A DNA stretch of 64,000 nucleotides from NCBI GenBank assembly GCA_016867115.1, contig VGKG01000003.1, forward strand, positions 64,673-128,672, in the 5' to 3' direction. This DNA comes from Candidatus Omnitrophota bacterium. Lineage in GTDB: Bacteria > Omnitrophota > Gorgyraeia > Gygaellales > Profunditerraquicolaceae. The notes below the pieces were generated by a model. The model had not been told where the DNA came from. It worked only from the letters and a program-made list of their open reading frames with translations, and made no database searches. Both the position numbers and the translations under genes were made by a program. This document shows positions 1-64,000 of the stretch, in pieces; the first letter of the stretch is position 1, and every line of letters begins with the position of its first letter.

Positions 1-5
1 GCCTG

Positions 6-602
6 ATGAAACCTAAAAAAGCCCTATTGATCGTCGACCTGCAGAATGATTTTTGCCCGGGCGGAGCCTTAGGTATTCCAGCCGGAGACAGGATCATCCC
101 GCCGGTCAATAAATACATCCGCATCTTTGCGAAAGAGAAGCTTCCGGTCATTGCCTCGCGCGACTGGCACCCGGTAAGGACCGTGCACTTCAGGGATTTC
201 GGGGGAGTATGGCCGGTGCACTGCATACAGAACTCTAAAGGCGCAAGCTTCCACCCCGGCCTGAAGCTGCCGAAAAAGGGCGTGATCTATGTCTATAAAG
301 GCATGGACCCGGCCAGGGACAGCTACTCCGTCTTTCAGGCGGAAGACGATCAGGGGACGGACTTTGCGCATATACTGAAGAGGTCCGGGATAAACGAGCT
401 TTATATCGCAGGCCTGGCTACAGATTACTGCGTAAAATTCACCGCCAGGGACGCGCTCAAGGCAGGCTATAAAGTGAAGGTCCTGATGGATGCGGTCAGG
501 GGTGTGGATTTAAAACCCGGGGATTCGGAGAAGGCGATCAAAGAAATCACTAAGCTTGGGGCAAAGAAGACCACCCTAAAAAATCTGGAGAAGAGAAAAT
601 GA
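6..602 (+). CDS. Isochorismatase-family hydrolase, nicotinamidase/pyrazinamidase (PncA)-like
   Basis: N-terminal [16 protein letters not shown] motif typical of PncA; length 198 aa; 4-nt overlap with the next gene. Confidence 0.7.
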
Positions 603-1375
603 TCCTGGACGATATCAAGATCTCTCAGGCGATTATCGAATCCTACAAAGATAAACTGCTTAAGGCGCTGGATGTGGATGTGGCGATTGTCGGCGCAGGG
701 CCGGCAGGCATGACCTGCGCTTATTATCTGGCTCAGGCCGGCAAGAAGGTGGTCATCTTTGAGCGCAAGCTCTCCGTCGGGGGCGGGATGTGGGGCGGCG
801 GGATCATGTTTAACGAGATCGTCATCCAGGATAAAGCCAGAGAGATCACCCAGGAGTTCGGGATCAGGACGCGCCTCTGGGAAAAGGGCTATTACCTGGC
901 GGATTCTATCGAAGCGGTCTCGACCATCTGCTCAAAGAGCGTTAAGGCAGGCGTGAAGATCTTGAATCTTTTAAGCGCAGAGGATGTGATGATCAGAAAA
1001 GGCTGCATTTGCGGCTTGGTCCTGAACTGGACCTCGGTTGAGATCGCCAATCTCCACGTGGACCCGGTGACCATGCGCGCTAAATTCGTGATCGACGCTA
1101 CCGGCCATGCCGCGGAGGTGGTGCACATTGCCCAGAGAAAGAGCGGCCTGCGTCTGCGCACAAAGACCGGCAAGATCATGGGCGAGCAGTCCATGTGGGC
1201 TGACCGCGCCGAAGACACTATCGTCAAGAATTCCAAAGAAGTGGCGCCCGGCCTCTATGTCTGCGGCATGTGCGCCAACGCCGTCTTCGGCGGGCCGCGC
1301 ATGGGCCCGATCTTCGGGGGCATGCTCTTATCCGGGAAAAAGGTGGCCGCGGATATACTCAGAAGATGCAGGTAA
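599..1375 (+). CDS. thi4: Thiazole synthase Thi4 family (sulfide-dependent type; ATGH in place of the yeast catalytic Cys)
   Basis: [17 protein letters not shown] dinucleotide fold, [19 protein letters not shown] and [14 protein letters not shown] motifs characteristic of archaeal/bacterial Thi4. Confidence 0.85.
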
Positions 1376-2007
1376 TTATCCGGCCGTACCGGAAAGCTGA
1401 CCGCAAGGCCGTGCGTCAGATCGCCTGGGATACTGCTTTTATGGGCAGGCCGGCAGACGCCTTTTTTTCCGGGAAAGCGCTTCTGACCGGGTTTCTCACC
1501 CGCTACTTTACGGAATACGAGCCGCAGAGCTCTTTTGTCGCAGAGTCAGAAGGAAGCGTGGTCGGGTATCTGCTGGGCGCAAAAGACACTGCTGTACTTG
1601 CGCGTATTTTTAAAGCGAAGATTTTGCCGGGATTGATCCTGCAGGCGGTATTCAGCGGAGCGCTCTTCAGGAAGAAGAACCTGGCTTTTTTTCGCAACTG
1701 CTGGCAGAGCCTCCGGAATAAGGAGTTCCGGATGCCTGATTTATCCCGGGATTATCCGGCGACGCTGCACATTAATCTTACCGAAGCTGCGCGCGGGGAG
1801 GGTACGGGCGCGAAATTGATCGCCGCGTATCTGGATCACCTAAGGAAGAATAATGCGGCCGGCGTGCATCTGGCGACATTATCTCAAAGGGCATCCGTTT
1901 TTTTTCAGGCGCAGGGTTTTACCCTGCTTTACGAGGCAAGGCGAACATATTTCCGGCACATCCTGAAAGATGACTTGACCCTTTCTGTCTTCGGCATGAG
2001 GCTTTAA
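1366..2007 (+). CDS. GNAT-family N-acetyltransferase
   Basis: [15 protein letters not shown] start typical of GNAT; ORF trimmed to ATG 1366, which overlaps the thi4 stop; acyl-CoA-binding-like segment. Confidence 0.55.
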
Positions 2008-2670
2008 ATGAAGATCATCAATCCCGATAAGTGCATCGTCTTTTTCGATTTCGACAATACCATCGCCACCTGCGATGTCTTTGACAGCATGCTTCCGCGC
2101 TTCTCGCGCAATGACCTCTGGATAGAGCTGGAGAAGGACTGGAGAAAAGGAAAGATCGGCTCTAAAGAGTGCCTGGAGCTCCAGATCAGGGGGATGAGCC
2201 TGGATAAGGCGAGACTGGATAAATACCTCTCCGGGATTAAGCTTGACCCCTATTTTAAGAAACTGGTGAAGCTCTTTCAGAACCGCAAGATCAGGACCAT
2301 AGTCTTAAGCGACAATTTCGATTATATCCTCAAACGCGTGCTTAACTATAATGCCATCAATAAGCTTAAGATCTACTCCAATAAGCTCCGTTTTGCCAAG
2401 GGCAGGATCAGCCCCTGTTTTCCCTACCGCAGCGCAAACTGCCAGATCTGCGCCCACTGCAAGACAAAAAATCTCTTGGCAAATATAAAGCGGGATTCTA
2501 TAATAATCTATATCGGCGACGGCCGTTCGGACATCTGTCCGGCAGGCTATGCCGATATTGTCTTTGCTAAGGAAGAGCTCCTGGACTATTACCGGGACAA
2601 GAAAATGATGTGTCTTGCCTACAGGTCCTTAAAGGACGTCTACGAATATTTTAAAAGGAGTTTTGCATGA
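2008..2670 (+). CDS. HAD-IB family phosphatase, MtnX-like
   Basis: FFDFDNTI (DxDxT) HAD motif I, Cys cluster C-x2-C-x-H-C and IGDGRSD motif IV resembling B. subtilis MtnX. Confidence 0.6.
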   Translation: MKIINPDKCIVFFDFDNTIATCDVFDSMLPRFSRNDLWIELEKDWRKGKIGSKECLELQIRGMSLDKARLDKYLSGIKLDPYFKKLVKLFQNRKIRTIVLSDNFDYILKRVLNYNAINKLKIYSNKLRFAKGRISPCFPYRSANCQICAHCKTKNLLANIKRDSIIIYIGDGRSDICPAGYADIVFAKEELLDYYRDKKMMCLAYRSLKDVYEYFKRSFA

Positions 2671-4079
2671 GCACAAAACAGACTCTCAACCGGGCTAAAG
2701 GGCCCAAAAATATCACCACCAATGAGCTCCTGGGGCTTGAAGCCAAATATTGCTCCTGGGGGGACACGGTCCATTATGTCAGGACACCTAATATTTTTAA
2801 AAGCGCCGAGGGTTGCTATCTATATGACCAGGAGGGGGTCGAGTTCCTGGACCTGCAGATGTGGTATTCTGCGGCGAACTTCGGCTACCGGAACAGGCGC
2901 CTGAATACTGCCTTAAAGAAGCAGATCGATACCCTGCCGCAGCTGGCCTGCCAATACCTGCATGAAGAGAAGATCCGCCTGGCGGCAAAGCTTTCGCAGA
3001 GGGTGGAGAGGACCTTTGAGGAGAAGGGTAGGGTGCATTTTAATGTCGGAGGCTCAAGCGCCCTGGAAGATTCGCTCAAACTCGTCAGGAATACCTCGGG
3101 CAGAAGCCTGGCCTTTGCCTTTATGGGCGGTTATCACGGCAGGACCCTGGCTGCCTCGGCGATCACCTCGAGTTTCCGCTACCGCGAGCGCTTCGGCCAC
3201 TTCGGCGAAAGGGCGATGTTTATCCCTTATCCCTACTGCTTCCGCTGCCCCTATGAAAAGAAGAGGGACTTCTGCGATTTCTATTGCCTGAAGCAGTTTG
3301 AAAGACTCTTTGAGACCGAATACCATTCGGTGGTGAACAAGAAGACTAATAAGTGCGAGTTCGCCGCCTTTTACGTCGAGCCAGTCCAGGGTACGGGCGG
3401 CTACATCGTGCCGCCGCAGGAGTATTTCGCCGGACTTAAGGAGGTCCTGGACCGCTACGGCATACTTCTGGTGGATGATGAGATCCAGATGGGCTTTTTC
3501 CGCACCGGAAAGTTCTTCTGCTTGGAACATTTTAACGTCACTCCGGATATCATCGTCTTCGGTAAGGCCCTGACTAATGGCCTGAACCCTATTTCCGGAG
3601 TCTGGGCAAAGGAGAAGTTCATTTCCCCTGAAGTTTTTCCGCCCGGCTCTACCCACTCCACCTTCTCGGCAAATCCCCTGGGTACGGCCTGCGGACTTGA
3701 GGTGATGAAACTGATCGAAGAGTCTGATTTTGCCGTCTCTGTCCCCAAAAAGGGACAGTATTTTATCTCCCGGTTAAAACAGCTGCAGAAAAAATACCCG
3801 CAGATAGGGGATGTGGACGGACTGGGGCTGGCTCTGCGCATTGAGATGTGCCAGAAGGACGGCTACACCCCGAACAGGGAGCTGACTGATGCGATAGTAG
3901 AGATCGGCTTAAGTGGGAAGCTGAAAGCAGGAGGTAGGCGGCGCGGCCTCATCCTGGACGTAGGCGGTTATTACAAGAACGTCTTTACCCTGGCGCCCTC
4001 TTTCTATATCACGGAAAAAGAGATAGACCTGGGGGTTGAGCTTTTTGAGGAAGCGCTCTCTAAAGCCCTGAAGAAGTAA
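2667..4079 (+). CDS. PLP-dependent class III aminotransferase
   Basis: 470 aa; GGSSALEDSLKL, DEIQMGFFRTGKFF and FGKALTNG (Lys-PLP) motifs of the AT-III family; 4-nt overlap with the HAD gene. Confidence 0.75.
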   Translation: MSTKQTLNRAKGPKNITTNELLGLEAKYCSWGDTVHYVRTPNIFKSAEGCYLYDQEGVEFLDLQMWYSAANFGYRNRRLNTALKKQIDTLPQLACQYLHEEKIRLAAKLSQRVERTFEEKGRVHFNVGGSSALEDSLKLVRNTSGRSLAFAFMGGYHGRTLAASAITSSFRYRERFGHFGERAMFIPYPYCFRCPYEKKRDFCDFYCLKQFERLFETEYHSVVNKKTNKCEFAAFYVEPVQGTGGYIVPPQEYFAGLKEVLDRYGILLVDDEIQMGFFRTGKFFCLEHFNVTPDIIVFGKALTNGLNPISGVWAKEKFISPEVFPPGSTHSTFSANPLGTACGLEVMKLIEESDFAVSVPKKGQYFISRLKQLQKKYPQIGDVDGLGLALRIEMCQKDGYTPNRELTDAIVEIGLSGKLKAGGRRRGLILDVGGYYKNVFTLAPSFYITEKEIDLGVELFEEALSKALKK

Positions 4080-4104
4080 TAAGAGCCGCTATAAAAATAA
4101 TCAT

Positions 4105-4140
4105 AAAAAAAGCCTCTTCTTTTAGAGAAGAGGCTTTTTT
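4105..4140. terminator. Bidirectional rho-independent terminator (A-run, hairpin AGCCTCTTCT/AGAAGAGGCT, T-run)
   Basis: Perfect 10-bp stem at 4111-4134 with loop TTTAG, flanked by AAAAAA and TTTTTT; lies between convergent genes. Confidence 0.75.
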
Positions 4141-4158
4141 GTTGCCGGTTAAATAAGG

Positions 4159-4746
4159 TTAGAACTTTCGCGTGATGCCGGCGACGGCAAAGACAGAGTT
4201 GATACCGCTGTTGGGATGGTCGATACCGGCGTTAGAAAGGTGGCGGAAGCGGCCCTCCAGGGTAAATGCGGTATCCTCCTTGAAGAAATAATGCATGCCT
4301 ACGCCGCCGGTCGAGGCGAAGTTGAACTGGGTGCTCTGTTCGCGGGTATGCAGGGTCATGTAATCAAACCCCGAGCCGACCTTGATGTAGGGCTGGAACT
4401 TCGACGTCTCAGGGAGGATGCCTGCTTTCAGAAAGAAGGAGACCCCGGTCTCAAAATTCGATTCCGGTTCAGAGATACCGGCCATGTAGGGCTCGACCTG
4501 GAACTGCAGAAGCGAACGGGGCGAGAAATTGATCTTCTTGGTCAGGGGCCTTAAGTCGAAGTTCAGGTCCACGATCACCGGATACATATGGTAATCGCCT
4601 TTTACCCGCACCTTACCCCAGCCAAAACCGGTCAGGAAATCGATCGACTGCAGGCTTTTTTCTTCGGCTCTGCACACACCCAGAAAAACAAACGTAACAA
4701 CTACTGCCAGAATGATAACGGTTAGTTTTTTCATAGTAAGCTGCAT
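4159..4746 (-). CDS. Outer-membrane beta-barrel protein, PagL (lipid A 3-O-deacylase)-like
   Basis: Signal peptide MKKLTVIILAVVVTFVFLG, alternating amphipathic strands, C-terminal HLSNAG...F resembling the PagL His/Ser motif and a terminal Phe; start could be Met 4734 instead. Confidence 0.5.
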   Translation of the reverse strand: MQLTMKKLTVIILAVVVTFVFLGVCRAEEKSLQSIDFLTGFGWGKVRVKGDYHMYPVIVDLNFDLRPLTKKINFSPRSLLQFQVEPYMAGISEPESNFETGVSFFLKAGILPETSKFQPYIKVGSGFDYMTLHTREQSTQFNFASTGGVGMHYFFKEDTAFTLEGRFRHLSNAGIDHPNSGINSVFAVAGITRKF

Positions 4747-4822
4747 TATACATAAAAATAATAAAAAAGCAAGGAAAAATATTGATGATTTATGCCTCCC
4801 TTTATGTTAGAATAGTCCCGTC

Positions 4823-6094
4823 ATGGATTACAAATACATTGTTTTAGGTATTTTTATCCTCTGTTACATCCTGTTCATCATTTTACCCCGCAGGCGCACT
4901 TACATCGCCGTGGCCGGAGCGCTTTTATTGGTCCTCATCCGGGCCCTTTCGCTAAAAGACGCATTCTTAGCCATCAACTGGAATGTCATGGGCATCTTTG
5001 TCGGCACACTTGTGGTGGCCGACATCTTCATGGAGAGCCGGGTCCCTGCCTACATCGCCGAGATCATCGTGGATAAAGCCAGAAATACCTGCTGGGCGAT
5101 CCTCTTCATCTGCCTGATGACCGGCCTTATTTCAGCCTTTGTGGAGAATGTGGCTACTGTCCTGATCGTAGCCCCCATCGCCCTATCTTTGGCCAGAAAA
5201 TTAGAGATCAACCCCACCAAAATGATGATTGCAATTGCGGTATCCAGCAACTTACAGGGTACCGCCACCCTGATCGGAGACCCGCCGAGCATGCTTTTGG
5301 GCGGTTTTGCCAGGATGAACTTCATGGATTTTTTCTTTTATAAAGGAAAGCCGAGCATCTTCTTTGCCGTGGAGTTAGGCGCCCTGGTCTCGCTGGTCGT
5401 GCTTTACTTTATCTTCCGGGACCAGCGTACGAAAGTGGAACTTGTGCCGGCAGAAAAGGTGCGCTCCTGGGTGCCGGCCATTATCCTTGCCTCTTTGATC
5501 TTGCTATTGGCGGTAACCTCATTTTTTGATACCGGCTTTACTTATATGGCAGGCGTACTCTGCATGATCGCCGCAGCTGTCTCCATGTTCTGGGAGAAAT
5601 TCGTGAACCGTTCTTCTATTCTCGGCGGCCTGAAGTCCCTGGACTGGGAGACGACCTTTTTCCTCATGGGCGTATTCATCCTTGTAGGCAGCCTCACTCT
5701 CACCGGCTGGATCGATATTATCTCTGATTTCCTGTCCAATCTCGTAGGCAGGAATATCTTTTTGGGTTATACCCTGATCGTCTGGATCGCGGTATTTTTT
5801 TCCGCATTTGTCGATAATGTGCCGTTTTTAGCCGCGATGCTTCCCGTGGCTGTCTCGATGTGCGCCAAGATCGATCAGGCGCCGTCTTTATTTCTTTTTG
5901 GCCTCCTGGTCGGCAGCAGCCTCGGAGGGAATATCACGCCTATCGGCGCCTCGGCCAATATCGTCGCCTGCGGGATACTGAAAAAAGAAGGGCATGAAGT
6001 GAAGTTTTTTGACTTTGTAAAAATAGGCCTCCCCTTTACGCTGGCAGCGGTGACTGCCGCATATCTGTTCATCTGGTTCATCTGGGGAGGATAA
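4823..6094 (+). CDS. Ion-transporter superfamily permease (ArsB/NhaD/CitMHS-like)
   Basis: 423 aa with 10-12 predicted TM helices, an internal repeat and GTATLIGDPP / GGNITPIGASANIV motifs. Confidence 0.55.
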   Translation: MDYKYIVLGIFILCYILFIILPRRRTYIAVAGALLLVLIRALSLKDAFLAINWNVMGIFVGTLVVADIFMESRVPAYIAEIIVDKARNTCWAILFICLMTGLISAFVENVATVLIVAPIALSLARKLEINPTKMMIAIAVSSNLQGTATLIGDPPSMLLGGFARMNFMDFFFYKGKPSIFFAVELGALVSLVVLYFIFRDQRTKVELVPAEKVRSWVPAIILASLILLLAVTSFFDTGFTYMAGVLCMIAAAVSMFWEKFVNRSSILGGLKSLDWETTFFLMGVFILVGSLTLTGWIDIISDFLSNLVGRNIFLGYTLIVWIAVFFSAFVDNVPFLAAMLPVAVSMCAKIDQAPSLFLFGLLVGSSLGGNITPIGASANIVACGILKKEGHEVKFFDFVKIGLPFTLAAVTAAYLFIWFIWGG

Positions 6095-6104
6095 CGGAGG
6101 AAAT

Positions 6105-6431
6105 ATGGATAGCTATCATGGCCTGATCAACGCCGTAAGTTTCTCCCTGAACATCATCGGTGCGCTCATCACCATCTGGGGGATCATCATTTCCTTCTTT
6201 GAGTTCCTCAAGAAAGAGATCCTGAACCGCAAAGAGAGCGTGCAGCTGAATGAGGCGATCCGGATAAAGCTGGGCAGTTACCTGGTCCTGGCCCTTGAGT
6301 TCTTTATCGCCGGAGACATCGTCAAGACCATCATCACTCCCACCTGGGAGAGCCTGGGGATTCTGGGTACGATCGTGGTGATCAGGACTATCTTAAGTTA
6401 TTTCTTGACCAAGGACCTGAAAAAGATTTAG
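6105..6431 (+). CDS. DUF1622 small membrane protein
   Basis: 108 aa, two TM helices, ALEFFIAGDIVKT motif. Confidence 0.5.
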   Translation: MDSYHGLINAVSFSLNIIGALITIWGIIISFFEFLKKEILNRKESVQLNEAIRIKLGSYLVLALEFFIAGDIVKTIITPTWESLGILGTIVVIRTILSYFLTKDLKKI

Positions 6432-6439
6432 AGGCGTCT

Positions 6440-7186
6440 ATGAAATTATTGGCGGTGAAAAGCTGGCTGATCGCATTTCTCGGGCTCCTGGCATTGTGCC
6501 TGGCTATTACAGGTAAGGATGCTTTATTCTTATCCGGCGTAGCCGTAGCCCTGATCTCAGCGCTTATCTTTGATTCGCTCTTTATCTACCTTAAAGAAAA
6601 AAAAGTCCGGGTTACCGATAGCTCCATTATCACCGGCCTGATCATTGGGTATGTATTGGCCAGCGATGAGCCTTTCTGGAAGTTCATCGCTGCGGCATTG
6701 CTTGCTATCGGCTCAAAACACATCATCCGGGTCAACAAGAAGCATCTTTTTAACCCGGCTGCTTTCGGCGTCTTCCTGACTATGTTTTTATTCGGCGCCA
6801 ATACCCAGTGGAGAGGCGCGTATCTTTGGTATGTGTTGATCCCGGTAGGGCTCTTTTTTGCCTATAAGGTACAGAAGAAAGAAGTGCTTGCGGGCTATCT
6901 ATTTTCGGCCCTGGGGCTTTTTGCGGCCCAGGCCTTATTGCAGAAGGCGCCGCTTTTGAATATCTTCGGATTCTTGAGTTATTTCTATATTTTTGTCATG
7001 GTCATCGAACCTAAGACGACGCCTGTATTTAAGCGCGCCAAGTTTGCCTTTGGCCTTGGAGTGGGGATATTGGTATTTTTATTCACGGAGCTGGGCGTAA
7101 ACTTTGACGCGGAACTAGCTGCCCTGCTGCTTATGAACTTAAGCGTTCCCCTCTTGAATAAGATCCCGCAAAGGAGAGGGGCATGA
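6440..7186 (+). CDS. Hypothetical polytopic membrane protein (FNPAAFG and EPKTTP motifs; weak RnfD/NqrB-like flavour)
   Basis: 248 aa, about 7 TM helices; overlaps the next gene by ATGA. Confidence 0.4.
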   Translation: MKLLAVKSWLIAFLGLLALCLAITGKDALFLSGVAVALISALIFDSLFIYLKEKKVRVTDSSIITGLIIGYVLASDEPFWKFIAAALLAIGSKHIIRVNKKHLFNPAAFGVFLTMFLFGANTQWRGAYLWYVLIPVGLFFAYKVQKKEVLAGYLFSALGLFAAQALLQKAPLLNIFGFLSYFYIFVMVIEPKTTPVFKRAKFAFGLGVGILVFLFTELGVNFDAELAALLLMNLSVPLLNKIPQRRGA

Positions 7187-7536
7187 AGAAAATAATACTT
7201 TTCTTTTTAGCCTGCTTTATCCTGGTTAATACCCTGCCTGCTTATGCCCATCCTCCTTCAAATATAGTCATCGCCTATGACCCGGCGAAGAAGATGCTGC
7301 ATGCTGAGATCAAGCATCAGGTCGGCAACCCCAGGCAGCACTATATCAAAAAAGCGGACATCGGGCTTAACGGCAAAGAGATCGCAAGCCTTAGCTTTAC
7401 CTCTCAGGCAAGCTATTTTTCCCAGTTGCTTGACTACAGCCTGGCTGAAGTAGAGATAAAAAAGGGCGATAAGATCTATGTCGAGGGCTATTGCAGCATC
7501 AGCGGAAAACTGAAAGTCGAGTACACCGTAGAATAA
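7183..7536 (+). CDS. Secreted small protein of unknown function (signal peptide, beta-rich)
   Basis: MKKIILFFLACFILVNTLPAYA signal peptide; translationally coupled to the upstream membrane protein. Confidence 0.4.
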   Translation: MKKIILFFLACFILVNTLPAYAHPPSNIVIAYDPAKKMLHAEIKHQVGNPRQHYIKKADIGLNGKEIASLSFTSQASYFSQLLDYSLAEVEIKKGDKIYVEGYCSISGKLKVEYTVE

Positions 7537-7542
7537 GGGAGC

Positions 7543-7570
7543 TTCCTTCCCTGTTTTTTTCTTGACAAAT
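7543..7570 (+). terminator. Weak intrinsic terminator (AGGGA/TCCCT stem plus T7)
   Basis: Short stem followed by TTTTTTT right after the stop of the 7183-7536 gene. Confidence 0.35.
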
Positions 7571-7571
7571 G

Positions 7572-7606
7572 ATACTAATATAGTATCATTTATAAGTAGA
7601 GGCAAA
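7572..7606 (+). promoter_or_regulatory. Promoter with a perfect 25-bp palindromic operator AAATGATACTAATATAGTATCATTT (Rrf2-type) in front of the Rrf2 regulator gene
   Basis: TTGACA at 7572-7577 followed directly by an 11-bp perfect inverted repeat (7577-7601) with a 3-bp centre; an AT-rich palindrome of the NsrR/IscR class. Confidence 0.65.
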
Positions 7607-7607
7607 G

Positions 7608-8003
7608 ATGAAATTGATTACCCGCAATACCGACTATAGTCTAAGGGCGCTGATCTATATGGCGAAGAAGGGGGGGATAGTTTCGGTGCGTGAGCTTGAG
7701 CGCGCCTTAAAGATACCCCGGGCGTTTTTGAGAAAAATACTGCAGGCCCTGAACAAGAAGGGGATCCTCGCTTCCCAGAAAGGCCCGGGCGGGGGTTTCA
7801 GGCTGCTGGTCGCGCCGAAAGACCTGCGCCTTCTGGATGTGGCAAGCATCTTTCAGGGAAGGGTCAGGTTGAACGAATGCCTCTTTAAGAGAAAGGCCTG
7901 TCCCGATATCCGCAAGTGCCCCTTAAAAAGGGAGCTGGATAATATAGAAAGCTATGCGCTCAGGCGGCTGGGCGCGATATCCCTTGCCGCTCTCTTGAAG
8001 TAG
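7608..8003 (+). CDS. Rrf2-family transcriptional regulator (NsrR/IscR-like, Cys-liganded)
   Basis: N-terminal wHTH (YSLRALIYMA...VSVRELE) and C-x5-C-x5-C cluster (CLFKRKACPDIRKC). Confidence 0.8.
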   Translation: MKLITRNTDYSLRALIYMAKKGGIVSVRELERALKIPRAFLRKILQALNKKGILASQKGPGGGFRLLVAPKDLRLLDVASIFQGRVRLNECLFKRKACPDIRKCPLKRELDNIESYALRRLGAISLAALLK

Positions 8004-8014
8004 AAAGGAAAAGC

Positions 8015-8845
8015 ATGCCTAAAAGAAAGATCATCAAGATCGACGAAGAAAAATGCAACGGCTGCGGCCTCTGTATCCCCAACTGTCCGGAAGGCGCCAT
8101 CCAGGTCATAGACGGTAAGGCGCGCCTGATCAGCGATTTATTTTGTGACGGCCTGGGCGCCTGTATCGGCCATTGCCCGCAGGGCGCGATCGCCATCGAG
8201 GAGCGGGAGGCGGAAAAATACGATGAAAGGAAAGTGATGGAGAATATAGTCAGGCAGGGTGAGAATACAATCATTGCCCACCTTGCGCACCTGAAGGAAC
8301 ACGATGAAGAGGGGTATCTGAAGGAGGCTATGCAATTCTTAAAAGAGAAACATCTCGATATCCCGCTTGAGAGCGGACCTGCTCACCATGTCCACGGACA
8401 TGCCGGATGCCCCGGAGCTAAAATCACGGAGTTTAAGAAAAGGGCCGGGTCAGGGCATGCTCCGGCAGGGCATCAGGAATCAGGGCTTGAGCAGTGGCCG
8501 ATACAGCTTGCGCTTGTGCCGGCATTCGCGCCTTTTTTGAATGATGCTGACCTGCTGATTGCCGCAGACTGCGTGCCTTTTGCTTATGCCTCTTTCCACC
8601 GGGACTTATTAAGAGGAAAGGTTTTGCTGGTGGGCTGTCCTAAGTTCGACGATACGCAACTCTATAGCCAGAAATTAACCCAGATGTTCCAGAATAACCG
8701 CATCAAGTCGGTGACTTACGCGCATATGGAGGTGCCCTGTTGTTCCGGCCTGACACCGCTTATTCAATCAGCCATAACAGCTTCGGGAAAGGAGATCCCT
8801 TTCCGTGAAACGGTGATCAGTATTAAGGGGGAGAGGTCGGAATGA
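8015..8845 (+). CDS. Di-cluster 4Fe-4S ferredoxin-domain protein with a C-terminal Cys/His-rich domain (Hcp-associated)
   Basis: CNGCGLCIPNCP and CDGLGACIGHCP motifs; C-terminal HVHGHAGCPG and PCCSG. Confidence 0.6.
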   Translation: MPKRKIIKIDEEKCNGCGLCIPNCPEGAIQVIDGKARLISDLFCDGLGACIGHCPQGAIAIEEREAEKYDERKVMENIVRQGENTIIAHLAHLKEHDEEGYLKEAMQFLKEKHLDIPLESGPAHHVHGHAGCPGAKITEFKKRAGSGHAPAGHQESGLEQWPIQLALVPAFAPFLNDADLLIAADCVPFAYASFHRDLLRGKVLLVGCPKFDDTQLYSQKLTQMFQNNRIKSVTYAHMEVPCCSGLTPLIQSAITASGKEIPFRETVISIKGERSE

Positions 8846-9069
8846 TCCGGAAGTGCCCGGGACAGGATGACCGTAAAATCAACGCCGAAGAGATCAGGTG
8901 CCCTGATTGCGGTTACGAGGCGGAGATCTTCTCGGATGAATTAAAGGTAAAATGCCCCGGATGCAAAGGCCTTATCTGCAGGGCGTTATTGCCGTCCTGC
9001 ATTGACTGGTGTAAACACGCCCGGGAGTGCCTGGGCGGGGTAAGATGGAGGAAGATAAGAGGGAGGTAA
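8842..9069 (+). CDS. Small zinc-ribbon/Cys-rich protein
   Basis: CPDCG...CPGCKG double CxxC; ATGA overlap with the upstream gene. Confidence 0.35.
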   Translation: MIRKCPGQDDRKINAEEIRCPDCGYEAEIFSDELKVKCPGCKGLICRALLPSCIDWCKHARECLGGVRWRKIRGR

Positions 9070-9071
9070 AA

Positions 9072-10361
9072 ATGTTCTGTTACCAGTGCGAACAAACATC
9101 GGGGGGAAGCGGCTGTACAAAAATCGGAGTCTGCGGTAAGAATGAGGATATCCAGAGCCTGCAGGATACTCTTCTGTTTGGCCTCAAGGGTATTGCCGCT
9201 TATGCGTATCATGCCCGCGAATTAGGCAGCCGCGACGAAGAGGTAGACGCCTTCATGCATGAAGCGCTCTTTAAGACCCTGACCAATGTCAATTTCAGCC
9301 TGCAGGACTATCTGGAGGCGGTCTTAAAATGCGGGGGGATGAATCTAAAAATAATGGAAGTTCTGGATCAGGCGCATACCAAAAGATTCGGCAATCCTGT
9401 CCCGGCCGAGGTAGATACCGGGACAAAGGCCGGGCCCGGGATACTGGTGACCGGGCATGACCTGCTTGACCTTTATGAGTTATTGAGGCAGACCGAAGGC
9501 ACGGGAGTAAATGTCTATACGCACGGCGAGATGCTTCCGGCGCATGGTTACCCGGAACTAAGGAAGTTCAGGCATTTGGCCGGTAATTACGGCGGCGCCT
9601 GGCAGGAGCAGCGCAAGGAATTTAAAGATTTTTCCGGCGCGATCCTGGTGACCACTAACTGCGTGATGATCCCGCCGCAGGACTCTTATCTTGACCGCCT
9701 TTTCACCACCGGACTTCCCGGGGTAGAGGGCGCGATACAAGCGAAAAAGAGGGACTTTAAGGCTTTGGTCGAGAAGGCAAAGTCCCTTGCGCCTTTTCCG
9801 GAGGCGCCGGGTAAAAAAATCATGACCGGATTCCACCACACGGTGATACTCAGCCTGGCGGATAAGATCATTGCCGCAGTCAAAGCCGGAAAGATCCGGC
9901 ATTTCTTCCTGATCGGCGGCTGCGACGGGGCAAAGCCGGGGCGCAACTACTACACTGAGTTTGCCGAGAAGGTGCCCAAGGACTGCATAATCCTCACCCT
10001 TGCCTGCGGTAAATACCGCTTTAACAAACTTGATTTCGGCGCAATTGACGGGATACCGAGGCTTCTTGACGTCGGGCAGTGCAATAATGCCTATTCTGCC
10101 ATCCAGGTCGCTTTAGGGTTAGCCAAGGCCTTTAACTGCGGGGTGAATGACCTGCCGTTATCCCTTGTCCTCTCCTGGTATGAGCAGAAGGCGGTAGCGA
10201 TACTGCTTACCCTACTGCATCTAGGGATAAAGAACATGCGTTTGGGGCCTACCCCTCCTGCGTTCCTGACCCCCAATGTCTTTAAGGCGCTTCAGGAGAA
10301 GTTCAACCTTAAACTGATCACTACGCCGGATGAGGATTTAAAGGAGATTTTAAAGAAATAG
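9072..10361 (+). CDS. hcp: Hybrid-cluster protein (hydroxylamine reductase Hcp), short class
   Basis: Canonical N-terminus MFCYQCEQT...GCTKIGVCGK, GGCDGAK and CGK motifs; start set at ATG 9072, which has a GGGAGG RBS. Confidence 0.8.
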   Translation: MFCYQCEQTSGGSGCTKIGVCGKNEDIQSLQDTLLFGLKGIAAYAYHARELGSRDEEVDAFMHEALFKTLTNVNFSLQDYLEAVLKCGGMNLKIMEVLDQAHTKRFGNPVPAEVDTGTKAGPGILVTGHDLLDLYELLRQTEGTGVNVYTHGEMLPAHGYPELRKFRHLAGNYGGAWQEQRKEFKDFSGAILVTTNCVMIPPQDSYLDRLFTTGLPGVEGAIQAKKRDFKALVEKAKSLAPFPEAPGKKIMTGFHHTVILSLADKIIAAVKAGKIRHFFLIGGCDGAKPGRNYYTEFAEKVPKDCIILTLACGKYRFNKLDFGAIDGIPRLLDVGQCNNAYSAIQVALGLAKAFNCGVNDLPLSLVLSWYEQKAVAILLTLLHLGIKNMRLGPTPPAFLTPNVFKALQEKFNLKLITTPDEDLKEILKK

Positions 10362-10380
10362 GTATGTAAGATATTGTAGC

Positions 10381-10408
10381 TTGAAAAGATAGCAATATTT
10401 TGTATAAT
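10381..10408 (+). promoter_or_regulatory. Sigma70-type promoter (TTGAAA, 16 nt, TATAAT) for the tiny-peptide/SOR unit
   Basis: -35 at 10381-10386, -10 at 10403-10408. Confidence 0.45.
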
Positions 10409-10444
10409 ATGATTGTATCTGCGCTTTCTGACAAGGAGGTGGAT

Positions 10445-10507
10445 ATGAGTTGCGGAGGATGCGGACCAAAGAAACCGAAGAAGAAAGCAAAGAAGAAAAA
10501 GAAGTAG
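10445..10507 (+). CDS. Candidate 20-aa peptide MSCGGCGPKKPKKKAKKKKK (CGGC motif plus poly-Lys tail)
   Basis: Consensus promoter plus AAGGAGGTGG RBS 5 nt before the ATG; 66 nt upstream of sor; absent from the ORF track because it is shorter than 60 aa. Confidence 0.3.
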   Translation: MSCGGCGPKKPKKKAKKKKK

Positions 10508-10572
10508 ATCAGGCCCCATACCTGGCGAAAATAGCAGTTGCTGGGCGTGGGGCGATTTATTAGGAGGCCAAA

Positions 10573-10968
10573 ATGTCAGAGTTCAAAGATCTTTTACAGA
10601 GCGCGGACTGGAAAACGGAGAAGCATGTCCCGGTGATCGAGGCGCCGGCCAAAACAAAGAAAGGAGAAATGCTTAAAGTCGCCTTAAGCGTGGGCAGGGA
10701 GATCGCCCATCCGAATACCACCGAGCACCACATCCGCTGGATCACGCTGTACTTCCTTCCCGACGGAGAGAAGTTTCCCTGCCAGGTCGCCAGGTTTGAG
10801 TTTACCAGCCACGGCGAATCTGTGCAGGGGCCCAACACCAGCACAATATTCACCCACCCTGAGGTTACGGCCAGTTTGAAGACTGAGAAGAGCGGACAGC
10901 TTCTGGCTGCTTCATATTGCAATATCCACGGCCTCTGGCAAAACTCGGTAAAAATAACCGTAGAGTAA
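10573..10968 (+). CDS. sor: Superoxide reductase (1Fe-SOR, neelaredoxin)
   Basis: Near-colinear with P. furiosus SOR: EKHVPVIE, HPNTTEHHIRWI, YCNIHGLW Fe ligands. Confidence 0.9.
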   Translation: MSEFKDLLQSADWKTEKHVPVIEAPAKTKKGEMLKVALSVGREIAHPNTTEHHIRWITLYFLPDGEKFPCQVARFEFTSHGESVQGPNTSTIFTHPEVTASLKTEKSGQLLAASYCNIHGLWQNSVKITVE

Positions 10969-10987
10969 GCAGACATTATACGAGGAG

Positions 10988-11317
10988 GTGTCTATGATCA
11001 TGGAAAGGCTAATGGGTTTATGCGCGGTTGTTCCCGCCACTCTCCTGCTGACCGTCAGTTTCTTTGTCCTGGTCGTCATCCAGCGGATAGAAAAAGCAGG
11101 ACTCAAGGCTTTTGGTTATGTGGTAGCTGCGCTCCTCTGGTTGGGTGTAGCGCTGGTGGGTTCTCTGGGAATTTATACTCTGGCTACCGGCCGTCCTCCG
11201 ATGATGTGCATGATGCGCGCTAAGATGTGCGAGATGATGGTGTCCGGGATGATGGGCGTCAAAGAAGGCATGATGAAGCCCGGCCCCATGGAAAAGATGC
11301 CTGCGGCACAGAAATAA
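10988..11317 (+). CDS. Small membrane protein with a Met-rich C-terminal tail
   Basis: Two TM helices followed by PPMMCMMRAKMCEMMVSGMMGVKEGMMKPGPMEKMP (18 Met and 2 Cys in 40 aa). Confidence 0.5.
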   Translation: MSMIMERLMGLCAVVPATLLLTVSFFVLVVIQRIEKAGLKAFGYVVAALLWLGVALVGSLGIYTLATGRPPMMCMMRAKMCEMMVSGMMGVKEGMMKPGPMEKMPAAQK

Positions 11318-11341
11318 AAGGCCTGCTATAAACGCCCAATA

Positions 11342-13129
11342 ATGAACGGATTAAAACTTACGGTAAATGCGCTTAAGGTCCTTGAGCGAAGGTATCTTCT
11401 GAAGGATGACCGTAGACGCGTCATTGAGACGCCCGATGGGCTTTTCCGGCGTGTAGCCCGGCACGTCGCCGGGGCGCAAGATAATTTCCGTAGGCGCACG
11501 GTAAGCCGGCGGGAGGCAGAAGAAAGGTTCTTCGGCATGATGCGTTCCCTTGAGTTCATGCCCAACTCTCCCACCCTGATGAATGCCGGCACAAAGATCG
11601 CTCAGCTCTCCGCCTGTTTTGTCATTCCAGTTCCGGACTCGATCCCCAGGATCTTCGGCGCCCTGAAACAGATGGCCACGATCCACCAGACCGGCGGAGG
11701 AACGGGTTTTGATCTTTCCTCTCTGCGCCCCAAAGGGGACCTGGTCTATTCCACTAAGGGCGAAGCTTCCGGAGCGGTCTCCTTTATGAGTATCTTTGAC
11801 GCGGCGACCGGAGTGATCGTGCAGGGCGGCCGGCGCCGCGGGGCGAATATGGGGATCCTGCGCGTGGACCATCCGGATATCCTGGAATTCATCCGGGCAA
11901 AACTCAGGGAAGGCGCATTCGCCAACTTTAATCTCTCGGTCGCAGCCACGGACAGGTTCATGCGGGCCTGCTATGCGGACGGCTCTTATGCGCTGATCAA
12001 CCCCCGGACAAAAAAAGAATCCGGCAGGCTTAAGGCGCGTAAGGTCTTTGATTTGATCGTGGAGTGCGCCTGGAAGACCGGAGACCCGGGCATGGTCTTT
12101 ATCGACGAGATCAACCGGCATAATCCTACACCCGGGGTAGGCTCGATTGCCGCGACTAATCCTTGCGGAGAGCTGCCGCTCCTGCCTTATGAGAGCTGTA
12201 ATCTCGCCTCGCTTAACCTCTCTAAGTTCGTCGATAGAGGCGGAAAGATGAACTGGCATAAGCTTTCGGAGCGCATACGCTGGGGCGTGCGCTTTTTGGA
12301 TAATGTCATTGAAGTAAATAAATTTCCTCTGCCTGAGATCAGGAAGATCACCTTTGCTAACCGTAAGATCGGACTCGGGGTAATGGGTTTTGCCGATATG
12401 CTTATCCTCTTAGGTATACCCTACAATTCAAAAGTAGCGATTGATTTCTCCTGCAAGCTTATGCGCTTTATGCGCCAGGAATCGCTAAATGCCTCGCATA
12501 ATCTGGCCAGGGAGCGCGGGGTATTTCCGAATTTCACAAAATCTATATATGCGAAAAAGAACCTAAAGTTACGTAACGCCGCGGTAAACACCATAGCGCC
12601 CACCGGTACGATCAGCATTATCGCCGGATGCTCAAGCGGCATTGAGCCGCTCTTTGCCATCAGCTTTACCCGCAATGTTTTAGGAGGCCAGAAGCTGCTT
12701 GAGGCCAATCCCGTGTTTGAACGCGTAGCCAGAGAGCGAAAATTTTACAGCGCTTCTCTGATGGCCGAGATCTCAAGGCGCGGCTCGATCCAGAAGATAA
12801 AAGGCATACCCGGCGACGTAAAAAATATCTTTATTACGGCTTTTGATGTCAGGCCTTCCGAGCATCTTTACATCCAGGCCGCATTCCAGAAATATACGGA
12901 TAATTCAGTTTCCAAGACGGTGAACCTCCCCAGCCAGGCGCGGCCGGAAGATATCCGGCGTATTTATTTACTGGCCCATAAGCTTAGATGCAAGGGGATC
13001 ACGGTCTACCGCTACGGCACGAAGAAGGAACAGGTGCTCTCTTTTCCCGGCGCCGGAAGAAAGGCTAAGCCAGTAGTCGCCTCTTCGGTTTATTCCGGCG
13101 GCACCTGCGCCAGCGAAGTCTGCGCGTAA
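11342..13129 (+). CDS. nrdJ: Adenosylcobalamin-dependent ribonucleotide reductase (class II, NrdJ)
   Basis: ERRYLLKD...ETP N-terminus, NPCGE active-site motif, 595 aa. Confidence 0.8.
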   Translation: MNGLKLTVNALKVLERRYLLKDDRRRVIETPDGLFRRVARHVAGAQDNFRRRTVSRREAEERFFGMMRSLEFMPNSPTLMNAGTKIAQLSACFVIPVPDSIPRIFGALKQMATIHQTGGGTGFDLSSLRPKGDLVYSTKGEASGAVSFMSIFDAATGVIVQGGRRRGANMGILRVDHPDILEFIRAKLREGAFANFNLSVAATDRFMRACYADGSYALINPRTKKESGRLKARKVFDLIVECAWKTGDPGMVFIDEINRHNPTPGVGSIAATNPCGELPLLPYESCNLASLNLSKFVDRGGKMNWHKLSERIRWGVRFLDNVIEVNKFPLPEIRKITFANRKIGLGVMGFADMLILLGIPYNSKVAIDFSCKLMRFMRQESLNASHNLARERGVFPNFTKSIYAKKNLKLRNAAVNTIAPTGTISIIAGCSSGIEPLFAISFTRNVLGGQKLLEANPVFERVARERKFYSASLMAEISRRGSIQKIKGIPGDVKNIFITAFDVRPSEHLYIQAAFQKYTDNSVSKTVNLPSQARPEDIRRIYLLAHKLRCKGITVYRYGTKKEQVLSFPGAGRKAKPVVASSVYSGGTCASEVCA

Positions 13130-13141
13130 AGAGGGTTATTG

Positions 13142-14803
13142 ATGAACGAAGTTTCGTTTTTGATCGGAGGAAAAGCCGGGTTTGGCATTGATAAATCCGG
13201 GACGGTTATCGCCGGGATCCTGAACCGGATGGGATACCGGATTTATATCTACCGCGACTATCCTTCGCTTATCCGCGGCGGGCATACTTTTTCCATTATC
13301 CGGGCATCCAAAACCAGGGTTGCCTGTCACCTGAATAAAGTCGATATCATCTTAGCCCTGAATCAGGACACCTTTAATTTCCATAAGGCCAGATTAAAAG
13401 AAGATTCCCTGATCATCTCTGATTCCGATGTCGTGAAAATCGAAGGGGTAAGCAACAGGGTAATAGGCATTCCCATTACCGGGATGGTCAAAGAAGAGAA
13501 TGCAGCTGAAATCATGCGGAATACCTGTGTTATCGGAGCACTCTGTAAAGCCGCAGGCATCAGCTGGGATATCTTAGATGAGATATTCAGGAAAGAGTTC
13601 ACTAAAGAGATAGATATAAATTTAAAGATTGCCCGCCGGGGCTTTGACGCTGCCAGAGAGGAGAAGAGGATTGAAGGCTTAGGCCAGGCGCCGCTGGCCA
13701 TGCTTACCGGCAATCAGGCAGCGGGGCTGGGGCTGATCCGGGGAGGCCTTAAAACTTATATTTCCTATCCCATGACCCCTTCTTCGCCCATCTTGCATTT
13801 TCTTGCCGAGATGGCGCCGGATTTCGGCCTGAAGGTGATCCATCCGGAGAGCGAGATCGGCGTGGTCCTGATGGCCCTGGGAGCTTCCTACATGGGCGAG
13901 AGGGTTGCGGTCGGTACTTCAGGCGGAGGTTTTTGTCTGATGACCGAGGGCCTGAGCTTTAGCGGGATGAGTGAGCTTCCGGTAGTATTTATCGTCGGAC
14001 AAAGGCCAGGCCCGAGCACCGGACTCCCCACTTATTCAGCGCAGACAGAACTCCATTTTGTCTTAAATGCCGGGCAGGGAGAGTTTGTGCGTCTTGTGGT
14101 TGCGCCGGCTGACCCCGAAGAAGCCTATTACTGGTCAGCAGTAAGTTTAGCTTTAAGCCAAAAATACCAGATACCAGGGATTATTCTCACGGATAAGAAT
14201 ATGGGCGAGGGGACCTTCAACTTTGACCTTTCAAGCATGGGGGAGATAAGAGAAGAACCGCCGCTTCTCTGGGACAGAAAATCCGAATATAAGCGGTATC
14301 TGGATACAGAGAACGGGGTCTCGCCTTTGGCTTTTGTGCCGGATAGAAATGCTATTGTCAAGGTGAATAGCTATGAACATGACGAATACGGCATCACTGC
14401 TGAGGACCAGCAGATAACGACCCGGATGAATGATAAGCGGTTGCGTAAGGCTACGTATTTAGCCAAAGATCTGGAAGGATACCCATGCGTAAAGACCTAC
14501 GGCAATAAAGATTCTTCGACCGTCTTATTATGCTGGGGTTCAAATAAGGGAGTCTGCGTCGAGGCAGCGGAGAGAAGCGGCCTTAAAGTGGTCCAGCCTT
14601 TGGTACTTTGGCCTTTTCCGGTGAAGCAATTTCAGGATGCGCTTCAGGGAGTTAAGAAGTTGATCTGTGTAGAGAATAATGCTACAGGGCAGCTTACCCG
14701 GCTCCTTAAGGCGCAGGGATTTGGCACAGATAAACAGATCTTAAAATACGACGGCAGGCCTTTTTCCCTGGATGAATTGCAGGAAAGACTAAGCGGGGTT
14801 TAA
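13142..14803 (+). CDS. korA: 2-oxoacid:ferredoxin oxidoreductase, fused gamma-alpha subunit (KorA/PorGA-like)
   Basis: N-terminal gamma-domain GGKAGFGI, alpha-domain motifs, 554 aa; start taken at ATG 13142 rather than the TTG at 13139. Confidence 0.8.
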   Translation: MNEVSFLIGGKAGFGIDKSGTVIAGILNRMGYRIYIYRDYPSLIRGGHTFSIIRASKTRVACHLNKVDIILALNQDTFNFHKARLKEDSLIISDSDVVKIEGVSNRVIGIPITGMVKEENAAEIMRNTCVIGALCKAAGISWDILDEIFRKEFTKEIDINLKIARRGFDAAREEKRIEGLGQAPLAMLTGNQAAGLGLIRGGLKTYISYPMTPSSPILHFLAEMAPDFGLKVIHPESEIGVVLMALGASYMGERVAVGTSGGGFCLMTEGLSFSGMSELPVVFIVGQRPGPSTGLPTYSAQTELHFVLNAGQGEFVRLVVAPADPEEAYYWSAVSLALSQKYQIPGIILTDKNMGEGTFNFDLSSMGEIREEPPLLWDRKSEYKRYLDTENGVSPLAFVPDRNAIVKVNSYEHDEYGITAEDQQITTRMNDKRLRKATYLAKDLEGYPCVKTYGNKDSSTVLLCWGSNKGVCVEAAERSGLKVVQPLVLWPFPVKQFQDALQGVKKLICVENNATGQLTRLLKAQGFGTDKQILKYDGRPFSLDELQERLSGV

Positions 14804-14804
14804 T

Positions 14805-15656
14805 ATGGAACAGAAGGATCTAGGGACATATGCTCAGAATACCTGGTGCCCGGGTTGCGGCAACTTCGCAATACTAAACGCCATCAAGACGGTGCTTGGC
14901 GAATTGAATGCCGAAGGACTTCCGCTTGAGAATGTAGTCCTGGTCTCGGGGATCGGCTGCCACGCAAAGATAGTCGATTATATCAATGTGAACAGTTTTT
15001 ATTCTATTCACGGAAGGGTGACTCCTGCGGCAGAGGCGATCAGGCTTGGTGATCCAAAGATGAAGGTCATTGGTTTTGCCGGAGACGGGGATGCCTACGG
15101 AGAGGGGATCGAGCATCTGATCTTCGCTGCCAAGCGTAACATCGATATTACCATGGTCATCCATAATAACCGCGTCTATGGCCTGACTACCGGCCAATAT
15201 ACGCCCACCTCTCCTCAGGGCTACCGGGGCCGCTCTACTCCGGAGGGGACAAAGGAGCTGCCGATCAATCCTTTGGAATTGATGCTGGCAAGCGGTGCAA
15301 CGTACCTCGGCCGCGGGACATCCCACGGCATAGAGCTTTTAAAAAAGCTCTTTAAAGAGGCGATCCTGCATAAGGGCTTCTCCCTGGTAGATGTCCTGCA
15401 GGTCTGCGTCACTTATTTCAATATGTACGAATATTACGATAAGCGGGTCTACGAATTAAAGGATCATAATCCCCTGGATTATCAGCAGGCGCTGAACAAG
15501 ATCCGGGAGTGGGATTACAACCGGGATGCCCGGATCGCCCTCGGCACTTTTTATAAAAGAGGATCCCCTACTTTTGAGGAAGGCTTCTTTAAACAGGCCG
15601 TGCCTCCTCCGGAGAGGATGGAAAAGATAAGGCTGATTTTAGAGTCCTCAATTTAG
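14805..15656 (+). CDS. korB: 2-oxoacid:ferredoxin oxidoreductase beta subunit (TPP-binding)
   Basis: WCPGCGNF, GIGCH and GDGD TPP motifs. Confidence 0.8.
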   Translation: MEQKDLGTYAQNTWCPGCGNFAILNAIKTVLGELNAEGLPLENVVLVSGIGCHAKIVDYINVNSFYSIHGRVTPAAEAIRLGDPKMKVIGFAGDGDAYGEGIEHLIFAAKRNIDITMVIHNNRVYGLTTGQYTPTSPQGYRGRSTPEGTKELPINPLELMLASGATYLGRGTSHGIELLKKLFKEAILHKGFSLVDVLQVCVTYFNMYEYYDKRVYELKDHNPLDYQQALNKIREWDYNRDARIALGTFYKRGSPTFEEGFFKQAVPPPERMEKIRLILESSI

Positions 15657-15663
15657 CCCCACT

Positions 15664-15689
15664 TGTAAACAGAATAAGTATGATATAAT
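15664..15689 (+). promoter_or_regulatory. Promoter with extended -10 (TTGTAA ... TGATATAAT) for the rubredoxin-led O2-defence operon
   Basis: TTGTAA at 15664-15669, TGaTATAAT at 15681-15689, then a GAGAGGAGA RBS. Confidence 0.4.
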
Positions 15690-15728
15690 AATTTCTTCTA
15701 AAATAATACTCGAGAGAGGAGACTGATT

Positions 15729-15887
15729 ATGGACAAATACAGATGTACGGTTTGCGGCTATATTTATGACCCGGCAGCAGGGGATCCTACCCAGGGTATT
15801 GCTCCGAATACGCCTTTTGAGACTCTGCCGGAGAGCTGGGTATGTCCCGAATGCGGGGTGACCAAGGATATGTTTGAAAAAGCCTAA
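15729..15887 (+). CDS. Rubredoxin
   Basis: 52 aa; CTVCGY...WVCPECG tetracysteine motif; not in the ORF track because it is shorter than 60 aa. Confidence 0.9.
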
Positions 15888-15896
15888 AGGAGAGAA

Positions 15897-16748
15897 ATGC
15901 CCCGGACAATCACTTTTAAAGGCAATCCTTTGACCTTAGCCGGCAGGCCGGTAAAACTGGAAGCGCCTGCCCCGGATTTTTTAGTCACCTCGCAGGATTT
16001 AAAAGAAGTGCGCCTGGCTGATTTTAAGGGAAAGATCAAGATCCTCACCTCCTTTCCCTCCCTGGATACCCCGGTCTGTGACCTGCAGGTTAAGGAGTTT
16101 AATAAACGCGCCACCGGCTTTTCGTCAGATGTAGTCATAGCCGGGATAAGCAAGGACCTTCCCTTTGCCCAAAAAAGGTTCTGTGAGACCTTTGAGATCA
16201 AAGGTGTTTCCGTAGTCTCAGACTATAAGACTTCCTCCTTCGGGATAAACTACGGCCTGCTCATTAAAGAGCTGAATCTTCTGGCCAGGTCAGTCTGTAT
16301 CGTAGACAAACAGGATATTGTGAGGTATTTCCAGCTGGTGGGGGAATTGACCTATGCGCCCGACTATGAGGATGTGCTAAAAGCGCTGGATGCAGTCATC
16401 CGCAATCCCATCCTTACCCCTAGGCAAGAGTTGCCGGGTAAATGTAAGCCTTGTGAAGGCGGAGTTCAGACTTTACCTAAAGATACGATTGAGAAATTGC
16501 TCGCCCAGCACCGCGGCTGGCAGCTGGTCGAGGATAAAAAGATCAGCAAAGATTTCAAATTTAAGGACTTCCCGGAAGCAAAATACTTCGTGGATCTGGT
16601 CGCGGTGACTGCGGAGGAACAGGGGCATCATCCTGCTATCACCATCGTCTACAATAAGGTGAAGATCGCCCTGACTACGCACGCCGCAGGCGGGCTTACG
16701 GAAAATGACTTTATTATGGCGCGCCTGATCGATGAGCTCGGAGGTTAG
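15897..16748 (+). CDS. Fusion protein: thiol peroxidase Tpx (atypical 2-Cys peroxiredoxin) plus pterin-4a-carbinolamine dehydratase (PCD/DCoH) domain
   Basis: Residues 1-165 colinear with E. coli Tpx (PSLDTPVCD peroxidatic Cys, DLPFAQKRFC resolving Cys); residues about 190-283 carry the PCD signature E-x2-GHHPAI...TH. Confidence 0.75.
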   Translation: MPRTITFKGNPLTLAGRPVKLEAPAPDFLVTSQDLKEVRLADFKGKIKILTSFPSLDTPVCDLQVKEFNKRATGFSSDVVIAGISKDLPFAQKRFCETFEIKGVSVVSDYKTSSFGINYGLLIKELNLLARSVCIVDKQDIVRYFQLVGELTYAPDYEDVLKALDAVIRNPILTPRQELPGKCKPCEGGVQTLPKDTIEKLLAQHRGWQLVEDKKISKDFKFKDFPEAKYFVDLVAVTAEEQGHHPAITIVYNKVKIALTTHAAGGLTENDFIMARLIDELGG

Positions 16749-16750
16749 CG

Positions 16751-17254
16751 ATGAAAAGAATAGCGGTATTGGTCGAAGAGGCCTATCAGGTGCTGGAGGT
16801 ATGGTACCCGTATTTAAGGCTGCGGGAAGAAGGGTTCCAGACCGTATTAGTCGGCACCGGAAAGAAGGCCTATAAAAGCAAAGACGGCTATCCGGCTGAA
16901 GAGGAGCTGGCCATAAAAGACGCAGACCCCGCTGATTTTGACGCCGTGGTCATCCCCGGCGGCTGGGCCCCGGATTTTTTACGCAGGTCGCCTGAAGTGT
17001 TGAATCTTATCAGAGATATGGATAAACAGGGAAAGGTCATCGCCTCTATCTGCCACGGCGGATGGGTCCTGGCTTCTGCGGGGATACTAAGGGGCAGGAC
17101 CGTAACCAGTTTTTCGGCGATTAAAGATGACGTGGTCAATGCCGGGGCAAAGTTCCTGGATCAGGAGGTAGTGGTAGATAAGAACCTGATTACTTCGCGC
17201 AACCCCTGTGATCTGCCGGCCTTCTGTAGGGAAATTATAAAGGGGATAAAATAA
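16751..17254 (+). CDS. DJ-1/PfpI family protein (class I glutamine amidotransferase-like)
   Basis: ICHGGWVL nucleophile elbow, 167 aa. Confidence 0.75.
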   Translation: MKRIAVLVEEAYQVLEVWYPYLRLREEGFQTVLVGTGKKAYKSKDGYPAEEELAIKDADPADFDAVVIPGGWAPDFLRRSPEVLNLIRDMDKQGKVIASICHGGWVLASAGILRGRTVTSFSAIKDDVVNAGAKFLDQEVVVDKNLITSRNPCDLPAFCREIIKGIK

Positions 17255-17255
17255 A

Positions 17256-17966
17256 ATGACTCAGACCATCGATGCAAAAATAAAAGAAGTGATCCAGCGA
17301 ACCGGTAACGTAAAGAGCGTGCGCCTGGAATTGCCCGAGATCGCAGAATATAAAGCAGGGCAGTTCGGCTGCGTATTTCTTAAAACTGAGCCGGTCTGCC
17401 ACCGGTATCTCTCCATCTCCAGCTCTCCGACGGAAGAGGGATACCTTGAGTTCACCAAAAAATTAAGAGGGAGCGACTTTGCCTCCGGTTTCCTTAAGTT
17501 AAAACCCGGGGATGTAGTCGGCGTACAGTATCCGATGGGAAAGTTCACCCTGGAAGATAACGGGATGCCGGAAAAATGCGCCTTTCTTTCCGGAGGCATC
17601 GGCATTACTCCTATCAGAAGCATAGTGAAATCCGCGGTAGACAAGAATCTGGGCATAGATATGGTATTGATCTATGCCAACCAGACAGTAAGGGACATAG
17701 TCTTTCACGATGACCTGGAAAAGATGCAGGAAGTTTACCCTAAGTTCAGGCTCGCGCATGTGCTCTGCGAGCCGGCGCCGGATTTTAAATGTTCTGTCGG
17801 CCTGATCAACAGCCGGGTGATCAAGAATGAAATACCGGATTATTCCGAGAGGAAGTTTTTCCTCTGCGGCCCGCCGCCGATGGTGGAAGGGATGAAGAAG
17901 ATCCTGAGCGAAGAACTAAAGCTGCCCCAAGAGCAGATCGTCACTGAGAACTTTGCCGGGTATTAA
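17256..17966 (+). CDS. FNR-family FAD/NAD(P)-binding oxidoreductase (candidate NAD(P)H:rubredoxin reductase)
   Basis: RYLSISS (RxYS FAD motif), GGIGITP, C-terminal CGPPPM; no Fe-S domain. Confidence 0.65.
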   Translation: MTQTIDAKIKEVIQRTGNVKSVRLELPEIAEYKAGQFGCVFLKTEPVCHRYLSISSSPTEEGYLEFTKKLRGSDFASGFLKLKPGDVVGVQYPMGKFTLEDNGMPEKCAFLSGGIGITPIRSIVKSAVDKNLGIDMVLIYANQTVRDIVFHDDLEKMQEVYPKFRLAHVLCEPAPDFKCSVGLINSRVIKNEIPDYSERKFFLCGPPPMVEGMKKILSEELKLPQEQIVTENFAGY

Positions 17967-18011
17967 AATACAGTAGATAGCAGTTAGCAGGTAGCATTCA
18001 GGGAGGAAAAT

Positions 18012-19199
18012 ATGTCAGCGATTAAAATATTACCGGATATCTACTCTGTGGGAGCGGCAGACTGGAATGTGCGCACCTTTCACGGCCACACCTACAGCAC
18101 AAAGAGAGGCACGACTTATAACGCCTATCTGATTGTGGACGAAAAAATCGCGTTGGTGGATACCGTTTACGGCCCATTTGCCAAGGAGCTGATCGAGAAT
18201 ATCCGCGAGGTTATTCCGGTTGAGAAAATAGATTATGTGATCGCTAACCACGTTGAGACTGACCACTCCGGAGCCCTGCCTGAAGTGATGAAGCTCTGCC
18301 CCAAGGCCAAGGTGATCGGCACGCAGAAATGTAAAGAGGGGCTCTTTAAGCACTATTACGGAAACTGGGATTTTCAGGTGGTCAAGACCGGGGATAAGAT
18401 CAGCCTTGGCAAAAGGGAGCTGGCCTTTATCGAAGCGCCGATGATCCACTGGCCGGACAGCATGTTCACTTACTGCCCGCAGGAAGAGCTGCTCATGCCT
18501 AATGACGCCTTTGGCCAGCATATCGCTACCAGCGAACGTTTTGCCGATGAAGTCGACCCCTGTGCGCTCTGGGATGAGGCCTCTAAATACTATGCCAATA
18601 TCCTCTGGCCGCTGGGTGCGGTCATTGCCAGAAAGATCGATGAAGTCCTTAAGATGAATATCCCCATAAAATCAATCGCTCCCAGCCACGGTGTGATCTG
18701 GAGAAAAGAGCCCTTAAAAATAGTCCAGGCCTATGCTGCCTGGGCAAGAAATGAAACTAAGCCCAAAGTAGTAGTGGCCTATGAATCCATGTGGGGCGCA
18801 ACTCAGATGATGGCCAAAAAAATAGTTGAAGGGATCATCGATGCCGGTATCAGCGTCAAGCTCTATGACGTAGCCGCTAGCGACCGCACCGAGATCATCA
18901 ACGATATGCTGGAGGCAAAAGGTTTTCTCTTCGGCTCATCCACCCATGATAATGACATGCTTCCTAATTTTGCCGGATTCCTTGAGTTTGTCAGGGGCCT
19001 GGCGCCGAAAAACAGGATTGCTTCCGTATTTGGATCCTATGGCTGGGCAGGAGGGGCAGCGAAAGAGATCGAAACTGTGCTTAAAGAAACGGGAATAGAG
19101 CTGGCCATGCCTTCTTTAACCGTAAAATATGTTCCCGATGAAGCGGAAACCAAGCGCTGCTATGATTTTGGCCGGGACTTTGCCGCCAGGATAAAATAA
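18012..19199 (+). CDS. fprA: Flavodiiron protein (FprA / rubredoxin:oxygen oxidoreductase)
   Basis: Metallo-beta-lactamase-like diiron domain (HVETDHSG) followed by a flavodoxin domain (SMWGAT). Confidence 0.85.
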   Translation: MSAIKILPDIYSVGAADWNVRTFHGHTYSTKRGTTYNAYLIVDEKIALVDTVYGPFAKELIENIREVIPVEKIDYVIANHVETDHSGALPEVMKLCPKAKVIGTQKCKEGLFKHYYGNWDFQVVKTGDKISLGKRELAFIEAPMIHWPDSMFTYCPQEELLMPNDAFGQHIATSERFADEVDPCALWDEASKYYANILWPLGAVIARKIDEVLKMNIPIKSIAPSHGVIWRKEPLKIVQAYAAWARNETKPKVVVAYESMWGATQMMAKKIVEGIIDAGISVKLYDVAASDRTEIINDMLEAKGFLFGSSTHDNDMLPNFAGFLEFVRGLAPKNRIASVFGSYGWAGGAAKEIETVLKETGIELAMPSLTVKYVPDEAETKRCYDFGRDFAARIK

Positions 19200-19202
19200 A
19201 GG

Positions 19203-19664
19203 ATGAAAAAGATCCCGGAAAATATCCTGCGTTTTTTTCAGAACCAGGGTTTTGTCATAGTCTCTACTATAGATAAGTCAGGCCTGGTGCACAGTGCCTG
19301 CAAGGGCATAGTAAAGATCGAAGGCACGGGAAGAATATACCTGCTCGACCTTTATCGGGCCAGGACCTATATAAATCTAAAAAATAATCCCGCCATCAGC
19401 GTCACTGCCGTTGATGAGCATAAGTTCAGCGGCTGGTGCCTTAAGGGCAGGGCGAAGATACTCAACGCCGGTGAAGTGAGCGGGGAATTGATCAGGGAGT
19501 GGGAGGCAAAGATCTCCGGAAGGATCGCCTACCGGCTCCTTAAGAATATCCGCGAGGAAAAAGGGCACCCCCGGCATCCTGAGTCTCAGCTGCCCAAGCC
19601 GCAGTATATGATTCTGATGGAAGCCGAAGAGATCGTGGACCTTACCCCGCAGCACCTTAAGTAA
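19203..19664 (+). CDS. Pyridoxamine 5'-phosphate oxidase-like FMN-binding protein
   Basis: Split-barrel PNPOx-like fold (GFVIVSTIDKSGL...); 153 aa. Confidence 0.5.
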   Translation: MKKIPENILRFFQNQGFVIVSTIDKSGLVHSACKGIVKIEGTGRIYLLDLYRARTYINLKNNPAISVTAVDEHKFSGWCLKGRAKILNAGEVSGELIREWEAKISGRIAYRLLKNIREEKGHPRHPESQLPKPQYMILMEAEEIVDLTPQHLK

Positions 19665-19685
19665 AGAAATAAGACAGGAGGAGGA

Positions 19686-20162
19686 ATGGGCAATATATTT
19701 GCTGGCAGTGAAGTCGTAGAGATCGGCATACAGATCGAAAAGAACGGCAGGGATTTTTATAACGCCCTCGTCACGCAATCCAAAGCCCCTGAGGCAGCGG
19801 AGCTTTTCAAGTTCTTGGCTAAGGAAGAAGAGAAGCACATTGAGATGTTCCGCAAAATCCTGGAAACTGCCACAAAGTACGAACCGCAAGGGTTAGATTC
19901 CGACGAATATTATGCCTATATGCAATCTCTTGCAAGCGATTATGTGTTTACGCAGAAGGATAAAGGTGCAGAGATCGCTAAGCAGATAAAAAGCGACCAC
20001 GAAGCCGTAGAAATGGGTATCGGCTTTGAGAAGGACTCCATTATCTTTTACGAAGGAATAAAAAAAGCGGTCCCGGATTACGACCAGAAGATCGTGGATG
20101 CCCTGATCGCCCAGGAGCAGGAGCATTTAAGGAGATTGATCGACTTAAGAAGCGCGCTCTAA
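19686..20162 (+). CDS. Ferritin-like/rubrerythrin-like diiron protein with no rubredoxin domain
   Basis: Two E-x2-H half-sites (EEEKHIE, EQEHLRR) in a four-helix-bundle-sized protein. Confidence 0.55.
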   Translation: MGNIFAGSEVVEIGIQIEKNGRDFYNALVTQSKAPEAAELFKFLAKEEEKHIEMFRKILETATKYEPQGLDSDEYYAYMQSLASDYVFTQKDKGAEIAKQIKSDHEAVEMGIGFEKDSIIFYEGIKKAVPDYDQKIVDALIAQEQEHLRRLIDLRSAL

Positions 20163-20180
20163 CTGAAGAGAAAGGATAAA

Positions 20181-20417
20181 ATGGCTAAAAACGTAAGGAT
20201 TTACAGCACGCCTACCTGCCCCTGGTGCATCCGCACCAAACAGTTCTTAAAGGACAATAATGTGGTTTTTGAGGATGTAGATGTCTCCGGTGACCAGCAG
20301 GCCGCAGAAGAGATGGTCCGCAAATCCGGCCAGATGGGCGTGCCGGTCCTGGATATCGAGGGCGAGATCATCGTCGGGTTTGATAAGGATAGGATCAAAA
20401 AAGCACTGGGAATATAA
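20181..20417 (+). CDS. Glutaredoxin-like protein (CPWC)
   Basis: 78 aa, YSTPTCPWC active site. Confidence 0.7.
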   Translation: MAKNVRIYSTPTCPWCIRTKQFLKDNNVVFEDVDVSGDQQAAEEMVRKSGQMGVPVLDIEGEIIVGFDKDRIKKALGI

Positions 20418-20419
20418 AT

Positions 20420-21325
20420 ATGTATGACCTGATTATCATAGGCGCCGGCCCCGCCGGGATTACTGCCGGAGTCTATGCTGCGCGCAAAAACATGGACCTT
20501 CTGGTGGTTACCGGGGATATCGGCGGCCAGGCCGCGGTCAGCGGAGACATTGAAAATTATACCGGTTATCAGTTCATTACCGGGCCGGAGCTTGCGGCGA
20601 AGTTCGAGGAGCACATCCATAATTACGCGGTTACGGTAAAAGAGAATGAGTCTGTAAGGGAATTACGCAAGTCCGGGGATAAGGTCATCGTGGTTTCGGA
20701 TAAGGAAACCTATGAGGCCCGCTCGGTGATCATTGCCTCGGGAAAAAGATCAAGGGAGCTGAACGTTCCCGGAGAAAAGGAGTTTAAGAATAAGGGCCTG
20801 ACCTATTGCGCTACCTGCGATGCTCCGCTCTTTAGGGGGAAGGATGTCGCGGTGATCGGAGGAGGCAATTCCGCGCTCGATGCCGTCCTGCAGCTGACGA
20901 AGATCGCCCGCAGTATCTATCTGATCAACATTAATCCCGCTCTTGGCGGTGATGCGGTGATGCGCCAGAAGGTCTTAGGAAGCCCTAATGCCAAGGTGTT
21001 GAATAATGCGCAAACGACGGCAATCACCGGCGATAGTATGGTAAGCGGGATCAGAGTCAAATGCGATGGCCGCGAAGAAGTGCTTCCGGTTCAGGGAATA
21101 TTTGTGGAGATCGGTCTGGTCCCGAATTCTGATTTCGCTAAAGACATTGAGAAGAATGATTTGGGCGAAATAAAGATAAATTGCCGCAATGAAACGAATA
21201 TCCCGGGGATCTTTGCTGCCGGAGATGTCACCGATGTCCCGGAGAAGCAGATCATTATCGCAGCAGGTGAAGGCTCAAAGGCCTGCCTTAGCGCCTTCCG
21301 GTACTTAGCGGAACATAGATTCTAA
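20420..21325 (+). CDS. trxB: Thioredoxin reductase-like FAD-dependent disulfide oxidoreductase
   Basis: IIGAGPAG, CATCDAP redox-active disulfide, GGGNSA and AAGDV motifs. Confidence 0.8.
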   Translation: MYDLIIIGAGPAGITAGVYAARKNMDLLVVTGDIGGQAAVSGDIENYTGYQFITGPELAAKFEEHIHNYAVTVKENESVRELRKSGDKVIVVSDKETYEARSVIIASGKRSRELNVPGEKEFKNKGLTYCATCDAPLFRGKDVAVIGGGNSALDAVLQLTKIARSIYLININPALGGDAVMRQKVLGSPNAKVLNNAQTTAITGDSMVSGIRVKCDGREEVLPVQGIFVEIGLVPNSDFAKDIEKNDLGEIKINCRNETNIPGIFAAGDVTDVPEKQIIIAAGEGSKACLSAFRYLAEHRF

Positions 21326-21331
21326 ATTTCT

Positions 21332-22285
21332 ATGGTAAATCTAAAACTGATAAAACAAAAGATTCTCAGGGCAAAGCGTATCGCAGTGGCCAGCCACATC
21401 AACCCTGACGGCGATTCGCTGGGTTCGCTCCTCTCCCTGGGGTTGGCCTTAAAAAAGCTGGGCAAGCGCGTCTATCTCCTGAGCCCTGACGGCGTACCTA
21501 AAAGATACCGCCGGCTCCCCGGGGCAGGAGGGATTATCCGTAAATTAAATAAGCCGGTGGACCTGGCGGTCGCAGTTGACTGCAGCAACCGCGAGATCCT
21601 GGGTAGATCCTGGGGGACCTTTCAGAAGGCAAAGGATATTTTAGAGATTGACCACCACGAATTCCGGCGGCCGTTCGGAAATATCCGCCTCGTGGATACC
21701 CGGGCTGCAGCAGTGGGCGAATTGATCTACCCCCTCTTAAAGGACCTAAAGATAAACATCGATACAGCCATAGCGCAAAACCTCCTGACCTCAGTGGTGG
21801 TTGAGACCGATTCCTTCCGGCTACCGAACGTCCGGCCCTTTACCTTTGAGATCTGCCACGATTTAATGAAAAAGAAAGTGGATTTCTATAAGCTGGTGGA
21901 TATGGTCTTTTGGTCAAAAACTAAGGAGTCCACGATTCTTTCCGGTATTTGTATGGCCAGATGCAAGTTCCTGAAGAACGGCCGGCTGGCCTGGTCTATT
22001 GTGCGCCAGAAAGATTTCCGCAACCAGAAGGGTAAAGACGAAGACGTAGACCCGGTAGCCGATGAGATGCGTTCGATCAAGGGCGTGAGGATCGCGGTAT
22101 TTTTCCGGGAAAAGGATAACTCGACATTACGGGTGAGCCTGCGCTCAAAGGGCAAGATTAATGTCGCGGGGATAGCCGAGCATTTCGGGGGAGGCGGCCA
22201 CTTTGATGTGGCGGGCTGCTCCATAGCGAATAAACCGAAAGCAATGAATAAGCTCCTTGCCATGGCCAAAACCTTATTGAAATAG
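21332..22285 (+). CDS. nrnA: DHH/DHHA1 phosphoesterase, NrnA-like nanoRNase/pAp phosphatase
   Basis: HINPDGDSLGS, DHH and C-terminal GGGGH motifs. Confidence 0.75.
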   Translation: MVNLKLIKQKILRAKRIAVASHINPDGDSLGSLLSLGLALKKLGKRVYLLSPDGVPKRYRRLPGAGGIIRKLNKPVDLAVAVDCSNREILGRSWGTFQKAKDILEIDHHEFRRPFGNIRLVDTRAAAVGELIYPLLKDLKINIDTAIAQNLLTSVVVETDSFRLPNVRPFTFEICHDLMKKKVDFYKLVDMVFWSKTKESTILSGICMARCKFLKNGRLAWSIVRQKDFRNQKGKDEDVDPVADEMRSIKGVRIAVFFREKDNSTLRVSLRSKGKINVAGIAEHFGGGGHFDVAGCSIANKPKAMNKLLAMAKTLLK

Positions 22286-22687
22286 ATGATCCAAAAGACA
22301 AAGTTCACTGAACTAAAAAAAGTTTTTAGTACTTTGCACGGGCCGAAAGGCTGCCTCTGGGATAAAGAGCAGACGCATAAGAGCCTTATCCCCTATCTTA
22401 AGGAAGAAGCGGATGAGTTTATCGCTACTGTCAGGAAGGGCACTTACGCGCACATGCGCGATGAGCTGGGAGACCTCCTGCTGCAGGTGATGTTCCATTC
22501 CCAGATCGCGAAGAAAGACGGAAAGTTTGACGTAGAAGACGTGATCGATACCCTGATCAAGAAACTGAAACGCCGCCATCCCCATGTCTTTGGCAAGGTA
22601 AAGGTAAGGTCCAGCCGCGAGATCATCGCTAACTGGCACAAAATTAAAGCGCAGGAGAAGAGAGGTAAAAGGCATGCTAAAGTATAA
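22286..22687 (+). CDS. mazG: MazG-family nucleoside triphosphate pyrophosphohydrolase
   Basis: EEADEF and ELGDLLLQV EE-x2-E motifs. Confidence 0.75.
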   Translation: MIQKTKFTELKKVFSTLHGPKGCLWDKEQTHKSLIPYLKEEADEFIATVRKGTYAHMRDELGDLLLQVMFHSQIAKKDGKFDVEDVIDTLIKKLKRRHPHVFGKVKVRSSREIIANWHKIKAQEKRGKRHAKV

Positions 22688-22964
22688 AAAGATAAGAGTA
22701 GGAAAAAATTATATTGAGGCTTTTTCCGTTTCGTTACAGAGTAAAACATTCATCCTGCTTAAGGGAAGAAAGGGCTATGTAATGTGCGGCTACATTAATC
22801 TAAAAGCTGCCGAAAAATTTAAAGACGCAGCCGTAAAGATCACGGGCGTCTCTACTATTGAAGAGGCCCTGAAAGCAAAAGTCCATTCCTGTACTTCCTG
22901 TGCGAGAAAATTAGGCATATCTAAAGGACAATCGATCCGGGAGGCACTCAAGAAAATTTACTAA
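22674..22964 (+). CDS. DUF1805 (YunC-like) small protein
   Basis: 96 aa, GYVMCGYIN motif; 14-nt overlap with mazG. Confidence 0.4.
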   Translation: MLKYKKIRVGKNYIEAFSVSLQSKTFILLKGRKGYVMCGYINLKAAEKFKDAAVKITGVSTIEEALKAKVHSCTSCARKLGISKGQSIREALKKIY

Positions 22965-22971
22965 ATAATAC

Positions 22972-23001
22972 TTGATATACCCCCAGGGGGTATGTTATAA
23001 T
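22972..23001 (+). promoter_or_regulatory. Promoter with CsoR-type operator ATACCCCCAGGGGGTAT placed between the -35 and -10 elements
   Basis: TTGATA at 22972-22977, 17-bp perfect GC-core palindrome at 22977-22993, TATAAT at 22996-23001; matches the known CsoR operator architecture. Confidence 0.7.
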
Positions 23002-23020
23002 TATTGTACAGAGGTGATGA

Positions 23021-23302
23021 GTGGCTAAGTATCCGGATCATACAGATAATTTAGTATCTCTAAGAAGGATAGAAGGGCAAGTCCGCGGCATTCAGAAGAT
23101 GATTGAGAATAAAGGATATTGCGTAGATATACTTAATCAGATACACGCGGTTATTTATGCCCTCGCCAGAATCGAGGATAAAATTCTCCAGAAGCATTTT
23201 GAGGGATGTGTAGCCGAAGCTGTCCGCGGCGGTTCGGCAAATGATAAAAGAAAAAAGCTGGAAGAGATACTTCGGCTAATCCATCAATTCAGGAAGGTCT
23301 AA
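23021..23302 (+). CDS. csoR: CsoR/RcnR-family metal-sensing repressor (Cu-type C-H-C ligand set)
   Basis: GQVRGIQKMIE...GYCVDILNQIHAV...HFEGC pattern; GTG start with AGAGGTGA RBS. Confidence 0.75.
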   Translation: MAKYPDHTDNLVSLRRIEGQVRGIQKMIENKGYCVDILNQIHAVIYALARIEDKILQKHFEGCVAEAVRGGSANDKRKKLEEILRLIHQFRKV

Positions 23303-23314
23303 AAGGAGGTACAC

Positions 23315-23503
23315 ATGAAAAAATCTCTTATTTCTTTGTTTATCGCCACACTCTTACTTAATGCCGGATTGTCTTTGGCAGCCGCAGGCTCTTGCTGCGC
23401 AAAAGACAAGTGCGCAACTGCCAAAGGTACATGCTGCATAAAAGGAGATTGTAAGAGTTCCGATAAGAGTTGTTGTAGTAATGGACAGTGTAAATGTCCG
23501 TAG
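23315..23503 (+). CDS. Secreted Cys-rich mini-protein (13 Cys in a mature peptide of about 38 aa), candidate periplasmic copper-binding peptide
   Basis: Signal peptide MKKSLISLFIATLLLNAGLSLAAAG followed by CCAKDKCATAKGTCCIKGDCKSSDKSCCSNGQCKCP; AAGGAGG RBS; 12 nt downstream of csoR. Confidence 0.55.
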   Translation: MKKSLISLFIATLLLNAGLSLAAAGSCCAKDKCATAKGTCCIKGDCKSSDKSCCSNGQCKCP

Positions 23504-23529
23504 GATCTTAGCAGGAAAATAGGTCAATC

Positions 23530-23690
23530 ATAGGCGGGGAGGTCGTAATACGGCCTGAGAGTCTCCGTTTAGACGGGGTTACCCGATGAACCTGAACTGG
23601 ATAATGCCAGCGGAGGGAAGGAGCGTGATGGATAATAGACCCGATGCATCTGGCAAAGGGTCTTTTTATTTCTGCGGGCAGCCAGAAAAC
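23530..23690 (+). promoter_or_regulatory. TPP riboswitch (THI element) with terminator-type expression platform
   Basis: CUGAGA ... ACCUGA ... GGAUAAUGCCAGCG ... AGGGAA THI-box hallmarks at 23557-23618; GACCC/GGGTC hairpin plus TTTTTATTT at 23640-23672; GGAGGG RBS before the Thi4 ATG. Confidence 0.75.
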
Positions 23691-23704
23691 CCGGAGGGTT
23701 AAAA

Positions 23705-24517
23705 ATGTTTAGCAAAATAACGGAAGCACAGATCAGCAGGGCGATCGTAGGAGAGTTTACCAGGTGGTTTGATGATTATATTACTTCCGATGTCATCATC
23801 GTCGGCGCCGGGCCCAGCGGCCTTATGGCAGGGCGCGACCTGGCTAATGCAGGGATCAAGACCCTGATCATCGAAAGCAACAATTATATCGGCGGAGGTT
23901 TTTGGGTCGGCGGTTATTTCATGAATACCCTGACCTTCAGGTCTCCGGCAGAGGATATCCTGGATGAACTGAAGATACCTCATAAGAGGATAGAAGACGG
24001 GTTGTCTGTCGCGGACGGCCCTTCTGCCTGCTCAAAGCTCATCTCCGCCACATGCGATTCAGGGGCAAAGATCCTGAACCTCACTAAGTTCGATGACGTG
24101 GTCCTGCGCAATCAGCGGGTTGAGGGGGCGGTGGTCAACTGGGCCCCGGTCTCGGCGTTACCCCGGCAGATCACCTGCGTAGACCCGATCGCCCTGGAAG
24201 CAAAGGTAGTGGTTGATGCTACAGGCCATGATGCCTGGGTAGCCCGGAGCCTCGAGAAGAGAGGGTTATTGAAATTGCAAAGTTTCGGCCCTATGGATGT
24301 CGTGCTTTCAGAAGGGCTGGTGGTAGAAAAGAGCGGTGAGATCTTCCCGGGGCTCTTTGCTATCGGTATGGCAGTATCTTCTGTCTACGGGATACCGCGC
24401 ATGGGGCCTACTTTTGCCGGGATGCTTTTTTCAGGAAGAAAAGCTGCTCAGGAAATAATCAAGCTATTCTCCTGCACAGGGAGCTCTACTTGTAAAGAGC
24501 CTGCCGCAGTAGTCTAA
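23705..24517 (+). CDS. thi4: Thiazole synthase Thi4 family, second paralogue, riboswitch-controlled
   Basis: IIVGAGPSGL, GGGFWVGG, VVDATGHDAWV and PRMGPTFAGMLFSG motifs. Confidence 0.85.
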   Translation: MFSKITEAQISRAIVGEFTRWFDDYITSDVIIVGAGPSGLMAGRDLANAGIKTLIIESNNYIGGGFWVGGYFMNTLTFRSPAEDILDELKIPHKRIEDGLSVADGPSACSKLISATCDSGAKILNLTKFDDVVLRNQRVEGAVVNWAPVSALPRQITCVDPIALEAKVVVDATGHDAWVARSLEKRGLLKLQSFGPMDVVLSEGLVVEKSGEIFPGLFAIGMAVSSVYGIPRMGPTFAGMLFSGRKAAQEIIKLFSCTGSSTCKEPAAVV

Positions 24518-24548
24518 AAACTACCAGTATAAAAATTGCAAAAAAAGA

Positions 24549-24595
24549 TTGACAAATCTTATTTCTATAGTAAACTCTACTTTGTTAATAGAGTT
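24549..24595 (+). promoter_or_regulatory. Promoter (TTGACA) with inverted repeat AACTCTA-N8-TAGAGTT over the -10/start-site region; candidate Rrf2 autoregulatory operator
   Basis: TTGACA at 24549-24554; 7-bp arms at 24574-24580 and 24589-24595. Confidence 0.45.
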
Positions 24596-24617
24596 AATAG
24601 ACAAAAGGAAAAGCAAA

Positions 24618-25052
24618 ATGAGAATTACCTATCGGGGCGATTACGCTTTAAAGGCAGTTCTGGATCTGGCGTTGCATCAGGGGACTTTAGTGACGACGCA
24701 TGATTTAGCCAGGCGCACAGACGCTCCCCTTAAATTCTTGGAACAGGTTTTACTGGATTTAAAGAGGGGCGGTTTTGTAGAGAGCCGGCGGGGTAAGGTC
24801 GGCGGTTATCTTCTGGCAAGAGATCCTTCGCAGGTCAGATTAGGCGAGGTCATCAGGTTCATTGACGGCCCTATTGAGCCGATTGAATGCGTAGATAAAA
24901 AATACGACGGCTGCCGCGACTTGTATAAGTGCATCTTTAGAGGCATATGGCAGGAAGTGGCGGAGTCGACCTCCAGAATCATAGATAACATCACTTTTAA
25001 AGATCTGGCAGAAAGGGTGAAGAGGGGCCAGGGTCTGGTCTATTCGATTTAG
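24618..25052 (+). CDS. Rrf2-family regulator (CymR/IscR-like) heading the sulfur-assimilation operon
   Basis: YALKAVLDLA...VTTHDLARR wHTH; C-x6-C-x5-C (CVDKKYDGCRDLYKC); trimmed to ATG 24618. Confidence 0.75.
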   Translation: MRITYRGDYALKAVLDLALHQGTLVTTHDLARRTDAPLKFLEQVLLDLKRGGFVESRRGKVGGYLLARDPSQVRLGEVIRFIDGPIEPIECVDKKYDGCRDLYKCIFRGIWQEVAESTSRIIDNITFKDLAERVKRGQGLVYSI

Positions 25053-25070
25053 GAAGGAGATCATGAATAA

Positions 25071-25994
25071 ATGCCAAAAATTGCCAAAGACATTACGGCA
25101 CTGATTGGTAATACTCCTTTGGTCTACATAAACAGGCTATCTCAAGGCTGCGGGGCCAGGGTGGCGGCGAAGTTAGAATTATTCAACCCCTGCTCTTCGG
25201 TTAAAGACAGGATAGGCCTGAGTATGATCGAACAGGCAGAGAGGGAAGGCAAGATAAAGCCGGATACGGTCATTGTCGAGCCGACTTCGGGCAATACCGG
25301 TATAGCCCTGGCTTTTGTCGCTGCTGTCAGAGGGTATAAACTGGTCTTGATTATGCCGGAGACGATGAGCCTTGAACGCAGAAAATTATTGGCCGCCTTT
25401 GGCGCAGAGATTATCCTTACTTCCGGCAGTGAGGGGATGAGCGGCGCGGTAAAAAAAGCGGAAGAGCTGGTAAAGAGCAATAAGCACTATTTTATGCCGC
25501 AGCAGTTTAAGAATCCGGCTAACCCCGAGATTCACCGTCGGACTACTGCCTTAGAGATCTGGGAGGATACCGAAGGCAAGATAGATATTTTAGTTGCAGG
25601 CGTCGGGACCGGTGGTACAATTACAGGTATAGCCGAAGTGATCAGGGAAAAGAAGCCTTCATTTCGCGCGATTGCGGTCGAACCGGAGGAATCACCGGTT
25701 CTCTCCGGCGGAAAGCCCGGGCCGCACAAGATCCAGGGCATCGGCGCAGGTTTTGTGCCAGATGTCCTGAACCGGGAGATAATTGATGAGATCATCCAGG
25801 TCTCTAATGACGATGCCGCTGCCACCGCCCGCAGGCTGGTAAAAGAAGAGGGGATCCTTGCCGGGATCTCTTCCGGGGCAGCTGTCTTTGCCGCCCTGAA
25901 AGTCGGCCGGAGAAGCGAGAATAAGGATAAGCTGATTGTGGTCATCCTGCCCGATACCGGCGAGCGCTACTTAAGTACAGGGCTTTTTGTTTAA
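25071..25994 (+). CDS. cysK: Cysteine synthase A (O-acetylserine sulfhydrylase)
   Basis: IGNTPLV, SVKDR (PLP Lys), [10 protein letters not shown] and GTGGT motifs. Confidence 0.85.
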
Positions 25995-26012
25995 CCCTAA
26001 GGAGGAATAATC

Positions 26013-26234
26013 ATGAGAGAAAAAGTCGAGAAGGCGATAGAAAAGGTGCGGCCCATGCTTCAGGCAGACGGAGGGGATGTTGAGCTCATCGATGTGACCT
26101 CAGAAGGAGTTGTGAAGCTGAAATTACAGGGAAGCTGTGGCTGCTGCCCGATGAGCCAGATCACCCTTAAGACGGCAATAGAGAAGATCATCAAGCAGGA
26201 AGTCCCCGAAATAAAAGAGGTCATCGCGATTTAA
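26013..26234 (+). CDS. NifU-like (Nfu) Fe-S cluster scaffold domain protein
   Basis: 73 aa, GSCGCCPMS CxxC motif. Confidence 0.7.
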   Translation: MREKVEKAIEKVRPMLQADGGDVELIDVTSEGVVKLKLQGSCGCCPMSQITLKTAIEKIIKQEVPEIKEVIAI

Positions 26235-26252
26235 GGAGAGCGAGTCAGAGAG

Positions 26253-27458
26253 ATGAGAACGATAAAAGAGATAAACGCAAAGATCAAAAAGGGCGACGTC
26301 GTAGTCGTCACCGCGGAAGAAGTCATAGATCTGGTGGCTAAAAAGGGCGTAAAAAAGGCGGCCCAGGAAGTGGATGTGGTCACCACCGGTACCTTTGGCC
26401 CGATGTGTTCATCCGGCGCCTATTTTAATATCGGACATTCAAAACCGAGGATTAAACTCGGCGGCGGGACCTGCACATTAAACGGAGTCCCGGTTTATAC
26501 CGGTTTTGCGGCCGTGGATATATACCTCGGCGCAACCGCGCTTGCGGATGATGACCCGCGCAATAAGATCTATCCGGGAGAGTTCAAATACGGCGGAGGT
26601 CATGTGATCCAGGAGCTGGTCGCGGGAAAGAACGCGCACCTTGAGGCGAGCGCCTACGGCACGGATTGCTATCCGCGTAAGAAACTTTCCACCCATATTA
26701 ATATCAAGGATATTAACGAAGCAGTCCTCTTTAATATCCGCAATTGTTACCAGAATTATAATATTGCGGTGAACCTTTCGGATAAGCCGATCTATACTTA
26801 CATGGGTATGCTTAAGCCGAATCTCGGTAATGCCAATTACTGTTCTGCGGGACAGCTCTCGCCGCTCTTGAAAGACCCCTACTATAAGACCATAGGCGTA
26901 GGGACAAAGATATTCCTGGGCGGCGGCATCGGCTATGTCTCCTGGCACGGCACCCAGCACAACCCGTCGGTGAAACGCAAGGAGAATGGTATCCCGCAGG
27001 CTCCGGCCGGGACCCTGGCGGTCATCGGCGACCTGAAACAGATGAAACCGGAGTGGTTGGTGGGGGTGAGCATGCTTGGTTATGGCGTAACGCTGAATGT
27101 AGGGATAGGTGTACCCATACCGATACTTGATGAAGAGATACTTAAATACACGGCTGCCAGGGACGAAGAGATCTACGCGCAGGTAGTGGATTACAGCGAG
27201 GCGTATCCTCAGGCGGTACCGGGCAGCTTAGCAGAGGCAAATTATGCCCAGTTAAAATCCGGAAAGATCACGGTAAAGGGAAAGGAAATCCCTACCGGAA
27301 ATCTCTCCAGTTACTCCAAGGCGGTGGAGATCGCCGAGCAGTTAAAGGCATGGATCAAGAAGGGGGATTTTACCCTGACAGAGGCGGTGGCGGCATTGCC
27401 GGGTGTAGAGTCAGGGTATACCTTTAAGCCTTTAAAAGAGAGCCCGTCAATCAGCTAG
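26253..27458 (+). CDS. DUF39 / COG1900 homocysteine-biosynthesis protein (MA1821-type sulfide-incorporating enzyme)
   Basis: 401 aa; typical size and architecture; directly followed by an NIL-domain ferredoxin, as in the methanogen MA1821-MA1822 pair. Confidence 0.65.
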   Translation: MRTIKEINAKIKKGDVVVVTAEEVIDLVAKKGVKKAAQEVDVVTTGTFGPMCSSGAYFNIGHSKPRIKLGGGTCTLNGVPVYTGFAAVDIYLGATALADDDPRNKIYPGEFKYGGGHVIQELVAGKNAHLEASAYGTDCYPRKKLSTHINIKDINEAVLFNIRNCYQNYNIAVNLSDKPIYTYMGMLKPNLGNANYCSAGQLSPLLKDPYYKTIGVGTKIFLGGGIGYVSWHGTQHNPSVKRKENGIPQAPAGTLAVIGDLKQMKPEWLVGVSMLGYGVTLNVGIGVPIPILDEEILKYTAARDEEIYAQVVDYSEAYPQAVPGSLAEANYAQLKSGKITVKGKEIPTGNLSSYSKAVEIAEQLKAWIKKGDFTLTEAVAALPGVESGYTFKPLKESPSIS

Positions 27459-27477
27459 GCAGCGGGAGGAAAAGAAT

Positions 27478-27885
27478 ATGGTTTCCAAAAAGATAGTCTT
27501 GCATTTTCCGTCAAAGCTGGTGGATCAGCCCATCGTTTATAAACTGGTCAAAGATTTTGACCTGCAGTTTAATATTCTGAAGGCCTCGGTTACCTCGGGG
27601 GAAGAGGGCCTGATGGTCCTGGAATTGACCGGCAAAAAAGAGAACTTTGATCAGGGCATCGAATATCTTAAGTCCTGCGGGGTAAAGATCCAGCCTTTAA
27701 GCAAGGACGTGGTGCGCGATGAAGTCAAATGCACGCATTGCGGAGTCTGTATCCCGATCTGTCCTACGGGTGCGCTGATCGTCGACCCTAAGACGCGTAA
27801 AGTAATCTTCCATAACGATAAATGCATCGCCTGCGAACTCTGTGTTCCCATCTGCCCGCCGCGCGCCATGGAAGTGAAGTTCTAG
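27478..27885 (+). CDS. NIL-domain plus 2x[4Fe-4S] ferredoxin (MA1822-type partner of DUF39)
   Basis: N-terminal NIL domain; CTHCGVCIPICP and CIACELCVPICP motifs. Confidence 0.7.
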   Translation: MVSKKIVLHFPSKLVDQPIVYKLVKDFDLQFNILKASVTSGEEGLMVLELTGKKENFDQGIEYLKSCGVKIQPLSKDVVRDEVKCTHCGVCIPICPTGALIVDPKTRKVIFHNDKCIACELCVPICPPRAMEVKF

Positions 27886-27893
27886 TATTGCAC

Positions 27894-28691
27894 GTGGATA
27901 AATTACCCAGACTTAAAAATATAATCAGGCGTTATGGCTCCTGCGTCATCGCTTTTTCCGGCGGCGTAGACAGCACGTTACTTTTAAAAGTGGCTTCCCT
28001 GGTGTTACCTAAAGATAAAATCCTTGCAGTTACTGCCACCTCTGCTACATACCCAAAAGAAGAATTATTTTTTTCTAAAACCCAGGCTAAGGAGATCGGC
28101 GTAAGGCATAAGATCATCGCGACTGCGGAAGTTAAAGATAAAAGATTTACTTCCAACCCCCTTGACCGTTGTTATATATGCAAAAAAGAGCTTTTTAATA
28201 AGCTGAAGATTATCGCGAGGAATTTTAGATACGATTTTGTACTCGATGCCACCAATGCCTCTGATAAGGCAGATTTTCGCCCCGGAAATAAGGCGCTTCA
28301 GGAATTAAAAATACGCTCACCGCTTAAGGAGGCAGGTTTGTCTAAGGATGATATCCGCGCGCTAAGTAGGCGATTTGGTTTGGTTACCTGGGATAAACCG
28401 AGTTTGGCTTGCCTGGCCTCTCGCATTCCTTACGGCACAAAAATTACGCCGTCTTTACTTAGCCGCATTAACCAGGCAGAGGAATATTTAAGAAGTTTTG
28501 GTTTCAAACAGGCGAGATTGCGGCATTATAACAACCTCTGCCGGATTGAGGTTTTGAAAAGGGATATCCCGCGGCTTCTTGCCCGGCGCAATCAGATAGT
28601 CGACAAGCTAAAAAGTTTGGGTTATAATTATGTTACTGTGGACCTTGAAGGATACCGTACCGGCAGCATGAATGAGGTGATCGGTCGATGA
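27894..28691 (+). CDS. PP-loop ATP pyrophosphatase, LarE-like/TIGR00268 family, candidate sulfur transferase
   Basis: SGGVDS PP-loop; conserved CYICK Cys; GTG start chosen at 27894 with low certainty. Confidence 0.6.
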   Translation: MDKLPRLKNIIRRYGSCVIAFSGGVDSTLLLKVASLVLPKDKILAVTATSATYPKEELFFSKTQAKEIGVRHKIIATAEVKDKRFTSNPLDRCYICKKELFNKLKIIARNFRYDFVLDATNASDKADFRPGNKALQELKIRSPLKEAGLSKDDIRALSRRFGLVTWDKPSLACLASRIPYGTKITPSLLSRINQAEEYLRSFGFKQARLRHYNNLCRIEVLKRDIPRLLARRNQIVDKLKSLGYNYVTVDLEGYRTGSMNEVIGR

Positions 28692-29857
28692 GGAAAGCCT
28701 ATTTAGACTACGCAGCTACTACTCCTTGCGATCCCGAAGTGCTTGAGGCGATGAAGCCGTATTTTTTTGAAAAGTTCGGCAATGCCTCCAGTATCTATTC
28801 TCTAGGACAGGAAGCGAAGAAGGCTATTGAGGATAGCCGCGAGAAGCTCGCCGCATTTTTAGGCGCAAGGCCTGATGAGATCGTCTTTACTTCAGGCGGG
28901 ACAGAATCCGATAATTTCGCCATTAAAGGCATAACCTATGCCCTTAAGCAAAAAGGTGACCACATTGTTACTAGTGCCATCGAGCACCATGCTGTCAGCG
29001 AGCCGGCTAAATTCCTGGAGAAGCAGGGATTTAAGGTCACTTATGTCGGCGTAGACAGCCAGGGGCTGGTCTCTCCTGATGACATAAAGCGCGCGATCAC
29101 CGATAAGACCATCCTCATCAGCGTAATGCATGCCAATAACGAGATCGGTACTATTCAACCGATTGCCGAGATCGGCAGGATTGCTAAAGAAAAAGGGGTC
29201 TGTTTTCATACTGATGCCGTGCAGACAGTCGGCCACATTCCGGTGAATGTGGATGAGCTGAATGTCGATCTTCTATCACTCTCTGCGCATAAATTTTACG
29301 GGCCCAAGGGTGCCGGCGCCCTTTATATCCGTAAGGGTACGCGTATTGAATCGTTCCTGCATGGCGGAGACCAGGAGAGGGACAGGCGTGCATCTACCTA
29401 TAATACTCCGGGGATCGTAGGCCTGGGCAAAGCAATAGAATTATGCTCAAAGACTATGCCGGAAGAAGCCAAGTTTCAGACCGCCCTGCGTGACCGTCTG
29501 ATCAAGGCGCTGGTGGAAAAGATCCCTGAGGTCCGGCTTAACGGAGACCCGCTTAAGCGGCTCCCTAATAATATAAATATTTCTATCCGATACATTGAGG
29601 GCGAATCCATGCTTCTGAGCCTGGATATGGCGGGAATCGCCTGTTCTACCGGCTCAGCCTGTACCTCTACTTCTTTAGAGCCGTCGCATGTGCTCCTGGC
29701 GATCGGCCTGCCGCATGAGATCGCTCATGGATCGCTACGCATTACTTTCGGCAGATGGACGAAAGAAGAGGATGCCGAGTATCTCTTAGAAAGCCTTCCC
29801 AAGATCGTTTCGAAACTGCGCGCCATGTCGCCCCTTTACGATAAAAATAGGTTGTAG
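28688..29857 (+). CDS. nifS: Cysteine desulfurase (NifS/IscS)
   Basis: YLDYAATTP, SAHKFYGPKG (PLP Lys) and CSTGSAC motifs. Confidence 0.85.
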   Translation: MRKAYLDYAATTPCDPEVLEAMKPYFFEKFGNASSIYSLGQEAKKAIEDSREKLAAFLGARPDEIVFTSGGTESDNFAIKGITYALKQKGDHIVTSAIEHHAVSEPAKFLEKQGFKVTYVGVDSQGLVSPDDIKRAITDKTILISVMHANNEIGTIQPIAEIGRIAKEKGVCFHTDAVQTVGHIPVNVDELNVDLLSLSAHKFYGPKGAGALYIRKGTRIESFLHGGDQERDRRASTYNTPGIVGLGKAIELCSKTMPEEAKFQTALRDRLIKALVEKIPEVRLNGDPLKRLPNNINISIRYIEGESMLLSLDMAGIACSTGSACTSTSLEPSHVLLAIGLPHEIAHGSLRITFGRWTKEEDAEYLLESLPKIVSKLRAMSPLYDKNRL

Positions 29858-29888
29858 ATAGCAGTTAGTAGGTAGTAGTTAGGTAAAA

Positions 29889-30845
29889 ATGCAGGAACGC
29901 ATACTCGATTTTTTAAAGAGAAAACAAGGCTATGTTTCCGGCGATACTATTGCCAGCCGGCTTGGCATTACCCGTCAGGGGCTCTGGAAACACATCCAGG
30001 AGCTCAAAGAATTAGGGTATGACATCGTCGCTGTGCCGCACCTGGGGTATCGGCTTGAATCTTTACCTGACAGGCTCTTTCCTTTTGAGGTCAGCCACAA
30101 CCTGAATACTAAGTTCGTCGGTAAAAGAGCCCATTATTTCGATACCGCAACCAGCACCATGGAGATCGCCATGGACCTGGGCCTGAAGGGTGCTCCTGCG
30201 GGTTCGGTCGTCATCGCAGAATCTCAGACTAAGGGCAAGGGAAGGCTTGGCCGCATCTGGTTTAGCCCCAAATACAAAGGAATATATCTTTCGCTGATAC
30301 TTAGGCCCACCCTCCTTCCGAGCGAGGCCTCTATTTTTACCTTGTTGTCGGCTGTAAGTATCTGCGAGGCGCTTAAAAACTTTGCCGCAATAGATGCCCA
30401 GATCAAATGGCCCAACGATATATTTTTGGGCCAGAAAAAATTAGGCGGCATCCTCACCGAACTGAACGCCGAGACGGATAAGATCAATTTCATCGTCATC
30501 GGCATCGGCCTGAATGTGAACAACGATAAGAAATCCCTGATCAGCGGCTCAACTTCCCTGAAGGAGCACAAAAAAGAAAGCGTAGACAGGGCCGGGTTGC
30601 TCAAGGAGGTCTTGCGCCGGATAGAGGCGAATTATTTTCTTCTGGAGAAGAAGGGTTCAGGGGTGATCCTGGATAAATGGCGCGAGCATAATCTGACACT
30701 CGGCAGGAGGGTCAAGGTCTACTGCCAGAAGAAACATCTTGAGGGGGAGGCCTTGGGCCTGGATCGCGACGGCGGGCTTCTGGTCAGAAACGACGGCGGC
30801 CTGATCGAGAAGGTCCTGGCCGGCGATGTGGTGCACTGCAGGTAA
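29889..30845 (+). CDS. birA: Bifunctional biotin-protein ligase / biotin operon repressor BirA
   Basis: N-terminal HTH (VSGDTIASRLGITRQGLWKHI) and BPL domain GKGRLGRIW. Confidence 0.8.
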   Translation: MQERILDFLKRKQGYVSGDTIASRLGITRQGLWKHIQELKELGYDIVAVPHLGYRLESLPDRLFPFEVSHNLNTKFVGKRAHYFDTATSTMEIAMDLGLKGAPAGSVVIAESQTKGKGRLGRIWFSPKYKGIYLSLILRPTLLPSEASIFTLLSAVSICEALKNFAAIDAQIKWPNDIFLGQKKLGGILTELNAETDKINFIVIGIGLNVNNDKKSLISGSTSLKEHKKESVDRAGLLKEVLRRIEANYFLLEKKGSGVILDKWREHNLTLGRRVKVYCQKKHLEGEALGLDRDGGLLVRNDGGLIEKVLAGDVVHCR

Positions 30846-30869
30846 CGTAAACCTATAATTTAATTCAGG

Positions 30870-30912
30870 TTGACAATTATCCCGGCGGATGCGATAATAA
30901 CTGCCGGGATTT
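30870..30912 (+). promoter_or_regulatory. Consensus promoter (TTGACA-17-GATAAT) overlapping a hairpin plus T-run (CCCGGCGG...CTGCCGGG ATTTTTATTT); birA terminator and TonB-receptor promoter overlap
   Basis: -35 at 30870-30875, -10 at 30893-30898; stem at 30881-30908 followed by the T-run. Confidence 0.45.
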
Positions 30913-30921
30913 TTATTTCCG

Positions 30922-32715
30922 ATGAATAAGATACTTATTTTTATCATTTCCGGGCTCTGTTTCAACCTTTGTGCCTTTGCCGAGGAGCCGCATACTCTGG
31001 AAAAGATCACGGTCAGGCCGCAGAGCGGGTTCTCTACGCAGGTGGTCACTGCCTCTGAAATAAGCGGGATGCACCTGGATACCGTCGCGGATATTCTCGA
31101 TCATGTCTCCGGTATCGATTTACGCTACCGGGGAACGCAGGGTATCCAGGCGGACCTTACCCTGCGCGGTTCTACTTTCGAGCAGGTTGCGCTCCTCATC
31201 GACGGGGTAAGGGTAAACGACCCTCAGACCGGACACCATAATCTGGATATACCCCTGACGCTATTTGACGTGGAGAGGATAGAGGTGGTCAAGGAAGGTG
31301 ATTCTGCCTTCTACGGCGCAGGCGGGATTGCCGGAAGCGTAAACATCATCACTAAGAAGCCCAAAAAGAAGGCCTTGCGCCTGGATACGCTTTTTGGCCA
31401 GCATGCGCTCTTTGGTCAGGCAGGATCTTTGAGCCTGCCGGCAGATCAGGCTTCCGGAAGGGTATCTTTTGACCACAAGATCTCAAAAGCTGCCCGGCCG
31501 AATACCGATTTCGAATATAAGACCGCCTCTATCTACCTAACCCGGGAGTTTGATTCATCTACTCTGGACACGCTTTTCGGTTACCAGAAAAAAGATTTCG
31601 GTGCGGACAGCTTTTATTCCAATCTCTTTCCCGAAGAAGAGGAGCATACCGAGACAATTTTTTCCCGCACCGGCCTTGAATCCAAACTTGGCTTCGGCAC
31701 GCTCAAAAACAACCTTTTTTTCCGCAAGCACCGCGATAAGTTCATCCTGCGTAGGAACAGCCCCACCCCTGTCAATTACCACACTACCTATGTATACGGG
31801 CTTAATTCAGACCTGACCCTTCCCACAAAATACGGGGATTTAGCTCTGGGGCTGGATGTAGGGAGAGACGAGATATATTCTTCAAACCTCGGGAAACACA
31901 CCCGCATCCACGAGGCAGGTTCTTTTGGCTTTACCCCGAAATTAGGCGAGAGGCTGAGTGCCGATCTACGGGCGAGGCTCGATTATTACCAGAAGTGGCA
32001 TACTCAGGAGTCTTTTAATGTCGGTTTAGGGTATGACCTCATCCCTCAAGAATTGAAGGTGCGGGGTTCGGCTTCCCGGGCTTTCCGCATCCCCAGTTTT
32101 ACCGAACTTTATTACTCTGATGCTGCAAATAAGGGGAATCCGGACCTGGGAGTCGAGACCTCGGATAATTTCCGTCTCGGTCTTTCTTTGCGCAAGTGGT
32201 TTATGGAGTTGGGAGTTGACGGTTTCCTGCGCCAGGGCCGCAATCTCATCGACTGGACGCGCACCCGGCCGACTGACCGCTGGCAGGCGACGAACCTTGG
32301 CCGGATCGATTTCCGGGGCATAGAGCTTAACAGCAAGATCAAGCCGAACTTGAAATACGGCGGGCTGAGGCTGGATAAGATGACTTTCTCCTATAATTAT
32401 ACGGGTCCGGATAAACAGGCAGGCGGGTTCTATTCCAAGTACGCCCTGGATATCCTGAAGCACCAGTATCTTTTGGGCATGGATTTTGTCCTCTTTGGCC
32501 TGGATGTGAACTGGCAGTTCTCCTACAACCGGCGTTATTACGGCGAGACCTATTTTGTGGGAAACGTGTATCTGGGGAAGAGGTTCCTCGCTAAAGACTT
32601 CAGTTTCGAGCCATTCCTTAAGATTGATAATTTCAGCAATACCCGATACACCGAGGTTGCCGGAGTGCTGCAACCGAGGCGCTGGATCAAGTCCGGGGTA
32701 AAGTTTGAGTGGTAG
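30922..32715 (+). CDS. TonB-dependent outer-membrane receptor (BtuB-sized)
   Basis: Signal peptide, plug domain (DTVADILDHVSGI, RG...ALLIDGVRVND), C-terminal KFEW. Confidence 0.75.
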   Translation: MNKILIFIISGLCFNLCAFAEEPHTLEKITVRPQSGFSTQVVTASEISGMHLDTVADILDHVSGIDLRYRGTQGIQADLTLRGSTFEQVALLIDGVRVNDPQTGHHNLDIPLTLFDVERIEVVKEGDSAFYGAGGIAGSVNIITKKPKKKALRLDTLFGQHALFGQAGSLSLPADQASGRVSFDHKISKAARPNTDFEYKTASIYLTREFDSSTLDTLFGYQKKDFGADSFYSNLFPEEEEHTETIFSRTGLESKLGFGTLKNNLFFRKHRDKFILRRNSPTPVNYHTTYVYGLNSDLTLPTKYGDLALGLDVGRDEIYSSNLGKHTRIHEAGSFGFTPKLGERLSADLRARLDYYQKWHTQESFNVGLGYDLIPQELKVRGSASRAFRIPSFTELYYSDAANKGNPDLGVETSDNFRLGLSLRKWFMELGVDGFLRQGRNLIDWTRTRPTDRWQATNLGRIDFRGIELNSKIKPNLKYGGLRLDKMTFSYNYTGPDKQAGGFYSKYALDILKHQYLLGMDFVLFGLDVNWQFSYNRRYYGETYFVGNVYLGKRFLAKDFSFEPFLKIDNFSNTRYTEVAGVLQPRRWIKSGVKFEW

Positions 32716-32765
32716 CCGCCTCAAAATCTGTTGGAAAGGATAACACTGCGCGGTATAATATTGAC

Positions 32766-33053
32766 ATGTTTATTCACGCCGTATTATTCGAGGTCGAGCC
32801 GAAAGAGGTAGTCAAGTACCGCAGGGATAGCCTGATGTGGGCGCGCTACGCGAAAAAAGCCAGGGGCTTTGTGGCCTACCGCACGATGAAGAGATCCGGT
32901 TATAAAAATCAGTATGCCTCGGTTTATGAATGGAAGTCCGAAGCAGACCATACCCGCTTTATGAAGAAATTCCACGACCGGCTCGTCACCAAATCCTGCG
33001 CCCGCGTAAAAGTCCTGGGCTATTACAATCTGAAAGCCATAGACCAATCTTAG
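32766..33053 (+). CDS. Small hypothetical protein (ABM/Dabb-like alpha-beta barrel flavour)
   Basis: 95 aa; weak. Confidence 0.3.
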   Translation: MFIHAVLFEVEPKEVVKYRRDSLMWARYAKKARGFVAYRTMKRSGYKNQYASVYEWKSEADHTRFMKKFHDRLVTKSCARVKVLGYYNLKAIDQS

Positions 33054-33080
33054 GGATCCCCTTCCGGGTCCCCATTTTAG

Positions 33081-34151
33081 ATGAAAAAAGAGCGCGTAGT
33101 CGTAGCCATGAGCGGTGGGGTGGATTCTTCGGTAGCCGCCGCCCTTTTACAGAAAGAGGGCTATGAGGCGATCGGGATGACCATGTGCTTCAATCTTGCA
33201 GATACCGGGCGCAGGAAATCTGGCTGCTGCGGCCTGCAAGGCATAGAGGATGCCCGTCGCGTCGCCCATAAATTAGGCATCAGGCACTACGTCATCAATA
33301 TGCAGAAGCCCCTGAGAGATTTTATCATCAAGGATTTCTGCAAAGAATACCTGAGGGGCAGGACCCCGAATCCCTGCGTGCGCTGCAATCAGTTTTTAAA
33401 GTTCGACATCCTCTTAAAAAAAGCGCTTGAACTGGATGCCCGATATTTGGCTACCGGGCATTATGTCAGGAAGATCAGAACACCCCGCGGTTTTAAGTTA
33501 AAAAAGGCCAAGGACCCGGATAAAGACCAGTCGTATTTTCTCTACCGTCTTAATCAGTATCAACTAAGGCACGCGCTCTTTCCACTCGGCGATTATACTA
33601 AGACTGAGGTGAGGGAGCTGGCCCGTAAATTCGGCCTGGCAGTGGCTGAAAAGCCGGGGAGCCAGGAGATCTGCTTTCTGCCTGATAGCGATTACCGCGG
33701 GTTTCTAAAAAACCGGGTTAAAAAAAAGCTGCAGCCGGGTCCGATCGTAGACAAGGATGGCGATCTTTTAGGCAGGCACAGGGGAGTCGCGTTTTACACT
33801 GTCGGCCAGCGTGAAGGGCTAGGTTTAGCCCTGGGTTATCCGGCTTATATCAGCCGGATCGACGCAGCTAAGAATCAAATCGTAGTCGGCAGAAGAGAAG
33901 AGGCGATGGAAAAGGCATTTCTCGTCAGCCAGCTGAACCTTATTTCCGCACCCCACAAAAAGAAGGTTGCGGCCCGGGTGCGGATAAGGTATAATCACAA
34001 AGAGGCTCCCGCAGATATATTTTTTTGGGGCAGGAGAGCCAAAGTTATTTTCAGGGAGCCGCAGTTTGCCGTTACCCCGGGACAATCCGCGGTATTTTAC
34101 CGCCGGGGCACAGTCCTTGGCGGCGGCGCGATCGAGGAGGTCTTAGATTAG
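33081..34151 (+). CDS. mnmA: tRNA-specific 2-thiouridylase MnmA
   Basis: VVAMSGGVDSSV PP-loop; catalytic Cys motifs. Confidence 0.85.
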   Translation: MKKERVVVAMSGGVDSSVAAALLQKEGYEAIGMTMCFNLADTGRRKSGCCGLQGIEDARRVAHKLGIRHYVINMQKPLRDFIIKDFCKEYLRGRTPNPCVRCNQFLKFDILLKKALELDARYLATGHYVRKIRTPRGFKLKKAKDPDKDQSYFLYRLNQYQLRHALFPLGDYTKTEVRELARKFGLAVAEKPGSQEICFLPDSDYRGFLKNRVKKKLQPGPIVDKDGDLLGRHRGVAFYTVGQREGLGLALGYPAYISRIDAAKNQIVVGRREEAMEKAFLVSQLNLISAPHKKKVAARVRIRYNHKEAPADIFFWGRRAKVIFREPQFAVTPGQSAVFYRRGTVLGGGAIEEVLD

Positions 34152-35075
34152 ATGACTAAGAAAGAAGCCACAGGACTGGAAGATAAAATCCTAGAGCTGA
34201 AGAAGAAGCGTAATGCCGTAATCCTGGTGCACAATTACCAGCTTCCTGAGGTTCAGGATATCGCGGACTACCGGGGTGATTCTCTGGAGCTGAGCCGTAT
34301 CGCGGCCAAGACCGATGCCAAGGTGATCGTCTTCTGCGGGGTGCATTTCATGGCTGAGACCGCATCAATATTATGCCCGGAAAAGAAAGTGATCATGCCG
34401 GATATGCATTCCGGCTGCCCCATGGCCGATATGATCACCGCCCAGGACTTGAGAAGATTGAAAAAAGAGCACCCTAAGGCGGTGACGGTCGGTTACGTGA
34501 ATACTTCAGCGGAAGTAAAGGCAGAACTGGATTACTGCTGTACCTCGACTAACGCGGTGAAGGTAGTGAATTACCTGAAAGATAAGTTTGAGGAAATCGT
34601 TTTTGTGCCGGATAAGTACCTGGCGGATTATGTCTCCAAAGAGACACATAAAAAGCTCATCTTCTGGAACGGATTCTGTCCTACCCACGTAAAGATCCTG
34701 CCCGATGATATCAAGCGGGAGAAGAAATTTCATCCTTTTGCCAAGGTGATGGTGCACCCGGAGTGCCTTCCGGCAGTGGTAGCCATGGCAGATGCCGCGC
34801 TATCGACCAGTCAGATGTGCAAGTTTGCGCATGAATCCGAGGCCAAGGAGTTCATCGTGGGAACAGAGGTCGGATTGATCTATCGCCTCAAAAAAGATAA
34901 TCCCGCCAAGGAGTTTTACCCTGCCTCGGAAGCGGCAGTCTGCCCGAATATGAAACGGACTACCCAGGAAAAGGTGCTCTGGGCGCTGGAAGAGCTCAAA
35001 GAAGAGGTCAGGGTCGCGGATGAGGTGCGCCAGCGCGCGCGCCTGGCTATTGACCGGATGCTGGAAATCGTATAG
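34152..35075 (+). CDS. nadA: Quinolinate synthase NadA
   Basis: ILVHNYQ, VHFMAET, 307 aa. Confidence 0.85.
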   Translation: MTKKEATGLEDKILELKKKRNAVILVHNYQLPEVQDIADYRGDSLELSRIAAKTDAKVIVFCGVHFMAETASILCPEKKVIMPDMHSGCPMADMITAQDLRRLKKEHPKAVTVGYVNTSAEVKAELDYCCTSTNAVKVVNYLKDKFEEIVFVPDKYLADYVSKETHKKLIFWNGFCPTHVKILPDDIKREKKFHPFAKVMVHPECLPAVVAMADAALSTSQMCKFAHESEAKEFIVGTEVGLIYRLKKDNPAKEFYPASEAAVCPNMKRTTQEKVLWALEELKEEVRVADEVRQRARLAIDRMLEIV

Positions 35076-35704
35076 TGAACATCCCGATCGCCTACGAGGA
35101 TGACTGGCTCTTGATTGCCGATAAACCCACCGGACTCCTGACTATCCCTACCCCGAAAAAAGAATCCCGCACGCTGGTAAGCATCCTCAACGATGACCTA
35201 AAGAAAAAAGGCTCAACCTACCGCCTGCATCCCTGCCACCGCCTTGACCGGGAGACCTCCGGCCTGATCGTCTTTGCCAAGGGAAAGTCCGTGCAGAAAA
35301 AGATGATGGGGCTTTTCCGGGAGCGCAGGGTCAAGAAGACCTATGTCGCCTTTATCAGGGGGGATGATCTGCCTTCCGAAGGCGAGATAAAAAAAGCGAT
35401 TGAAGGAAAACCAGCACTCACCAGGTACAAACTCATCGAAAAGAGAAAAGACTTTTCCGTGGCAGAGGTCCTGCCCCTTACCGGCCGCACTAATCAGATC
35501 AGGATCCATTTCAAGGAGATCGGGCATCCCCTTTTAGGAGAGACAAGGTTCGCCTTTCGCCGCGATTTTAAGGTCAGGGTAAAACGGCTCATGCTCCATG
35601 CAGAGAACCTGGAGTTCGTGCATCCGGTGACCATGAATACCGTTTCGGTGAATAGCAAACTGCCTCAGGATATGCGGCAGCTCCTGGATAGAAGGGCGCA
35701 ATGA
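35075..35704 (+). CDS. RluA-family pseudouridine synthase
   Basis: HRLDRETSGL catalytic Asp motif. Confidence 0.8.
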   Translation: MNIPIAYEDDWLLIADKPTGLLTIPTPKKESRTLVSILNDDLKKKGSTYRLHPCHRLDRETSGLIVFAKGKSVQKKMMGLFRERRVKKTYVAFIRGDDLPSEGEIKKAIEGKPALTRYKLIEKRKDFSVAEVLPLTGRTNQIRIHFKEIGHPLLGETRFAFRRDFKVRVKRLMLHAENLEFVHPVTMNTVSVNSKLPQDMRQLLDRRAQ

Positions 35705-36927
35705 GCATAAAAAGAGCGTTTTTGATCTTCTCCTGGGCGCTTTACGACCTGGCAAACCAGTTCTTCGCCTTGAATGTGGTCTCGCTTTATTATGTGCGCT
35801 GGCTGACCCTGGAAAAGCAGGTGCCCGAGATATTTTACAGCATCTCCTTCGGCGTTTCACTATTCTTCGTCGGAATACTCTCGCCCGTTCTGGGCGCTAT
35901 TTCTGACCTCACCCAGAGAAGAAGGATATTCCTCATCCAGCTTACCGTCTTGTCTGTCGTCTTTACGCTGTTTCTGGGACTCACCGCAAATGTCGCCTTG
36001 AGCCTTATCTTCTTTGCCGTGGCGAACTTCGGCTGTCAGCTGGCGATCATCTTTAATAACGCCCAGATGATCGAGATAGCCCCGCAGGGAAAGGTGGGGC
36101 TGGTCTCCGGCTTCGGCAGGATGCTCGGTTATAGCGGCGCGATCATCGCCATGTACCTGGCCAAGCCCATAGTTTTGGAAAGAGGATACCAGGCGACCTT
36201 TATCCCCAGCGGCCTCCTCTTTTTGTTGTTTGCCCTGCCCTGCATGATCTTTGTCCGGGACCCGCATAGCAGGCAAAACATAAGATTGGCTTATTTCTTC
36301 CGGGGAGAAAGGGTCATAGCCAGCTTCGCGGCCTTAAGAAAGGCGCTTCTGGAGGTGAGGAAGGTCGCATCCCTGGCCAATTTTCTGAAGGCGGCATTTT
36401 TCGGGCTGGCTGCGGTCAACGTGATCATCCTCTTTATGTCAGTATACGCCACGCGCGTCTTCGGATTAAGCGAAATACAGATCATCCACCTGATCGTCTT
36501 CTCCACGCTTTTTGCCATTGCCGGAAGCATCGTCTCCGGCTTCATCAGCGACTATATCGGTTATAAACGCTGCCTGATGGGCGTATTTATCCTCTGGATA
36601 GCCGCCTTTATCGGCGCAAGCATAAGCCGGGATATCCGCCTATACTGGGCGATGGGAGCAATAGTGGGGGCAGCCCTGGGTGCTACCTGGGTCGTCTCGC
36701 GGGCGCTCGCCATAAAACTTGTTCCTCCGGAAAAGATCGGCGAGGTATTCGGGTTATTTAATTTTGTCGGCTACATTTCTGCGATCATGGGTGCTGTGTT
36801 TTGGGGCCTGGCCCTGTTATTCCTCTCCAGGTTCGGTGAGTCCGGTTACCGGATCGCGTTGGCAAGCCTTATCTTATTCATGGGCCTGGGGTTTGTGTAT
36901 TTACGCCGCCTCCCTCAGGATAAATGA
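35701..36927 (+). CDS. MFS transporter, LplT-like candidate lysophospholipid transporter
   Basis: 12-TM MFS topology; translationally coupled (ATGA) to the Aas-like gene, mirroring the E. coli lplT-aas operon. Confidence 0.55.
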   Translation: MSIKRAFLIFSWALYDLANQFFALNVVSLYYVRWLTLEKQVPEIFYSISFGVSLFFVGILSPVLGAISDLTQRRRIFLIQLTVLSVVFTLFLGLTANVALSLIFFAVANFGCQLAIIFNNAQMIEIAPQGKVGLVSGFGRMLGYSGAIIAMYLAKPIVLERGYQATFIPSGLLFLLFALPCMIFVRDPHSRQNIRLAYFFRGERVIASFAALRKALLEVRKVASLANFLKAAFFGLAAVNVIILFMSVYATRVFGLSEIQIIHLIVFSTLFAIAGSIVSGFISDYIGYKRCLMGVFILWIAAFIGASISRDIRLYWAMGAIVGAALGATWVVSRALAIKLVPPEKIGEVFGLFNFVGYISAIMGAVFWGLALLFLSRFGESGYRIALASLILFMGLGFVYLRRLPQDK

Positions 36928-39575
36928 TGCAGACGACAGGACCGGTGATCCAGGATATTTTTCATGAGACGGCCGAAAGGCTGTCTGAAAACGTCTCTTT
37001 ACAGTCAAAAAAGGGATCCGGATGGCAGAAAGTGACCTTCGGTGAGCTGGATGCTTCGGCGCAGAAGCTGGCGCGCTTTTTGCTCAGCGAGGGTTTTCAG
37101 AAAGGCGACGCCGCAGGGATAGTCCTGGAGAACCGTCCGGAGTGGGCGCAGATTTTCCTCGGCGTGATGTACGCGGGGCTGGTCGCAGTCCCCCTTGATC
37201 CCGCATTAAGCCAGCAGGAATTAAGGAACCTGCTGCTGGACAGCGCAGCAAAGGTCATTTTCTGCTCCCACGATACTTTTGCCAAAAAGGTCTCCCCGGA
37301 ACTTCACAGCAGGCTTGCCAAGATCGTCATCCTGGACAGCCCGGTCGCCCGGCCGCAGGATCTGGTAAGTTTTTCCGAGATAGAGGCTCAGGCGTTCCCG
37401 GAGATCGCCCTGCCGCAGACAGGGCCGCAGGCTCCGGCGCTTTTATTCTACACTTCCGGGACCACCGCTACTCCCAAGGGCGTGCTCCTGACCCATAATA
37501 ATATCTGCGCCAATTTTTTCAGCATCAAAAAGACGGGCGTTTATTCCTCTTCGGACAATACACTTTCGATCCTGCCCTTTTATCATACCTATGCCTTTAT
37601 GACGACACTGGTCGTGCCTCTTTTGACGGGAGGCAGGATCACTATTTTTGGCCTGAGTTTTAAACCTCAGGAACTTATTCGGGTTATCCGGGAAACGCAA
37701 ATTACGGTTATTATCGGGATACCGCATCTTTTTGTGCTGATCCACAAGGCCATCATCGAGGGGCTGAAAAAGCTCCCGCTAGTCCTAAGGCCGTTTTCCA
37801 GGTTCGGATTAGGCCGGTATCTGGGCAGGAGCCTACGCTTCATGGCCAGCGGAGGGGCCCGTCTTGATCCGAAGGTCTGCCGTGACCTGAACCGCTGGGG
37901 CCTGAAGTTGATCGAGGGTTACGGCCTGACCGAGGCCTCTCCGGTAGTTACTCTGAACCCCCTGCAAAAGATCAAGTGCGGTTCAGCGGGAAAGCCGCTC
38001 CCCGATATCCAGGTAAAGATAATCGATCCGGATAATTCCGGAGTGGGGCAGGTGGCTGTCCGCGGCGAAAACGTGATGCAGGGGTATTTTAAACAGCCGG
38101 GGCTCACTGCCCGGGCGGTCAGGGACGGCTGGCTTTATACAAAGGACCTGGGGTACCTGGACAAAGAGGGGTATTTATTCCTTACCGGGAGAGAAGAGGA
38201 GCTGATCGTCTTAAGCTCGGGGAAGAACATCTATCCCGAGGAACTGGAGGCCTATTACGCTGCAAACCCCTACATCAAAGAGCTCTGCATCCTGGAAAAA
38301 TACGAAGAGAAGTTCGGGCACCGCATGGAATCTTTGCATGCGGTGGTGGTGCCCGATCTTGAGTATTTCCGCTCCCGCAACGAGGCGAACATCCGGGAGA
38401 AGATCCGCTGGGAACTGGATAACCTGAGCCGCCAGCTTCCGGCATACGCGCACATCATGGGCTTTACCGTGACTAAAGAAGAGCTCCCCCGCACTACCCT
38501 GGGCAAGATCAAGAGGTTTGAAGTGAGGGAAAGGTATTTAGAGGCAAGGATGCCGAAAGTAAAACCTGAGGAGGTCGCTTTCTCGGAGGAGGACCTGCGG
38601 TTGCTGGAAGAGCCGGCCAGCCGCAAGATCATTAAGTTCCTCTCATCCGAATTAAAAAAGCCGGTCTATCTGGACAGCCATCTTGAGCTGGACCTGGGGA
38701 TCGATTCTCTGACACGGGTGGAGCTGGGCCTGGGCTTAGAAAGTTTATTTTCGCTGAAGATCCCGGAGGATATCCTCTATAGCATCTCGACGGTAAAGGA
38801 GGTCATCCTTAAGATAAAAGAATTGCTCAGCCGGCCTGCTCAGGGTCAGGCAGGCCAGCAGGAGCCGGCCTCCTGGAGCCGGATCCTGGAAGAGATGCCT
38901 TCAGAAGAGACCCTCGACAAAATCGGTACAGAGCCGTCATTTTTCAATAAGATAGCGACCTGGCTCTTTAAAGTTTTCTTCCTGGGGATGTTCAAAATCT
39001 TCTGGCTCCTTAGCGTAAGAGGCAGGGAGGACTTGCCTAAGGACGGCCCGTACATAGTTTCTCCGAATCATGCCAGTTACCTGGACGGTTTCGCCGTCTT
39101 CAGCAGCCTGCCTTTTAGCCTCGGGCTCAAGACCTATTTCATCGGTTACAGCGCTATCTTTGAGCATCCTCTGGTGAGATGGGCGATAAAAACCGGCCGC
39201 CTCATCCCTATCGATCCGAATACCAATCTTACTCAGGCCTTGCAGGCAGTGGCCTATTGTTTGCGGAAGAAGAAGATCGTCTGCATTTTCCCCGAAGGCA
39301 TGCGCGCCATCGATGAAAAGGTGGGAGAGTTTAAAAAAGGCATCGGCATATTGCTCAAAGAGATGGATATCCCGGCGGTCCCGGTGTATATTAAGGGTTC
39401 ACACGCCTCCTGGCCAAGGACTAGGCGTCTGCCCAGATTCTGCCGGATCAGGGTCTGTTTCGGCAAGCCGGCTGCCTGGAAAGAGCTGAAAGACGAGAAT
39501 ACGGAAAGCGCAGGCGACGATTACGAGGCGATAACCAGGGCGCTGAGGCAGAGGGTGATGAGGCTGGCATGTTGA
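36924..39575 (+). CDS. Three-domain acyl-ACP synthetase (AMP-binding) / acyl-carrier (PP-binding) / lysophospholipid acyltransferase (PlsC-type), Aas-like
   Basis: LFYTSGTTATPKG AMP-binding motif and ELPRTTLGKIKR; carrier motif DLGIDSL; C-terminal NHASYLD (HxxxxD) and FPEG acyltransferase motifs. Confidence 0.75.
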   Translation: MMQTTGPVIQDIFHETAERLSENVSLQSKKGSGWQKVTFGELDASAQKLARFLLSEGFQKGDAAGIVLENRPEWAQIFLGVMYAGLVAVPLDPALSQQELRNLLLDSAAKVIFCSHDTFAKKVSPELHSRLAKIVILDSPVARPQDLVSFSEIEAQAFPEIALPQTGPQAPALLFYTSGTTATPKGVLLTHNNICANFFSIKKTGVYSSSDNTLSILPFYHTYAFMTTLVVPLLTGGRITIFGLSFKPQELIRVIRETQITVIIGIPHLFVLIHKAIIEGLKKLPLVLRPFSRFGLGRYLGRSLRFMASGGARLDPKVCRDLNRWGLKLIEGYGLTEASPVVTLNPLQKIKCGSAGKPLPDIQVKIIDPDNSGVGQVAVRGENVMQGYFKQPGLTARAVRDGWLYTKDLGYLDKEGYLFLTGREEELIVLSSGKNIYPEELEAYYAANPYIKELCILEKYEEKFGHRMESLHAVVVPDLEYFRSRNEANIREKIRWELDNLSRQLPAYAHIMGFTVTKEELPRTTLGKIKRFEVRERYLEARMPKVKPEEVAFSEEDLRLLEEPASRKIIKFLSSELKKPVYLDSHLELDLGIDSLTRVELGLGLESLFSLKIPEDILYSISTVKEVILKIKELLSRPAQGQAGQQEPASWSRILEEMPSEETLDKIGTEPSFFNKIATWLFKVFFLGMFKIFWLLSVRGREDLPKDGPYIVSPNHASYLDGFAVFSSLPFSLGLKTYFIGYSAIFEHPLVRWAIKTGRLIPIDPNTNLTQALQAVAYCLRKKKIVCIFPEGMRAIDEKVGEFKKGIGILLKEMDIPAVPVYIKGSHASWPRTRRLPRFCRIRVCFGKPAAWKELKDENTESAGDDYEAITRALRQRVMRLAC

Positions 39576-40312
39576 AATACGCACTATTAGGCATTCTCCA
39601 GGGCCTGACCGAGTTTCTGCCGGTGAGCAGTTCAGGGCACCTGGTGATCTTTCAGAAGCTTCTCGGAGTGGCAGAGGAAGGGGTGGTCATTTCGGTAGTC
39701 TTGCATGCGGGAACCCTCTTTGCCCTGGCTATTTTTTTCATCCGGGACCTGTTGGCGATTTTGCGTCACGTAAGATTATTGCTCTTTATCCTGGCGGTGA
39801 CGTTGATCACGGGGTCAATCGGTATTGCGGGAAAAGACTTTTTTGAGGGGCTCTTCGGTTCTCCCCGGCTGGTCGCCTTTGCCCTGATCTTCACCGGCCT
39901 CGTACTTCTGGTCACGAAGAGATCCTGCGCCGGAACAAGGGAAAAGCCCGGGTTTAAAGATGCGCTTGTCTTAGGGCTGGCGCAGGCAACCTCGATCATA
40001 CCGGGCCTCTCGCGTTCAGGCATGACTATCTCGACGCTGTTATTCAGGAAGTTCGCCCCGGAGACTAGTTTTAAGCTCTCTTTCCTGGCCGCGATACCGG
40101 CGATATCCGGCGCGCTGCTTCTTGAGGCAGGAAAGGTGGATCTTGCCTTAAAGGCGCATGCCCCAGAGTTGCTTATAGGCTTTATTTTTAGTTTTTTAAC
40201 TGGACTTATTAGCCTTCAGGTATTAAAATCAATATTACGCAAGGAAAAATTCTATTTGTTCGGCTTCTATTGCTTCTTTCTGGCAATCATTACCCTTATA
40301 TTTTTAAGATGA
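39569..40312 (+). CDS. uppP: Undecaprenyl-diphosphatase UppP (BacA)
   Basis: GLTEFLPVSSSGH and PG.SRSG motifs. Confidence 0.85.
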   Translation: MLKYALLGILQGLTEFLPVSSSGHLVIFQKLLGVAEEGVVISVVLHAGTLFALAIFFIRDLLAILRHVRLLLFILAVTLITGSIGIAGKDFFEGLFGSPRLVAFALIFTGLVLLVTKRSCAGTREKPGFKDALVLGLAQATSIIPGLSRSGMTISTLLFRKFAPETSFKLSFLAAIPAISGALLLEAGKVDLALKAHAPELLIGFIFSFLTGLISLQVLKSILRKEKFYLFGFYCFFLAIITLIFLR

Positions 40313-41220
40313 GTATCATTGTCTTAGGCACAGTTGCCCTGGATTCGGTAAAGACTCCTCACGGAGAGCGCAGGCGGATGCTCGGCGGTTCGGCTGCGCA
40401 TTTTGCCATGTCCTGCCGCCTGTTTACCGACGTGCATCTGGTGGCGATCGTGGGAGAGGATTTTCCCGAAAGGCACGTCAGCTTTCTTCGCCGCAAAGGC
40501 ATTATCCTGACTTCGCTCATCCGAAGCAGGGGCGAGACTTTCAGGTGGAGCGGAGAATATAAGGGAGACCTGAATACCGCCCTTACCTTGAGTACGCAGC
40601 TTGGGGTGCTTTCCGCTTTCCGGCCGGTGATCCGGGAGGAGCAGCGTAATATCAAGCACATCTTTCTGGCCAATGTGGACCCCCAGATACAGAGGGGCCT
40701 GTTGAAACGGATGCATTCTCCGCAGCTGGTAGGCCTGGACAGCATGAACTACTGGATTAAGCATAAGCGCCGGGCGCTGGTAGGCCTCTTGAAAGAGGTG
40801 GATATCTACGTCGCTAATGACCAGGAGGCGCGCTCCCTCTCCGGAGAGCATAACCTGCTTAAGGCTGCGCGTTGCCTTAAGGCATTCGGGCCGAAGATGG
40901 TCCTGATCAAAAAGGGAGAGCACGGGGTCTTGTTCTACGCGCCGGGTGTTATTTTTTCGCTTCCGGCGTATCCTACGCATAAAGTAGTCGATCCTACCGG
41001 AGCAGGGGACACCTTTGCCGGAGGTTTCATGGGATATCTGGCGAAAGTGGGGAAGGTCAATACGCAAAGCATTAGAAAAGCCATTGCTTACGGGACAGTG
41101 GCCGCTTCTTTTAATGTCGAGGGATTTGGCCTTGAGCAGACCGCGCGCCTCACCGCCAAGGACCTGGAGGCGCGCCTTGCGCGTTTTAAAAAATATATTT
41201 CTCTGGAGGGAGAGGCTTGA
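40309..41220 (+). CDS. PfkB-family carbohydrate/nucleoside kinase
   Basis: GG motif and DPTGAGDTFAGGF anion hole; trimmed to ATG 40309, ATGA-coupled to uppP. Confidence 0.7.
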   Translation: MSIIVLGTVALDSVKTPHGERRRMLGGSAAHFAMSCRLFTDVHLVAIVGEDFPERHVSFLRRKGIILTSLIRSRGETFRWSGEYKGDLNTALTLSTQLGVLSAFRPVIREEQRNIKHIFLANVDPQIQRGLLKRMHSPQLVGLDSMNYWIKHKRRALVGLLKEVDIYVANDQEARSLSGEHNLLKAARCLKAFGPKMVLIKKGEHGVLFYAPGVIFSLPAYPTHKVVDPTGAGDTFAGGFMGYLAKVGKVNTQSIRKAIAYGTVAASFNVEGFGLEQTARLTAKDLEARLARFKKYISLEGEA

Positions 41221-41465
41221 TGAACAAGGAATTAAGAGAGATGCGGGAGGAGTTTGCCGGGTTTTTCCGCGCTTACGGCATCATATGAGTGGCTATCGGT
41301 ATTGTCATGGGCAATGCCGTGGCCAAGGTCATTTCAGGGATTGTCGAGGGTTTGATCATCGCCGCCCTGGTCAATTTCTTTGCTATCTCCATAGTCGTGT
41401 TCTTTATGGTCAAATACGTCTTTAAGGCTATAGCTCCGGAAGGAAAGGAAGAGAAAGATGCTTGA
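41220..41465 (+). pseudogene. Mini MscL-like mechanosensitive channel gene interrupted by an in-frame TGA at 41286-41288 (or a 58-aa product from GTG 41289)
   Basis: Conceptual product MNKELREMREEFAGFFRAYGII*VAIGIVMGNAVAKVISGIVEGLIIAAL...FFAISIVVFFMVKYVFKAI aligns with MscL S1-TM1 and TM2 across the stop; good RBS (GGAGGGAG) only before ATG 41220. Confidence 0.4.
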
Positions 41466-41922
41466 GGAAAAGATCCACAGTGATTATAAAGAGGCGATGA
41501 AGAGTCGTGACACACTGAGGAGTTCGGCTTTAAGTTTCCTGCGCGCGGACATGATGAACCTGGCAGTAGCCAGGAAAAAGAAACTCCTGGATGATGCGGA
41601 AGCCGTTTCGGTGATCAAGAAGCAGATCAAACAGCGCCAGGATTCCATCGACCAGTTCACCAAGGGCGGACGGCCGGATATGGCGGAAAAAGAGAAGAAA
41701 GAGCTTGAGATCTTAAAGGGGTATCTGCCCCCGGAATTATCGGCAGAGGAGATCAAAAAGATGATCGATGAGGCTGTCGCGGCCACCGGCGCCCAGGGCA
41801 TGAAGGATATGGGCAGGGTGATGAAGGAGGTCACGGCTAAGACAGGCGGCAGCGCAGACGGAAAACTGGTCAGCGACCTGGTAAGAGAGAAACTGGCAAC
41901 CCTTGAGCCGAAAAAGGAATAG
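41458..41922 (+). CDS. GatB/YqeY-domain protein
   Basis: 154 aa, YqeY family conserved blocks. Confidence 0.65.
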   Translation: MLEEKIHSDYKEAMKSRDTLRSSALSFLRADMMNLAVARKKKLLDDAEAVSVIKKQIKQRQDSIDQFTKGGRPDMAEKEKKELEILKGYLPPELSAEEIKKMIDEAVAATGAQGMKDMGRVMKEVTAKTGGSADGKLVSDLVREKLATLEPKKE

Positions 41923-41923
41923 G

Positions 41924-43303
41924 ATGAACCTTCAGAGTTTTAAGGTAAAAGTCACTTTGATCCTGATCTTCTCCATGGTCTTTTCCCTGGCGGTAAGCAA
42001 TATGCTCATCTACCGCTTTGCGCTGGAGTCGCAGCTTAGCCAGTTAAGGGATAAGCTGATGATCATCGCCCAGACCGCAAGCCTGGTGGTCGATCCCAAA
42101 GCGCTGCTTGAGATACCCCTTAACCCCGAAGGGAAAAATACCCCTCAATATAAAGCAATCGAGAATAAGCTGGTAAAGATCCGGCAGGGAAACCCCTCTA
42201 TTACCTATATTTACGTGATGAGTATGACCGGCCAGGAGGGTATCTGGCAGTTTATTGTGGATGCCGAGGTCCCGGCTACCGTTAATCAGAGGACTGCCGA
42301 CCCGGGCGAAAAATACGACGCCAGCCGTTTTTCCGAGATACTTAAAGGCTTTCAGGGGCCCTCCGCAGACAGAGAACTTGAAGTCGATGAATGGGGGGCT
42401 ACCCTTTCCGGTTACGCCCCTGTTTATGACGAATCCGGCCGTCCTATCGCGCTATTGGGGGTGGATATCATGGCCGACGATGTCTTTAAGACGCAGCGCG
42501 AGGTGAACGTGCGCGTCTTTTCCATACTTTTCGGCGGGATCCTGCTTTCCATCTTTATCGGCATCTTATTCTCCCGTAAGATCACCGATCCGATCAAAAA
42601 ATTAGTCGAGGCGACCGGACACATCGCCGAAGGCAACTTCAATTTCCGCGTCCAGATAAAGAGCCAGGATGAGATCGGCCAGCTGGGGAACGCCTTTAAC
42701 CAGATGAGTGAGAGCCTGCATGAGGCAAAGGAGGAGCTGCACGGCTATTTTTACAAGATCGTGCAATCCTTAATCCGCGGCATCGAGGCAAAGGACCGCT
42801 ACACCCGCGGCCATTCTGAGCGGGTGGCGGAATACGCGGCTAAGATCGCCGCTGGCCTGGGCTTTCCGGAGGAAAAGATAGAGCTGTTAAGAGAGGCGGC
42901 CAGCCTCCATGATATAGGCAAACTCGGGGTCAAAGAGGATATCCTCAACAAGAAGGACAAGCTTAATGAGGAAGAGTGGGATATCATCCGCAGGCACCCG
43001 GCAGTCGGAGAGGATATATTGAAGCCGGTGATGTCGGACAAAGAGATGCTTACCGTCATCCGCGAGCATCATGAGCACTGCGACGGCTCGGGTTATCCCG
43101 ACAGGCTGAGCGCGGATAAGATCACCCTTTTTGCCAAGATCGTCGCCGTAGCCGACGCCTATGACGCGATGACCTCATCCCGCGCCTACCGGCCCGCCCT
43201 GAGCAGGGAAAAGGCGATAGAGGAGCTAAGAAAAGGCGCCGGCACCCAGTTTGACGAAAAGATTGTCGACGTTTTTATCGGGATACTCGCGCAGGAGGGC
43301 TAA
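41924..43303 (+). CDS. HD-GYP domain c-di-GMP phosphodiesterase with N-terminal TM/periplasmic sensor and HAMP
   Basis: RGHSERVAEYA...HDIGKLGV...HHEHCDGSGYPDRL. Confidence 0.75.
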   Translation: MNLQSFKVKVTLILIFSMVFSLAVSNMLIYRFALESQLSQLRDKLMIIAQTASLVVDPKALLEIPLNPEGKNTPQYKAIENKLVKIRQGNPSITYIYVMSMTGQEGIWQFIVDAEVPATVNQRTADPGEKYDASRFSEILKGFQGPSADRELEVDEWGATLSGYAPVYDESGRPIALLGVDIMADDVFKTQREVNVRVFSILFGGILLSIFIGILFSRKITDPIKKLVEATGHIAEGNFNFRVQIKSQDEIGQLGNAFNQMSESLHEAKEELHGYFYKIVQSLIRGIEAKDRYTRGHSERVAEYAAKIAAGLGFPEEKIELLREAASLHDIGKLGVKEDILNKKDKLNEEEWDIIRRHPAVGEDILKPVMSDKEMLTVIREHHEHCDGSGYPDRLSADKITLFAKIVAVADAYDAMTSSRAYRPALSREKAIEELRKGAGTQFDEKIVDVFIGILAQEG

Positions 43304-43364
43304 AATTTAGTAGACAATTCCGGGCAAATGTGGTAATCTAACCTTTCAATATTTTCGGGTTGTT

Positions 43365-43381
43365 TTGTGATCAGCTCACAA
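43365..43381 (+). promoter_or_regulatory. CRP/FNR-family binding site TTGTGATCAGCTCACAA upstream of the hydrogenase operon
   Basis: Perfect TGTGA-N6-TCACA palindrome 38 nt upstream of ATG 43419. Confidence 0.55.
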
Positions 43382-43418
43382 GTCACCCCGCCTTTTCCGC
43401 AAACCTAAAAATCCTTTT

Positions 43419-44516
43419 ATGGAGACGTATTTTTTAAAGAGCACGGATATCTTTAAGTTCTACGACCGGATAGCCTCTGAATACGAGCTCTATGTCCCGG
43501 TCAGGGTAAAGACTCCCGTCAAGGTAAAATGCGAATATCAGTCGCACCTTCCCACCGACGACTACCTGCTGAAGAAATACTCTGAAGCCAATAAAGAAGA
43601 GGTCTGTTTTAACGAATACCGCTGCGTGGAGCCTACCGCAAGGGCTTTTTTCACCCACTTTAAAGAAGAAGTCTGCGATTATTTTGCGCATCCGCCGAAA
43701 GAAGCGAAAGATAAACCCATCGCCTTATGCGGGGTAAAGAATTGCGACATCTTCTCCACTAGAATCCAGGATTTTGTCTTTCTGGGCGGCATTGACGAAG
43801 ACCCGGTCTATAAGGCAAGAAGAGAAAATGCCCTGATCATCTCCGGCGATTGCCCTAATTTCAAAGAGGCCTGTTTCTGCCGCGCCTTTGAAATAAACCC
43901 GCACTGCAACGAGGGATTTGATTTTAACTTTTCCCCTCTTACCGACGGATTTCTCGTCGATGTGGGCTCGGAAAGGGCGGGTAAGCTCGCAGGACTCATC
44001 AAGGATATGCTTGTCCCGGCCGGCTTTGGCCAGCTCTCCGGCAGGCAGGCCAAGAGAGAGACACTGATCCGGCAGATGGAGAGCCACCTTGCCCACCATA
44101 AGATCCCTAGAAAAGAGACGCTTCAAGAAATAGTACTGGCGGGTTACAATTCCAAGATCTGGAACGAAGAGATGTTTACTTGTGTGGAGTGCGGCGGCTG
44201 CATCTTTATCTGCGATACCTGTCACTGCTTCTTTCTCTCGGATGAGCCCCGGGACGGCAATACCAAAAGATACCGCGCCTGGGATGGCTGTTTATTGAAG
44301 AACTTCAGCCGCGTTGCCGGAGGGGCAAACCCCTTAAAGATGCGTCATATGCGCCTACGTAACCGCTATATGAAAAAGTTCGACTTTTTTGTGGATAATC
44401 TCGGGGTTCAGGCCTGCTGCGGCTGCGGCAGGTGCATCGAGGTCTGCCCGGGAAAGATCGATATCCGCCACATCTTAAGGAAGTTATATGAAGAAAAACA
44501 TCTACCGGCCGTTTGA
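43419..44516 (+). CDS. Fe-S subunit of an AsrA / sulfhydrogenase-beta (HydB)-like oxidoreductase
   Basis: Multiple Cys clusters: CVECGGCIFICDTCHC, CCGCGRCIEVCP. Confidence 0.65.
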   Translation: METYFLKSTDIFKFYDRIASEYELYVPVRVKTPVKVKCEYQSHLPTDDYLLKKYSEANKEEVCFNEYRCVEPTARAFFTHFKEEVCDYFAHPPKEAKDKPIALCGVKNCDIFSTRIQDFVFLGGIDEDPVYKARRENALIISGDCPNFKEACFCRAFEINPHCNEGFDFNFSPLTDGFLVDVGSERAGKLAGLIKDMLVPAGFGQLSGRQAKRETLIRQMESHLAHHKIPRKETLQEIVLAGYNSKIWNEEMFTCVECGGCIFICDTCHCFFLSDEPRDGNTKRYRAWDGCLLKNFSRVAGGANPLKMRHMRLRNRYMKKFDFFVDNLGVQACCGCGRCIEVCPGKIDIRHILRKLYEEKHLPAV

Positions 44517-45306
44517 GGCGGTTGTAGAGGACATCATCAGCGAGACTCCGACGATAAAGACCTTTGTCTTCCGTCCCAAAGAGCCGTTCAGTTTCAGGAC
44601 CGGCCAGTTCATCGAGCTGACTGTTCCGGGAATAGGGGAGGCGCCTTTTACCCCTTCTTCGGACCCCAATATCACCGAAAGGTTCGATGTCACCATCATG
44701 AAAGTGGGCCGGGTCACCGAACTCCTGCACGGCATAACCAAGGGCACGACCTTAGGCGTGCGCGGGCCTTACGGAAAGGGTTACCCGCTGGATAAATTTT
44801 ACGGCAAAGACGTCCTGATCGTCGGCGGAGGCGTGGGCCTTGCGCCTTTAAGGTCGCTGCTTTTCAGCCTATTTGCCGGGATCGATAAATATAATAAGGT
44901 GGTGCTGCGCTACGGTTCGCGCACCTCAGGAGACATCGTCTATAAGGAGGCTATTCCCGAATGGGCGAAGAAGAAAAAGGTTAACCTGGTCACCACCGTG
45001 GACGTGGGCGATCCTTCCTGGAAGGGCAATGTCGGCCTGGTAACCACTATCCTTAAAGACCTGCCCGTAGACCTTAATAATGCGGTGGCAATCGTCTGCG
45101 GCCCGCCGATCATGATGAAATTTGTGACCATGAAATTACTGGACCTCGGGTTTAAACCGGAACAGATTTATCTTTCTATGGAAAAAAGCATGTCCTGCGG
45201 CCTGGGTAAGTGCGGACACTGCCGTATCGGTAAGTTCTACGCCTGTAAGGACGGCCCGGTCTTTACTTACGAAGAATTGAAAGATATACACGATATTTGG
45301 GACTAA
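44488..45306 (+). CDS. FAD/NAD(P)-binding 2Fe-2S subunit (AsrB / HydG / PyrK-like)
   Basis: RxxS FAD motif region, GGGVGLAPL NAD(P) motif, C-terminal CGLGKCGHCRIGKFYAC 2Fe-2S motif. Confidence 0.7.
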   Translation: MKKNIYRPFEAVVEDIISETPTIKTFVFRPKEPFSFRTGQFIELTVPGIGEAPFTPSSDPNITERFDVTIMKVGRVTELLHGITKGTTLGVRGPYGKGYPLDKFYGKDVLIVGGGVGLAPLRSLLFSLFAGIDKYNKVVLRYGSRTSGDIVYKEAIPEWAKKKKVNLVTTVDVGDPSWKGNVGLVTTILKDLPVDLNNAVAIVCGPPIMMKFVTMKLLDLGFKPEQIYLSMEKSMSCGLGKCGHCRIGKFYACKDGPVFTYEELKDIHDIWD

Positions 45307-45366
45307 AATACAGTGGATAGTAGGTAGCAGTTAGTAGTCAGGGAAAGACAAAAACAAAAGAAAAGA

Positions 45367-45864
45367 ATGAAAAGATTGTTTATAGACTTAGATGTCTGCA
45401 ATAAATGCGAGGAGTGTAAGGTAACTTGCGACTATTTTTATCATCCGCAGAATAACGGGATCACGTCGCTGCGCGAGTATGCCACCTTTGCGACGATCTG
45501 CCGGCACTGTGAAGAAGCGCCCTGCGTCAACGCCTGTTACCATAACGCACTTGAGCGAGCCGCTGACGGCCACATCAAGCGCTACAAGATGCGCTGCACC
45601 AGCTGTAAAAGTTGCTCGGTAGCCTGCCCTTTTGGAGTGATCTTCCAGGATTTTATCCCTTATCTTGATTCCCGCTGCGATTACTGCACGGGCGAGACTA
45701 AGGAGCTGCCGAAGTGCCTCTCTACCTGCCCGGAAAAGGCAATTGAGGTCAAAGAAGTGGCTGAAGACCCGGAAAAGGATATCTATCTTGTGGGTGAGCA
45801 TCTGGCAGTGCATTCGCTCAAGTGGTCAAGGGAGGATGTGCAGCCTGCGCCGAAAAAAAGATGA
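45367..45864 (+). CDS. Polyferredoxin-type 4Fe-4S subunit (HycB/HyfA-like)
   Basis: Four Cys clusters: CNKCEECKVTC, CRHCEEAPCVNAC, CTSCKSCSVACP, CDYCTG...C. Confidence 0.6.
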   Translation: MKRLFIDLDVCNKCEECKVTCDYFYHPQNNGITSLREYATFATICRHCEEAPCVNACYHNALERAADGHIKRYKMRCTSCKSCSVACPFGVIFQDFIPYLDSRCDYCTGETKELPKCLSTCPEKAIEVKEVAEDPEKDIYLVGEHLAVHSLKWSREDVQPAPKKR

Positions 45865-46772
45865 AACTGCTGTTCGACTATCTAGTATTCCCCGGTTTTA
45901 TATTTAGCGCCTGTGTCGGCCTCATGGCCGGCTGGGTGGACAGGAAGGTTACTGCCAGGCTCCAGTGGCGCATAGGCCCGCCCTGGCATCAGAACTTCAC
46001 GGATATTTTAAAACTGCTCGGCAAGGAGACAATCGTTCCTGCCGGCACAAAGGCGACATTCCTACTGGCACCTTTTCTGGGCCTGGGCAGCCTGATCCTG
46101 GCAGCAACAATTCTTGGCCTCTCCGTAAGGAACCCCTTAGAGAGTTTTATCGGCGATCTGATCGTGGTCGTATATCTATTGACTATTCCGGCGATCTCCC
46201 TGATCATCGGAGCCTCCAGTTCCCAGAACCCTCTGGCTTCAGTCGGGGCTTCGCGGGAGATGAAGATGATTTTGGCTTATGAATTGCCGTTCATTCTGTC
46301 TATTGTCGCGGTGATTGTAAAAAGCTCAGGCGCAATAGAACTTGGCCAGATCTTGAACCACCAGCTTAATTCCGGTTCCAATATTTTTTCCTGGTCAGGG
46401 GCGCTTGCCTTTCTGGTCGCCATCTTGTGTATGCAGGCAAAGCTTGGGCTCGTCCCTTTTGATGCTTCAGAGGCAGAGCAGGAGATCATGGGAGGTACAT
46501 TGATCGAATATTCGGGCGCCCCCCTCGCAGTATTTAAATTGACCAAGGCGGTTATGCTCTACACCATGCCGTTTTTTCTGATCGTCCTGTTTCTGGGCAG
46601 GGATCTTAGTCCCCTGTTTATGATCGCAAAATACGCGATGCTCCTTGTGGTTATAGTACTGATCAAGAATACTAACCCGCGGCTGCGCATCGATCAGGCA
46701 TTAAGGTTTTTCTGGAGATTTCCGACGTTACTGGCTTTGATCGCCGTGATCCTGGCTTTATTCGGTAAGTAA
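45861..46772 (+). CDS. Membrane subunit MbhM/HycD/NuoH-like
   Basis: NuoH-family TM pattern; ATGA-coupled. Confidence 0.75.
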   Translation: MKLLFDYLVFPGFIFSACVGLMAGWVDRKVTARLQWRIGPPWHQNFTDILKLLGKETIVPAGTKATFLLAPFLGLGSLILAATILGLSVRNPLESFIGDLIVVVYLLTIPAISLIIGASSSQNPLASVGASREMKMILAYELPFILSIVAVIVKSSGAIELGQILNHQLNSGSNIFSWSGALAFLVAILCMQAKLGLVPFDASEAEQEIMGGTLIEYSGAPLAVFKLTKAVMLYTMPFFLIVLFLGRDLSPLFMIAKYAMLLVVIVLIKNTNPRLRIDQALRFFWRFPTLLALIAVILALFGK

Positions 46773-46773
46773 G

Positions 46774-47199
46774 ATGAGCTGGAAGATAAAAGCGCTAACT
46801 AAATCCATCTGGGTTTTTCACCTGAGCGTAGGTTCCTGCAACAACTGCGATATCGAGATCCTGGATTGCCTGACGCCCCGTTTTGATGTAGAGCGTTTCG
46901 GCATCCAGCTCATCGGTTCACCGCGCCACGCGGACGCGTTACTGGTCACTGGAGTCGCCACAAGGAAGAACATCCCGCGCATGAAAAAGATCTACGAACA
47001 GGTGCCTAAGCCCTGTGTAGTCATTGCCGTGGGCCAGTGTGCGATCTCGCAGCACATGTTCAGGTTCGGCTACAATGCGCCGCTTCCGGTGGATAAGATC
47101 CTTCCCGTGGACCTCTATATCCCCGGCTGCCCGCCGAAGCCTGAGGCGATGATCGACGGGATCGTGAAATTGGTGACTAAATTAAGAAAGGCAAAGTAA
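46774..47199 (+). CDS. [NiFe] hydrogenase small subunit, NuoB-like (MbhJ)
   Basis: GSCNNCDIE, GQCA and GCPP proximal-cluster Cys motifs. Confidence 0.8.
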   Translation: MSWKIKALTKSIWVFHLSVGSCNNCDIEILDCLTPRFDVERFGIQLIGSPRHADALLVTGVATRKNIPRMKKIYEQVPKPCVVIAVGQCAISQHMFRFGYNAPLPVDKILPVDLYIPGCPPKPEAMIDGIVKLVTKLRKAK

Positions 47200-47633
47200 T
47201 GGACGTAAGAAGCGCGATAAAAGATAAACTGGGCAATAAGATCATCGATTGGCAGGAAAAATCGACGCGGCGGAGCTACTTTAGCATCAAAAAAGAGCAC
47301 ATCCTCGAGACGGTAAAATTACTCTTTCACACCCTGGGCCTAAGATTCTCTATCGCCTCGGCTACAGATATGCCAGAAGGCCTTGAGATCCTCTACCATT
47401 TCAGTTTCGACGCGGCGGGTGAGTTTTATTCGGTGCGGGTGATCATCCCGGATAAGGCGCATCCCGAGGTGGATTCTATTACTCCGTTATTCCCGGGCGC
47501 TGAGTGGATCGAACGCGAGATGTGGGAACTCTTAGGGATCAATTTCAAGGGGCATCCGAATCTGAAGAGGCTGCTTTTGAGCGAAGACTGGCCGGAAGGC
47601 GAATATCCGTTGAGGCATAAAGATGAGTCATAA
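47199..47633 (+). CDS. NuoC-like 30-kDa subunit (MbhK)
   Basis: NuoC-family fold; E-x-E-x-W-E-L-LGI motif. Confidence 0.75.
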   Translation: MDVRSAIKDKLGNKIIDWQEKSTRRSYFSIKKEHILETVKLLFHTLGLRFSIASATDMPEGLEILYHFSFDAAGEFYSVRVIIPDKAHPEVDSITPLFPGAEWIEREMWELLGINFKGHPNLKRLLLSEDWPEGEYPLRHKDES

Positions 47634-48816
47634 AGTCATCGTACCCATAGGGCCGTATCATCCACTGCAGGAAGAGCCGGAGTTTTTCCAGCTTTATGTG
47701 GAGGGAGAAAAGGTCGTCGATATCGATATCATCATCGGGTATAATCACCGCGGCATTGAGAAGCTCTCCGAGTCCAAGCACATTGACCAGGTGCCTTTCC
47801 TGGTCGAGCGCATCTGCGGGATCTGCTCTTCCAGCCACCCTTACGCCTATGTGCTGGCAGTAGAGGACATCTTAGGAGGAGAGGCAAGCGTTGTACCGGA
47901 GAGGGCCCTCTATATCCGCACTATTATTGATGAATTACAAAGGATTCACAGCCACCTGTTGTGGCTGGGTCTTGCCGGCCATTTCATAGGTTATAATACG
48001 GTCTGGATGTGGGCCTGGAAATACCGCGAGCCGGTGCTGGACATGTTTGAGATGGTTACCGGAAACCGGAATAACTACGCCATGTTTAAGGTCGGCGGAG
48101 TGCGCCGGGATATTAAAGACGAGGACATTCCGGTATTAAAGAAGGCCCTGGATGATTTAGTCCCTGCCCTTGGAATGTTTCGCGGTGCGGTAATGGATGA
48201 TCCGGTAATCCAGGCGCGCCTGAAAAACGTCGGAGTCTTAACCAAAGAGCAGGCCATTGACTGGTGCGTGATCGGCCCCACGGCCCGCGCCTCGGGAGTA
48301 AATATCGATGTCAGGAGAGATGAGCCCTATGGGGTTACGGATAAGATCAACTGGAACGTGATCGTTGAAAAAGAGGGAGACATCTTTTCCAAGACCGTGG
48401 TCAGGATTCTTGAGATGTATGAAAGCGTGAGCATGATCCGGCAGTGCCTGGATAAGATGCCTAAAGGCAGCATTGATGCCGATATCCAGGATATTCCTCC
48501 TGGTGAGGGAATCGGCAGGGTTGAGGCGCCGCGGGGTGAGTGCTTTCACTACGTAAAAACCGACGGGACGAACCGGCTGATCCGGCATAAGGTGCGCGCG
48601 CCCAGCTTCATGAATGTCGCCTCAAATAAAGTGGCGGCGGTGGGCGGGACAATTTCAGATGCCACCATTACCCTGGCTGCGGTCGATCCCTGCTATTGCT
48701 GCACCGAGCGCGTGGCGGTCATCAATAAGATAGATAATAAAAAGATCCTGAACGGCTGGGACCTGATCAGGCTCTCCCAGGAAAAAACCCAAAAATTAAA
48801 GCTTCAGAAGAGATAG
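47623..48816 (+). CDS. Group 4 [NiFe] hydrogenase large subunit (MbhL/EchE/NuoD-like) with intact Ni-binding cysteines
   Basis: N-terminal RICGICSSSH and C-terminal DPCYCCTER CxxC pairs retained. Confidence 0.85.
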   Translation: MSHKVIVPIGPYHPLQEEPEFFQLYVEGEKVVDIDIIIGYNHRGIEKLSESKHIDQVPFLVERICGICSSSHPYAYVLAVEDILGGEASVVPERALYIRTIIDELQRIHSHLLWLGLAGHFIGYNTVWMWAWKYREPVLDMFEMVTGNRNNYAMFKVGGVRRDIKDEDIPVLKKALDDLVPALGMFRGAVMDDPVIQARLKNVGVLTKEQAIDWCVIGPTARASGVNIDVRRDEPYGVTDKINWNVIVEKEGDIFSKTVVRILEMYESVSMIRQCLDKMPKGSIDADIQDIPPGEGIGRVEAPRGECFHYVKTDGTNRLIRHKVRAPSFMNVASNKVAAVGGTISDATITLAAVDPCYCCTERVAVINKIDNKKILNGWDLIRLSQEKTQKLKLQKR

Positions 48817-48820
48817 ACAT

Positions 48821-49438
48821 ATGGAAAATCTATCCGCGATAAAGGAAAAGATTAATGAAATGGCAGCCCTGGTTGTATCAATGCTTGAGGCAACCTTCAA
48901 AGGGTTCATGAAGCATGATATAAAAATCCTTACCCGCGTATTAAAAGATGAAGACGCGCTGAATAAGACGGAAGAAGCCCTTACTGCATCTTTGGTGAAT
49001 CTCTCCAAAGGCGCTACGTCTGATACGGAGAGAGAAAATATCGCGCGCCTCTCCGACATAGTTACGGATCTGGAAGAGATCGGGGATTATATCAAAGATA
49101 TGGTTGAGAGGATTGAGATAAAGATAGAAGAGAAGCTCCTCTTTAGCGAAGAGGCATTGGATGAATACAAGCACGTTTACCGGGTGATTGAAACTGCGCT
49201 CTACGATATAGTAAACTCATTAAAACTGAATGATAAGAATTTTGCCCAGAGGATTTTAAGCGATGAGGGCCATGTGGATAGGCTGGCGCAGGAATACAGG
49301 CAGGCGCATACAGAGAGGCTCATTGCCGGAAAATGCGACCCCCGCGCCGGCAATATGTTTGTCGATCTTCTTGATTTTGCAGCCCAGATCTCTCACCATG
49401 CGATATCCGCGGCCAAGAGCATCCTGAAATTAAAATGA
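48821..49438 (+). CDS. PhoU-domain protein (two PhoU repeats) embedded in the hydrogenase operon
   Basis: 205 aa helical protein with duplicated E-x3-D PhoU-like motifs. Confidence 0.5.
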   Translation: MENLSAIKEKINEMAALVVSMLEATFKGFMKHDIKILTRVLKDEDALNKTEEALTASLVNLSKGATSDTERENIARLSDIVTDLEEIGDYIKDMVERIEIKIEEKLLFSEEALDEYKHVYRVIETALYDIVNSLKLNDKNFAQRILSDEGHVDRLAQEYRQAHTERLIAGKCDPRAGNMFVDLLDFAAQISHHAISAAKSILKLK

Positions 49439-51099
49439 TAGACTCTTTATACCCTTTATTTAAAGTGGACACCCTGAACGGCTTCGTGGCCCTGGCAGCC
49501 GGATTATTTACCGTTCTGACAGTGATTTTCTCTCTCAGGTTCATGAAGGGTAAGCCCGGGCTTACCCGGTATTATACCTATATTATAATGACCGCGGTCG
49601 CCTCTGCGGCGGCGGTCCTTTCCAATAACCTGATCTTACTCCTGGCCTGCTGGGGATTTCTCGGCCTGACCCTATATCTTCTGATTCTGACGAATAACGA
49701 TGCCGGCCTGATAGCAAAGAAAACCTTCATTATTGTGGGCGGCTCGGACGCCCTGATGCTTCTGGGGATAGGCATCATCTATTATCTTTCCGGTACGGTC
49801 CAGATGGACGAGATCAGTATTCCTTTGACCGGAGGCTCTCAGCTTCTGGCCGTCGTTGCTTATGTTTCGATCGCCATCGCCTGCTTCGCCAAAGCCGGGG
49901 CCATGCCTTTTCATTCCTGGATCCCGGATTGCGCGAAACTTGCGCCTGTGCCGGTAGTAGCATTTCTGCCTGCCTCCCTGGATAAATTATTGGGCATTTA
50001 CCTGTTGGCTAGGATCTCCCTCAATCTATTCGTGATGAGCGAGGCGATGAATATCTTCCTGATGCTGATCGGCGCCATCACCATCATCGCCGCGGTAATG
50101 ATGGCTTTGATCCAGCATAATATGAAGAAGCTCCTGGGTTACCATGCGGTTTCCCAGGTCGGATACATGGTTTTAGGTATCGGTACCGGAACACCCATCG
50201 GTATTGCGGGCGGGCTATTCCACATGCTGAATAATGCCGTATATAAATCCTGCCTCTTTCTGACCAGCGGTAACGTGGAGTATCGCACAGAGACTACTGA
50301 GCTGGATGAGCTGGGAGGCTTAAGCAGGGCCATGCCCCTGACTTATTTTGCCTGTTTAATTGCCAGCCTCTCTATCTCGGGTATCCCGCCTTTTAACGGC
50401 TTTGTCTCCAAGTGGATGGTCTATCAGGGGCTTATCGAACAGGCGGGGAGCTCCGGTTTCGTAATACGCTTTACGGCCGTTTTCTGCCTGGTGGCAGCCA
50501 TGTTTGGCTCAGGCCTGACCCTGGCCAGCTTTATGAAATTGATCCATGCCACATATCTTAGCCGCCAGCCCGACGCATTGAAGGCCAGAAAAATAAGCGA
50601 GGTTCCCTGGACGATGTGGCTTCCCTGCCTGGTCTTGGCGCTGATCTGTATTGTCTTTGGCGTCTTTGCCAATCAGCTGCCGCTTAAATACTTTATCCTT
50701 CCGGCAGTAGAAGGAGTATCCTTTATCGGGAGCTGGTATTCAGGATTGGCGACTTTGCTTATCGTCATCGGCCTCATCCTCGGTATTTTCGCCTTTAGGT
50801 TAAAAGGGCTGAAGCCCCTTGTCCGGGTAGATAGTGCCTGTGTGGGCGGAGAAGAACTTGACCTGGCTGCCAGCCGGGTTACCGGAACGGAATTTTATAA
50901 TACCATCAGGGACTTAGGCCCTTTAAAAAGGATTTATGCAAAAGCCGAAGCAGGCATTTTTGATATCTATGAGCAGGGAAAGGCCGCTGTTTTCAGTGTG
51001 GGGAAATTCCTGCAGTATCTGCATAACGGTATTTTACCGACGTACCTGGTCTGGACGCTTTTAGGGATGATCCTTTTATTTTTTATCCTGGTGAGATAA
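49435..51099 (+). CDS. Mrp antiporter-type subunit, NuoL/M/N family (MbhH-like)
   Basis: 14-TM antiporter-like fold; HMLNNAVYKSCLFL and GIPPFNGF motifs. Confidence 0.75.
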   Translation: MIDSLYPLFKVDTLNGFVALAAGLFTVLTVIFSLRFMKGKPGLTRYYTYIIMTAVASAAAVLSNNLILLLACWGFLGLTLYLLILTNNDAGLIAKKTFIIVGGSDALMLLGIGIIYYLSGTVQMDEISIPLTGGSQLLAVVAYVSIAIACFAKAGAMPFHSWIPDCAKLAPVPVVAFLPASLDKLLGIYLLARISLNLFVMSEAMNIFLMLIGAITIIAAVMMALIQHNMKKLLGYHAVSQVGYMVLGIGTGTPIGIAGGLFHMLNNAVYKSCLFLTSGNVEYRTETTELDELGGLSRAMPLTYFACLIASLSISGIPPFNGFVSKWMVYQGLIEQAGSSGFVIRFTAVFCLVAAMFGSGLTLASFMKLIHATYLSRQPDALKARKISEVPWTMWLPCLVLALICIVFGVFANQLPLKYFILPAVEGVSFIGSWYSGLATLLIVIGLILGIFAFRLKGLKPLVRVDSACVGGEELDLAASRVTGTEFYNTIRDLGPLKRIYAKAEAGIFDIYEQGKAAVFSVGKFLQYLHNGILPTYLVWTLLGMILLFFILVR

Positions 51100-51629
51100 T
51101 GGAACTACACCTGCTTTTACTCTTTATGATCATAACGGCCATCATCGCCATCGAGGTAAAGGACCTTTTATCCAGTGTCGTGGCCGTGGGCGCAGTGGGT
51201 TTTGCCCTTTGTGTCGCCTTTCTGATCCTGAAAGCGCCGGACCTGGCCATTACCCAGCTTGTGGTTGAGATCCTCTGCCTGATCATCCTGATCCGGGCGA
51301 CCATAAAGAAGGATTTGCCGCTGGTGATTGAAGGCCGCTGGGTCTTCAATACGGTCTCGACGGTGGTCTTTGTCGCGGTCTTTCTTTTCTTTGCCTATGC
51401 TGCACTCCGGGAACTTCCCCAGTTCGGTGAGCCGATGATGTCGGTGGTCAAAAAATATCTGGAAGAGGGGACGAGTGAGACCGGAGCGGTAAATCTGGTT
51501 ACTGCCGTGATCCTTGATTTTCGCGCCTATGATACGCTGGGAGAAGCCACGGTTCTATTTACCGCGGTGATCGGCATTATGGCGGTGCTTCGGCCTCGGG
51601 GAAGAAAAAAAGTTGAGGAGAAGGAATAA
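51099..51629 (+). CDS. MnhB-related membrane subunit (DUF4040 / MbhD-E-like)
   Basis: Hydrophobic 176 aa; position within the Mrp module. Confidence 0.5.
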   Translation: MELHLLLLFMIITAIIAIEVKDLLSSVVAVGAVGFALCVAFLILKAPDLAITQLVVEILCLIILIRATIKKDLPLVIEGRWVFNTVSTVVFVAVFLFFAYAALRELPQFGEPMMSVVKKYLEEGTSETGAVNLVTAVILDFRAYDTLGEATVLFTAVIGIMAVLRPRGRKKVEEKE

Positions 51630-52078
51630 TGGCCTTTGAGCAAAAAAGCGGGATGTCTCTGATCGTTAAGACCATTACCCGCCTGACCGTCGGCCTGATC
51701 TTAATCTTTGGCATTTACATAGTCTTGCACGGGCACCTGTCTCCCGGCGGCGGATTTGCCGGAGGCGTGATCATTGCCCTGGCCTTTGTGCACCTGATGC
51801 TTGCCTTTGGCAAAGACGCCGTCACTACCAGGATCTCTAAAGAGATGGCTTCAAATCTTGAGAGTATCGGCGCGCTCATGTTCCTGGTCATCGCCCTGAT
51901 CGGTTATTTCGGAGGTTCATTCTTTCTGAATATCCTGAGCAAAGGTACTCCGTTTGAGCTGTTTAGTTCCGGTACTATTCCCTTAAGTAACGCCGCAATC
52001 AGTTTAAAAGTAGGGGTAGGGCTATTTGCCATATTCCTGGCATTGGTGATATTAGAGGGGTCGAAGAGGGAGAAATGA
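51629..52078 (+). CDS. Mrp subunit B (MnhB)
   Basis: LSPGGGFAGG signature. Confidence 0.65.
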   Translation: MAFEQKSGMSLIVKTITRLTVGLILIFGIYIVLHGHLSPGGGFAGGVIIALAFVHLMLAFGKDAVTTRISKEMASNLESIGALMFLVIALIGYFGGSFFLNILSKGTPFELFSSGTIPLSNAAISLKVGVGLFAIFLALVILEGSKREK

Positions 52079-52413
52079 CGCTCTATTTATTGTGCCTGGC
52101 ATTGTTTTCTGTTGGCCTTTACGGGGTTTTACGTAAGCGTAACCTCGTAAAGATCATCATTGGCCTGGGGATCATCGAATATTCGATGAACCTCTTCTTT
52201 GTGCTCCTAGGTTACCGCTATCACGGCCGCGCGCCTATTGACGCCCAGGCCCAGGACATCCTGAATATGGTTGACCCGCTTCCCCAGGCGCTGGTACTTA
52301 CTTCGATCGTCATCGGCCTCGGGGTGACTGCATTAGTCATCTCTATTGCCATCAGGATTTACGAGAAGTACGGCACATTCGATATCACAAAGATCAAACG
52401 GCTAAAAGGCTAA
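52075..52413 (+). CDS. Mrp subunit C (NuoK-like)
   Basis: 112 aa, 3 TM helices, NuoK-like. Confidence 0.65.
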   Translation: MTLYLLCLALFSVGLYGVLRKRNLVKIIIGLGIIEYSMNLFFVLLGYRYHGRAPIDAQAQDILNMVDPLPQALVLTSIVIGLGVTALVISIAIRIYEKYGTFDITKIKRLKG

Positions 52414-53925
52414 ATGCAAAACGCAAATATCATTCCTTTGTTTGTGATTATACCGCTGGCAGCTGCTTTTCTGATCTCCCTGATCGGCAGATATGTGAGC
52501 CTGCGCTTCACTAATGCTATTTCGGGCCTGGCCTGTTTTATGCTTTTGGGATTCTCGCTTTACAGTGTATACGTATTGCAGGCCCAGGGCATCCCCGCCC
52601 TGGTTTACAAAGTCGGCGGCTGGGCTATACCCTTTGGTATATGCATGGTCCTTGACGGGCTGACTGCTTTTATGCTGGTCACCGTGAATCTGGTCGCTTT
52701 TTTTGTCAGTATTTATTCGCTCAGCTACATGGATAAATACACAGACCGGCCGAAGTTCTTTACTCTCTTTTTCCTGATGCTCACAGGAATGAACGGCCTG
52801 ATCGTGACCGGAGACCTGTTTAATCTTTTTGTCTTCCTTGAGATCGCCTCCATCGCCAGCTACGCCTTAGTCGCCTTCGGCACCGAGGCAGAAGAATTAG
52901 AGGCCTCTTTTAAATACGCGATCATGGGTTCAGTCGCCTCAAGTTTCATTTTTATCGGAATCGCCTTTTTATACGGCTTTACCTCTACCCTGAATATGGC
53001 GGATATGGCGCAGGTCCTGAACTCCAAGCCCAATCTCTGGGTAGTCCCTTTTGTTACCGTGCTCTTTTTAATGGGTTTTGGCTTAAAGGCAGCGATCGTG
53101 CCCTTCCATGCGTGGCTGCCGGATGCGCATCCGTCTGCTCCGGCCTCAATTTCTGCGATGCTCTCCGGAGTCCTGATCAAAACTCTCGGGGTCTATGCCA
53201 TGGTCAGGGTCTTCTTTAATGTCCTGGGCGTAAGCCAGGCGGTCTTATCTATGTTGATGTTTCTGGGCGCGCTCTCCATGCTGGTAGCGGTCTTTTTGGC
53301 GGTTTCGCAGTGGGACTTAAAGCGGCTCTTGGCCTACCACTCTATCAGCCAGATCGGTTATGTGATTTTAGGTATAGGCCTCGGTACGCCTTTAGGGATC
53401 CTAGGCGGCCTTTTTCATTTGTTCAATCATTCGGTATTTAAATCCCTCCTTTTTTTAAATTCCGGTTCAATAGATTACGCTGTCGGCACGCGCGACTTAA
53501 ACGAAATGGGCGGCTTAAAAGAGAAGATGCCGCTTACCAGCAGCACAAATCTGGTCGCCTCCATGTCTATTGCCGGGATTCCGCCTTTTAACGGGTTTTT
53601 CAGCAAATTGATCATTATTTTTGCCTGCCTTCAGAAAGGCTATTTAGGCTATGCCGTGGCTGCGGTGATCGGCTCGCTTCTGACCCTGGCCAGCTTTATG
53701 AAGGTGCAGAAGTACGCCTTTTTAGGTACCCTGAAAGAAAAATACAGCCAGATAAAGGAAGTGCCTCTGGCCATGCAATTCTCTATGATTTGTTTAGCCA
53801 TTATTTGTATCCTCGGCGGTTTACTCTTATTGCCTGCGCTTAAGTTCTTCCTGAATGACGCTGTGAATGTGCTCCTGGAGGGCAGGGAATATGCCCGGGT
53901 AGTTATGGGATTGAGCGGAAGATGA
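52414..53925 (+). CDS. Mrp subunit D (NuoM/N-like antiporter)
   Basis: FHAWLPDAHP and GIPPFNGF motifs. Confidence 0.75.
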   Translation: MQNANIIPLFVIIPLAAAFLISLIGRYVSLRFTNAISGLACFMLLGFSLYSVYVLQAQGIPALVYKVGGWAIPFGICMVLDGLTAFMLVTVNLVAFFVSIYSLSYMDKYTDRPKFFTLFFLMLTGMNGLIVTGDLFNLFVFLEIASIASYALVAFGTEAEELEASFKYAIMGSVASSFIFIGIAFLYGFTSTLNMADMAQVLNSKPNLWVVPFVTVLFLMGFGLKAAIVPFHAWLPDAHPSAPASISAMLSGVLIKTLGVYAMVRVFFNVLGVSQAVLSMLMFLGALSMLVAVFLAVSQWDLKRLLAYHSISQIGYVILGIGLGTPLGILGGLFHLFNHSVFKSLLFLNSGSIDYAVGTRDLNEMGGLKEKMPLTSSTNLVASMSIAGIPPFNGFFSKLIIIFACLQKGYLGYAVAAVIGSLLTLASFMKVQKYAFLGTLKEKYSQIKEVPLAMQFSMICLAIICILGGLLLLPALKFFLNDAVNVLLEGREYARVVMGLSGR

Positions 53926-54416
53926 AAAGCAAACTAGCCCTTTTTATCATCGGTTTTATCATCTGGATGCTTTTATCCTGGCCGCCGGATATCCAGCATG
54001 CCGTCGTAGGCATCTTTGTTTCTGGCCTGGCCGCCTTCTTAACCGGAGATTTATTTACCCGCCGGCCGCAACACTTTGCCGACATAAAGAGGTATTTGTG
54101 GTTCGGCTATTACATCCCGGTCTTTCTCTGGGAGTGCCTGAAGGCAAATATCGATGTGGCGCTACGCGTGCTTAGCCCGGGATTGCCGATAAACCCGGGG
54201 ATTGTGAAGGTAAAAACTACCCTTAAGTCCGACACCGGGCTGACCTTTCTGGCTAATTCTATCACCCTTACTCCCGGCACATTCTGTGTGGATATAAAAC
54301 CCGAAGAGGGCATCCTTTACATCCACTGGATCGACGTCAAGGCCCAGGATACCGAAAAGGCGACCCAGTTGATCGTGACCAAGTTTGAGAGTATCTTAAA
54401 GAGGATTTTTGAATAA
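53922..54416 (+). CDS. Mrp subunit E (MnhE)
   Basis: MnhE-family conserved blocks. Confidence 0.6.
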   Translation: MKSKLALFIIGFIIWMLLSWPPDIQHAVVGIFVSGLAAFLTGDLFTRRPQHFADIKRYLWFGYYIPVFLWECLKANIDVALRVLSPGLPINPGIVKVKTTLKSDTGLTFLANSITLTPGTFCVDIKPEEGILYIHWIDVKAQDTEKATQLIVTKFESILKRIFE

Positions 54417-54784
54417 TGGGTTATCGAAAGTACCTTTCCTGGTTTTTACTCTTTTTTCTGATTTCGGCAACATTATTCTTTATCGGTTTCTTTACCGTCC
54501 CTTCGCTTCTAGAATGGCAGTCGCCATTTCTGTCGCGCTGTTTCTTTATCCTGATGATCTGTTTTGCCTTATGCTTGATCCGGCTGATAGTCGGGCCTAC
54601 GCCGGCTGACCGGGCAGTGGCAGTGGACACCTTAGGGATCCTGATCGTAGGTTTTTGCGCTATCTTAAGTATCCCCACCGGAAGGGACTGGTACATTGAT
54701 ATTGCCATTGCCTGGGCATTGCAGAGCTTTATCGGCGCCTTGGCCCTGGCAAAATACCTGGAAGGAAGGGGTTTTGATGAGTAG
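54416..54784 (+). CDS. Mrp subunit F (MnhF)
   Basis: 3-TM MnhF pattern. Confidence 0.6.
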   Translation: MGYRKYLSWFLLFFLISATLFFIGFFTVPSLLEWQSPFLSRCFFILMICFALCLIRLIVGPTPADRAVAVDTLGILIVGFCAILSIPTGRDWYIDIAIAWALQSFIGALALAKYLEGRGFDE

Positions 54785-54789
54785 AATAA

Positions 54790-54829
54790 AGATTACACAG
54801 ATTAAAGAAATCAGATTACACAGATTAAA
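54790..54829 (+). repeat. Two perfect 17-nt direct repeats AGATTACACAGATTAAA in the mrpF-mrpG intercistronic gap
   Basis: Copies at 54790-54806 and 54813-54829. Confidence 0.8.
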
Positions 54830-54832
54830 AAA

Positions 54833-55162
54833 ATGATAGAGATCGTGGGATATATATTCATTATTATAGGCCTGGTCTTTGATATCTTTGGCTGTATCGG
54901 CCTTTTACGGCTGCCGGATGTTTATAACCGCCTGCAGGCGACGACAAAATGCGTGACTTTAGGCACCACAAGTATCCTTTTGGGGACCATGGTAATCAAA
55001 GGTTTTACTTCCACGGGAGTAAAGGCATTGCTTTGCATTGTCTTTTTGATTCTGACTGCGCCCGTGGCTGCCCATGCGCTTTCTCGCGGCGCCCATATTT
55101 CCGGGGTCAAGCTCTGGGAAAAATCTGTCTGCGACAAATACGCTGAAGACAAAAAGCAGTAG
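54833..55162 (+). CDS. Mrp subunit G (MnhG)
   Basis: MnhG-family pattern, 109 aa. Confidence 0.7.
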   Translation: MIEIVGYIFIIIGLVFDIFGCIGLLRLPDVYNRLQATTKCVTLGTTSILLGTMVIKGFTSTGVKALLCIVFLILTAPVAAHALSRGAHISGVKLWEKSVCDKYAEDKKQ

Positions 55163-55197
55163 TTAGCAGATAGCAGGTAGTAGTTAGGGAGAAGTAA

Positions 55198-55809
55198 ATG
55201 CGTTATCCGAAACTAAGAGAATTAAAAGAGGCGATCAAGGCGCTCATCAAAGGGCCTTATACCAGCAAGTTCCCTTACCAGGCGCATGAGCCGTACGAGC
55301 GCTTCCGCGGCCGGCCTTATTTTCACGAGGAAGACTGCACAGGCTGCACTGCCTGCGCCGAGGTCTGCCCCACAACCGCTATTGAGGTGGAAGATAAGGT
55401 TTCAGGAGGCAAAGCAAAGAGGCGACTTACCGTCCACTGGGATATCTGTATCTGCTGCGGCCAGTGCGAGCTGAATTGCCTTACCGGCAAAGGCATCACC
55501 CTTTCCCGGGAGTTCGCCTACGCCACTACCGAAAGCAAGAGCGAACTCAAACAGGAGATAGACAAGGAGTTCGTCACCTGCGAATGCTGCGGCGAGCCGG
55601 TCGTCCCCTATGACCAGTATGCCTGGGTCGCAAAGCGCCTCGGGCCCCTTTGTTTCTCCAATTCCTCTCTCATGCTTTTCTACCTTAAGCTCTTGGGCCT
55701 GGCTTTTAGGAGTAAGCCTTCTACCCGCAAGAAGACAGAGGTCTTACGCCAGGACCGCATCGGAATCCTTTGCCCCCGCTGCCGCCGCGAAGCAGTTTTA
55801 AAATCATAA
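55198..55809 (+). CDS. NuoI-like 2x[4Fe-4S] ferredoxin subunit (MbhN-like)
   Basis: CTGCTACAEVCP and CICCGQCELNC motifs. Confidence 0.7.
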   Translation: MRYPKLRELKEAIKALIKGPYTSKFPYQAHEPYERFRGRPYFHEEDCTGCTACAEVCPTTAIEVEDKVSGGKAKRRLTVHWDICICCGQCELNCLTGKGITLSREFAYATTESKSELKQEIDKEFVTCECCGEPVVPYDQYAWVAKRLGPLCFSNSSLMLFYLKLLGLAFRSKPSTRKKTEVLRQDRIGILCPRCRREAVLKS

Positions 55810-55835
55810 AAATAAAAAGATTAGGGATTTTAAAT

Positions 55836-55911
55836 GATTACACAGATTTCTTTAGATTACACAGATTGAAAACTTTAATCTGTAGAATCTGTATTCATAA
55901 TCTGTGTAATC
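55836..55911 (+). repeat. Nested inverted-repeat structure built from the GATTACACAGATT motif (two direct copies plus three inverted or degenerate copies)
   Basis: Direct copies at 55836-55849 and 55854-55867; inverted copies AATCTGTAGAATC at 55877-55889 and AATCTGTGTAATC at 55899-55911, forming a perfect 13-bp inverted repeat with the direct copy. Confidence 0.75.
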
Positions 55912-55924
55912 AATTATTAATAAG

Positions 55925-57163
55925 ATGTTTTCCTCCCTCAAGGTCCGCGATTTCCGCCTCTACTGGTTCGGGATGCTTGTTTCGCTTGTCGGCACCTGGA
56001 TCCAGTCCGTAGCCCAGAGTTGGCTCGTCTTTCAATTGACCGGCTCAGCTTTTCTTCTGGGGGTGGTCGGTTTCTTAAGCTCGATTCCGATATTTGTTTT
56101 TTCGCTCTTTGGCGGCCTGCTGGCTGACCGCCTGAACAAGAGAAAGATCCTCCTTGCCACCCAGACCTCCTTTATGCTCCTTGCTTTTCTACTGGCCGCA
56201 CTTACCCAGCTGAAGCTGGTTACTCCGGCTCAGATCATGTTCATTGCATGTTTAAACGGTGCGGTCATGGCTTTTGACGCGCCCAGCCGCCAGGCAGTGG
56301 TAGTGGAGCTGGTAGGTAAAGAGCATCTTTTAAACGCCATTGCCTTAAACTCCGTGGCCTTCAACTCCAGCCGCATCATCGGCCCGGCCGTGGCCGGGAT
56401 CCTGGTGGCTACGATCGGCATGAGCGGCTGTTTCTACCTGAACGGCATAAGCTTCCTGGCGGTGATTCTGGCGCTCGCCGTGATCCGCACGCACAACCAC
56501 GTAAAAGCCAATAAGAAGGCAGGGCTGATCTTAGACCTGAAAGAGGGCTTTAGCTTCGTAAAAAAACATTACCTGATCCTGGTCTTGGTAGCCATGGTGG
56601 GGATGGTGAGTCTATTCGGCGTGGGCTACATCATCCTGATGCCGGTCTTTGCAGAGCAGGTCTTAAAAGCCGGGGTGAAGGGCTTAGGGGTATTGATGTC
56701 TGCTTCCGGCTTTGGCGCCCTGATCGGCGCATTGACCCTGGCGCGGCTGGGTGACTTTCGTTATAAGGGAAAGCTTCTTTTGGCATCCAGCCTCATTTAC
56801 TCGGTTTCCCTGATTCTTTTTTCACTCTCTCAGGCCTTTTTCTTTGCGTTGATAGCTCTATTCCTGATTGGCGCAGGCGGCGTCACTTCCATCGCCCTGA
56901 TCAATACCCTTTTACAGTCAGGAGTGCCGGATGAGTTCCGGGGCCGGGTAATGAGCATCTTTATGCTTACCTTTGCCGGTTTTATGCCCTTCGGCAATCT
57001 CTTTGCCGGCAGTCTCGCGCAGGTAATCGGGGTCTCCGCAACCATATTCTTAAGCGGGGTAATTTGCACCATTTTCTTCATTCTTATTAACCTGATTTAC
57101 CCCCAAATACGCAGCCTAAAGCAACAGATTGGACATTCATTCCAGGCTGAGACCCCCCTTTAA
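55925..57163 (+). CDS. MFS transporter (DHA/EntS-like)
   Basis: 12 TM helices; GGLLADR MFS motif A. Confidence 0.7.
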   Translation: MFSSLKVRDFRLYWFGMLVSLVGTWIQSVAQSWLVFQLTGSAFLLGVVGFLSSIPIFVFSLFGGLLADRLNKRKILLATQTSFMLLAFLLAALTQLKLVTPAQIMFIACLNGAVMAFDAPSRQAVVVELVGKEHLLNAIALNSVAFNSSRIIGPAVAGILVATIGMSGCFYLNGISFLAVILALAVIRTHNHVKANKKAGLILDLKEGFSFVKKHYLILVLVAMVGMVSLFGVGYIILMPVFAEQVLKAGVKGLGVLMSASGFGALIGALTLARLGDFRYKGKLLLASSLIYSVSLILFSLSQAFFFALIALFLIGAGGVTSIALINTLLQSGVPDEFRGRVMSIFMLTFAGFMPFGNLFAGSLAQVIGVSATIFLSGVICTIFFILINLIYPQIRSLKQQIGHSFQAETPL

Positions 57164-57410
57164 TCGGATTAATAATCTATTTGTAAAAGTATTTTATAAA
57201 CTACTAATAAAGCAATTTCGCTTAGATTGGACATTATAAACTTAAGCTCAGGATTACTCTGGCACTACCAAGCGCATTTGATTTTACGCTACAACTAAAA
57301 GAGGTATTTTTATTGTTATAAACCCATGATTTTAATAAAAAAATGATTTGATTGGACACCATTAAGTATTATAAAACTGTCCAAACTTTCTTTGAGGGGC
57401 AAAAAAACAT

Positions 57411-57440
57411 TTGACAAGAAGGTGCACTTGTGTTATAATC
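57411..57440 (+). promoter_or_regulatory. Near-consensus sigma70 promoter TTGACA-17-TGtTATAAT
   Basis: -35 at 57411-57416, extended -10 at 57431-57439; the track ORF start at 57411 is the -35 TTG itself. Confidence 0.65.
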
Positions 57441-57455
57441 GCTTCCCCTGGAGAA

Positions 57456-59159
57456 ATGCAGCATTCTGCACTAGGCCAGGAAAAAAGGAGGAGAGCCATT
57501 AACAAAGCCTTTAGAGAGACTATAACTTTGGTTTTGTCCATTGTGCTCCTGTTTTCATTTTGTCCAATTTGTTTTCCCGCCGAGCCGCAGGCCCAGGACT
57601 TCATCACTATTAAAAATAAGAGCCCCCAGGATATCTTCGATGACGCCAACTACCTTTACCAGCTGGGAGATTTTGAAGGCGCACTTGCCCTTTTTAACCG
57701 CGCCTATGACCAGGCAGATAATCCGGCATTAAAAAGAAAGGCCAAGCTCGGAGCCGAAGTCACCGCCCTATTACTTAAATCCGAAAGAGTCAGCCCCAAA
57801 GATGCGCAAAAGGTGATCAGGCGCGCAGGTAAGATCAAAGAGCGCCAGAAAAAAGAGCAGCTGGATGAGCTCTATAAAGACGCCTTTGGCTGTTATTTTA
57901 AAGAAGATTACGAAAAATCAGCTGAGATATTCCGCAAGATCCTTGAGCTTTACCCCGAAGAGGCAATGGCTAAGGATTATCTGCGGGTAAAGATCCCCCA
58001 AGAAGAGAAAAAAATTAAGGCCGCCTCTCTCTACCAGCAGGCCCTTTCTGATTTAGCAGATAATAACTACGATCAGGCAATAACGGGTTTTCAGAAGGCC
58101 CTTGCCCTTGATCCTGCCCATAAGGAGGCCAAAGACTACCTGGAGCAGAAGATTCCCGCGAAATTGGCGCAAGACAAAAGACAGAAGATAGACGTGCTTT
58201 ACCGCCAGGCGCTTTCGGATTTTGCGGATAAGAAGTACGATTCGGCGGCTGAGTCATTCAAGGAGATCCTGGTCCTTGAGCCCGGGGAAGCGCAGGCAGC
58301 GGATTATATAAAGGTAAAGATACCTGACCTGCTTAAGGCAGAAAAGATCGCCTCCCTTTATCCGCAGGCGCTGGAATATTTCAAGCAGGCAGATTACGAG
58401 AAGTCCCTGCAGGTCTTTAACGAGATCCTCTCCCTTGACCCCGGACAGAAGGAGGCTAAGGATTATGCTCAGGTAAAGATCCCGGCGATCCTGACCGAGC
58501 AGAAAGTAAAGGCCTTATACCTCCAGGCCAACGCCTATTACCAGATCAAGAGTTACGCCAAGGCAGAAGAGTTTTACCGGCAGATACTCGCCCTTGACCC
58601 CAAGCAGGAGAAGGCAAGAGGCTACGTAGAAAAGGAGATTCCTCAGAGGCTCAAAGAAATAGAGGATGCCAAGCGGCTTATGGTGCGCAAAGACGCAGAG
58701 AAGTTTGCGCTGGAAATGGAAAAGGCCAAAGCTAAGGAGCTGCGGGAAAGGCAGGAGCAGGATAGGCAAGCCCGCCGGGTAGAGCAAGAGAAGGAGTTGG
58801 CCGCCAGGAAAAAGAGCGCCCAGGTACAGGTAGCGGCTAAGGAAAAGAAGGTTATGAAGAAGCAAGAGAAGCCAAAGTCCGCAGAACAACCGGTGCTGGC
58901 GCCGCCAGCTCCGAAAAAAGAGCCTGTGCCGGAAAAGAAACAGGAAGTAGCCCTTAAGCGCGAACAGGCTTCACCCTCCAGGCTTGGCGTGCCGATGAAC
59001 TATCCCCGCGACGGAGTGGTGGGTTATATGTATGAAACGGCTTTTAAATATTACAAAGAAGGAGATTTAGAATTAGCCGGGGAGTATTTCCGCAAGATCC
59101 TCCTGACTGACCCCGGACAACAATTAGCCAAAAGATACCTGCAAGAAACCTTTAAGTAA
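57456..59159 (+). CDS. TPR-like repeat protein with N-terminal signal/anchor and C-terminal KE-rich coiled coil plus Pro-rich tail
   Basis: About 7 repeats of a 50-55 aa unit (...EAKDY..VKIP...LY.QAL...Y..A...F..IL.LDP...); start at ATG 57456 is uncertain because of the very short leader. Confidence 0.55.
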   Translation: MQHSALGQEKRRRAINKAFRETITLVLSIVLLFSFCPICFPAEPQAQDFITIKNKSPQDIFDDANYLYQLGDFEGALALFNRAYDQADNPALKRKAKLGAEVTALLLKSERVSPKDAQKVIRRAGKIKERQKKEQLDELYKDAFGCYFKEDYEKSAEIFRKILELYPEEAMAKDYLRVKIPQEEKKIKAASLYQQALSDLADNNYDQAITGFQKALALDPAHKEAKDYLEQKIPAKLAQDKRQKIDVLYRQALSDFADKKYDSAAESFKEILVLEPGEAQAADYIKVKIPDLLKAEKIASLYPQALEYFKQADYEKSLQVFNEILSLDPGQKEAKDYAQVKIPAILTEQKVKALYLQANAYYQIKSYAKAEEFYRQILALDPKQEKARGYVEKEIPQRLKEIEDAKRLMVRKDAEKFALEMEKAKAKELRERQEQDRQARRVEQEKELAARKKSAQVQVAAKEKKVMKKQEKPKSAEQPVLAPPAPKKEPVPEKKQEVALKREQASPSRLGVPMNYPRDGVVGYMYETAFKYYKEGDLELAGEYFRKILLTDPGQQLAKRYLQETFK

Positions 59160-59161
59160 CC

Positions 59162-60859
59162 ATGCTGAGAAACATTTGGCCGAAAACCGCTTACGTTTTC
59201 GTTTTTTTGTCTATAGGGGCAGGACTCTGTTTTGCCCAGGCGCCAGCTTCTACCAAGGCCGGGATCATCCAGGAGAAGATCCAGGGGGAGATGAAAAGAG
59301 AGGAGCCCTTTAGGGTAGAGGAGAAAAAACCCCTGCCCGGGGTGGAAGATGAGAGGCAGCCGCCGCCGGCCCTGAAAATGGAGCCTAAGGTGCGCGTGCT
59401 GATCAAGAAGTTTGCGCTCGTGGGGGTGACTAAGTTCAAGCCGGAGGATTTCACTGCCTACCTGGCGCAGTTTCGCGGCAAAGAGCTGGGGATGGATGAG
59501 CTAAATACAATCGCCGCTTACATCCAGGGCTTCTACCGCCAGAAAGGCTACATCACCACCTTTGTCTACATCGGGCCGCAGGACATCAAAGACAATACCC
59601 TTGAGATCCAGGTCATCGAGGGTTATATCGGCCAGGTGGAGGTAGAGGGCGGAAAATATTTCAGCCGCGAACGGGTACGCGAAGAGTCGCGTATCCGGCC
59701 GGGCGAGACGATCCTGTATAAGGACCTCATCCGCAATGTCAGGAGGCTTAACCTCCATCCTGACCGCCGAGTAAAGGCGGTGCTGATCAGGGGAGAGAAG
59801 TTTGAAACTACGGATGTAGTCCTTAAGATGACGGATTCGCGGCCGCAGCATGCCTTTATCGAATATGACAACCGCGGCACCAGGTATATAGGTAAGCAGC
59901 GTTTTTCAACCGGCTACATCAATAATAACCTTTTAGGCATTGAGGATATCCTTTCTTTAAGGTTTCTTAAGGGCAATGAAAAGCTGATCGGCGGAAGCTT
60001 CGACTACAATTTCCCCCTCACTTACGATGAGTTGCGGCTGGGGATGAACTTTAGTTACTCCAATGTGGATATCTTAAGGGAGTTTGGCGCCCTGGGCGCT
60101 GAGGGGAATGCCCTGATCGGCGGGGTGTATGCGACTTATCCGTTTTTTGATGAGGAGCATCTGCGCGCCAGGTGGACCATAGGCCTGGACATCAAGAGGA
60201 GCGAGAACCGGATCCTCGATACTAAGACCAGCGAAGATAACCTGAGCGTCGCCAAGATGAATGTGAGCTTAAGCCAGGATGACCGCTTTGGTTCCACATT
60301 CCTGGCCCAGGAGCTGGATTTCGGGATCCCGGATTTTGCCGGCTCTTTAGGCAAGGATGATACGCGCGCCAGCCGCCTGGGCGCCGGAGGGCAATTCAGC
60401 AAGTATACGATGAACCTGAGGCGTCAGATCAACCTGCCCTTTTCAAGCTACCTGCTTTTGATCTCCCGGGGCCAGTATACGCCGGATAAACTGGTGGCCG
60501 GAGAGCAGTTTTACATCGGAGGCGCGGATACGGTCAGGGGCTATCCTGAACTGGAGTACATGGGCGATTACGGCTACAACGTAAACGTGGAGCTGCGCAC
60601 CCCGCTCTGGTTCCTGCCCAAGTCGATTCAGGATAAGATCCAGATGGTCTATTTCTGGGACTTCGGCGAGGGGTATCTGCGTAATGCCCTGGTCGGGGAG
60701 AAGAAATCCGAATCCCTGATGGGTACCGGCTGGGGAGTGAGGCTTAATCTGCATAAGAACTTTTACCTGAAGGCTGATTGGGGCTTTCCTATAGACCCCA
60801 AGCCTTCGGATAATTCCAAGAGCACGGCGCATTTGTGGGCGCACTGGGACTTATTCTAA
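59162..60859 (+). CDS. TpsB (ShlB/FhaC family) two-partner-secretion outer-membrane transporter
   Basis: Signal peptide, POTRA domain, beta-barrel, C-terminal WAHWDLF. Confidence 0.8.
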   Translation: MLRNIWPKTAYVFVFLSIGAGLCFAQAPASTKAGIIQEKIQGEMKREEPFRVEEKKPLPGVEDERQPPPALKMEPKVRVLIKKFALVGVTKFKPEDFTAYLAQFRGKELGMDELNTIAAYIQGFYRQKGYITTFVYIGPQDIKDNTLEIQVIEGYIGQVEVEGGKYFSRERVREESRIRPGETILYKDLIRNVRRLNLHPDRRVKAVLIRGEKFETTDVVLKMTDSRPQHAFIEYDNRGTRYIGKQRFSTGYINNNLLGIEDILSLRFLKGNEKLIGGSFDYNFPLTYDELRLGMNFSYSNVDILREFGALGAEGNALIGGVYATYPFFDEEHLRARWTIGLDIKRSENRILDTKTSEDNLSVAKMNVSLSQDDRFGSTFLAQELDFGIPDFAGSLGKDDTRASRLGAGGQFSKYTMNLRRQINLPFSSYLLLISRGQYTPDKLVAGEQFYIGGADTVRGYPELEYMGDYGYNVNVELRTPLWFLPKSIQDKIQMVYFWDFGEGYLRNALVGEKKSESLMGTGWGVRLNLHKNFYLKADWGFPIDPKPSDNSKSTAHLWAHWDLF

Positions 60860-60875
60860 AAAACGGAAAGATAAA

Positions 60876-63800
60876 ATGAAGAAAAATGCCTTTTTAAACT
60901 CTTTATTAGTACTGTTGATGGTCTTTCAGAACAGTTATCTTCTGGCTGATCCGCTTCCCAGTAACCCTGTTGACCGCATTGGTTCATCTACCGTGACCAG
61001 AGACGGCAATACCATGAATGTCACTACGCCAGACGGCCGCTGGTGGGGGGACTTGAACTCGTTTAATATTGCCCAGGGCTACACTTTGAACAGTATGGGG
61101 CCTTCGGCTGATGCGGTGATGCTCTACAATGTTACCGGGCCCTCGGGGTCGAATATTTCCGGCCTATGGAACAGCAACTGTAACCAGTTCCTGATCAATC
61201 CTAACGGCATATTATTCTCGTCCACCGCCCAGGTGAATGTAGGCGGGTTAGTCGCCTCTACTTTAAGCATCTCGCAGGATGATTTCTTAAGCGGAAAGTA
61301 TTATTTTGAAAATAGCAAAGCCAGCCCTTCTTACCTGATCAACGAGGGCATGATCAGGGCCAGTGACGGCGGCAATGTCGCTCTGATCGCCGGGGCAGTG
61401 AGAAATAGCGGTACGATCACTACGCGTTTAGGCAGCATAAACTTGGTCTCCGGGGATAAAGTCACCCTGGACCTGGATAGCCGGGGGTATCTGGCTGCCG
61501 CAGTTGATGATCAGGTCAAAGAAGAGGTCCTGGACCAGAACGGCGAGAAGATGTCGGATGCCGTAAAAAATAGCGGCATCCTTTCTGCCGAAGGCGGCAA
61601 GGTAGAGCTCAAAGCCGAAGCCCTGGAGGGTATCTTTGATAACCTGGTGAATCAGGAAGGTACAGTCAGGGCGAATTCCCTGGTTGAGCATGACGGCGTG
61701 GTGAGCCTGGTTTCAGAAAGTGACGGGATCATCCAGAACTCCGGCACTATCGATGTTTCGGCAACAGAGACAGGAGCTAGTGGCGGAAGTATTGCCATGC
61801 GCGGGGATAAGGTCGGCCAGTTCGGCATCCTGCATGCGGATGCCGTAGACGGCGATGGCGGAAACATCGATCTGATTGCCCGGACTATAGTCGCCTTAAG
61901 CCCCTTTAGCCTGGCTACTGCCAATGCCGGCTTAAATGGCGACGGAGGCAGGATCATCAATTATTCGCCGGATACTGCGCTTTTCTGGGAAGGCGCCAGG
62001 ATAGAGGCAAAGGGCGGCACTCTCTCTGGTAACGGCGGTTTTGTTGAGGTATCCGGTAAAGAGCATGTGGAGGTCTACGGCTTGGTGGATACCAGCGCGC
62101 CTTCCGGCCTGACCGGGAACTTCCTTATTGATCCTTATAATGTAGAAATAAGATCGATCGGAAATGATAACAACGGAAGCTGGGGCGGCGGGAACCCCAA
62201 TATTTGGACCCCCAGCGGCACTCCTTCTCAGATACGGAATAATAATATCACCTCCAATTTGGCGACTTCCAATGTCACAATTACGACTACCGGCGCAGGC
62301 CTTGAAGACGGCGATATCACTGTCAGCGGCGCTATCAATGTGGATGGCGGTAACGGCAATACTTTGACTTTACAGGCGCATGATGACATCATCGTGAATG
62401 CGGCAATCTCAGATTCTGCTCCCGGGAGTGTCGATGTGGTGGGCGTGACCTTGATCGCAAACAGCGATGCCTCAGGCGGCGGCAGCGTAGACATAAATGC
62501 AAACATCAGCACCTACGGGGGTACTTTTGCTTCAAGCGGGGTAAACTTTGACAGCACCGGAGCCACAATCGATACCAGCGGCGGCACTGCCAACCTTAAT
62601 CATACCGGAACAGCTACGCTGGGCGCAGTGAATAGCGGTACCTTGAGCGTCACGGCAGGCGGCGCAATAACCGATTCCGGGGCCCTCACCGTTACCGGCT
62701 CAACTACCCTTGCTGCCGGAGCAGGCAATAATATTACTTTAGATAACGCCAATAACTTTAACAGCGTCGGGATCACCTCCGGAAATAACGTCACCCTGAA
62801 TGACATTAATGCCATTGCCTTAAATGCCTCCACTGTCTCCGGCACCCTGAATGTCACCAGCGTAGGAGCGATCACCGATAACGGAATCCTTACTGTCAGC
62901 GGCACCACCACCCTGGCTGCCGGTGCGGCTAATAACATCACCCTGGATAATAATAACAACTTCTCAAGCGTCGGGATCACCTCTGGCAATAATGTCACTC
63001 TGGTAGACATTAATGCCATTGGCCTGGATGCCTCAAGCGTTTCCGGCACCCTGAATGTCACCTCAAGCGGCGCGATCACCGATAACGCTGCGCTCACCGT
63101 GGCGGGGGCCACTACCCTGGCTGCAGGTGCGGCTAACAACATTACCTTAGATAACGCCAATGACTTCTCAAGTGTGGGAATTACCTCAGGCAATAACGTC
63201 ACCTTAAACGATACTAATGCCATTGCCTTGGATGCTTCTACTATTTCAGGAGCCCTGAATGTCACTACCAACGGCACCATTACTGATAACGGGGCCCTTA
63301 CTGTCACCGGCGCTACCACTCTGGCTGCCGGAGCAGGCAATGACATTACCCTGGATAATGCCAATAACTTTAACAGCGTAGGTATTACTAGCGGTAACAA
63401 CGTTACCTTAAATGACACCAATGCCTTAAGCCTCAATGCCTCTACCGTCTCAGGTACCCTGGATGTCACCACTGCCGGCGCAATCACTGATAATGCTGCC
63501 ATCAATGTAACCGGCACTGCCACCTTTGCTGCGGGCAGCGGAAATAATATTACCTTAAATAACAGTAATGATTTTTCTACAGTAGGGATCACTACCGGCA
63601 ATAACGTTACCCTGGTAGATGCTAATGCCATAGATTTGGCTGCTTCCACTGTCTCAGGCACCCTGAATGTCACCTCAAACGGCGTAATTACAGATAGCGG
63701 TGCACTTACCGTTACCGGCGCCACTACCCTGGCTGCCGGAGCAGGCAATGACATTACCTTAAATACCGCAGGCAATAATTTCTCAAGCGTAGGCATTACT

Positions 63801-64000
63801 ACCGGCAATAACGTCACCCTGGTGGATACGAATGCTTTAGCCTTGAACGCCTCGACTATTTCCGGGAATCTGAATATCAGCACCTCGGGAGCCATTACGG
63901 ATAATGCCGCATTCAGCGTATCCGGCACCACCACCCTGGCTGCCGGTGCGGCTAATAACATCACCCTGGATAATAATAACAACTTCTCAAGCGTCGGGAT
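60876..64000 (+). CDS. TpsA-type exoprotein (filamentous-haemagglutinin-like), 3' partial, with TPS secretion domain and tandem 68-aa beta-helical repeats
   Basis: Signal peptide; TPS-domain NPNGILF motif (FLINPNGILFSS); at least 20 repeats of G-x-ITD-x-G-x-LTV-x-G-TTLAAGAGN-x-ITLDNANNF-x-SVGITSGNNVTL; open to the window end, so missing from the track. Confidence 0.75.
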   Translation, partial: MKKNAFLNSLLVLLMVFQNSYLLADPLPSNPVDRIGSSTVTRDGNTMNVTTPDGRWWGDLNSFNIAQGYTLNSMGPSADAVMLYNVTGPSGSNISGLWNSNCNQFLINPNGILFSSTAQVNVGGLVASTLSISQDDFLSGKYYFENSKASPSYLINEGMIRASDGGNVALIAGAVRNSGTITTRLGSINLVSGDKVTLDLDSRGYLAAAVDDQVKEEVLDQNGEKMSDAVKNSGILSAEGGKVELKAEALEGIFDNLVNQEGTVRANSLVEHDGVVSLVSESDGIIQNSGTIDVSATETGASGGSIAMRGDKVGQFGILHADAVDGDGGNIDLIARTIVALSPFSLATANAGLNGDGGRIINYSPDTALFWEGARIEAKGGTLSGNGGFVEVSGKEHVEVYGLVDTSAPSGLTGNFLIDPYNVEIRSIGNDNNGSWGGGNPNIWTPSGTPSQIRNNNITSNLATSNVTITTTGAGLEDGDITVSGAINVDGGNGNTLTLQAHDDIIVNAAISDSAPGSVDVVGVTLIANSDASGGGSVDINANISTYGGTFASSGVNFDSTGATIDTSGGTANLNHTGTATLGAVNSGTLSVTAGGAITDSGALTVTGSTTLAAGAGNNITLDNANNFNSVGITSGNNVTLNDINAIALNASTVSGTLNVTSVGAITDNGILTVSGTTTLAAGAANNITLDNNNNFSSVGITSGNNVTLVDINAIGLDASSVSGTLNVTSSGAITDNAALTVAGATTLAAGAANNITLDNANDFSSVGITSGNNVTLNDTNAIALDASTISGALNVTTNGTITDNGALTVTGATTLAAGAGNDITLDNANNFNSVGITSGNNVTLNDTNALSLNASTVSGTLDVTTAGAITDNAAINVTGTATFAAGSGNNITLNNSNDFSTVGITTGNNVTLVDANAIDLAASTVSGTLNVTSNGVITDSGALTVTGATTLAAGAGNDITLNTAGNNFSSVGITTGNNVTLVDTNALALNASTISGNLNISTSGAITDNAAFSVSGTTTLAAGAANNITLDNNNNFSSVG
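62590..64000 (+). repeat. Tandem coding repeats of about 204 nt inside tpsA; copies 1.0 kb apart share over 40 identical nucleotides
   Basis: 62941-62990 is nearly identical to 63964-64000; the periodic sequence also generates a spurious antisense ORF. Confidence 0.8.

Follow-up and report, generated by a model that had tools for sequence, protein, structure and literature searches.

A Hun-type [NiFe] hydrogenase operon of Omnitrophota with a complete Mrp arm, a predicted NAD(P)H input module and a candidate Rex operator

The window, a 64,000-nucleotide stretch of DNA from a Candidatus Omnitrophota bacterium, carries 17 co-directional plus-strand open reading frames at positions 43419-55809; neighbors overlap or lie apart by no more than 60 bp. 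A Rex-operator-like inverted repeat (TTGTGA-TCAGC-TCACAA, 43365-43381, no strand assigned) lies 38 nt 5' of the hunA ATG. Genes were assigned through Pfam and NCBIfam profile matches. Together they make up the 16-gene Hun operon (hunA-P) in an Omnitrophota version, with one PhoU-fold gene added. An earlier note on this DNA had described a 17-gene, operon-like plus-strand cluster, and both the tight packing and the gene content held up, apart from the identity of the tenth gene and the start of hunD.

The hydrogenase core is encoded by hunD (45861-46772, NuoH/MbhM-like membrane subunit; Pfam NADHdh, 1.3e-62), hunE (46774-47199, NuoB-like hydrogenase small subunit; Oxidored_q6, 6e-29), hunF (47199-47633, NuoC-like; Complex1_30kDa, 3.8e-27), hunG (47623-48816, [NiFe] large subunit; Complex1_49kDa and NiFeSe_Hases) and, as the last gene of the cluster, hunP (55198-55809, NuoI/HycF-like 2x[4Fe-4S] subunit; Fer4_7 and NCBIfam FHL iron-sulfur subunit, 1.1e-22). 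The start of hunD is most likely ATG 45861 (303 aa) and not GTG 45822, because this ATG forms an ATGA overlap with the hunC stop and is also the start in the gene call on an identical JGI contig. Translation of hunG places all four Ni-ligand cysteines in the motifs RICGIC and DPCYCCTER, kept in 82/82 and 81/82 sequences (the Ni ligands themselves in 82/82), and the protein has a 34-aa C-terminal extension of the HycE type. Its best PDB match was MbhL (6cfw_L, 1.8e-85), followed by HycE (2.7e-74), while the sulfane reductase subunit MbsL was a much weaker match (1.4e-46). The small-subunit cluster cysteines C22, C25, C89 and C119 of HunE were invariant in 78/78 homologues. HunP matched HycF (7z0s_F, 3.6e-14) and has four extra invariant cysteines (C128, C131, C192, C195), with cysteine conservation in 46/46 homologues. 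Immediately 3' of the Kosmotoga olearia hun cluster lie hycI and hypF/C/D, and hycI is found nearby in several Omnitrophota. Since the Ni ligands and HunE cysteines are kept, MbhL is the best match and hycI/hyp genes are near, HunG is predicted to be a genuine group-4 [NiFe] hydrogenase large subunit and not an Mbx/Nuo derivative, as had been claimed earlier from its four cysteines. The cluster is placed in HydDB group '4g', as a CYCC-type energy-converting hydrogenase with a complete Mrp-type cation/proton antiporter arm.

The genes of that arm are hunH (49435-51099, a 554-aa antiporter-like subunit resembling the N-terminal part of MrpA, MbhH and NuoL; Pfam Proton_antipo_M, 3.7e-55), hunI (51099-51629, MbhD+MbhE-like and corresponding to DUF4040, the C-terminal domain of MrpA; MbhD and MbhE), hunJ (51629-52078, MrpB/MnhB-like; MnhB, 1.1e-26), hunK (52075-52413, MrpC/NuoK-like; Oxidored_q2, 1.4e-26), hunL (52414-53925, MrpD-like second antiporter-like subunit, 503 aa; Proton_antipo_M, 5.8e-69, and NCBIfam MrpD families), hunM (53922-54416, MrpE-like; MNHE, 1.2e-44), hunN (54416-54784, MrpF-like; MrpF_PhaF, 2.8e-18) and hunO (54833-55162, MrpG-like; PhaG_MnhG_YufB, 1.5e-25). 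HunH matched MbhH (1.8e-47) and MrpA (2.6e-42) in the PDB, and the NCBIfam match of HunI corresponds to residues about 600-790 of MrpA. By homology, hunH and hunI are assigned as a split MrpA, with hunJ-O as MrpB-G; gene 10 is thus the C-terminal part of MrpA (DUF4040 / MbhD+E) and not, as had been proposed, a second MrpB. The arm is complete and in canonical A-G order, unlike that of Pyrococcus Mbh, which bears out the earlier description of a complete Mrp module beside an Mbh-like core of different gene order. The full arm was present in 39/43 Omnitrophota loci. Inserted between hunG and hunH is the gene for the PhoU-fold protein (48821-49438, 205 aa; Pfam PhoU, 1.1e-17), an accessory outside the 16-gene Hun set. 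Its AF2 model (pLDDT 94.7) aligned in Foldseek with TM 0.86-0.90 to PhoU structures 1t72 and 4q25. The gene is present in 44/72 loci and is absent from the Kosmotoga olearia hun operon; all protein matches with a named source were Omnitrophota, the majority of matches being without a name. It is a lineage-specific accessory add-on of Omnitrophota.

The name Hun comes from Glass et al. 2021 (bioRxiv 10.1101/536078), who gave it to a 16-gene operon, hunA-P, carried by Atribacteria, Firmicutes, Omnitrophica, Elusimicrobia and cultured Kosmotoga, and these authors include the CYCC signature for HunG. The Kosmotoga olearia operon proved co-linear with that of the window across all 16 genes, its subunits being 33-61% identical, and hycI and hypFCD come directly after it. 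Among species-level Omnitrophota loci with enough 5' flank, hunA-F were kept in 54/54. We base the identification as Hun on the gene order shared with Kosmotoga olearia, the CGIC...CYCC motifs, the retention of hunA-F and the frequency of the full Mrp arm. Hun complexes are known from genomes alone, and on gene content the present cluster is an Omnitrophota member of that family, not a new architecture. The suggestion that its coupling was not a well-characterised subtype therefore gives way to the published Hun supercomplex (bioRxiv 10.1101/536078). Mbh-Mrp hydrogenases linked to AsrA, AsrB and CooF were also noted earlier in Saganbacteria (PMC6349859) and Elusimicrobia (10.1101/765248). What we add to published Hun is the PhoU-fold gene, the NAD(P)H reading of HunAB and the Rex reading of the palindrome.

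The first three genes encode the input module: hunA (43419-44516, AsrA/sulfhydrogenase-beta-like Fe-S subunit, 365 aa; Pfam Fer4_22, 6e-27), hunB (44488-45306, AsrB/sulfhydrogenase-gamma-like FAD, NAD(P) and [2Fe-2S] subunit, 272 aa; FAD_binding_6, NAD_binding_1 and DHODB_Fe-S_bind) and hunC (45367-45864, HycB/CooF-type connector ferredoxin with four [4Fe-4S] motifs, 165 aa; Fer4_11). The hunA and hunB frames overlap by 29 bp and a 60-bp gap separates hunB from hunC. A profile search of the AsrA/AsrB-like pair, as the earlier note had advised, did recover those families, but every score lay under the cut-offs: HunA matched ShyB (1e-41), HydB (3e-37) and AsrA (3e-28) below their equivalog thresholds, and HunB fell far under those of the AsrB/HydG models. 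HunA and HunB are a distinct subfamily, with scores far under the ShyB/HydB/AsrA and AsrB/HydG cut-offs. Their best PDB matches were the beta and gamma subunits of SHI (9nez_B, 1.1e-32, and the NADPH-binding 9nez_C, 1.7e-57), in agreement with the noted resemblance to sulfhydrogenase beta/gamma and AsrAB; SHI beta/gamma have been described as the NADPH-oxidising part of that enzyme (PMC13582414). HunA has 15 invariant cysteines among 58 homologues. In HunB, the motifs GEaPFTPSS (FAD), GGGVGLAPLR (NAD(P), Gly-rich), VCGPPiMMKF (CGP) and CG.G.C.HC (2Fe-2S) are invariant among 60 homologues from two phyla. All 16 cysteines of HunC were conserved in at least 67/68 homologues, 13 of them in 68/68, and its best PDB match was the E. 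coli FHL subunit HycB (7z0s_B, 2.3e-13). There is no room for a molybdopterin/Fdh-like gene between hunB and hunC, the maximum gap in 61 loci being 169 bp.

The core of the upstream box (43366-43380) reads TGTGA-TCAGC-TCACA, with an N5 spacer rather than the N6 of the perfect CRP-type box reported earlier. It is the sole match within the 64-kb window, yet at least one N4-8 match arose in 9/100 shuffles, so the window's box alone is not significant and becomes so only through conservation in relatives. Homologous boxes precede hunA in other species as well, in 21 with an N6 spacer (consensus AATTTGTGATAATTTTCACAAAGT) and in 3 with N5; all exact boxes in 1.16 Mb (24/24) are 5' of hunA, and all extended TTGTGA-N6-TCACAA sites with at most one mismatch (26/26 in about 1.25 Mb) are 5' of hunA or rex. 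Kosmotoga has the same box 16 nt before hunA. Genes for rex scoring above NCBIfam cut-offs adjoin hunA in 7 loci and have their own box copy in 4. The rex genes that carry extended sites precede hunA. No recognisable box lies directly 5' of hunA in 31/55 Omnitrophota loci, 3 of which have one 5' of an adjacent rex, and no rex gene was found within the 64-kb window. The relatives' consensus, TTGTGAT-N4-TTCACAA, fits the published Rex operator TTGTGAAW4TTCACAA (PMC2883068). The upstream box is therefore, most probably, an operator for Rex, a repressor that responds to NADH, as judged from the sequence of the box family and the rex genes beside it in relatives, and Rex control of the window's own copy is less certain because its spacer is N5. 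A CRP/FNR-family site would share the TGTGA...TCACA core, and a cNMP-binding domain protein is encoded 3' of the cluster in some relatives; that protein has a patatin domain, with no DNA-binding domain reported for it, and the N5 spacer, the extended consensus TTGTGA(A/T)-N4-TTCACAA and the flanking rex genes with their box copies make such a site improbable.

Our best explanation, which we hold with slightly better than even confidence, is a Hun complex with NAD(P)H as donor, Mrp-coupled H2 formation and Rex-controlled expression. NAD(P)H seems to us a better candidate than the published ferredoxin because the FAD, NAD(P) and 2Fe-2S motifs of HunB are invariant and SHI gamma is its best solved homologue. 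NAD(P)H would be oxidised at the FAD of HunB, and electrons would pass from its [2Fe-2S] cluster through at least three [4Fe-4S] clusters of HunA, four of HunC, two or three clusters of HunP and the proximal cluster of HunE before reducing H+ to H2 at the Ni-Fe site in HunG. The complex would be wired like formate hydrogenlyase, except that a nicotinamide dehydrogenase takes the place of FdhH. By textbook potentials (E0' -320 versus -414 mV), the standard free energy of H2 formation from NAD(P)H is about +18 kJ/mol, and the reaction must therefore run near equilibrium. HunD and the Mrp arm would couple H2 formation to Na+/H+ movement: at high H2, ion-motive force would be consumed to push H2 out, and at very low H2 a little energy would be conserved, or the complex might run in reverse. 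The direction of ion flow through Hun we infer purely. Across the family, Rex would repress expression via a TTGTGA-N6-TCACAA operator just 5' of hunA, so that Hun would be made when NADH accumulates. In Hun-bearing Omnitrophota MAGs, Hun was reported as the only hydrogenase (PMC8542988) and would therefore also have to dispose of NADH-derived reductant. Rex senses NADH and SHI gamma uses NADPH, and the nucleotide preference of HunB is fixed by neither. Of the earlier proposal of a membrane complex coupling NAD(P)H (or another low-potential donor), H2 and ions, the homology of the input module holds, while the NAD(P)H coupling itself stays a proposal beside the published donor, ferredoxin.

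Ferredoxin is the only donor proposed in print (bioRxiv 10.1101/536078), and the nearest characterised relatives, Mbh and Ech, use ferredoxin docking at a NuoI-like subunit, which Hun also has. If HunABC relayed electrons from reduced ferredoxin, exergonic H2 formation would drive Na+/H+ export via Mrp, as in Pyrococcus Mbh. Besides the proposal of Glass et al., the putatively ferredoxin-coupled annotation of HydDB 4g, the fact that HunG has its best solved homologue in the ferredoxin-dependent Mbh, and a 2-oxoacid:ferredoxin oxidoreductase in the window that would supply reduced ferredoxin are consistent with this. HunB, however, has domains for FAD and NAD(P) binding that are strictly conserved and would then have no role, and Mbh and Ech take ferredoxin without such a module. 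Rex control also points to the NADH pool, although Rex controls ferredoxin-dependent hydrogenases elsewhere. We consider ferredoxin as sole donor possible, and clearly less probable than NAD(P)H. Both donors might instead act together, by confurcation or parallel input, ferredoxin entering at HunP or HunC and offsetting the endergonic NAD(P)H branch at HunB. Hun has a subunit of the ferredoxin-docking type (HunP) as well as a module of the NAD(P)H type, and AlphaFold models of related group-4b clusters with SHI beta/gamma homologues and an Fdh-like protein led to the proposal of a branched layout resembling bifurcation (PMC13582414). Such a scheme is unlikely here, since HunB's single FNR-type FAD is the only flavin site and no bifurcating one is recognisable, and the Fdh-like third branch is absent, as the short hunB-hunC gaps show. 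More doubtful still is Hun as an uptake hydrogenase of acetogenic Omnitrophota, oxidising H2, reducing NAD(P)+ and pumping ions: by textbook potentials, electron transfer from H2 to NAD(P)+ releases about 18 kJ/mol in the standard state, and at least one Omnitrophota MAG of Hun type ('group 4g, Mrp-linked') also has the Wood-Ljungdahl pathway, but derepression by Rex at high NADH/NAD+ fits an NADH-consuming and not an NADH-producing enzyme, and Kosmotoga, which shares the operon, produces H2 by fermentation (PMC5674127). That hunA and hunB (43419, 44488) are an independent AsrAB sulfite/sulfur reductase remnant unrelated to the hydrogenase is effectively refuted by synteny and was excluded, since both match NCBIfam AsrA and AsrB models only under the cut-offs, AsrC is missing, the frames are tightly joined to each other and to hunC, and the pair stands co-linear before the hydrogenase genes in Kosmotoga as in 54/54 Omnitrophota loci.

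Compared with known systems, the window shares with the Hun supercomplex its 16 genes in order, an AsrAB-like HunAB without AsrC, an Mrp-like Na module and HunG CGIC/CYCC motifs called HydDB 4g, with Omnitrophica among the listed carriers; it differs by the additional PhoU-fold gene that follows hunG. The NAD(P)H module and Rex operator readings have no mention in the paper of Glass et al. (bioRxiv 10.1101/536078), and we found no earlier literature report of a Rex operator in Omnitrophota or for hun. In Firmicutes and Thermotogae, Rex regulons include fermentative and hydrogenase genes that have TTGTGAA-W4-TTCACAA after the promoter and before the start codon, and Rex is autoregulated, whereas the common left half-site in hun relatives is TTGTGAT and the spacer in the window and three species is one base shorter. 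Pyrococcus furiosus Mbh (group 4d; PDB 6CFW), the best solved homologue of the Hun large subunit (1.8e-85) and antiporter-like subunit, has the same NuoB/C/D/H/I core with Mrp-derived subunits, but comprises 14 subunits with one antiporter-like subunit, another Mrp order, no HunABC module and ferredoxin as donor. E. coli FHL-1 (group 4a; PDB 7Z0S) offers the same route from a soluble dehydrogenase through a four-cluster HycB-type ferredoxin and HycF to the small and large subunits; HycB and HycF are the best respiratory-complex matches of HunC and HunP, and HunG has the HycE-like extension, whereas Hun lacks an FdhH/molybdopterin subunit and has a full Mrp set in place of HycC/HycD. The group-4(b) 'Mbh-Mrp-oxidoreductase' clusters that we compared, from Saganbacteria RX5A (PMC6349859), from Elusimicrobia (10.1101/765248) and with SHI-beta/gamma plus Fdh-like proteins (PMC13582414), also set AsrA-, AsrB- and CooF-like genes beside an Mrp-linked group-4 hydrogenase, and Omnitrophica sequences were named as closest relatives (PMC6349859); they differ by an FdhH-like molybdopterin subunit, for which 0/61 hun loci have room between hunB and hunC. 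Finally, SHI beta/gamma (PDB 9NEZ) and Salmonella AsrAB are homologous to HunA and HunB at the level of fold and motifs, but SHI beta/gamma feed a soluble group-3b hydrogenase and AsrAB the sirohaem subunit AsrC, whereas HunAB, scoring well under the equivalog cut-offs, would feed a membrane-bound group-4 enzyme.

The 17 genes at window positions 43419-55809 belong to the published Hun family of hydrogenase-antiporter operons, an architecture already known from genomes. Glass et al. 2021 (bioRxiv 10.1101/536078) coined the name for a 16-subunit operon found in Atribacteria, Firmicutes, Omnitrophica, Elusimicrobia, Bacteroidetes and Kosmotoga. They placed the large subunit HunG in HydDB group 4g, yet distant from other 4g enzymes, and highlighted its CGIC/CYCC motif pair. 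Group 4g is described as polyphyletic, and the 4g label for HunG and for the Mrp-linked Omnitrophota enzymes is a literature assignment. We judged membership with the Kosmotoga HunG (57-59% identity) in place of the reference HunG, RXG63129 from Atribacteria. The HunG sequence of the window recurs, at 100% identity, in a 'Candidatus Omnitrophica bacterium' MAG and on a JGI freshwater contig. Scanning one genome per GTDB species, we found relatives of HunG encoded in at least 439 stretches, the best 80 of which (75-89% identity) were all Omnitrophota by name or by sequence similarity. Among representatives of 50%-identity clusters only two were close (58-59%), one of them Kosmotoga olearia, and all others lay at or below 47%. 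In K. olearia TBF 19.5.1, the 16 Hun genes lie at about 608.4-629.6 kb of CP001634.1 in an order identical to that of the window, without the PhoU gene and followed by hycI, hypF, hypC and hypD.

Subunits were assigned with Pfam and NCBIfam profiles to 17 open reading frames, all on the + strand and joined by overlaps or gaps of at most 60 bp. Genes 1 and 2 (hunA and hunB) encode an AsrA/sulfhydrogenase-beta-like protein with a Fer4_22 domain and an AsrB/sulfhydrogenase-gamma-like protein of the FAD/NAD/2Fe-2S type, respectively. They are followed by a 165-aa ferredoxin with four complete [4Fe-4S] motifs (gene 3, hunC), by NuoH-, NuoB- and NuoC-like subunits (genes 4-6; hunD, hunE and hunF) and by the NuoD/[NiFe] large subunit (gene 7, hunG). 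Gene 8 (48821-49438) encodes a PhoU-domain protein and sits between hunG and the first antiporter-like gene, hunH (gene 9, 554 aa). The product of gene 10 (hunI) is an MbhD+MbhE protein that the NCBIfam alignment places on the C-terminal third of MrpA. Genes 11-16 (hunJ-hunO) encode MnhB, MrpC, MrpD, MrpE, MrpF and MrpG, and gene 17 (hunP, 55198-55809) a NuoI-like protein of 203 aa. For the NuoH-like gene, ATG 45861 is the probable start, judging from an ATGA overlap and from the call on the identical JGI contig. The earlier note had described this region correctly except for the spacer length of the upstream box and the name of one Mrp subunit. Between 43000 and 57600, promoter-like sites were no more numerous than in shuffled sequence, and internal terminator-like hairpins were weak only, so that these scans did not inform transcript structure. 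An MFS_3/EntS-like transporter gene (55925-57163) lies 115 bp downstream of hunP and is kept at the same position in about 25 other Omnitrophota loci at 57-83% identity; because this position is conserved, it may be co-transcribed with the hydrogenase.

The large subunit carries the hallmarks of a genuine [NiFe] hydrogenase. HunG contains the segments ERICGICS and DPCYCCTER, the latter followed by 34 residues, and the four Ni-Fe-ligating cysteines of L1 and L2 are all present, as are the four proximal-cluster cysteines in HunE. HycE of formate hydrogenlyase has the same tail arrangement, and HycI removes the HycE tail. In the relatives, RICGIC was found in 82/82 sequences and DPCYCCTER in 81 of the 82. 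Against solved structures HunG matched MbhL of the Pyrococcus membrane hydrogenase best and HycE second, with MbsL much weaker (290 bits for MbhL versus 162 bits for MbsL, the sulfane reductase large subunit, which has no Ni site). The Ni-ligand motifs and this ranking rule out a non-hydrogenase of the Mbx/Mbs or Ehr type. The maturation genes hycI and hyp were not found in the 64-kb window; hycI lies near the cluster in seven related Omnitrophota loci (L004, L022, L028, L040, L049, L075 and L076).

A tblastn comparison with the 17 window proteins found genes 1-6 present and co-linear in all 54 Omnitrophota loci with enough upstream flank, genes 2 and 3 always lying too close together to admit another. 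The complete Mrp set and the NuoI-like gene were present in 39 of the 43 loci with enough downstream flank. This co-linearity across loci shows that the AsrAB-like pair belongs to the hydrogenase cluster itself and is conserved with it. An independent AsrAB fragment, which the earlier note had named as a case that could overturn its reading, was not borne out, the pair being kept with the cluster in 54/54 loci and in Kosmotoga; synteny and the missing AsrC subunit together rule out a stray piece of sulfite reductase. That note's reading of the cluster as a true group-4 hydrogenase, linked to Mrp and equipped with a HydBG/AsrAB-like module, is upheld.

HunA and HunB are homologous to the sulfhydrogenase beta/gamma and AsrAB pairs, and HunB carries FAD, NAD(P) and 2Fe-2S motifs. 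Since their scores fall below the NCBIfam equivalog cut-offs, we regard HunAB as a related subfamily and not as ShyBC, HydBG or AsrAB proper. Against solved structures, HunB matched the gamma subunit of Pyrococcus furiosus sulfhydrogenase I (1.7e-57) and HunA its beta subunit (1.1e-32). In about 60 homologues from two phyla, HunB shows no change in its flavin motif, its GGGVGLAPLR nucleotide loop, its CGP motif or its 2Fe-2S cysteines. Further along the presumptive chain, the structural match of HunC was HycB of formate hydrogenlyase (FHL) and that of HunP was HycF, while HunH matched MbhH and MrpA. Candidate cluster ligands are well kept: HunA has 15 invariant cysteines, HunC has 16, of which 13 are kept in all 68 homologues and the other three in 67, HunE has four conserved, and HunP has eight conserved plus four extra. 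The extra cysteines of HunP (C128, C131, C192 and C195) lie outside its two canonical [4Fe-4S] motifs, are invariant in 46/46 homologues and may form a third cluster or a zinc site.

On the strength of these structural matches and conserved motifs and cysteines, we read Hun as an FHL-like complex with a nicotinamide dehydrogenase in the place of FdhH. Electrons would pass from NAD(P)H to FAD and through about 11-12 Fe-S clusters to the Ni-Fe site. With textbook potentials of -320 and -414 mV, the step from NAD(P)H to H2 is uphill by about +18 kJ/mol. If NAD(P)H is the donor, the NuoH/Mrp arm would therefore spend ion-motive force to expel H2, or the enzyme would work near equilibrium. A serious rival is ferredoxin, the donor proposed by Glass et al. 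(10.1101/536078), which we consider the less likely of the two. A scheme in which Hun uses dual donors appears distinctly improbable to us, and a role in H2 uptake more improbable still.

The box upstream of hunA bears on the NAD(P)H reading from another side. The earlier note had called it a CRP box of the form TGTGA-N6-TCACA. The palindrome at 43366-43380 is TGTGA-TCAGC-TCACA, with a spacer of five bases, and does not fit that pattern. Its half-sites are perfect, and in its extended form, TTGTGA-N5-TCACAA, it is one base short of the Rex operator pattern, an 18-bp palindrome (TTGTGAA-N4-TTCACAA) with half-sites 6 bp apart. In 1.16 Mb of Omnitrophota loci we found 24 exact TGTGA-N5/6-TCACA sites, every one just upstream of hunA; 21 had the N6 spacer and three the rarer N5 form seen in the window. 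No box lay directly upstream of hunA in 31 of 55 loci. The consensus of the 24 sites, AATTTGTGATAATTTTCACAAAGT, agrees with the Rex operator established by experiment, TTGTGAAW4TTCACAA (PMC2883068). A search for TTGTGA-N6-TCACAA (12 positions, at most one mismatch) returned 26 sites in about 1.25 Mb, 22 upstream of hunA, including a canonical box in Kosmotoga, and four upstream of rex genes.

Genes for Rex itself lie near hunA in seven loci and score above the NCBIfam cut-offs. They stand directly upstream in L075, L071, L046, L018 and L025 and two genes upstream in L068 and L067; in L075 the product is a 210-aa protein with the Rex domain pair. The former 'CRP box' is thus most likely a Rex operator, as predicted from its sequence and setting, and we reject the CRP reading on the N5 spacer, the Rex-like extended consensus and the adjacent rex genes. 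A rex gene was not found in the 64-kb window. Rex-type boxes lie about 30-170 bp upstream of rex genes that precede hunA (L018 3113, L025 2598, L071 4934 and L075 4935), which implies that some Omnitrophota carry predicted autoregulated rex-hun units. Rex leaves DNA as NADH rises, and release at high NADH would suit an enzyme by which NAD(P)H is consumed.

The membrane arm varies in a way that the input and catalytic genes do not. Among 45 complete Omnitrophota clusters, 29 encode two antiporter-like subunits, or pumps, as in the window, ten encode three and six encode one. In the three-pump form, PhoU is followed by an additional 463-aa gene (for example L007 11811-15097), and in the one-pump form MrpB-G are wholly missing (for example L022 11807-14142, compared with window 49435-55162). 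Across all three forms HunG is 82-89% identical and the input and catalytic genes are the same. This series suggests that the ratio of ions to electrons can be tuned. Of 72 Omnitrophota loci, 44 have the PhoU gene, every one-pump and every three-pump cluster among them, and Kosmotoga lacks it. Its predicted product has a canonical six-helix PhoU fold (pLDDT 94.7; TM about 0.86-0.90 to 1T72 and 4Q25), and structure prediction and fold search returned this fold only, with no hint of a role in the complex. All homologues with a named source are from Omnitrophota, most matches being nameless, and sources annotate the gene as a Na/Pi cotransporter fragment.

Around the operon, the window (33081-41922) and L004 (1-5365), from a distant Omnitrophota genome, share the order mnmA, nadA, pseudouridine synthase, pfkB-family kinase, yqeY and hunA, to which the window adds an MFS gene, an AMP-binding/acyltransferase fusion and bacA. 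A HAMP + HD-GYP gene of the c-di-GMP phosphodiesterase type (41903-43303) separates yqeY from hunA in the window only. A GAF + HD-GYP gene sits just upstream of rex-hunA in L075 (3222-4661), and the two occurrences may be coincidence. Elsewhere the window encodes markers of anaerobic redox metabolism and oxidative stress (9027-10361, 13139-15656, 15897-16748 and 18012-19199), namely a hybrid-cluster (prismane) protein, a two-subunit 2-oxoacid:ferredoxin oxidoreductase, a peroxiredoxin-pterin-4a-carbinolamine dehydratase fusion and a flavodiiron protein. There are also two Thi4-family paralogues (599-1375 and 23705-24517), the second near cysteine-synthase-like and homocysteine-biosynthesis (HcyBio) genes.

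Taken as one joint claim, Hun would be an 'NAD(P)H hydrogenlyase', in which a HycB-like ferredoxin connects an NAD(P)H dehydrogenase of the sulfhydrogenase type to a group-4 [NiFe] site, coupled to Na+/H+ movement through the Mrp arm, switched on through Rex at NADH build-up, and tuned among close Omnitrophota by one to three pump modules. We hold this tentatively, at somewhat below an even chance for the whole. If true, NAD(P)H would join ferredoxin, formate and CO as the fourth class of donor to group-4 hydrogenases, and Hun would be an independent, complex-I-like means by which H2 connects the NAD(P)H pool with a membrane gradient. A hydrogenase that is coupled to NAD(P)H and translocates ions would also be relevant to scenarios for the origin of complex I from group-4 hydrogenases. 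Because Hun is widespread, and is the sole hydrogenase of the reported Hun-bearing Omnitrophota MAGs (PMC8542988), its donor and coupling direction shape redox balance and H2 exchange with partners in these abundant anaerobes. Our literature search found no biochemical study of Hun, and the main text of the K. olearia transcriptome paper holds no locus-level data on the hun cluster. Coupling to NAD(P)H or to ferredoxin is directly testable in K. olearia, which is cultured and carries the identical operon, and the Rex link and the one-, two- and three-pump variants give concrete, checkable predictions. New here, from comparative sequence analysis, are the cross-phylum predicted Rex operator with its rex linkage, the case that conserved motifs make for NAD(P)H input, the PhoU accessory and the pump series.

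Related clusters have been reported before. Williams et al. (PMC8542988) listed 'group 4g, Mrp-linked' hydrogenases in Omnitrophota MAGs. Matheus Carnevali et al. (PMC6349859) described a Saganbacteria Mrp-linked group-4 hydrogenase beside asrA-, asrB- and cooF-like genes and a molybdopterin protein gene, with nearest relatives in Omnitrophica, and a 2026 paper (PMC13582414) noted sulfhydrogenase I beta/gamma homologues in some group-4b clusters. FHL (group 4a/4b) requires a molybdopterin formate dehydrogenase subunit, whereas the cluster has no MopB reading frame; an FHL or an 'Mbh-Mrp-oxidoreductase' with a molybdopterin subunit is excluded by a hunB-hunC gap of at most 169 bp in 61 loci. 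The Pyrococcus-type Mbh (group 4d) has a 14-gene mbhA-N order, only one antiporter-like subunit and ferredoxin as its direct input, whereas the cluster has another gene order, two antiporter-like subunits and the added HunABC, and so is not an Mbh. Hun itself is the system that the cluster matches: AsrC, the sirohaem subunit, is missing here too, with no such reading frame in 43419-55809, and the 16 genes hunA-P are co-linear and the CGIC...CYCC pair is kept, the one extra feature being the inserted PhoU gene.

What the first reader, a model, noticed from the sequence alone, without database searches (positions are those of the whole stretch)
57456..64000. Three-gene two-partner secretion locus: TPR-repeat periplasmic protein, TpsB transporter, giant repeat-rich TpsA exoprotein
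A 568-aa protein with a signal sequence, about 7 degenerate 52-aa TPR-like repeats and a KE/Pro-rich tail immediately precedes a ShlB/FhaC-type transporter. Next is a TpsA whose N-terminal TPS domain (NPNGILF) is followed by at least 20 nearly identical 68-aa beta-helix repeats and continues beyond the window. Canonical TPS systems have only TpsB and TpsA, so the upstream TPR protein is a candidate dedicated chaperone or anchor.
Basis: partly seen in the sequence, partly recalled or inferred. Interest (0 to 1): 0.6.

Follow-up and report, generated by a model that had tools for sequence, protein, structure and literature searches.

The report
Secretion operon with conserved third partner
This is a two-partner (type Vb) secretion operon from an uncultured Omnitrophota-like bacterium. 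A helical-repeat protein that is probably exported to the periplasm is encoded immediately upstream of the transporter gene in almost every related locus examined, which suggests an undescribed third component of this normally two-protein system.

Summary
The three genes are real. A 567-aa TPR protein (57456-59159), a TpsB transporter (59162-60859) and a TpsA exoprotein (60876 to beyond 64000) follow a perfect sigma-70-like promoter. The gaps between them are 2 and 16 nt, and there is no credible terminator.

The window holds 6.6 copies of the 68-aa unit (Pfam DUF5649), 66-85% identical, not "at least 20 nearly identical".

In 23 of 24 informative TpsB clusters (down to 35% identity, varied flanks), the gene directly upstream of tpsB carries one copy of a ~52-aa signature module (window residues 46-98). 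The reverse also holds: 10 of 10 informative module proteins are followed by tpsB.

The conserved part is this module, not the TPR array. In distant relatives the rest of the protein is K/E/A/Q-rich and coiled-coil-like.

The family is rare (about 23 full-module clusters among 1.84 billion representatives). It has no Pfam family of its own and no literature was found.

The TpsA model matches EtpA and HMW1 β-helix adhesins.

Best reading: a lineage-specific periplasmic accessory protein that docks on TpsB and/or handles the very long TpsA. This mechanism is inferred, not shown. I rate it a new variant of a known kind.

The parts
57411..57439 (+). Sigma-70-type promoter-like site: TTGACA, 17 nt, TATAAT, with TG before the -10 hexamer. 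It ends 16 nt upstream of the ATG of the first gene.
   Evidence: 12 of 12 consensus matches. It is the only perfect site in 56800-61200. Sequence read. Function as a promoter is inferred.
57456..59159 (+). Gene 1: a 567-aa helical-repeat (TPR-type) protein with a signal sequence, proposed as the accessory third partner. An alternative TTG start lies at 57411.
   Evidence: ORF. Pfam TPR_2 96 bits and TPR_1 68 bits. AF2 model is all-helical, pLDDT 81.5. An identical protein, P0001, is present in a JGI metagenome.
57456..57581 (+). Signal-sequence region, residues 1-42: a KRRR-rich n-region and a hydrophobic core at residues 22-40. Probable cleavage is after A42 or A46.
   Evidence: Sequence read. 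Most homologues have classical A-x-A or V-x-A signal-peptidase-I sites at the same place. No canonical lipobox is seen. No signal-peptide predictor was available, so cleavage is inferred.
57591..57749 (+). Signature module, residues 46-98 (AQDFITIKNKSPQDIFDDANYLYQLGDFEGALALFNRAYDQADNPALKRKAKL): a short extended segment (F-I-T-I-K) followed by one TPR-like helical hairpin. This is the only part conserved across the whole family.
   Evidence: One strong copy per protein in the gene upstream of tpsB in 23 of 24 informative TpsB clusters. hhalign of the TPR clade against the charged clade gives probability 95%, E 4e-8, in register. About 23 full-module clusters are found in 1.84 billion representatives.
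57864..58655 (+). Five 52-53-aa 'TPR-KIP' units (LY..A...Y....Y..A...F..IL.LDP.Q.EAK.Y...KIP). Each is modelled as one long helix (32-35 aa) plus one short helix (14 aa).
   Evidence: Alignment. AF2 secondary structure with pLDDT above 90. The only PDB sequence matches are consensus-TPR designs. Foldseek gives generic TPR hits at TM about 0.1, so the model is not a canonical compact solenoid.
58608..58979 (+). Charged single helix (residues 385-460) and a disordered Lys/Glu/Pro-rich linker (residues 458-508).
   Evidence: AF2 gives helix H385-460 and pLDDT below 50 for residues 458-508. This region varies in length among homologues.
58998..59156 (+). Conserved C-terminal TPR-like unit (DGVVGYMYETAFKYYKEGDLELAGEYFRKILLTDPGQQLAKRYL).
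   Evidence: Near-invariant columns. AF2 helices 520-566, pLDDT about 90.
59162..60859 (+). Gene 2: TpsB outer-membrane transporter (FhaC/ShlB type), 565 aa. The POTRA_2 match is at about 59402-59623, the barrel at about 59807-60745, and the loop-6 motif is DTVRGYPE.
   Evidence: Pfam ShlB 107.5 bits, POTRA_2 74.8 bits, Omp85 44.5 bits, all above cutoff. Relatives are 55-60% identical in the TPR clade and 35-41% in the distant clade.
60876..64000 (+). Gene 3: TpsA exoprotein, 5' part only (1041 aa, open at the window end). It has a signal peptide, a TPS domain at about 61038-61754, and NPNGILF at 61197-61217.
   Evidence: Frame open to the window end. Pfam TPS 82.6 bits. TIGR01901 52.7 bits. 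AF2 model is all-beta, pLDDT 87.4, pTM 0.69. Foldseek: EtpA E 2e-29; EtpA secretion domain TM 0.89; HMW1 secretion domain TM 0.79.
62660..64000 (+). Tandem 204-nt (68-aa) repeats in TpsA: 6.6 copies within the window (Pfam DUF5649).
   Evidence: Tandem Repeats Finder: period 204, 6.6 copies, 70% matches. Pfam DUF5649, 7 stretches, 342.8 bits. Amino-acid identity 66-85%.

Best explanation
The locus is a type Vb (two-partner) secretion operon of an Omnitrophota-like bacterium, transcribed from one promoter as gene1-tpsB-tpsA.

TpsA is an EtpA/HMW1-like β-helical exoprotein of unknown full length. It is exported by Sec and passed through the TpsB barrel.

Gene 1 encodes a lineage-specific third component. 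It is a Sec-exported, elongated, all-helical periplasmic protein.
- Its one conserved ~52-aa module (an extended F-I-T-I-K segment plus one TPR-like hairpin) is proposed to dock it to the periplasmic face of TpsB (POTRA domains or the N-terminal helix), or to the TPS domain of TpsA.
- Its variable helical body (TPR-KIP units here, K/E/A/Q-rich coiled-coil-like repeats in relatives) is proposed to act as a scaffold or holdase that keeps the very long, unfolded TpsA competent for secretion on its way across the periplasm.

Shown: the gene identities, the operon-like packing, and the two-way co-conservation of the module protein with tpsB.

Inferred: periplasmic location, docking, and the chaperone or scaffold action.
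For: Identities:
- Pfam and NCBIfam hits above cutoff for TpsB and TpsA.
- The TpsA AF2 model matches the EtpA, HMW1, HxuA and FHA secretion domains.

Operon:
- A perfect -35/-10 promoter-like site lies just upstream of gene 1.
- The gaps are 2 nt and 16 nt.
- In relatives the gene 1/tpsB junction runs from an 8-nt overlap to a 23-nt gap in 9 of 10 loci with gene calls, and 40-45 nt between open frames in two distant loci.
- There is no significant terminator.

Co-conservation:
- A module-bearing gene lies directly upstream of tpsB in 23 of 24 informative TpsB clusters, spanning 35-100% TpsB identity.
- The reverse test gives 6 of 6 informative homologues of the whole protein and 4 of 4 proteins found by the module profile alone.
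- Flanking genes differ between loci: IS elements, an oxidative-stress cluster, ABC plus MazE/PIN genes, SecA/Lnt, FeoAB, aromatic amino-acid genes.
- In this window the oxidative-stress cluster that abuts the locus in six relatives lies about 36 kb away, yet the three genes stay together.

Module homology across clades: hhalign probability 95%, E 4e-8.

Export: signal peptides with signal-peptidase-I-type sites in most homologues.

Shape: confident all-helical model with long helices and a disordered linker.
Against: - No interaction, localisation or secretion dependence was or could be tested.
- In the monomer model the F-I-T-I-K segment has low confidence and no secondary structure, so docking through an added β-strand is speculative.
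- Apart from the module, the body of the protein is poorly conserved and in many relatives is low-complexity charged sequence. That fits a spacer or structural role as well as a chaperone role.
- One informative cluster (L021) has an unrelated 202-aa gene upstream of tpsB, and one contig (L036) has a transposase there. So the partner may not be indispensable.
- Nearly all the evidence comes from fragmentary metagenome contigs of one lineage. Shared ancestry contributes to the synteny counts.
Confidence: 0.55

Rival explanations
1. Envelope-spanning tether or ruler. Gene 1 would encode a TolA/TonB-like strut, either anchored in the inner membrane by an uncleaved signal-anchor or bound to peptidoglycan. 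It would bridge the periplasm to TpsB and couple Sec export to outer-membrane translocation, or fix the spacing, rather than bind the substrate as a chaperone.
For: - A 76-residue single charged helix and a Lys/Glu/Pro-rich disordered linker that resembles TonB.
- Relatives are 63-81% K/E/A/Q/R, resembling TolA domain II (the resemblance is from general knowledge).
- The window protein's own predicted cleavage site is poor, with F at position -3.
- Distant-clade TpsBs have a heptad-like N-terminal helix that could pair with a coiled coil.
Against: - Most homologues have good signal-peptidase-I sites, which argues for a soluble periplasmic protein.
- No TolA or TonB C-terminal domain, or any other Pfam domain, was found.
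- The module sits at N-terminal, central or C-terminal positions in different members. That is hard to reconcile with a polar strut of fixed topology.
Confidence: 0.15
2. The partner acts after or outside secretion. Gene 1 product would hold the exported TpsA at the cell surface, regulate its release, or contribute to adhesion or envelope structure. It would be co-expressed with the TPS pair but would not take part in translocation.
For: - The co-conservation and co-expression evidence shows functional linkage but does not say at which step.
- Known third genes of TPS loci act on the substrate rather than on transport, for example HMW1C/EtpC glycosyltransferases (PMC3983070) and CdiI immunity proteins (PMC3150448).
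Against: - There is no enzymatic, lipoprotein-anchor or outer-membrane domain.
- A Sec signal alone gives no route to the cell surface.
- The gene precedes tpsB and is tightly coupled to it, rather than following tpsA as most substrate-modifying partners do.
Confidence: 0.15
3. Neighbourhood without function. The upstream gene would be an unrelated periplasmic repeat protein whose position next to tpsB is simply inherited within one lineage.
For: All loci come from related, uncultured Omnitrophota or Planctomycetota-labelled MAGs. L021 and L036 lack the gene.
Against: - The order persists while TpsB diverges to 35% identity, while the partner's body is replaced by a different repeat type, and while flanking genes change.
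- Stop and start codons overlap or nearly touch.
- All 10 module proteins with readable downstream sequence are followed by tpsB.
Confidence: 0.05

Closest known systems
FhaC/FhaB, ShlB/ShlA and other canonical two-partner (type Vb) secretion systems
   Same: The TpsB has ShlB-type POTRA domains, an Omp85-type barrel and the loop-6 VRGY motif. The TpsA has a Sec signal, a TPS domain with the NPNG motif, and a β-helical passenger.
   Different: Canonical systems have two genes. Periplasmic help comes from general chaperones encoded elsewhere (DegP, Par27; general knowledge). Here a dedicated exported helical protein is encoded first in the operon and is co-conserved with tpsB.
EtpBAC (ETEC) and HMW1ABC (Haemophilus influenzae) three-gene TPS loci
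   Same: These are the closest structural matches for TpsA: EtpA 8vbb at E 2e-29, EtpA secretion domain TM 0.89, HMW1 secretion domain TM 0.79. They are also TPS loci with a third gene, and etpBAC has the same B-before-A order.
   Different: Their third gene is a cytoplasmic glycosyltransferase encoded after tpsA (PMC3983070). Here it is a signal-peptide-bearing TPR or coiled-coil protein with no enzyme domain, encoded before tpsB.
BamD (YfiO), the TPR lipoprotein partner of the Omp85 protein BamA
   Same: A periplasm-facing TPR protein paired with an Omp85-superfamily transporter. There is weak sequence and fold similarity: TIGR03302 40 bits and Rhodothermus BamD 3qky among the Foldseek hits.
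   Different: The score is far below the family cutoff (40.1 against 81.4). There is no lipobox. The architecture is different and much longer. The partner is a TpsB, not BamA.
Slam (surface lipoprotein assembly modulator): an N-terminal TPR domain fused to an outer-membrane barrel
   Same: TPR repeats on the periplasmic side of an outer-membrane protein translocator. There is a faint match to PF24575 TPR_Slam.
   Different: The match is 25.1 bits against a cutoff of 35.2. Slam's barrel is DUF560, not ShlB, and its TPR domain is fused to the barrel rather than being a separate protein.
CpoB/YbgF and TolA of the Tol-Pal system
   Same: Exported proteins that combine a long charged helix or coiled coil with TPR units (CpoB), or a K/A/E-rich periplasm-spanning helix (TolA). 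There is a weak match to TIGR02795, 27.8 bits.
   Different: The match is below cutoff (90.1). There is no tol-pal gene context and no TolA C-terminal domain. The signature module is absent from those families, as far as Pfam and NCBIfam show.

Membership tests
TpsB (FhaC/ShlB) transporters of type Vb secretion | ShlB-type POTRA domain(s) followed by an Omp85-superfamily β-barrel | tested here: met
   PF08479 74.8 bits (cutoff 24), PF03865 107.5 bits (cutoff 22.7), PF01103 44.5 bits (cutoff 24).
TpsB (FhaC/ShlB) transporters of type Vb secretion | Conserved loop-6 (V/I)RG(Y/F) motif | tested here: met
   'GGADTVRGYPE' is present. R459 and G460 are invariant among 9 relatives.
TpsB (FhaC/ShlB) transporters of type Vb secretion | Needed for secretion of the cognate TpsA | not testable with these tools
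   Requires genetics or reconstitution.
TpsA exoproteins | Sec signal plus an N-terminal TPS domain with the NPNG motif | tested here: met
   PF05860 82.6 bits (cutoff 33.5), TIGR01901 52.7 bits (cutoff 29.1). NPNGILF at residues 108-114.
TpsA exoproteins | Right-handed β-helix fold of the secretion domain and passenger | tested here: met
   AF2 model pLDDT 87.4, all-beta. Foldseek TM 0.89 to the EtpA secretion domain and 0.79 to HMW1. This is a prediction, not a solved structure.
DUF5649 repeat (PF18886) | 68-residue tandem repeat matching the Pfam profile | tested here: met
   342.8 bits, 7 stretches. Period 204 nt.
Tetratricopeptide (TPR) repeat proteins | 34-residue helix-turn-helix motifs matching TPR profiles | tested here: met
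   TPR_2 96.1 bits, TPR_1 67.8 bits, TPR_14 52.4 bits, all above cutoff. Consensus-TPR designs are the only PDB sequence hits. The global model does not superpose on canonical TPR solenoids (TM about 0.1).
BamD / YfiO | Match to TIGR03302 above cutoff, and a lipoprotein signal | tested here: not met
   40.1 bits against a cutoff of 81.4. No canonical lipobox in the window protein or its homologues.
Type III secretion class II chaperones (LcrH/SycD) | Match to TIGR02552 above cutoff; a small cytoplasmic protein | tested here: not met
   44.6 bits against a cutoff of 104.8. The protein is 567 aa with a signal sequence.
Slam | TPR_Slam domain above cutoff, fused to a DUF560 barrel | tested here: not met
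   PF24575 25.1 bits against a cutoff of 35.2. No barrel domain in gene 1.
HMW1C/EtpC-type third partner | Glycosyltransferase domain | tested here: not met
   Only TPR-class Pfam hits in gene 1.
TolA / TonB periplasm-spanning proteins | Uncleaved N-terminal membrane anchor and a conserved C-terminal domain | tested here: inconclusive
   No TolA or TonB Pfam/NCBIfam hit. Cleavage of the signal could not be predicted with the tools. Homologues mostly show signal-peptidase-I-type sites.

The most novel reading that the evidence does not exclude
Omnitrophota-type TPS systems would be obligate three-partner machines. The module protein would bind TpsB through its 52-aa module and form an elongated helical track or conduit across the periplasm. 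Multi-thousand-residue TpsA proteins would be handed along it from Sec to the outer-membrane pore. That would make it a dedicated periplasmic component for type V secretion, a pathway usually described as having none.
Probability: 0.2. Interest if true: 0.75.

Novelty: new variant of a known kind. Interest (0 to 1): 0.55.

Why it matters
Type V secretion is usually presented as the simplest Gram-negative secretion route, with no dedicated periplasmic machinery. How very long unfolded TpsA chains survive the periplasm is only partly understood.

A protein family that travels with tpsB through deep divergence is a concrete candidate for a dedicated periplasmic partner. It is defined by one short module, which makes it easy to recognise.

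It occurs in Omnitrophota. These are ultra-small, probably host-attached bacteria known for very large proteins. A large surface-exposed TpsA adhesin would fit an attachment lifestyle, although neither surface display nor the full length of this TpsA was shown here.

If the link is functional, the 52-aa module gives a handle for structural and biochemical tests. It would also allow better annotation of genes that are now labelled only 'TPR repeat protein' or 'hypothetical'.

Tried and rejected
- **Full-length tpsA.** The identical TPR protein P0001 is not in the gene-position index. The only contig returned for the identical TpsB (L008) also ends inside tpsA. A search with TpsA residues 1-620 found no identical protein, and the best hit was 47% identical. 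The full length stays unknown. Relatives exceed 2,777 aa (L011).
- **Third word-indexed protein search with the 53-aa module profile.** It returned one hit only, because the query was too short for the index.
- **Fold search of the TPR model.** It gave only generic TPR matches with TM about 0.1 and no specific functional analogue.
- **Link to Omnitrophota 'giant genes'.** The two relevant papers do not mention TPS, hemagglutinin or ShlB. I dropped this lead.
- **Co-variation between partner type and TpsA repeat type.** DUF5649-like repeats are rare in the other TpsA fragments, and no correlation was visible.
- **Internal terminator at 59181-59201.** It is weak and inside the coding sequence, so I rejected it.
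- **GATTGGACA sites.** They are not conserved in other loci.
- **Literature searches for TPR plus TPS three-gene loci.** Nothing relevant was found.
- **Pfam scan of the 2,777-aa L011 TpsA.** It returned no family, although phmmer shows a clear TPS domain. I treat this as a filter artefact.
Full report
**What is in the sequence**

Between 57411 and the window end there are three co-directional genes.
- Gene 1 (57456-59159, 567 aa) has strong TPR matches: TPR_2 96 bits, TPR_1 68 bits.
- Gene 2 (59162-60859, 565 aa) is a TpsB: POTRA_2 74.8 bits, ShlB 107.5 bits, Omp85 44.5 bits. It carries the loop-6 motif DTVRGYPE.
- Gene 3 starts at 60876 and is still open at 64000 (1041 aa). It has a short signal peptide and a TPS domain (PF05860 82.6 bits; TIGR01901 52.7 bits) with NPNGILF at residues 108-114. 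It also has 68-aa repeats that Pfam already knows as DUF5649 (342.8 bits, 7 stretches).

- Tandem Repeats Finder gives 6.6 copies of a 204-nt unit at 62660-64000 with 70% matches.
- The six full copies are 66-85% identical as protein.

The 'KE/Pro-rich tail' of gene 1 is in fact a linker. It is a 76-residue charged helix plus a disordered Pro-rich stretch, followed by a last conserved TPR-like unit.

**Operon structure**

- A perfect TTGACA-17-TATAAT site (57411-57439) ends 16 nt before the ATG of gene 1. It is the only 12-of-12 match in the region.
- Gene 1 and tpsB are 2 nt apart. tpsB and tpsA are 16 nt apart.
- The one terminator-like hairpin near the junction lies inside the tpsB codons. 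It is not more stable than shuffled sequence (-6.5 kcal/mol, z -0.86).

**Does the gene order recur?**

The whole-protein search found only 13 relatives in 5.8 billion clusters. Every one whose contig could be read downstream has the order gene 1, tpsB, tpsA.

Named relatives are MAGs labelled Candidatus Omnitrophota or 'uncultured Planctomycetales/Planctomycetia'. The nearest TpsA homologues are also from Candidatus Omnitrophota.

I then scanned metagenome contigs with a TpsB profile and analysed all loci with my own ORF calls and HMMs.
- The TpsBs fall into 31 clusters at 95% identity.
- Seven clusters are uninformative because the contig starts at or near tpsB.
- Of the 24 informative clusters, 23 have a gene carrying the signature module described below on the same strand directly upstream of tpsB.
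- This breaks down as all 10 clusters with TpsB 54-100% identical to the window, and 13 of 14 with TpsB 35-41% identical.
- The exceptions are L021 (an unrelated 202-aa protein) and one contig, L036, with a transposase.

The reverse test also holds. Four proteins found only through the module profile in 1.84 billion representatives are all followed by tpsB, at 8, 23, -4 and 6 nt.

Flanking genes differ widely among loci. In six relatives an oxidative-stress cluster abuts gene 1. In this window the same cluster lies at 15.9-21.3 kb, about 36 kb away. The three genes therefore move as a block.

**What is actually conserved in gene 1**

It is not the TPR array. The conserved part is a ~52-aa module: window residues 46-98, consensus xSD[FY]IxIKxKxxxxIFxDANYLxxxGxYExALxxYNYAxDIxxDKxLK[RK].
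- It is present once per protein.
- It sits at the N-terminus, in the middle, or near the C-terminus.
- A profile-profile comparison of the module from the TPR clade and from the distant clade gives 95% probability, E 4e-8, in register.

Around the module the family mixes two kinds of helical filler.
- One is 52-53-aa 'TPR-KIP' units (…LDPxQxEAKxYLxxKIP…).
- The other is K/E/A/Q/R-rich repeats making up 63-81% of residues in distant members.

Almost all members start with a signal peptide, usually with a good signal-peptidase-I site and no canonical lipobox.

The family is small. About 23 representative clusters have a full single-copy module. Pfam and NCBIfam see only generic TPR in it.

**Structure predictions**

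Gene 1 product (AF2 with 12 sequences; pLDDT 81.5, pTM 0.40):
- It is entirely helical.
- Each unit is one long helix (32-35 aa) plus one short helix (14 aa).
- Residues 385-460 form a single long helix, and 458-508 are disordered.
- The segment holding F-I-T-I-K has low confidence.
- Foldseek finds only generic TPR proteins with TM about 0.1, so the overall shape is not a canonical compact TPR solenoid.
- PDB sequence hits are consensus-TPR designs only.

TpsA fragment (AF2 with 28 sequences; pLDDT 87.4, pTM 0.69):
- It is all-β.
- It matches EtpA (E 2e-29), the EtpA secretion domain (TM 0.89), the HMW1 secretion domain (TM 0.79), HxuA and FHA.

**How it most likely works**

Established knowledge of type Vb secretion explains genes 2 and 3. 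TpsA is exported by Sec, its TPS domain is recognised by the POTRA domains of TpsB, and it is threaded through the barrel and folds outside as a β-helix.

For gene 1, the data show a dedicated, co-expressed and co-inherited partner. Its signal peptide suggests export to the periplasm, which was not tested. My preferred mechanism (about 0.55 for the overall picture, less for the details) has two parts.
- The module docks the protein to TpsB or to the TPS domain.
- The elongated helical body serves as a scaffold or holdase for the long unfolded substrate.

The rivals are a TolA/TonB-like envelope-spanning tether (0.15), a post-secretion or surface-retention role (0.15), and non-functional synteny (0.05).

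None of the functional steps could be tested here.

**Comparison with known systems**

- Genes 2 and 3 meet the defining features of TpsB and TpsA.
- Gene 1 is a TPR protein by profile. It fails the thresholds for BamD (40 against 81 bits), LcrH/SycD (45 against 105) and TPR_Slam (25 against 35), and it has no glycosyltransferase domain as in HMW1C/EtpC.
- Functionally the nearest analogy is BamD with BamA: a TPR partner of an Omp85-family protein. Architecturally it recalls CpoB and TolA.
- Literature searches found no description of a TPR or coiled-coil gene as part of TPS loci. The Omnitrophota giant-protein papers do not mention TPS.

**Verdict**

The genes and domains are right; the repeat count and the 'tail' are wrong.
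Dedicated linkage is supported, while the role is untested and the conserved element is the module rather than the TPR array.
- This is a new variant of a known kind: an ordinary TPS pair plus a lineage-specific, previously unnamed accessory family.
- Interest is moderate (0.55). It would be higher if an interaction with TpsB or TpsA were demonstrated.

Noticed in passing
window 57127-57135, 57225-57233, 57350-57358 (+); partial inverted copy 57378-57384: GATTGGACA occurs three times in direct orientation (98 and 125 nt apart) in the 330 nt upstream of the operon promoter. There are only 4 exact copies in the whole 64-kb window, against 0.52 expected. These are candidate regulator binding sites. 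They are not conserved in other loci apart from the identical contig L008.
   Followed up: partly
window 23525-23635 (+): TPP riboswitch (RF00059, 59.9 bits, above the gathering score), upstream of the ORF at 23705-24517.
   Followed up: no
window 1-64000: All 41 ORFs of at least 200 aa that look like genes in 1-52000, and all genes in 52000-64000, are on the + strand. There are no tRNA genes in 64 kb. The strand bias is striking.
   Followed up: no
window 15897-21325 (+): An oxidative-stress cluster: an AhpC/Redoxin-Pterin_4a fusion, an NAD-binding oxidoreductase, a flavodiiron-type ODP plus flavodoxin protein, and a thioredoxin-reductase-like protein. In six relatives (L003, L004, L005, L007, L009, L011) the same cluster lies directly upstream of the TPS locus. 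Here it is about 36 kb away, so a rearrangement has occurred.
   Followed up: partly
window about 49435-55809 (+): An Mrp/Mbh-type multisubunit antiporter-like cluster (MbhD/E, MnhB, Oxidored_q2, Proton_antipo_M, MNHE, MrpF, PhaG), followed by a 4Fe-4S protein and an MFS_3 transporter. It lies just upstream of the TPS operon.
   Followed up: no
L023, L012, L022, L030, L034, L037, L038, L042, L043, L051 (N-termini of TpsB): TpsBs of the distant clade carry a long heptad-like N-terminal helix (for example LKAEVQSLRTKVDQLEKTVAGQAELIAQQTKVLEKIAEV), where the window TpsB has a short H1-type helix. These are the loci whose upstream partner is coiled-coil-like, so the two may pair.
   Followed up: no
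L001-L011, L014-L052: Contigs very often end inside tpsA, presumably because assembly breaks at its repeats. As a result no full-length TpsA of the close clade was seen. L011 TpsA exceeds 2,777 aa. L012 TpsA (1,718 aa) contains a run of N. In L004 tpsA is split into two overlapping ORFs, either a frameshift or an error.
   Followed up: partly
L001/L002 1000-3159; L036 141-1403: IS-type transposase genes (HTH_Tnp_1, rve) lie directly upstream of the three-gene block in L001/L002. A transposase-like ORF replaces the partner gene upstream of tpsB in L036.
   Followed up: no
L011 13973-22303: The Pfam scan of this 2,777-aa TpsA returned no family at all, although phmmer shows a clear TPS-domain match (E 3e-127). 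This is probably an effect of composition-bias filtering.
   Followed up: no
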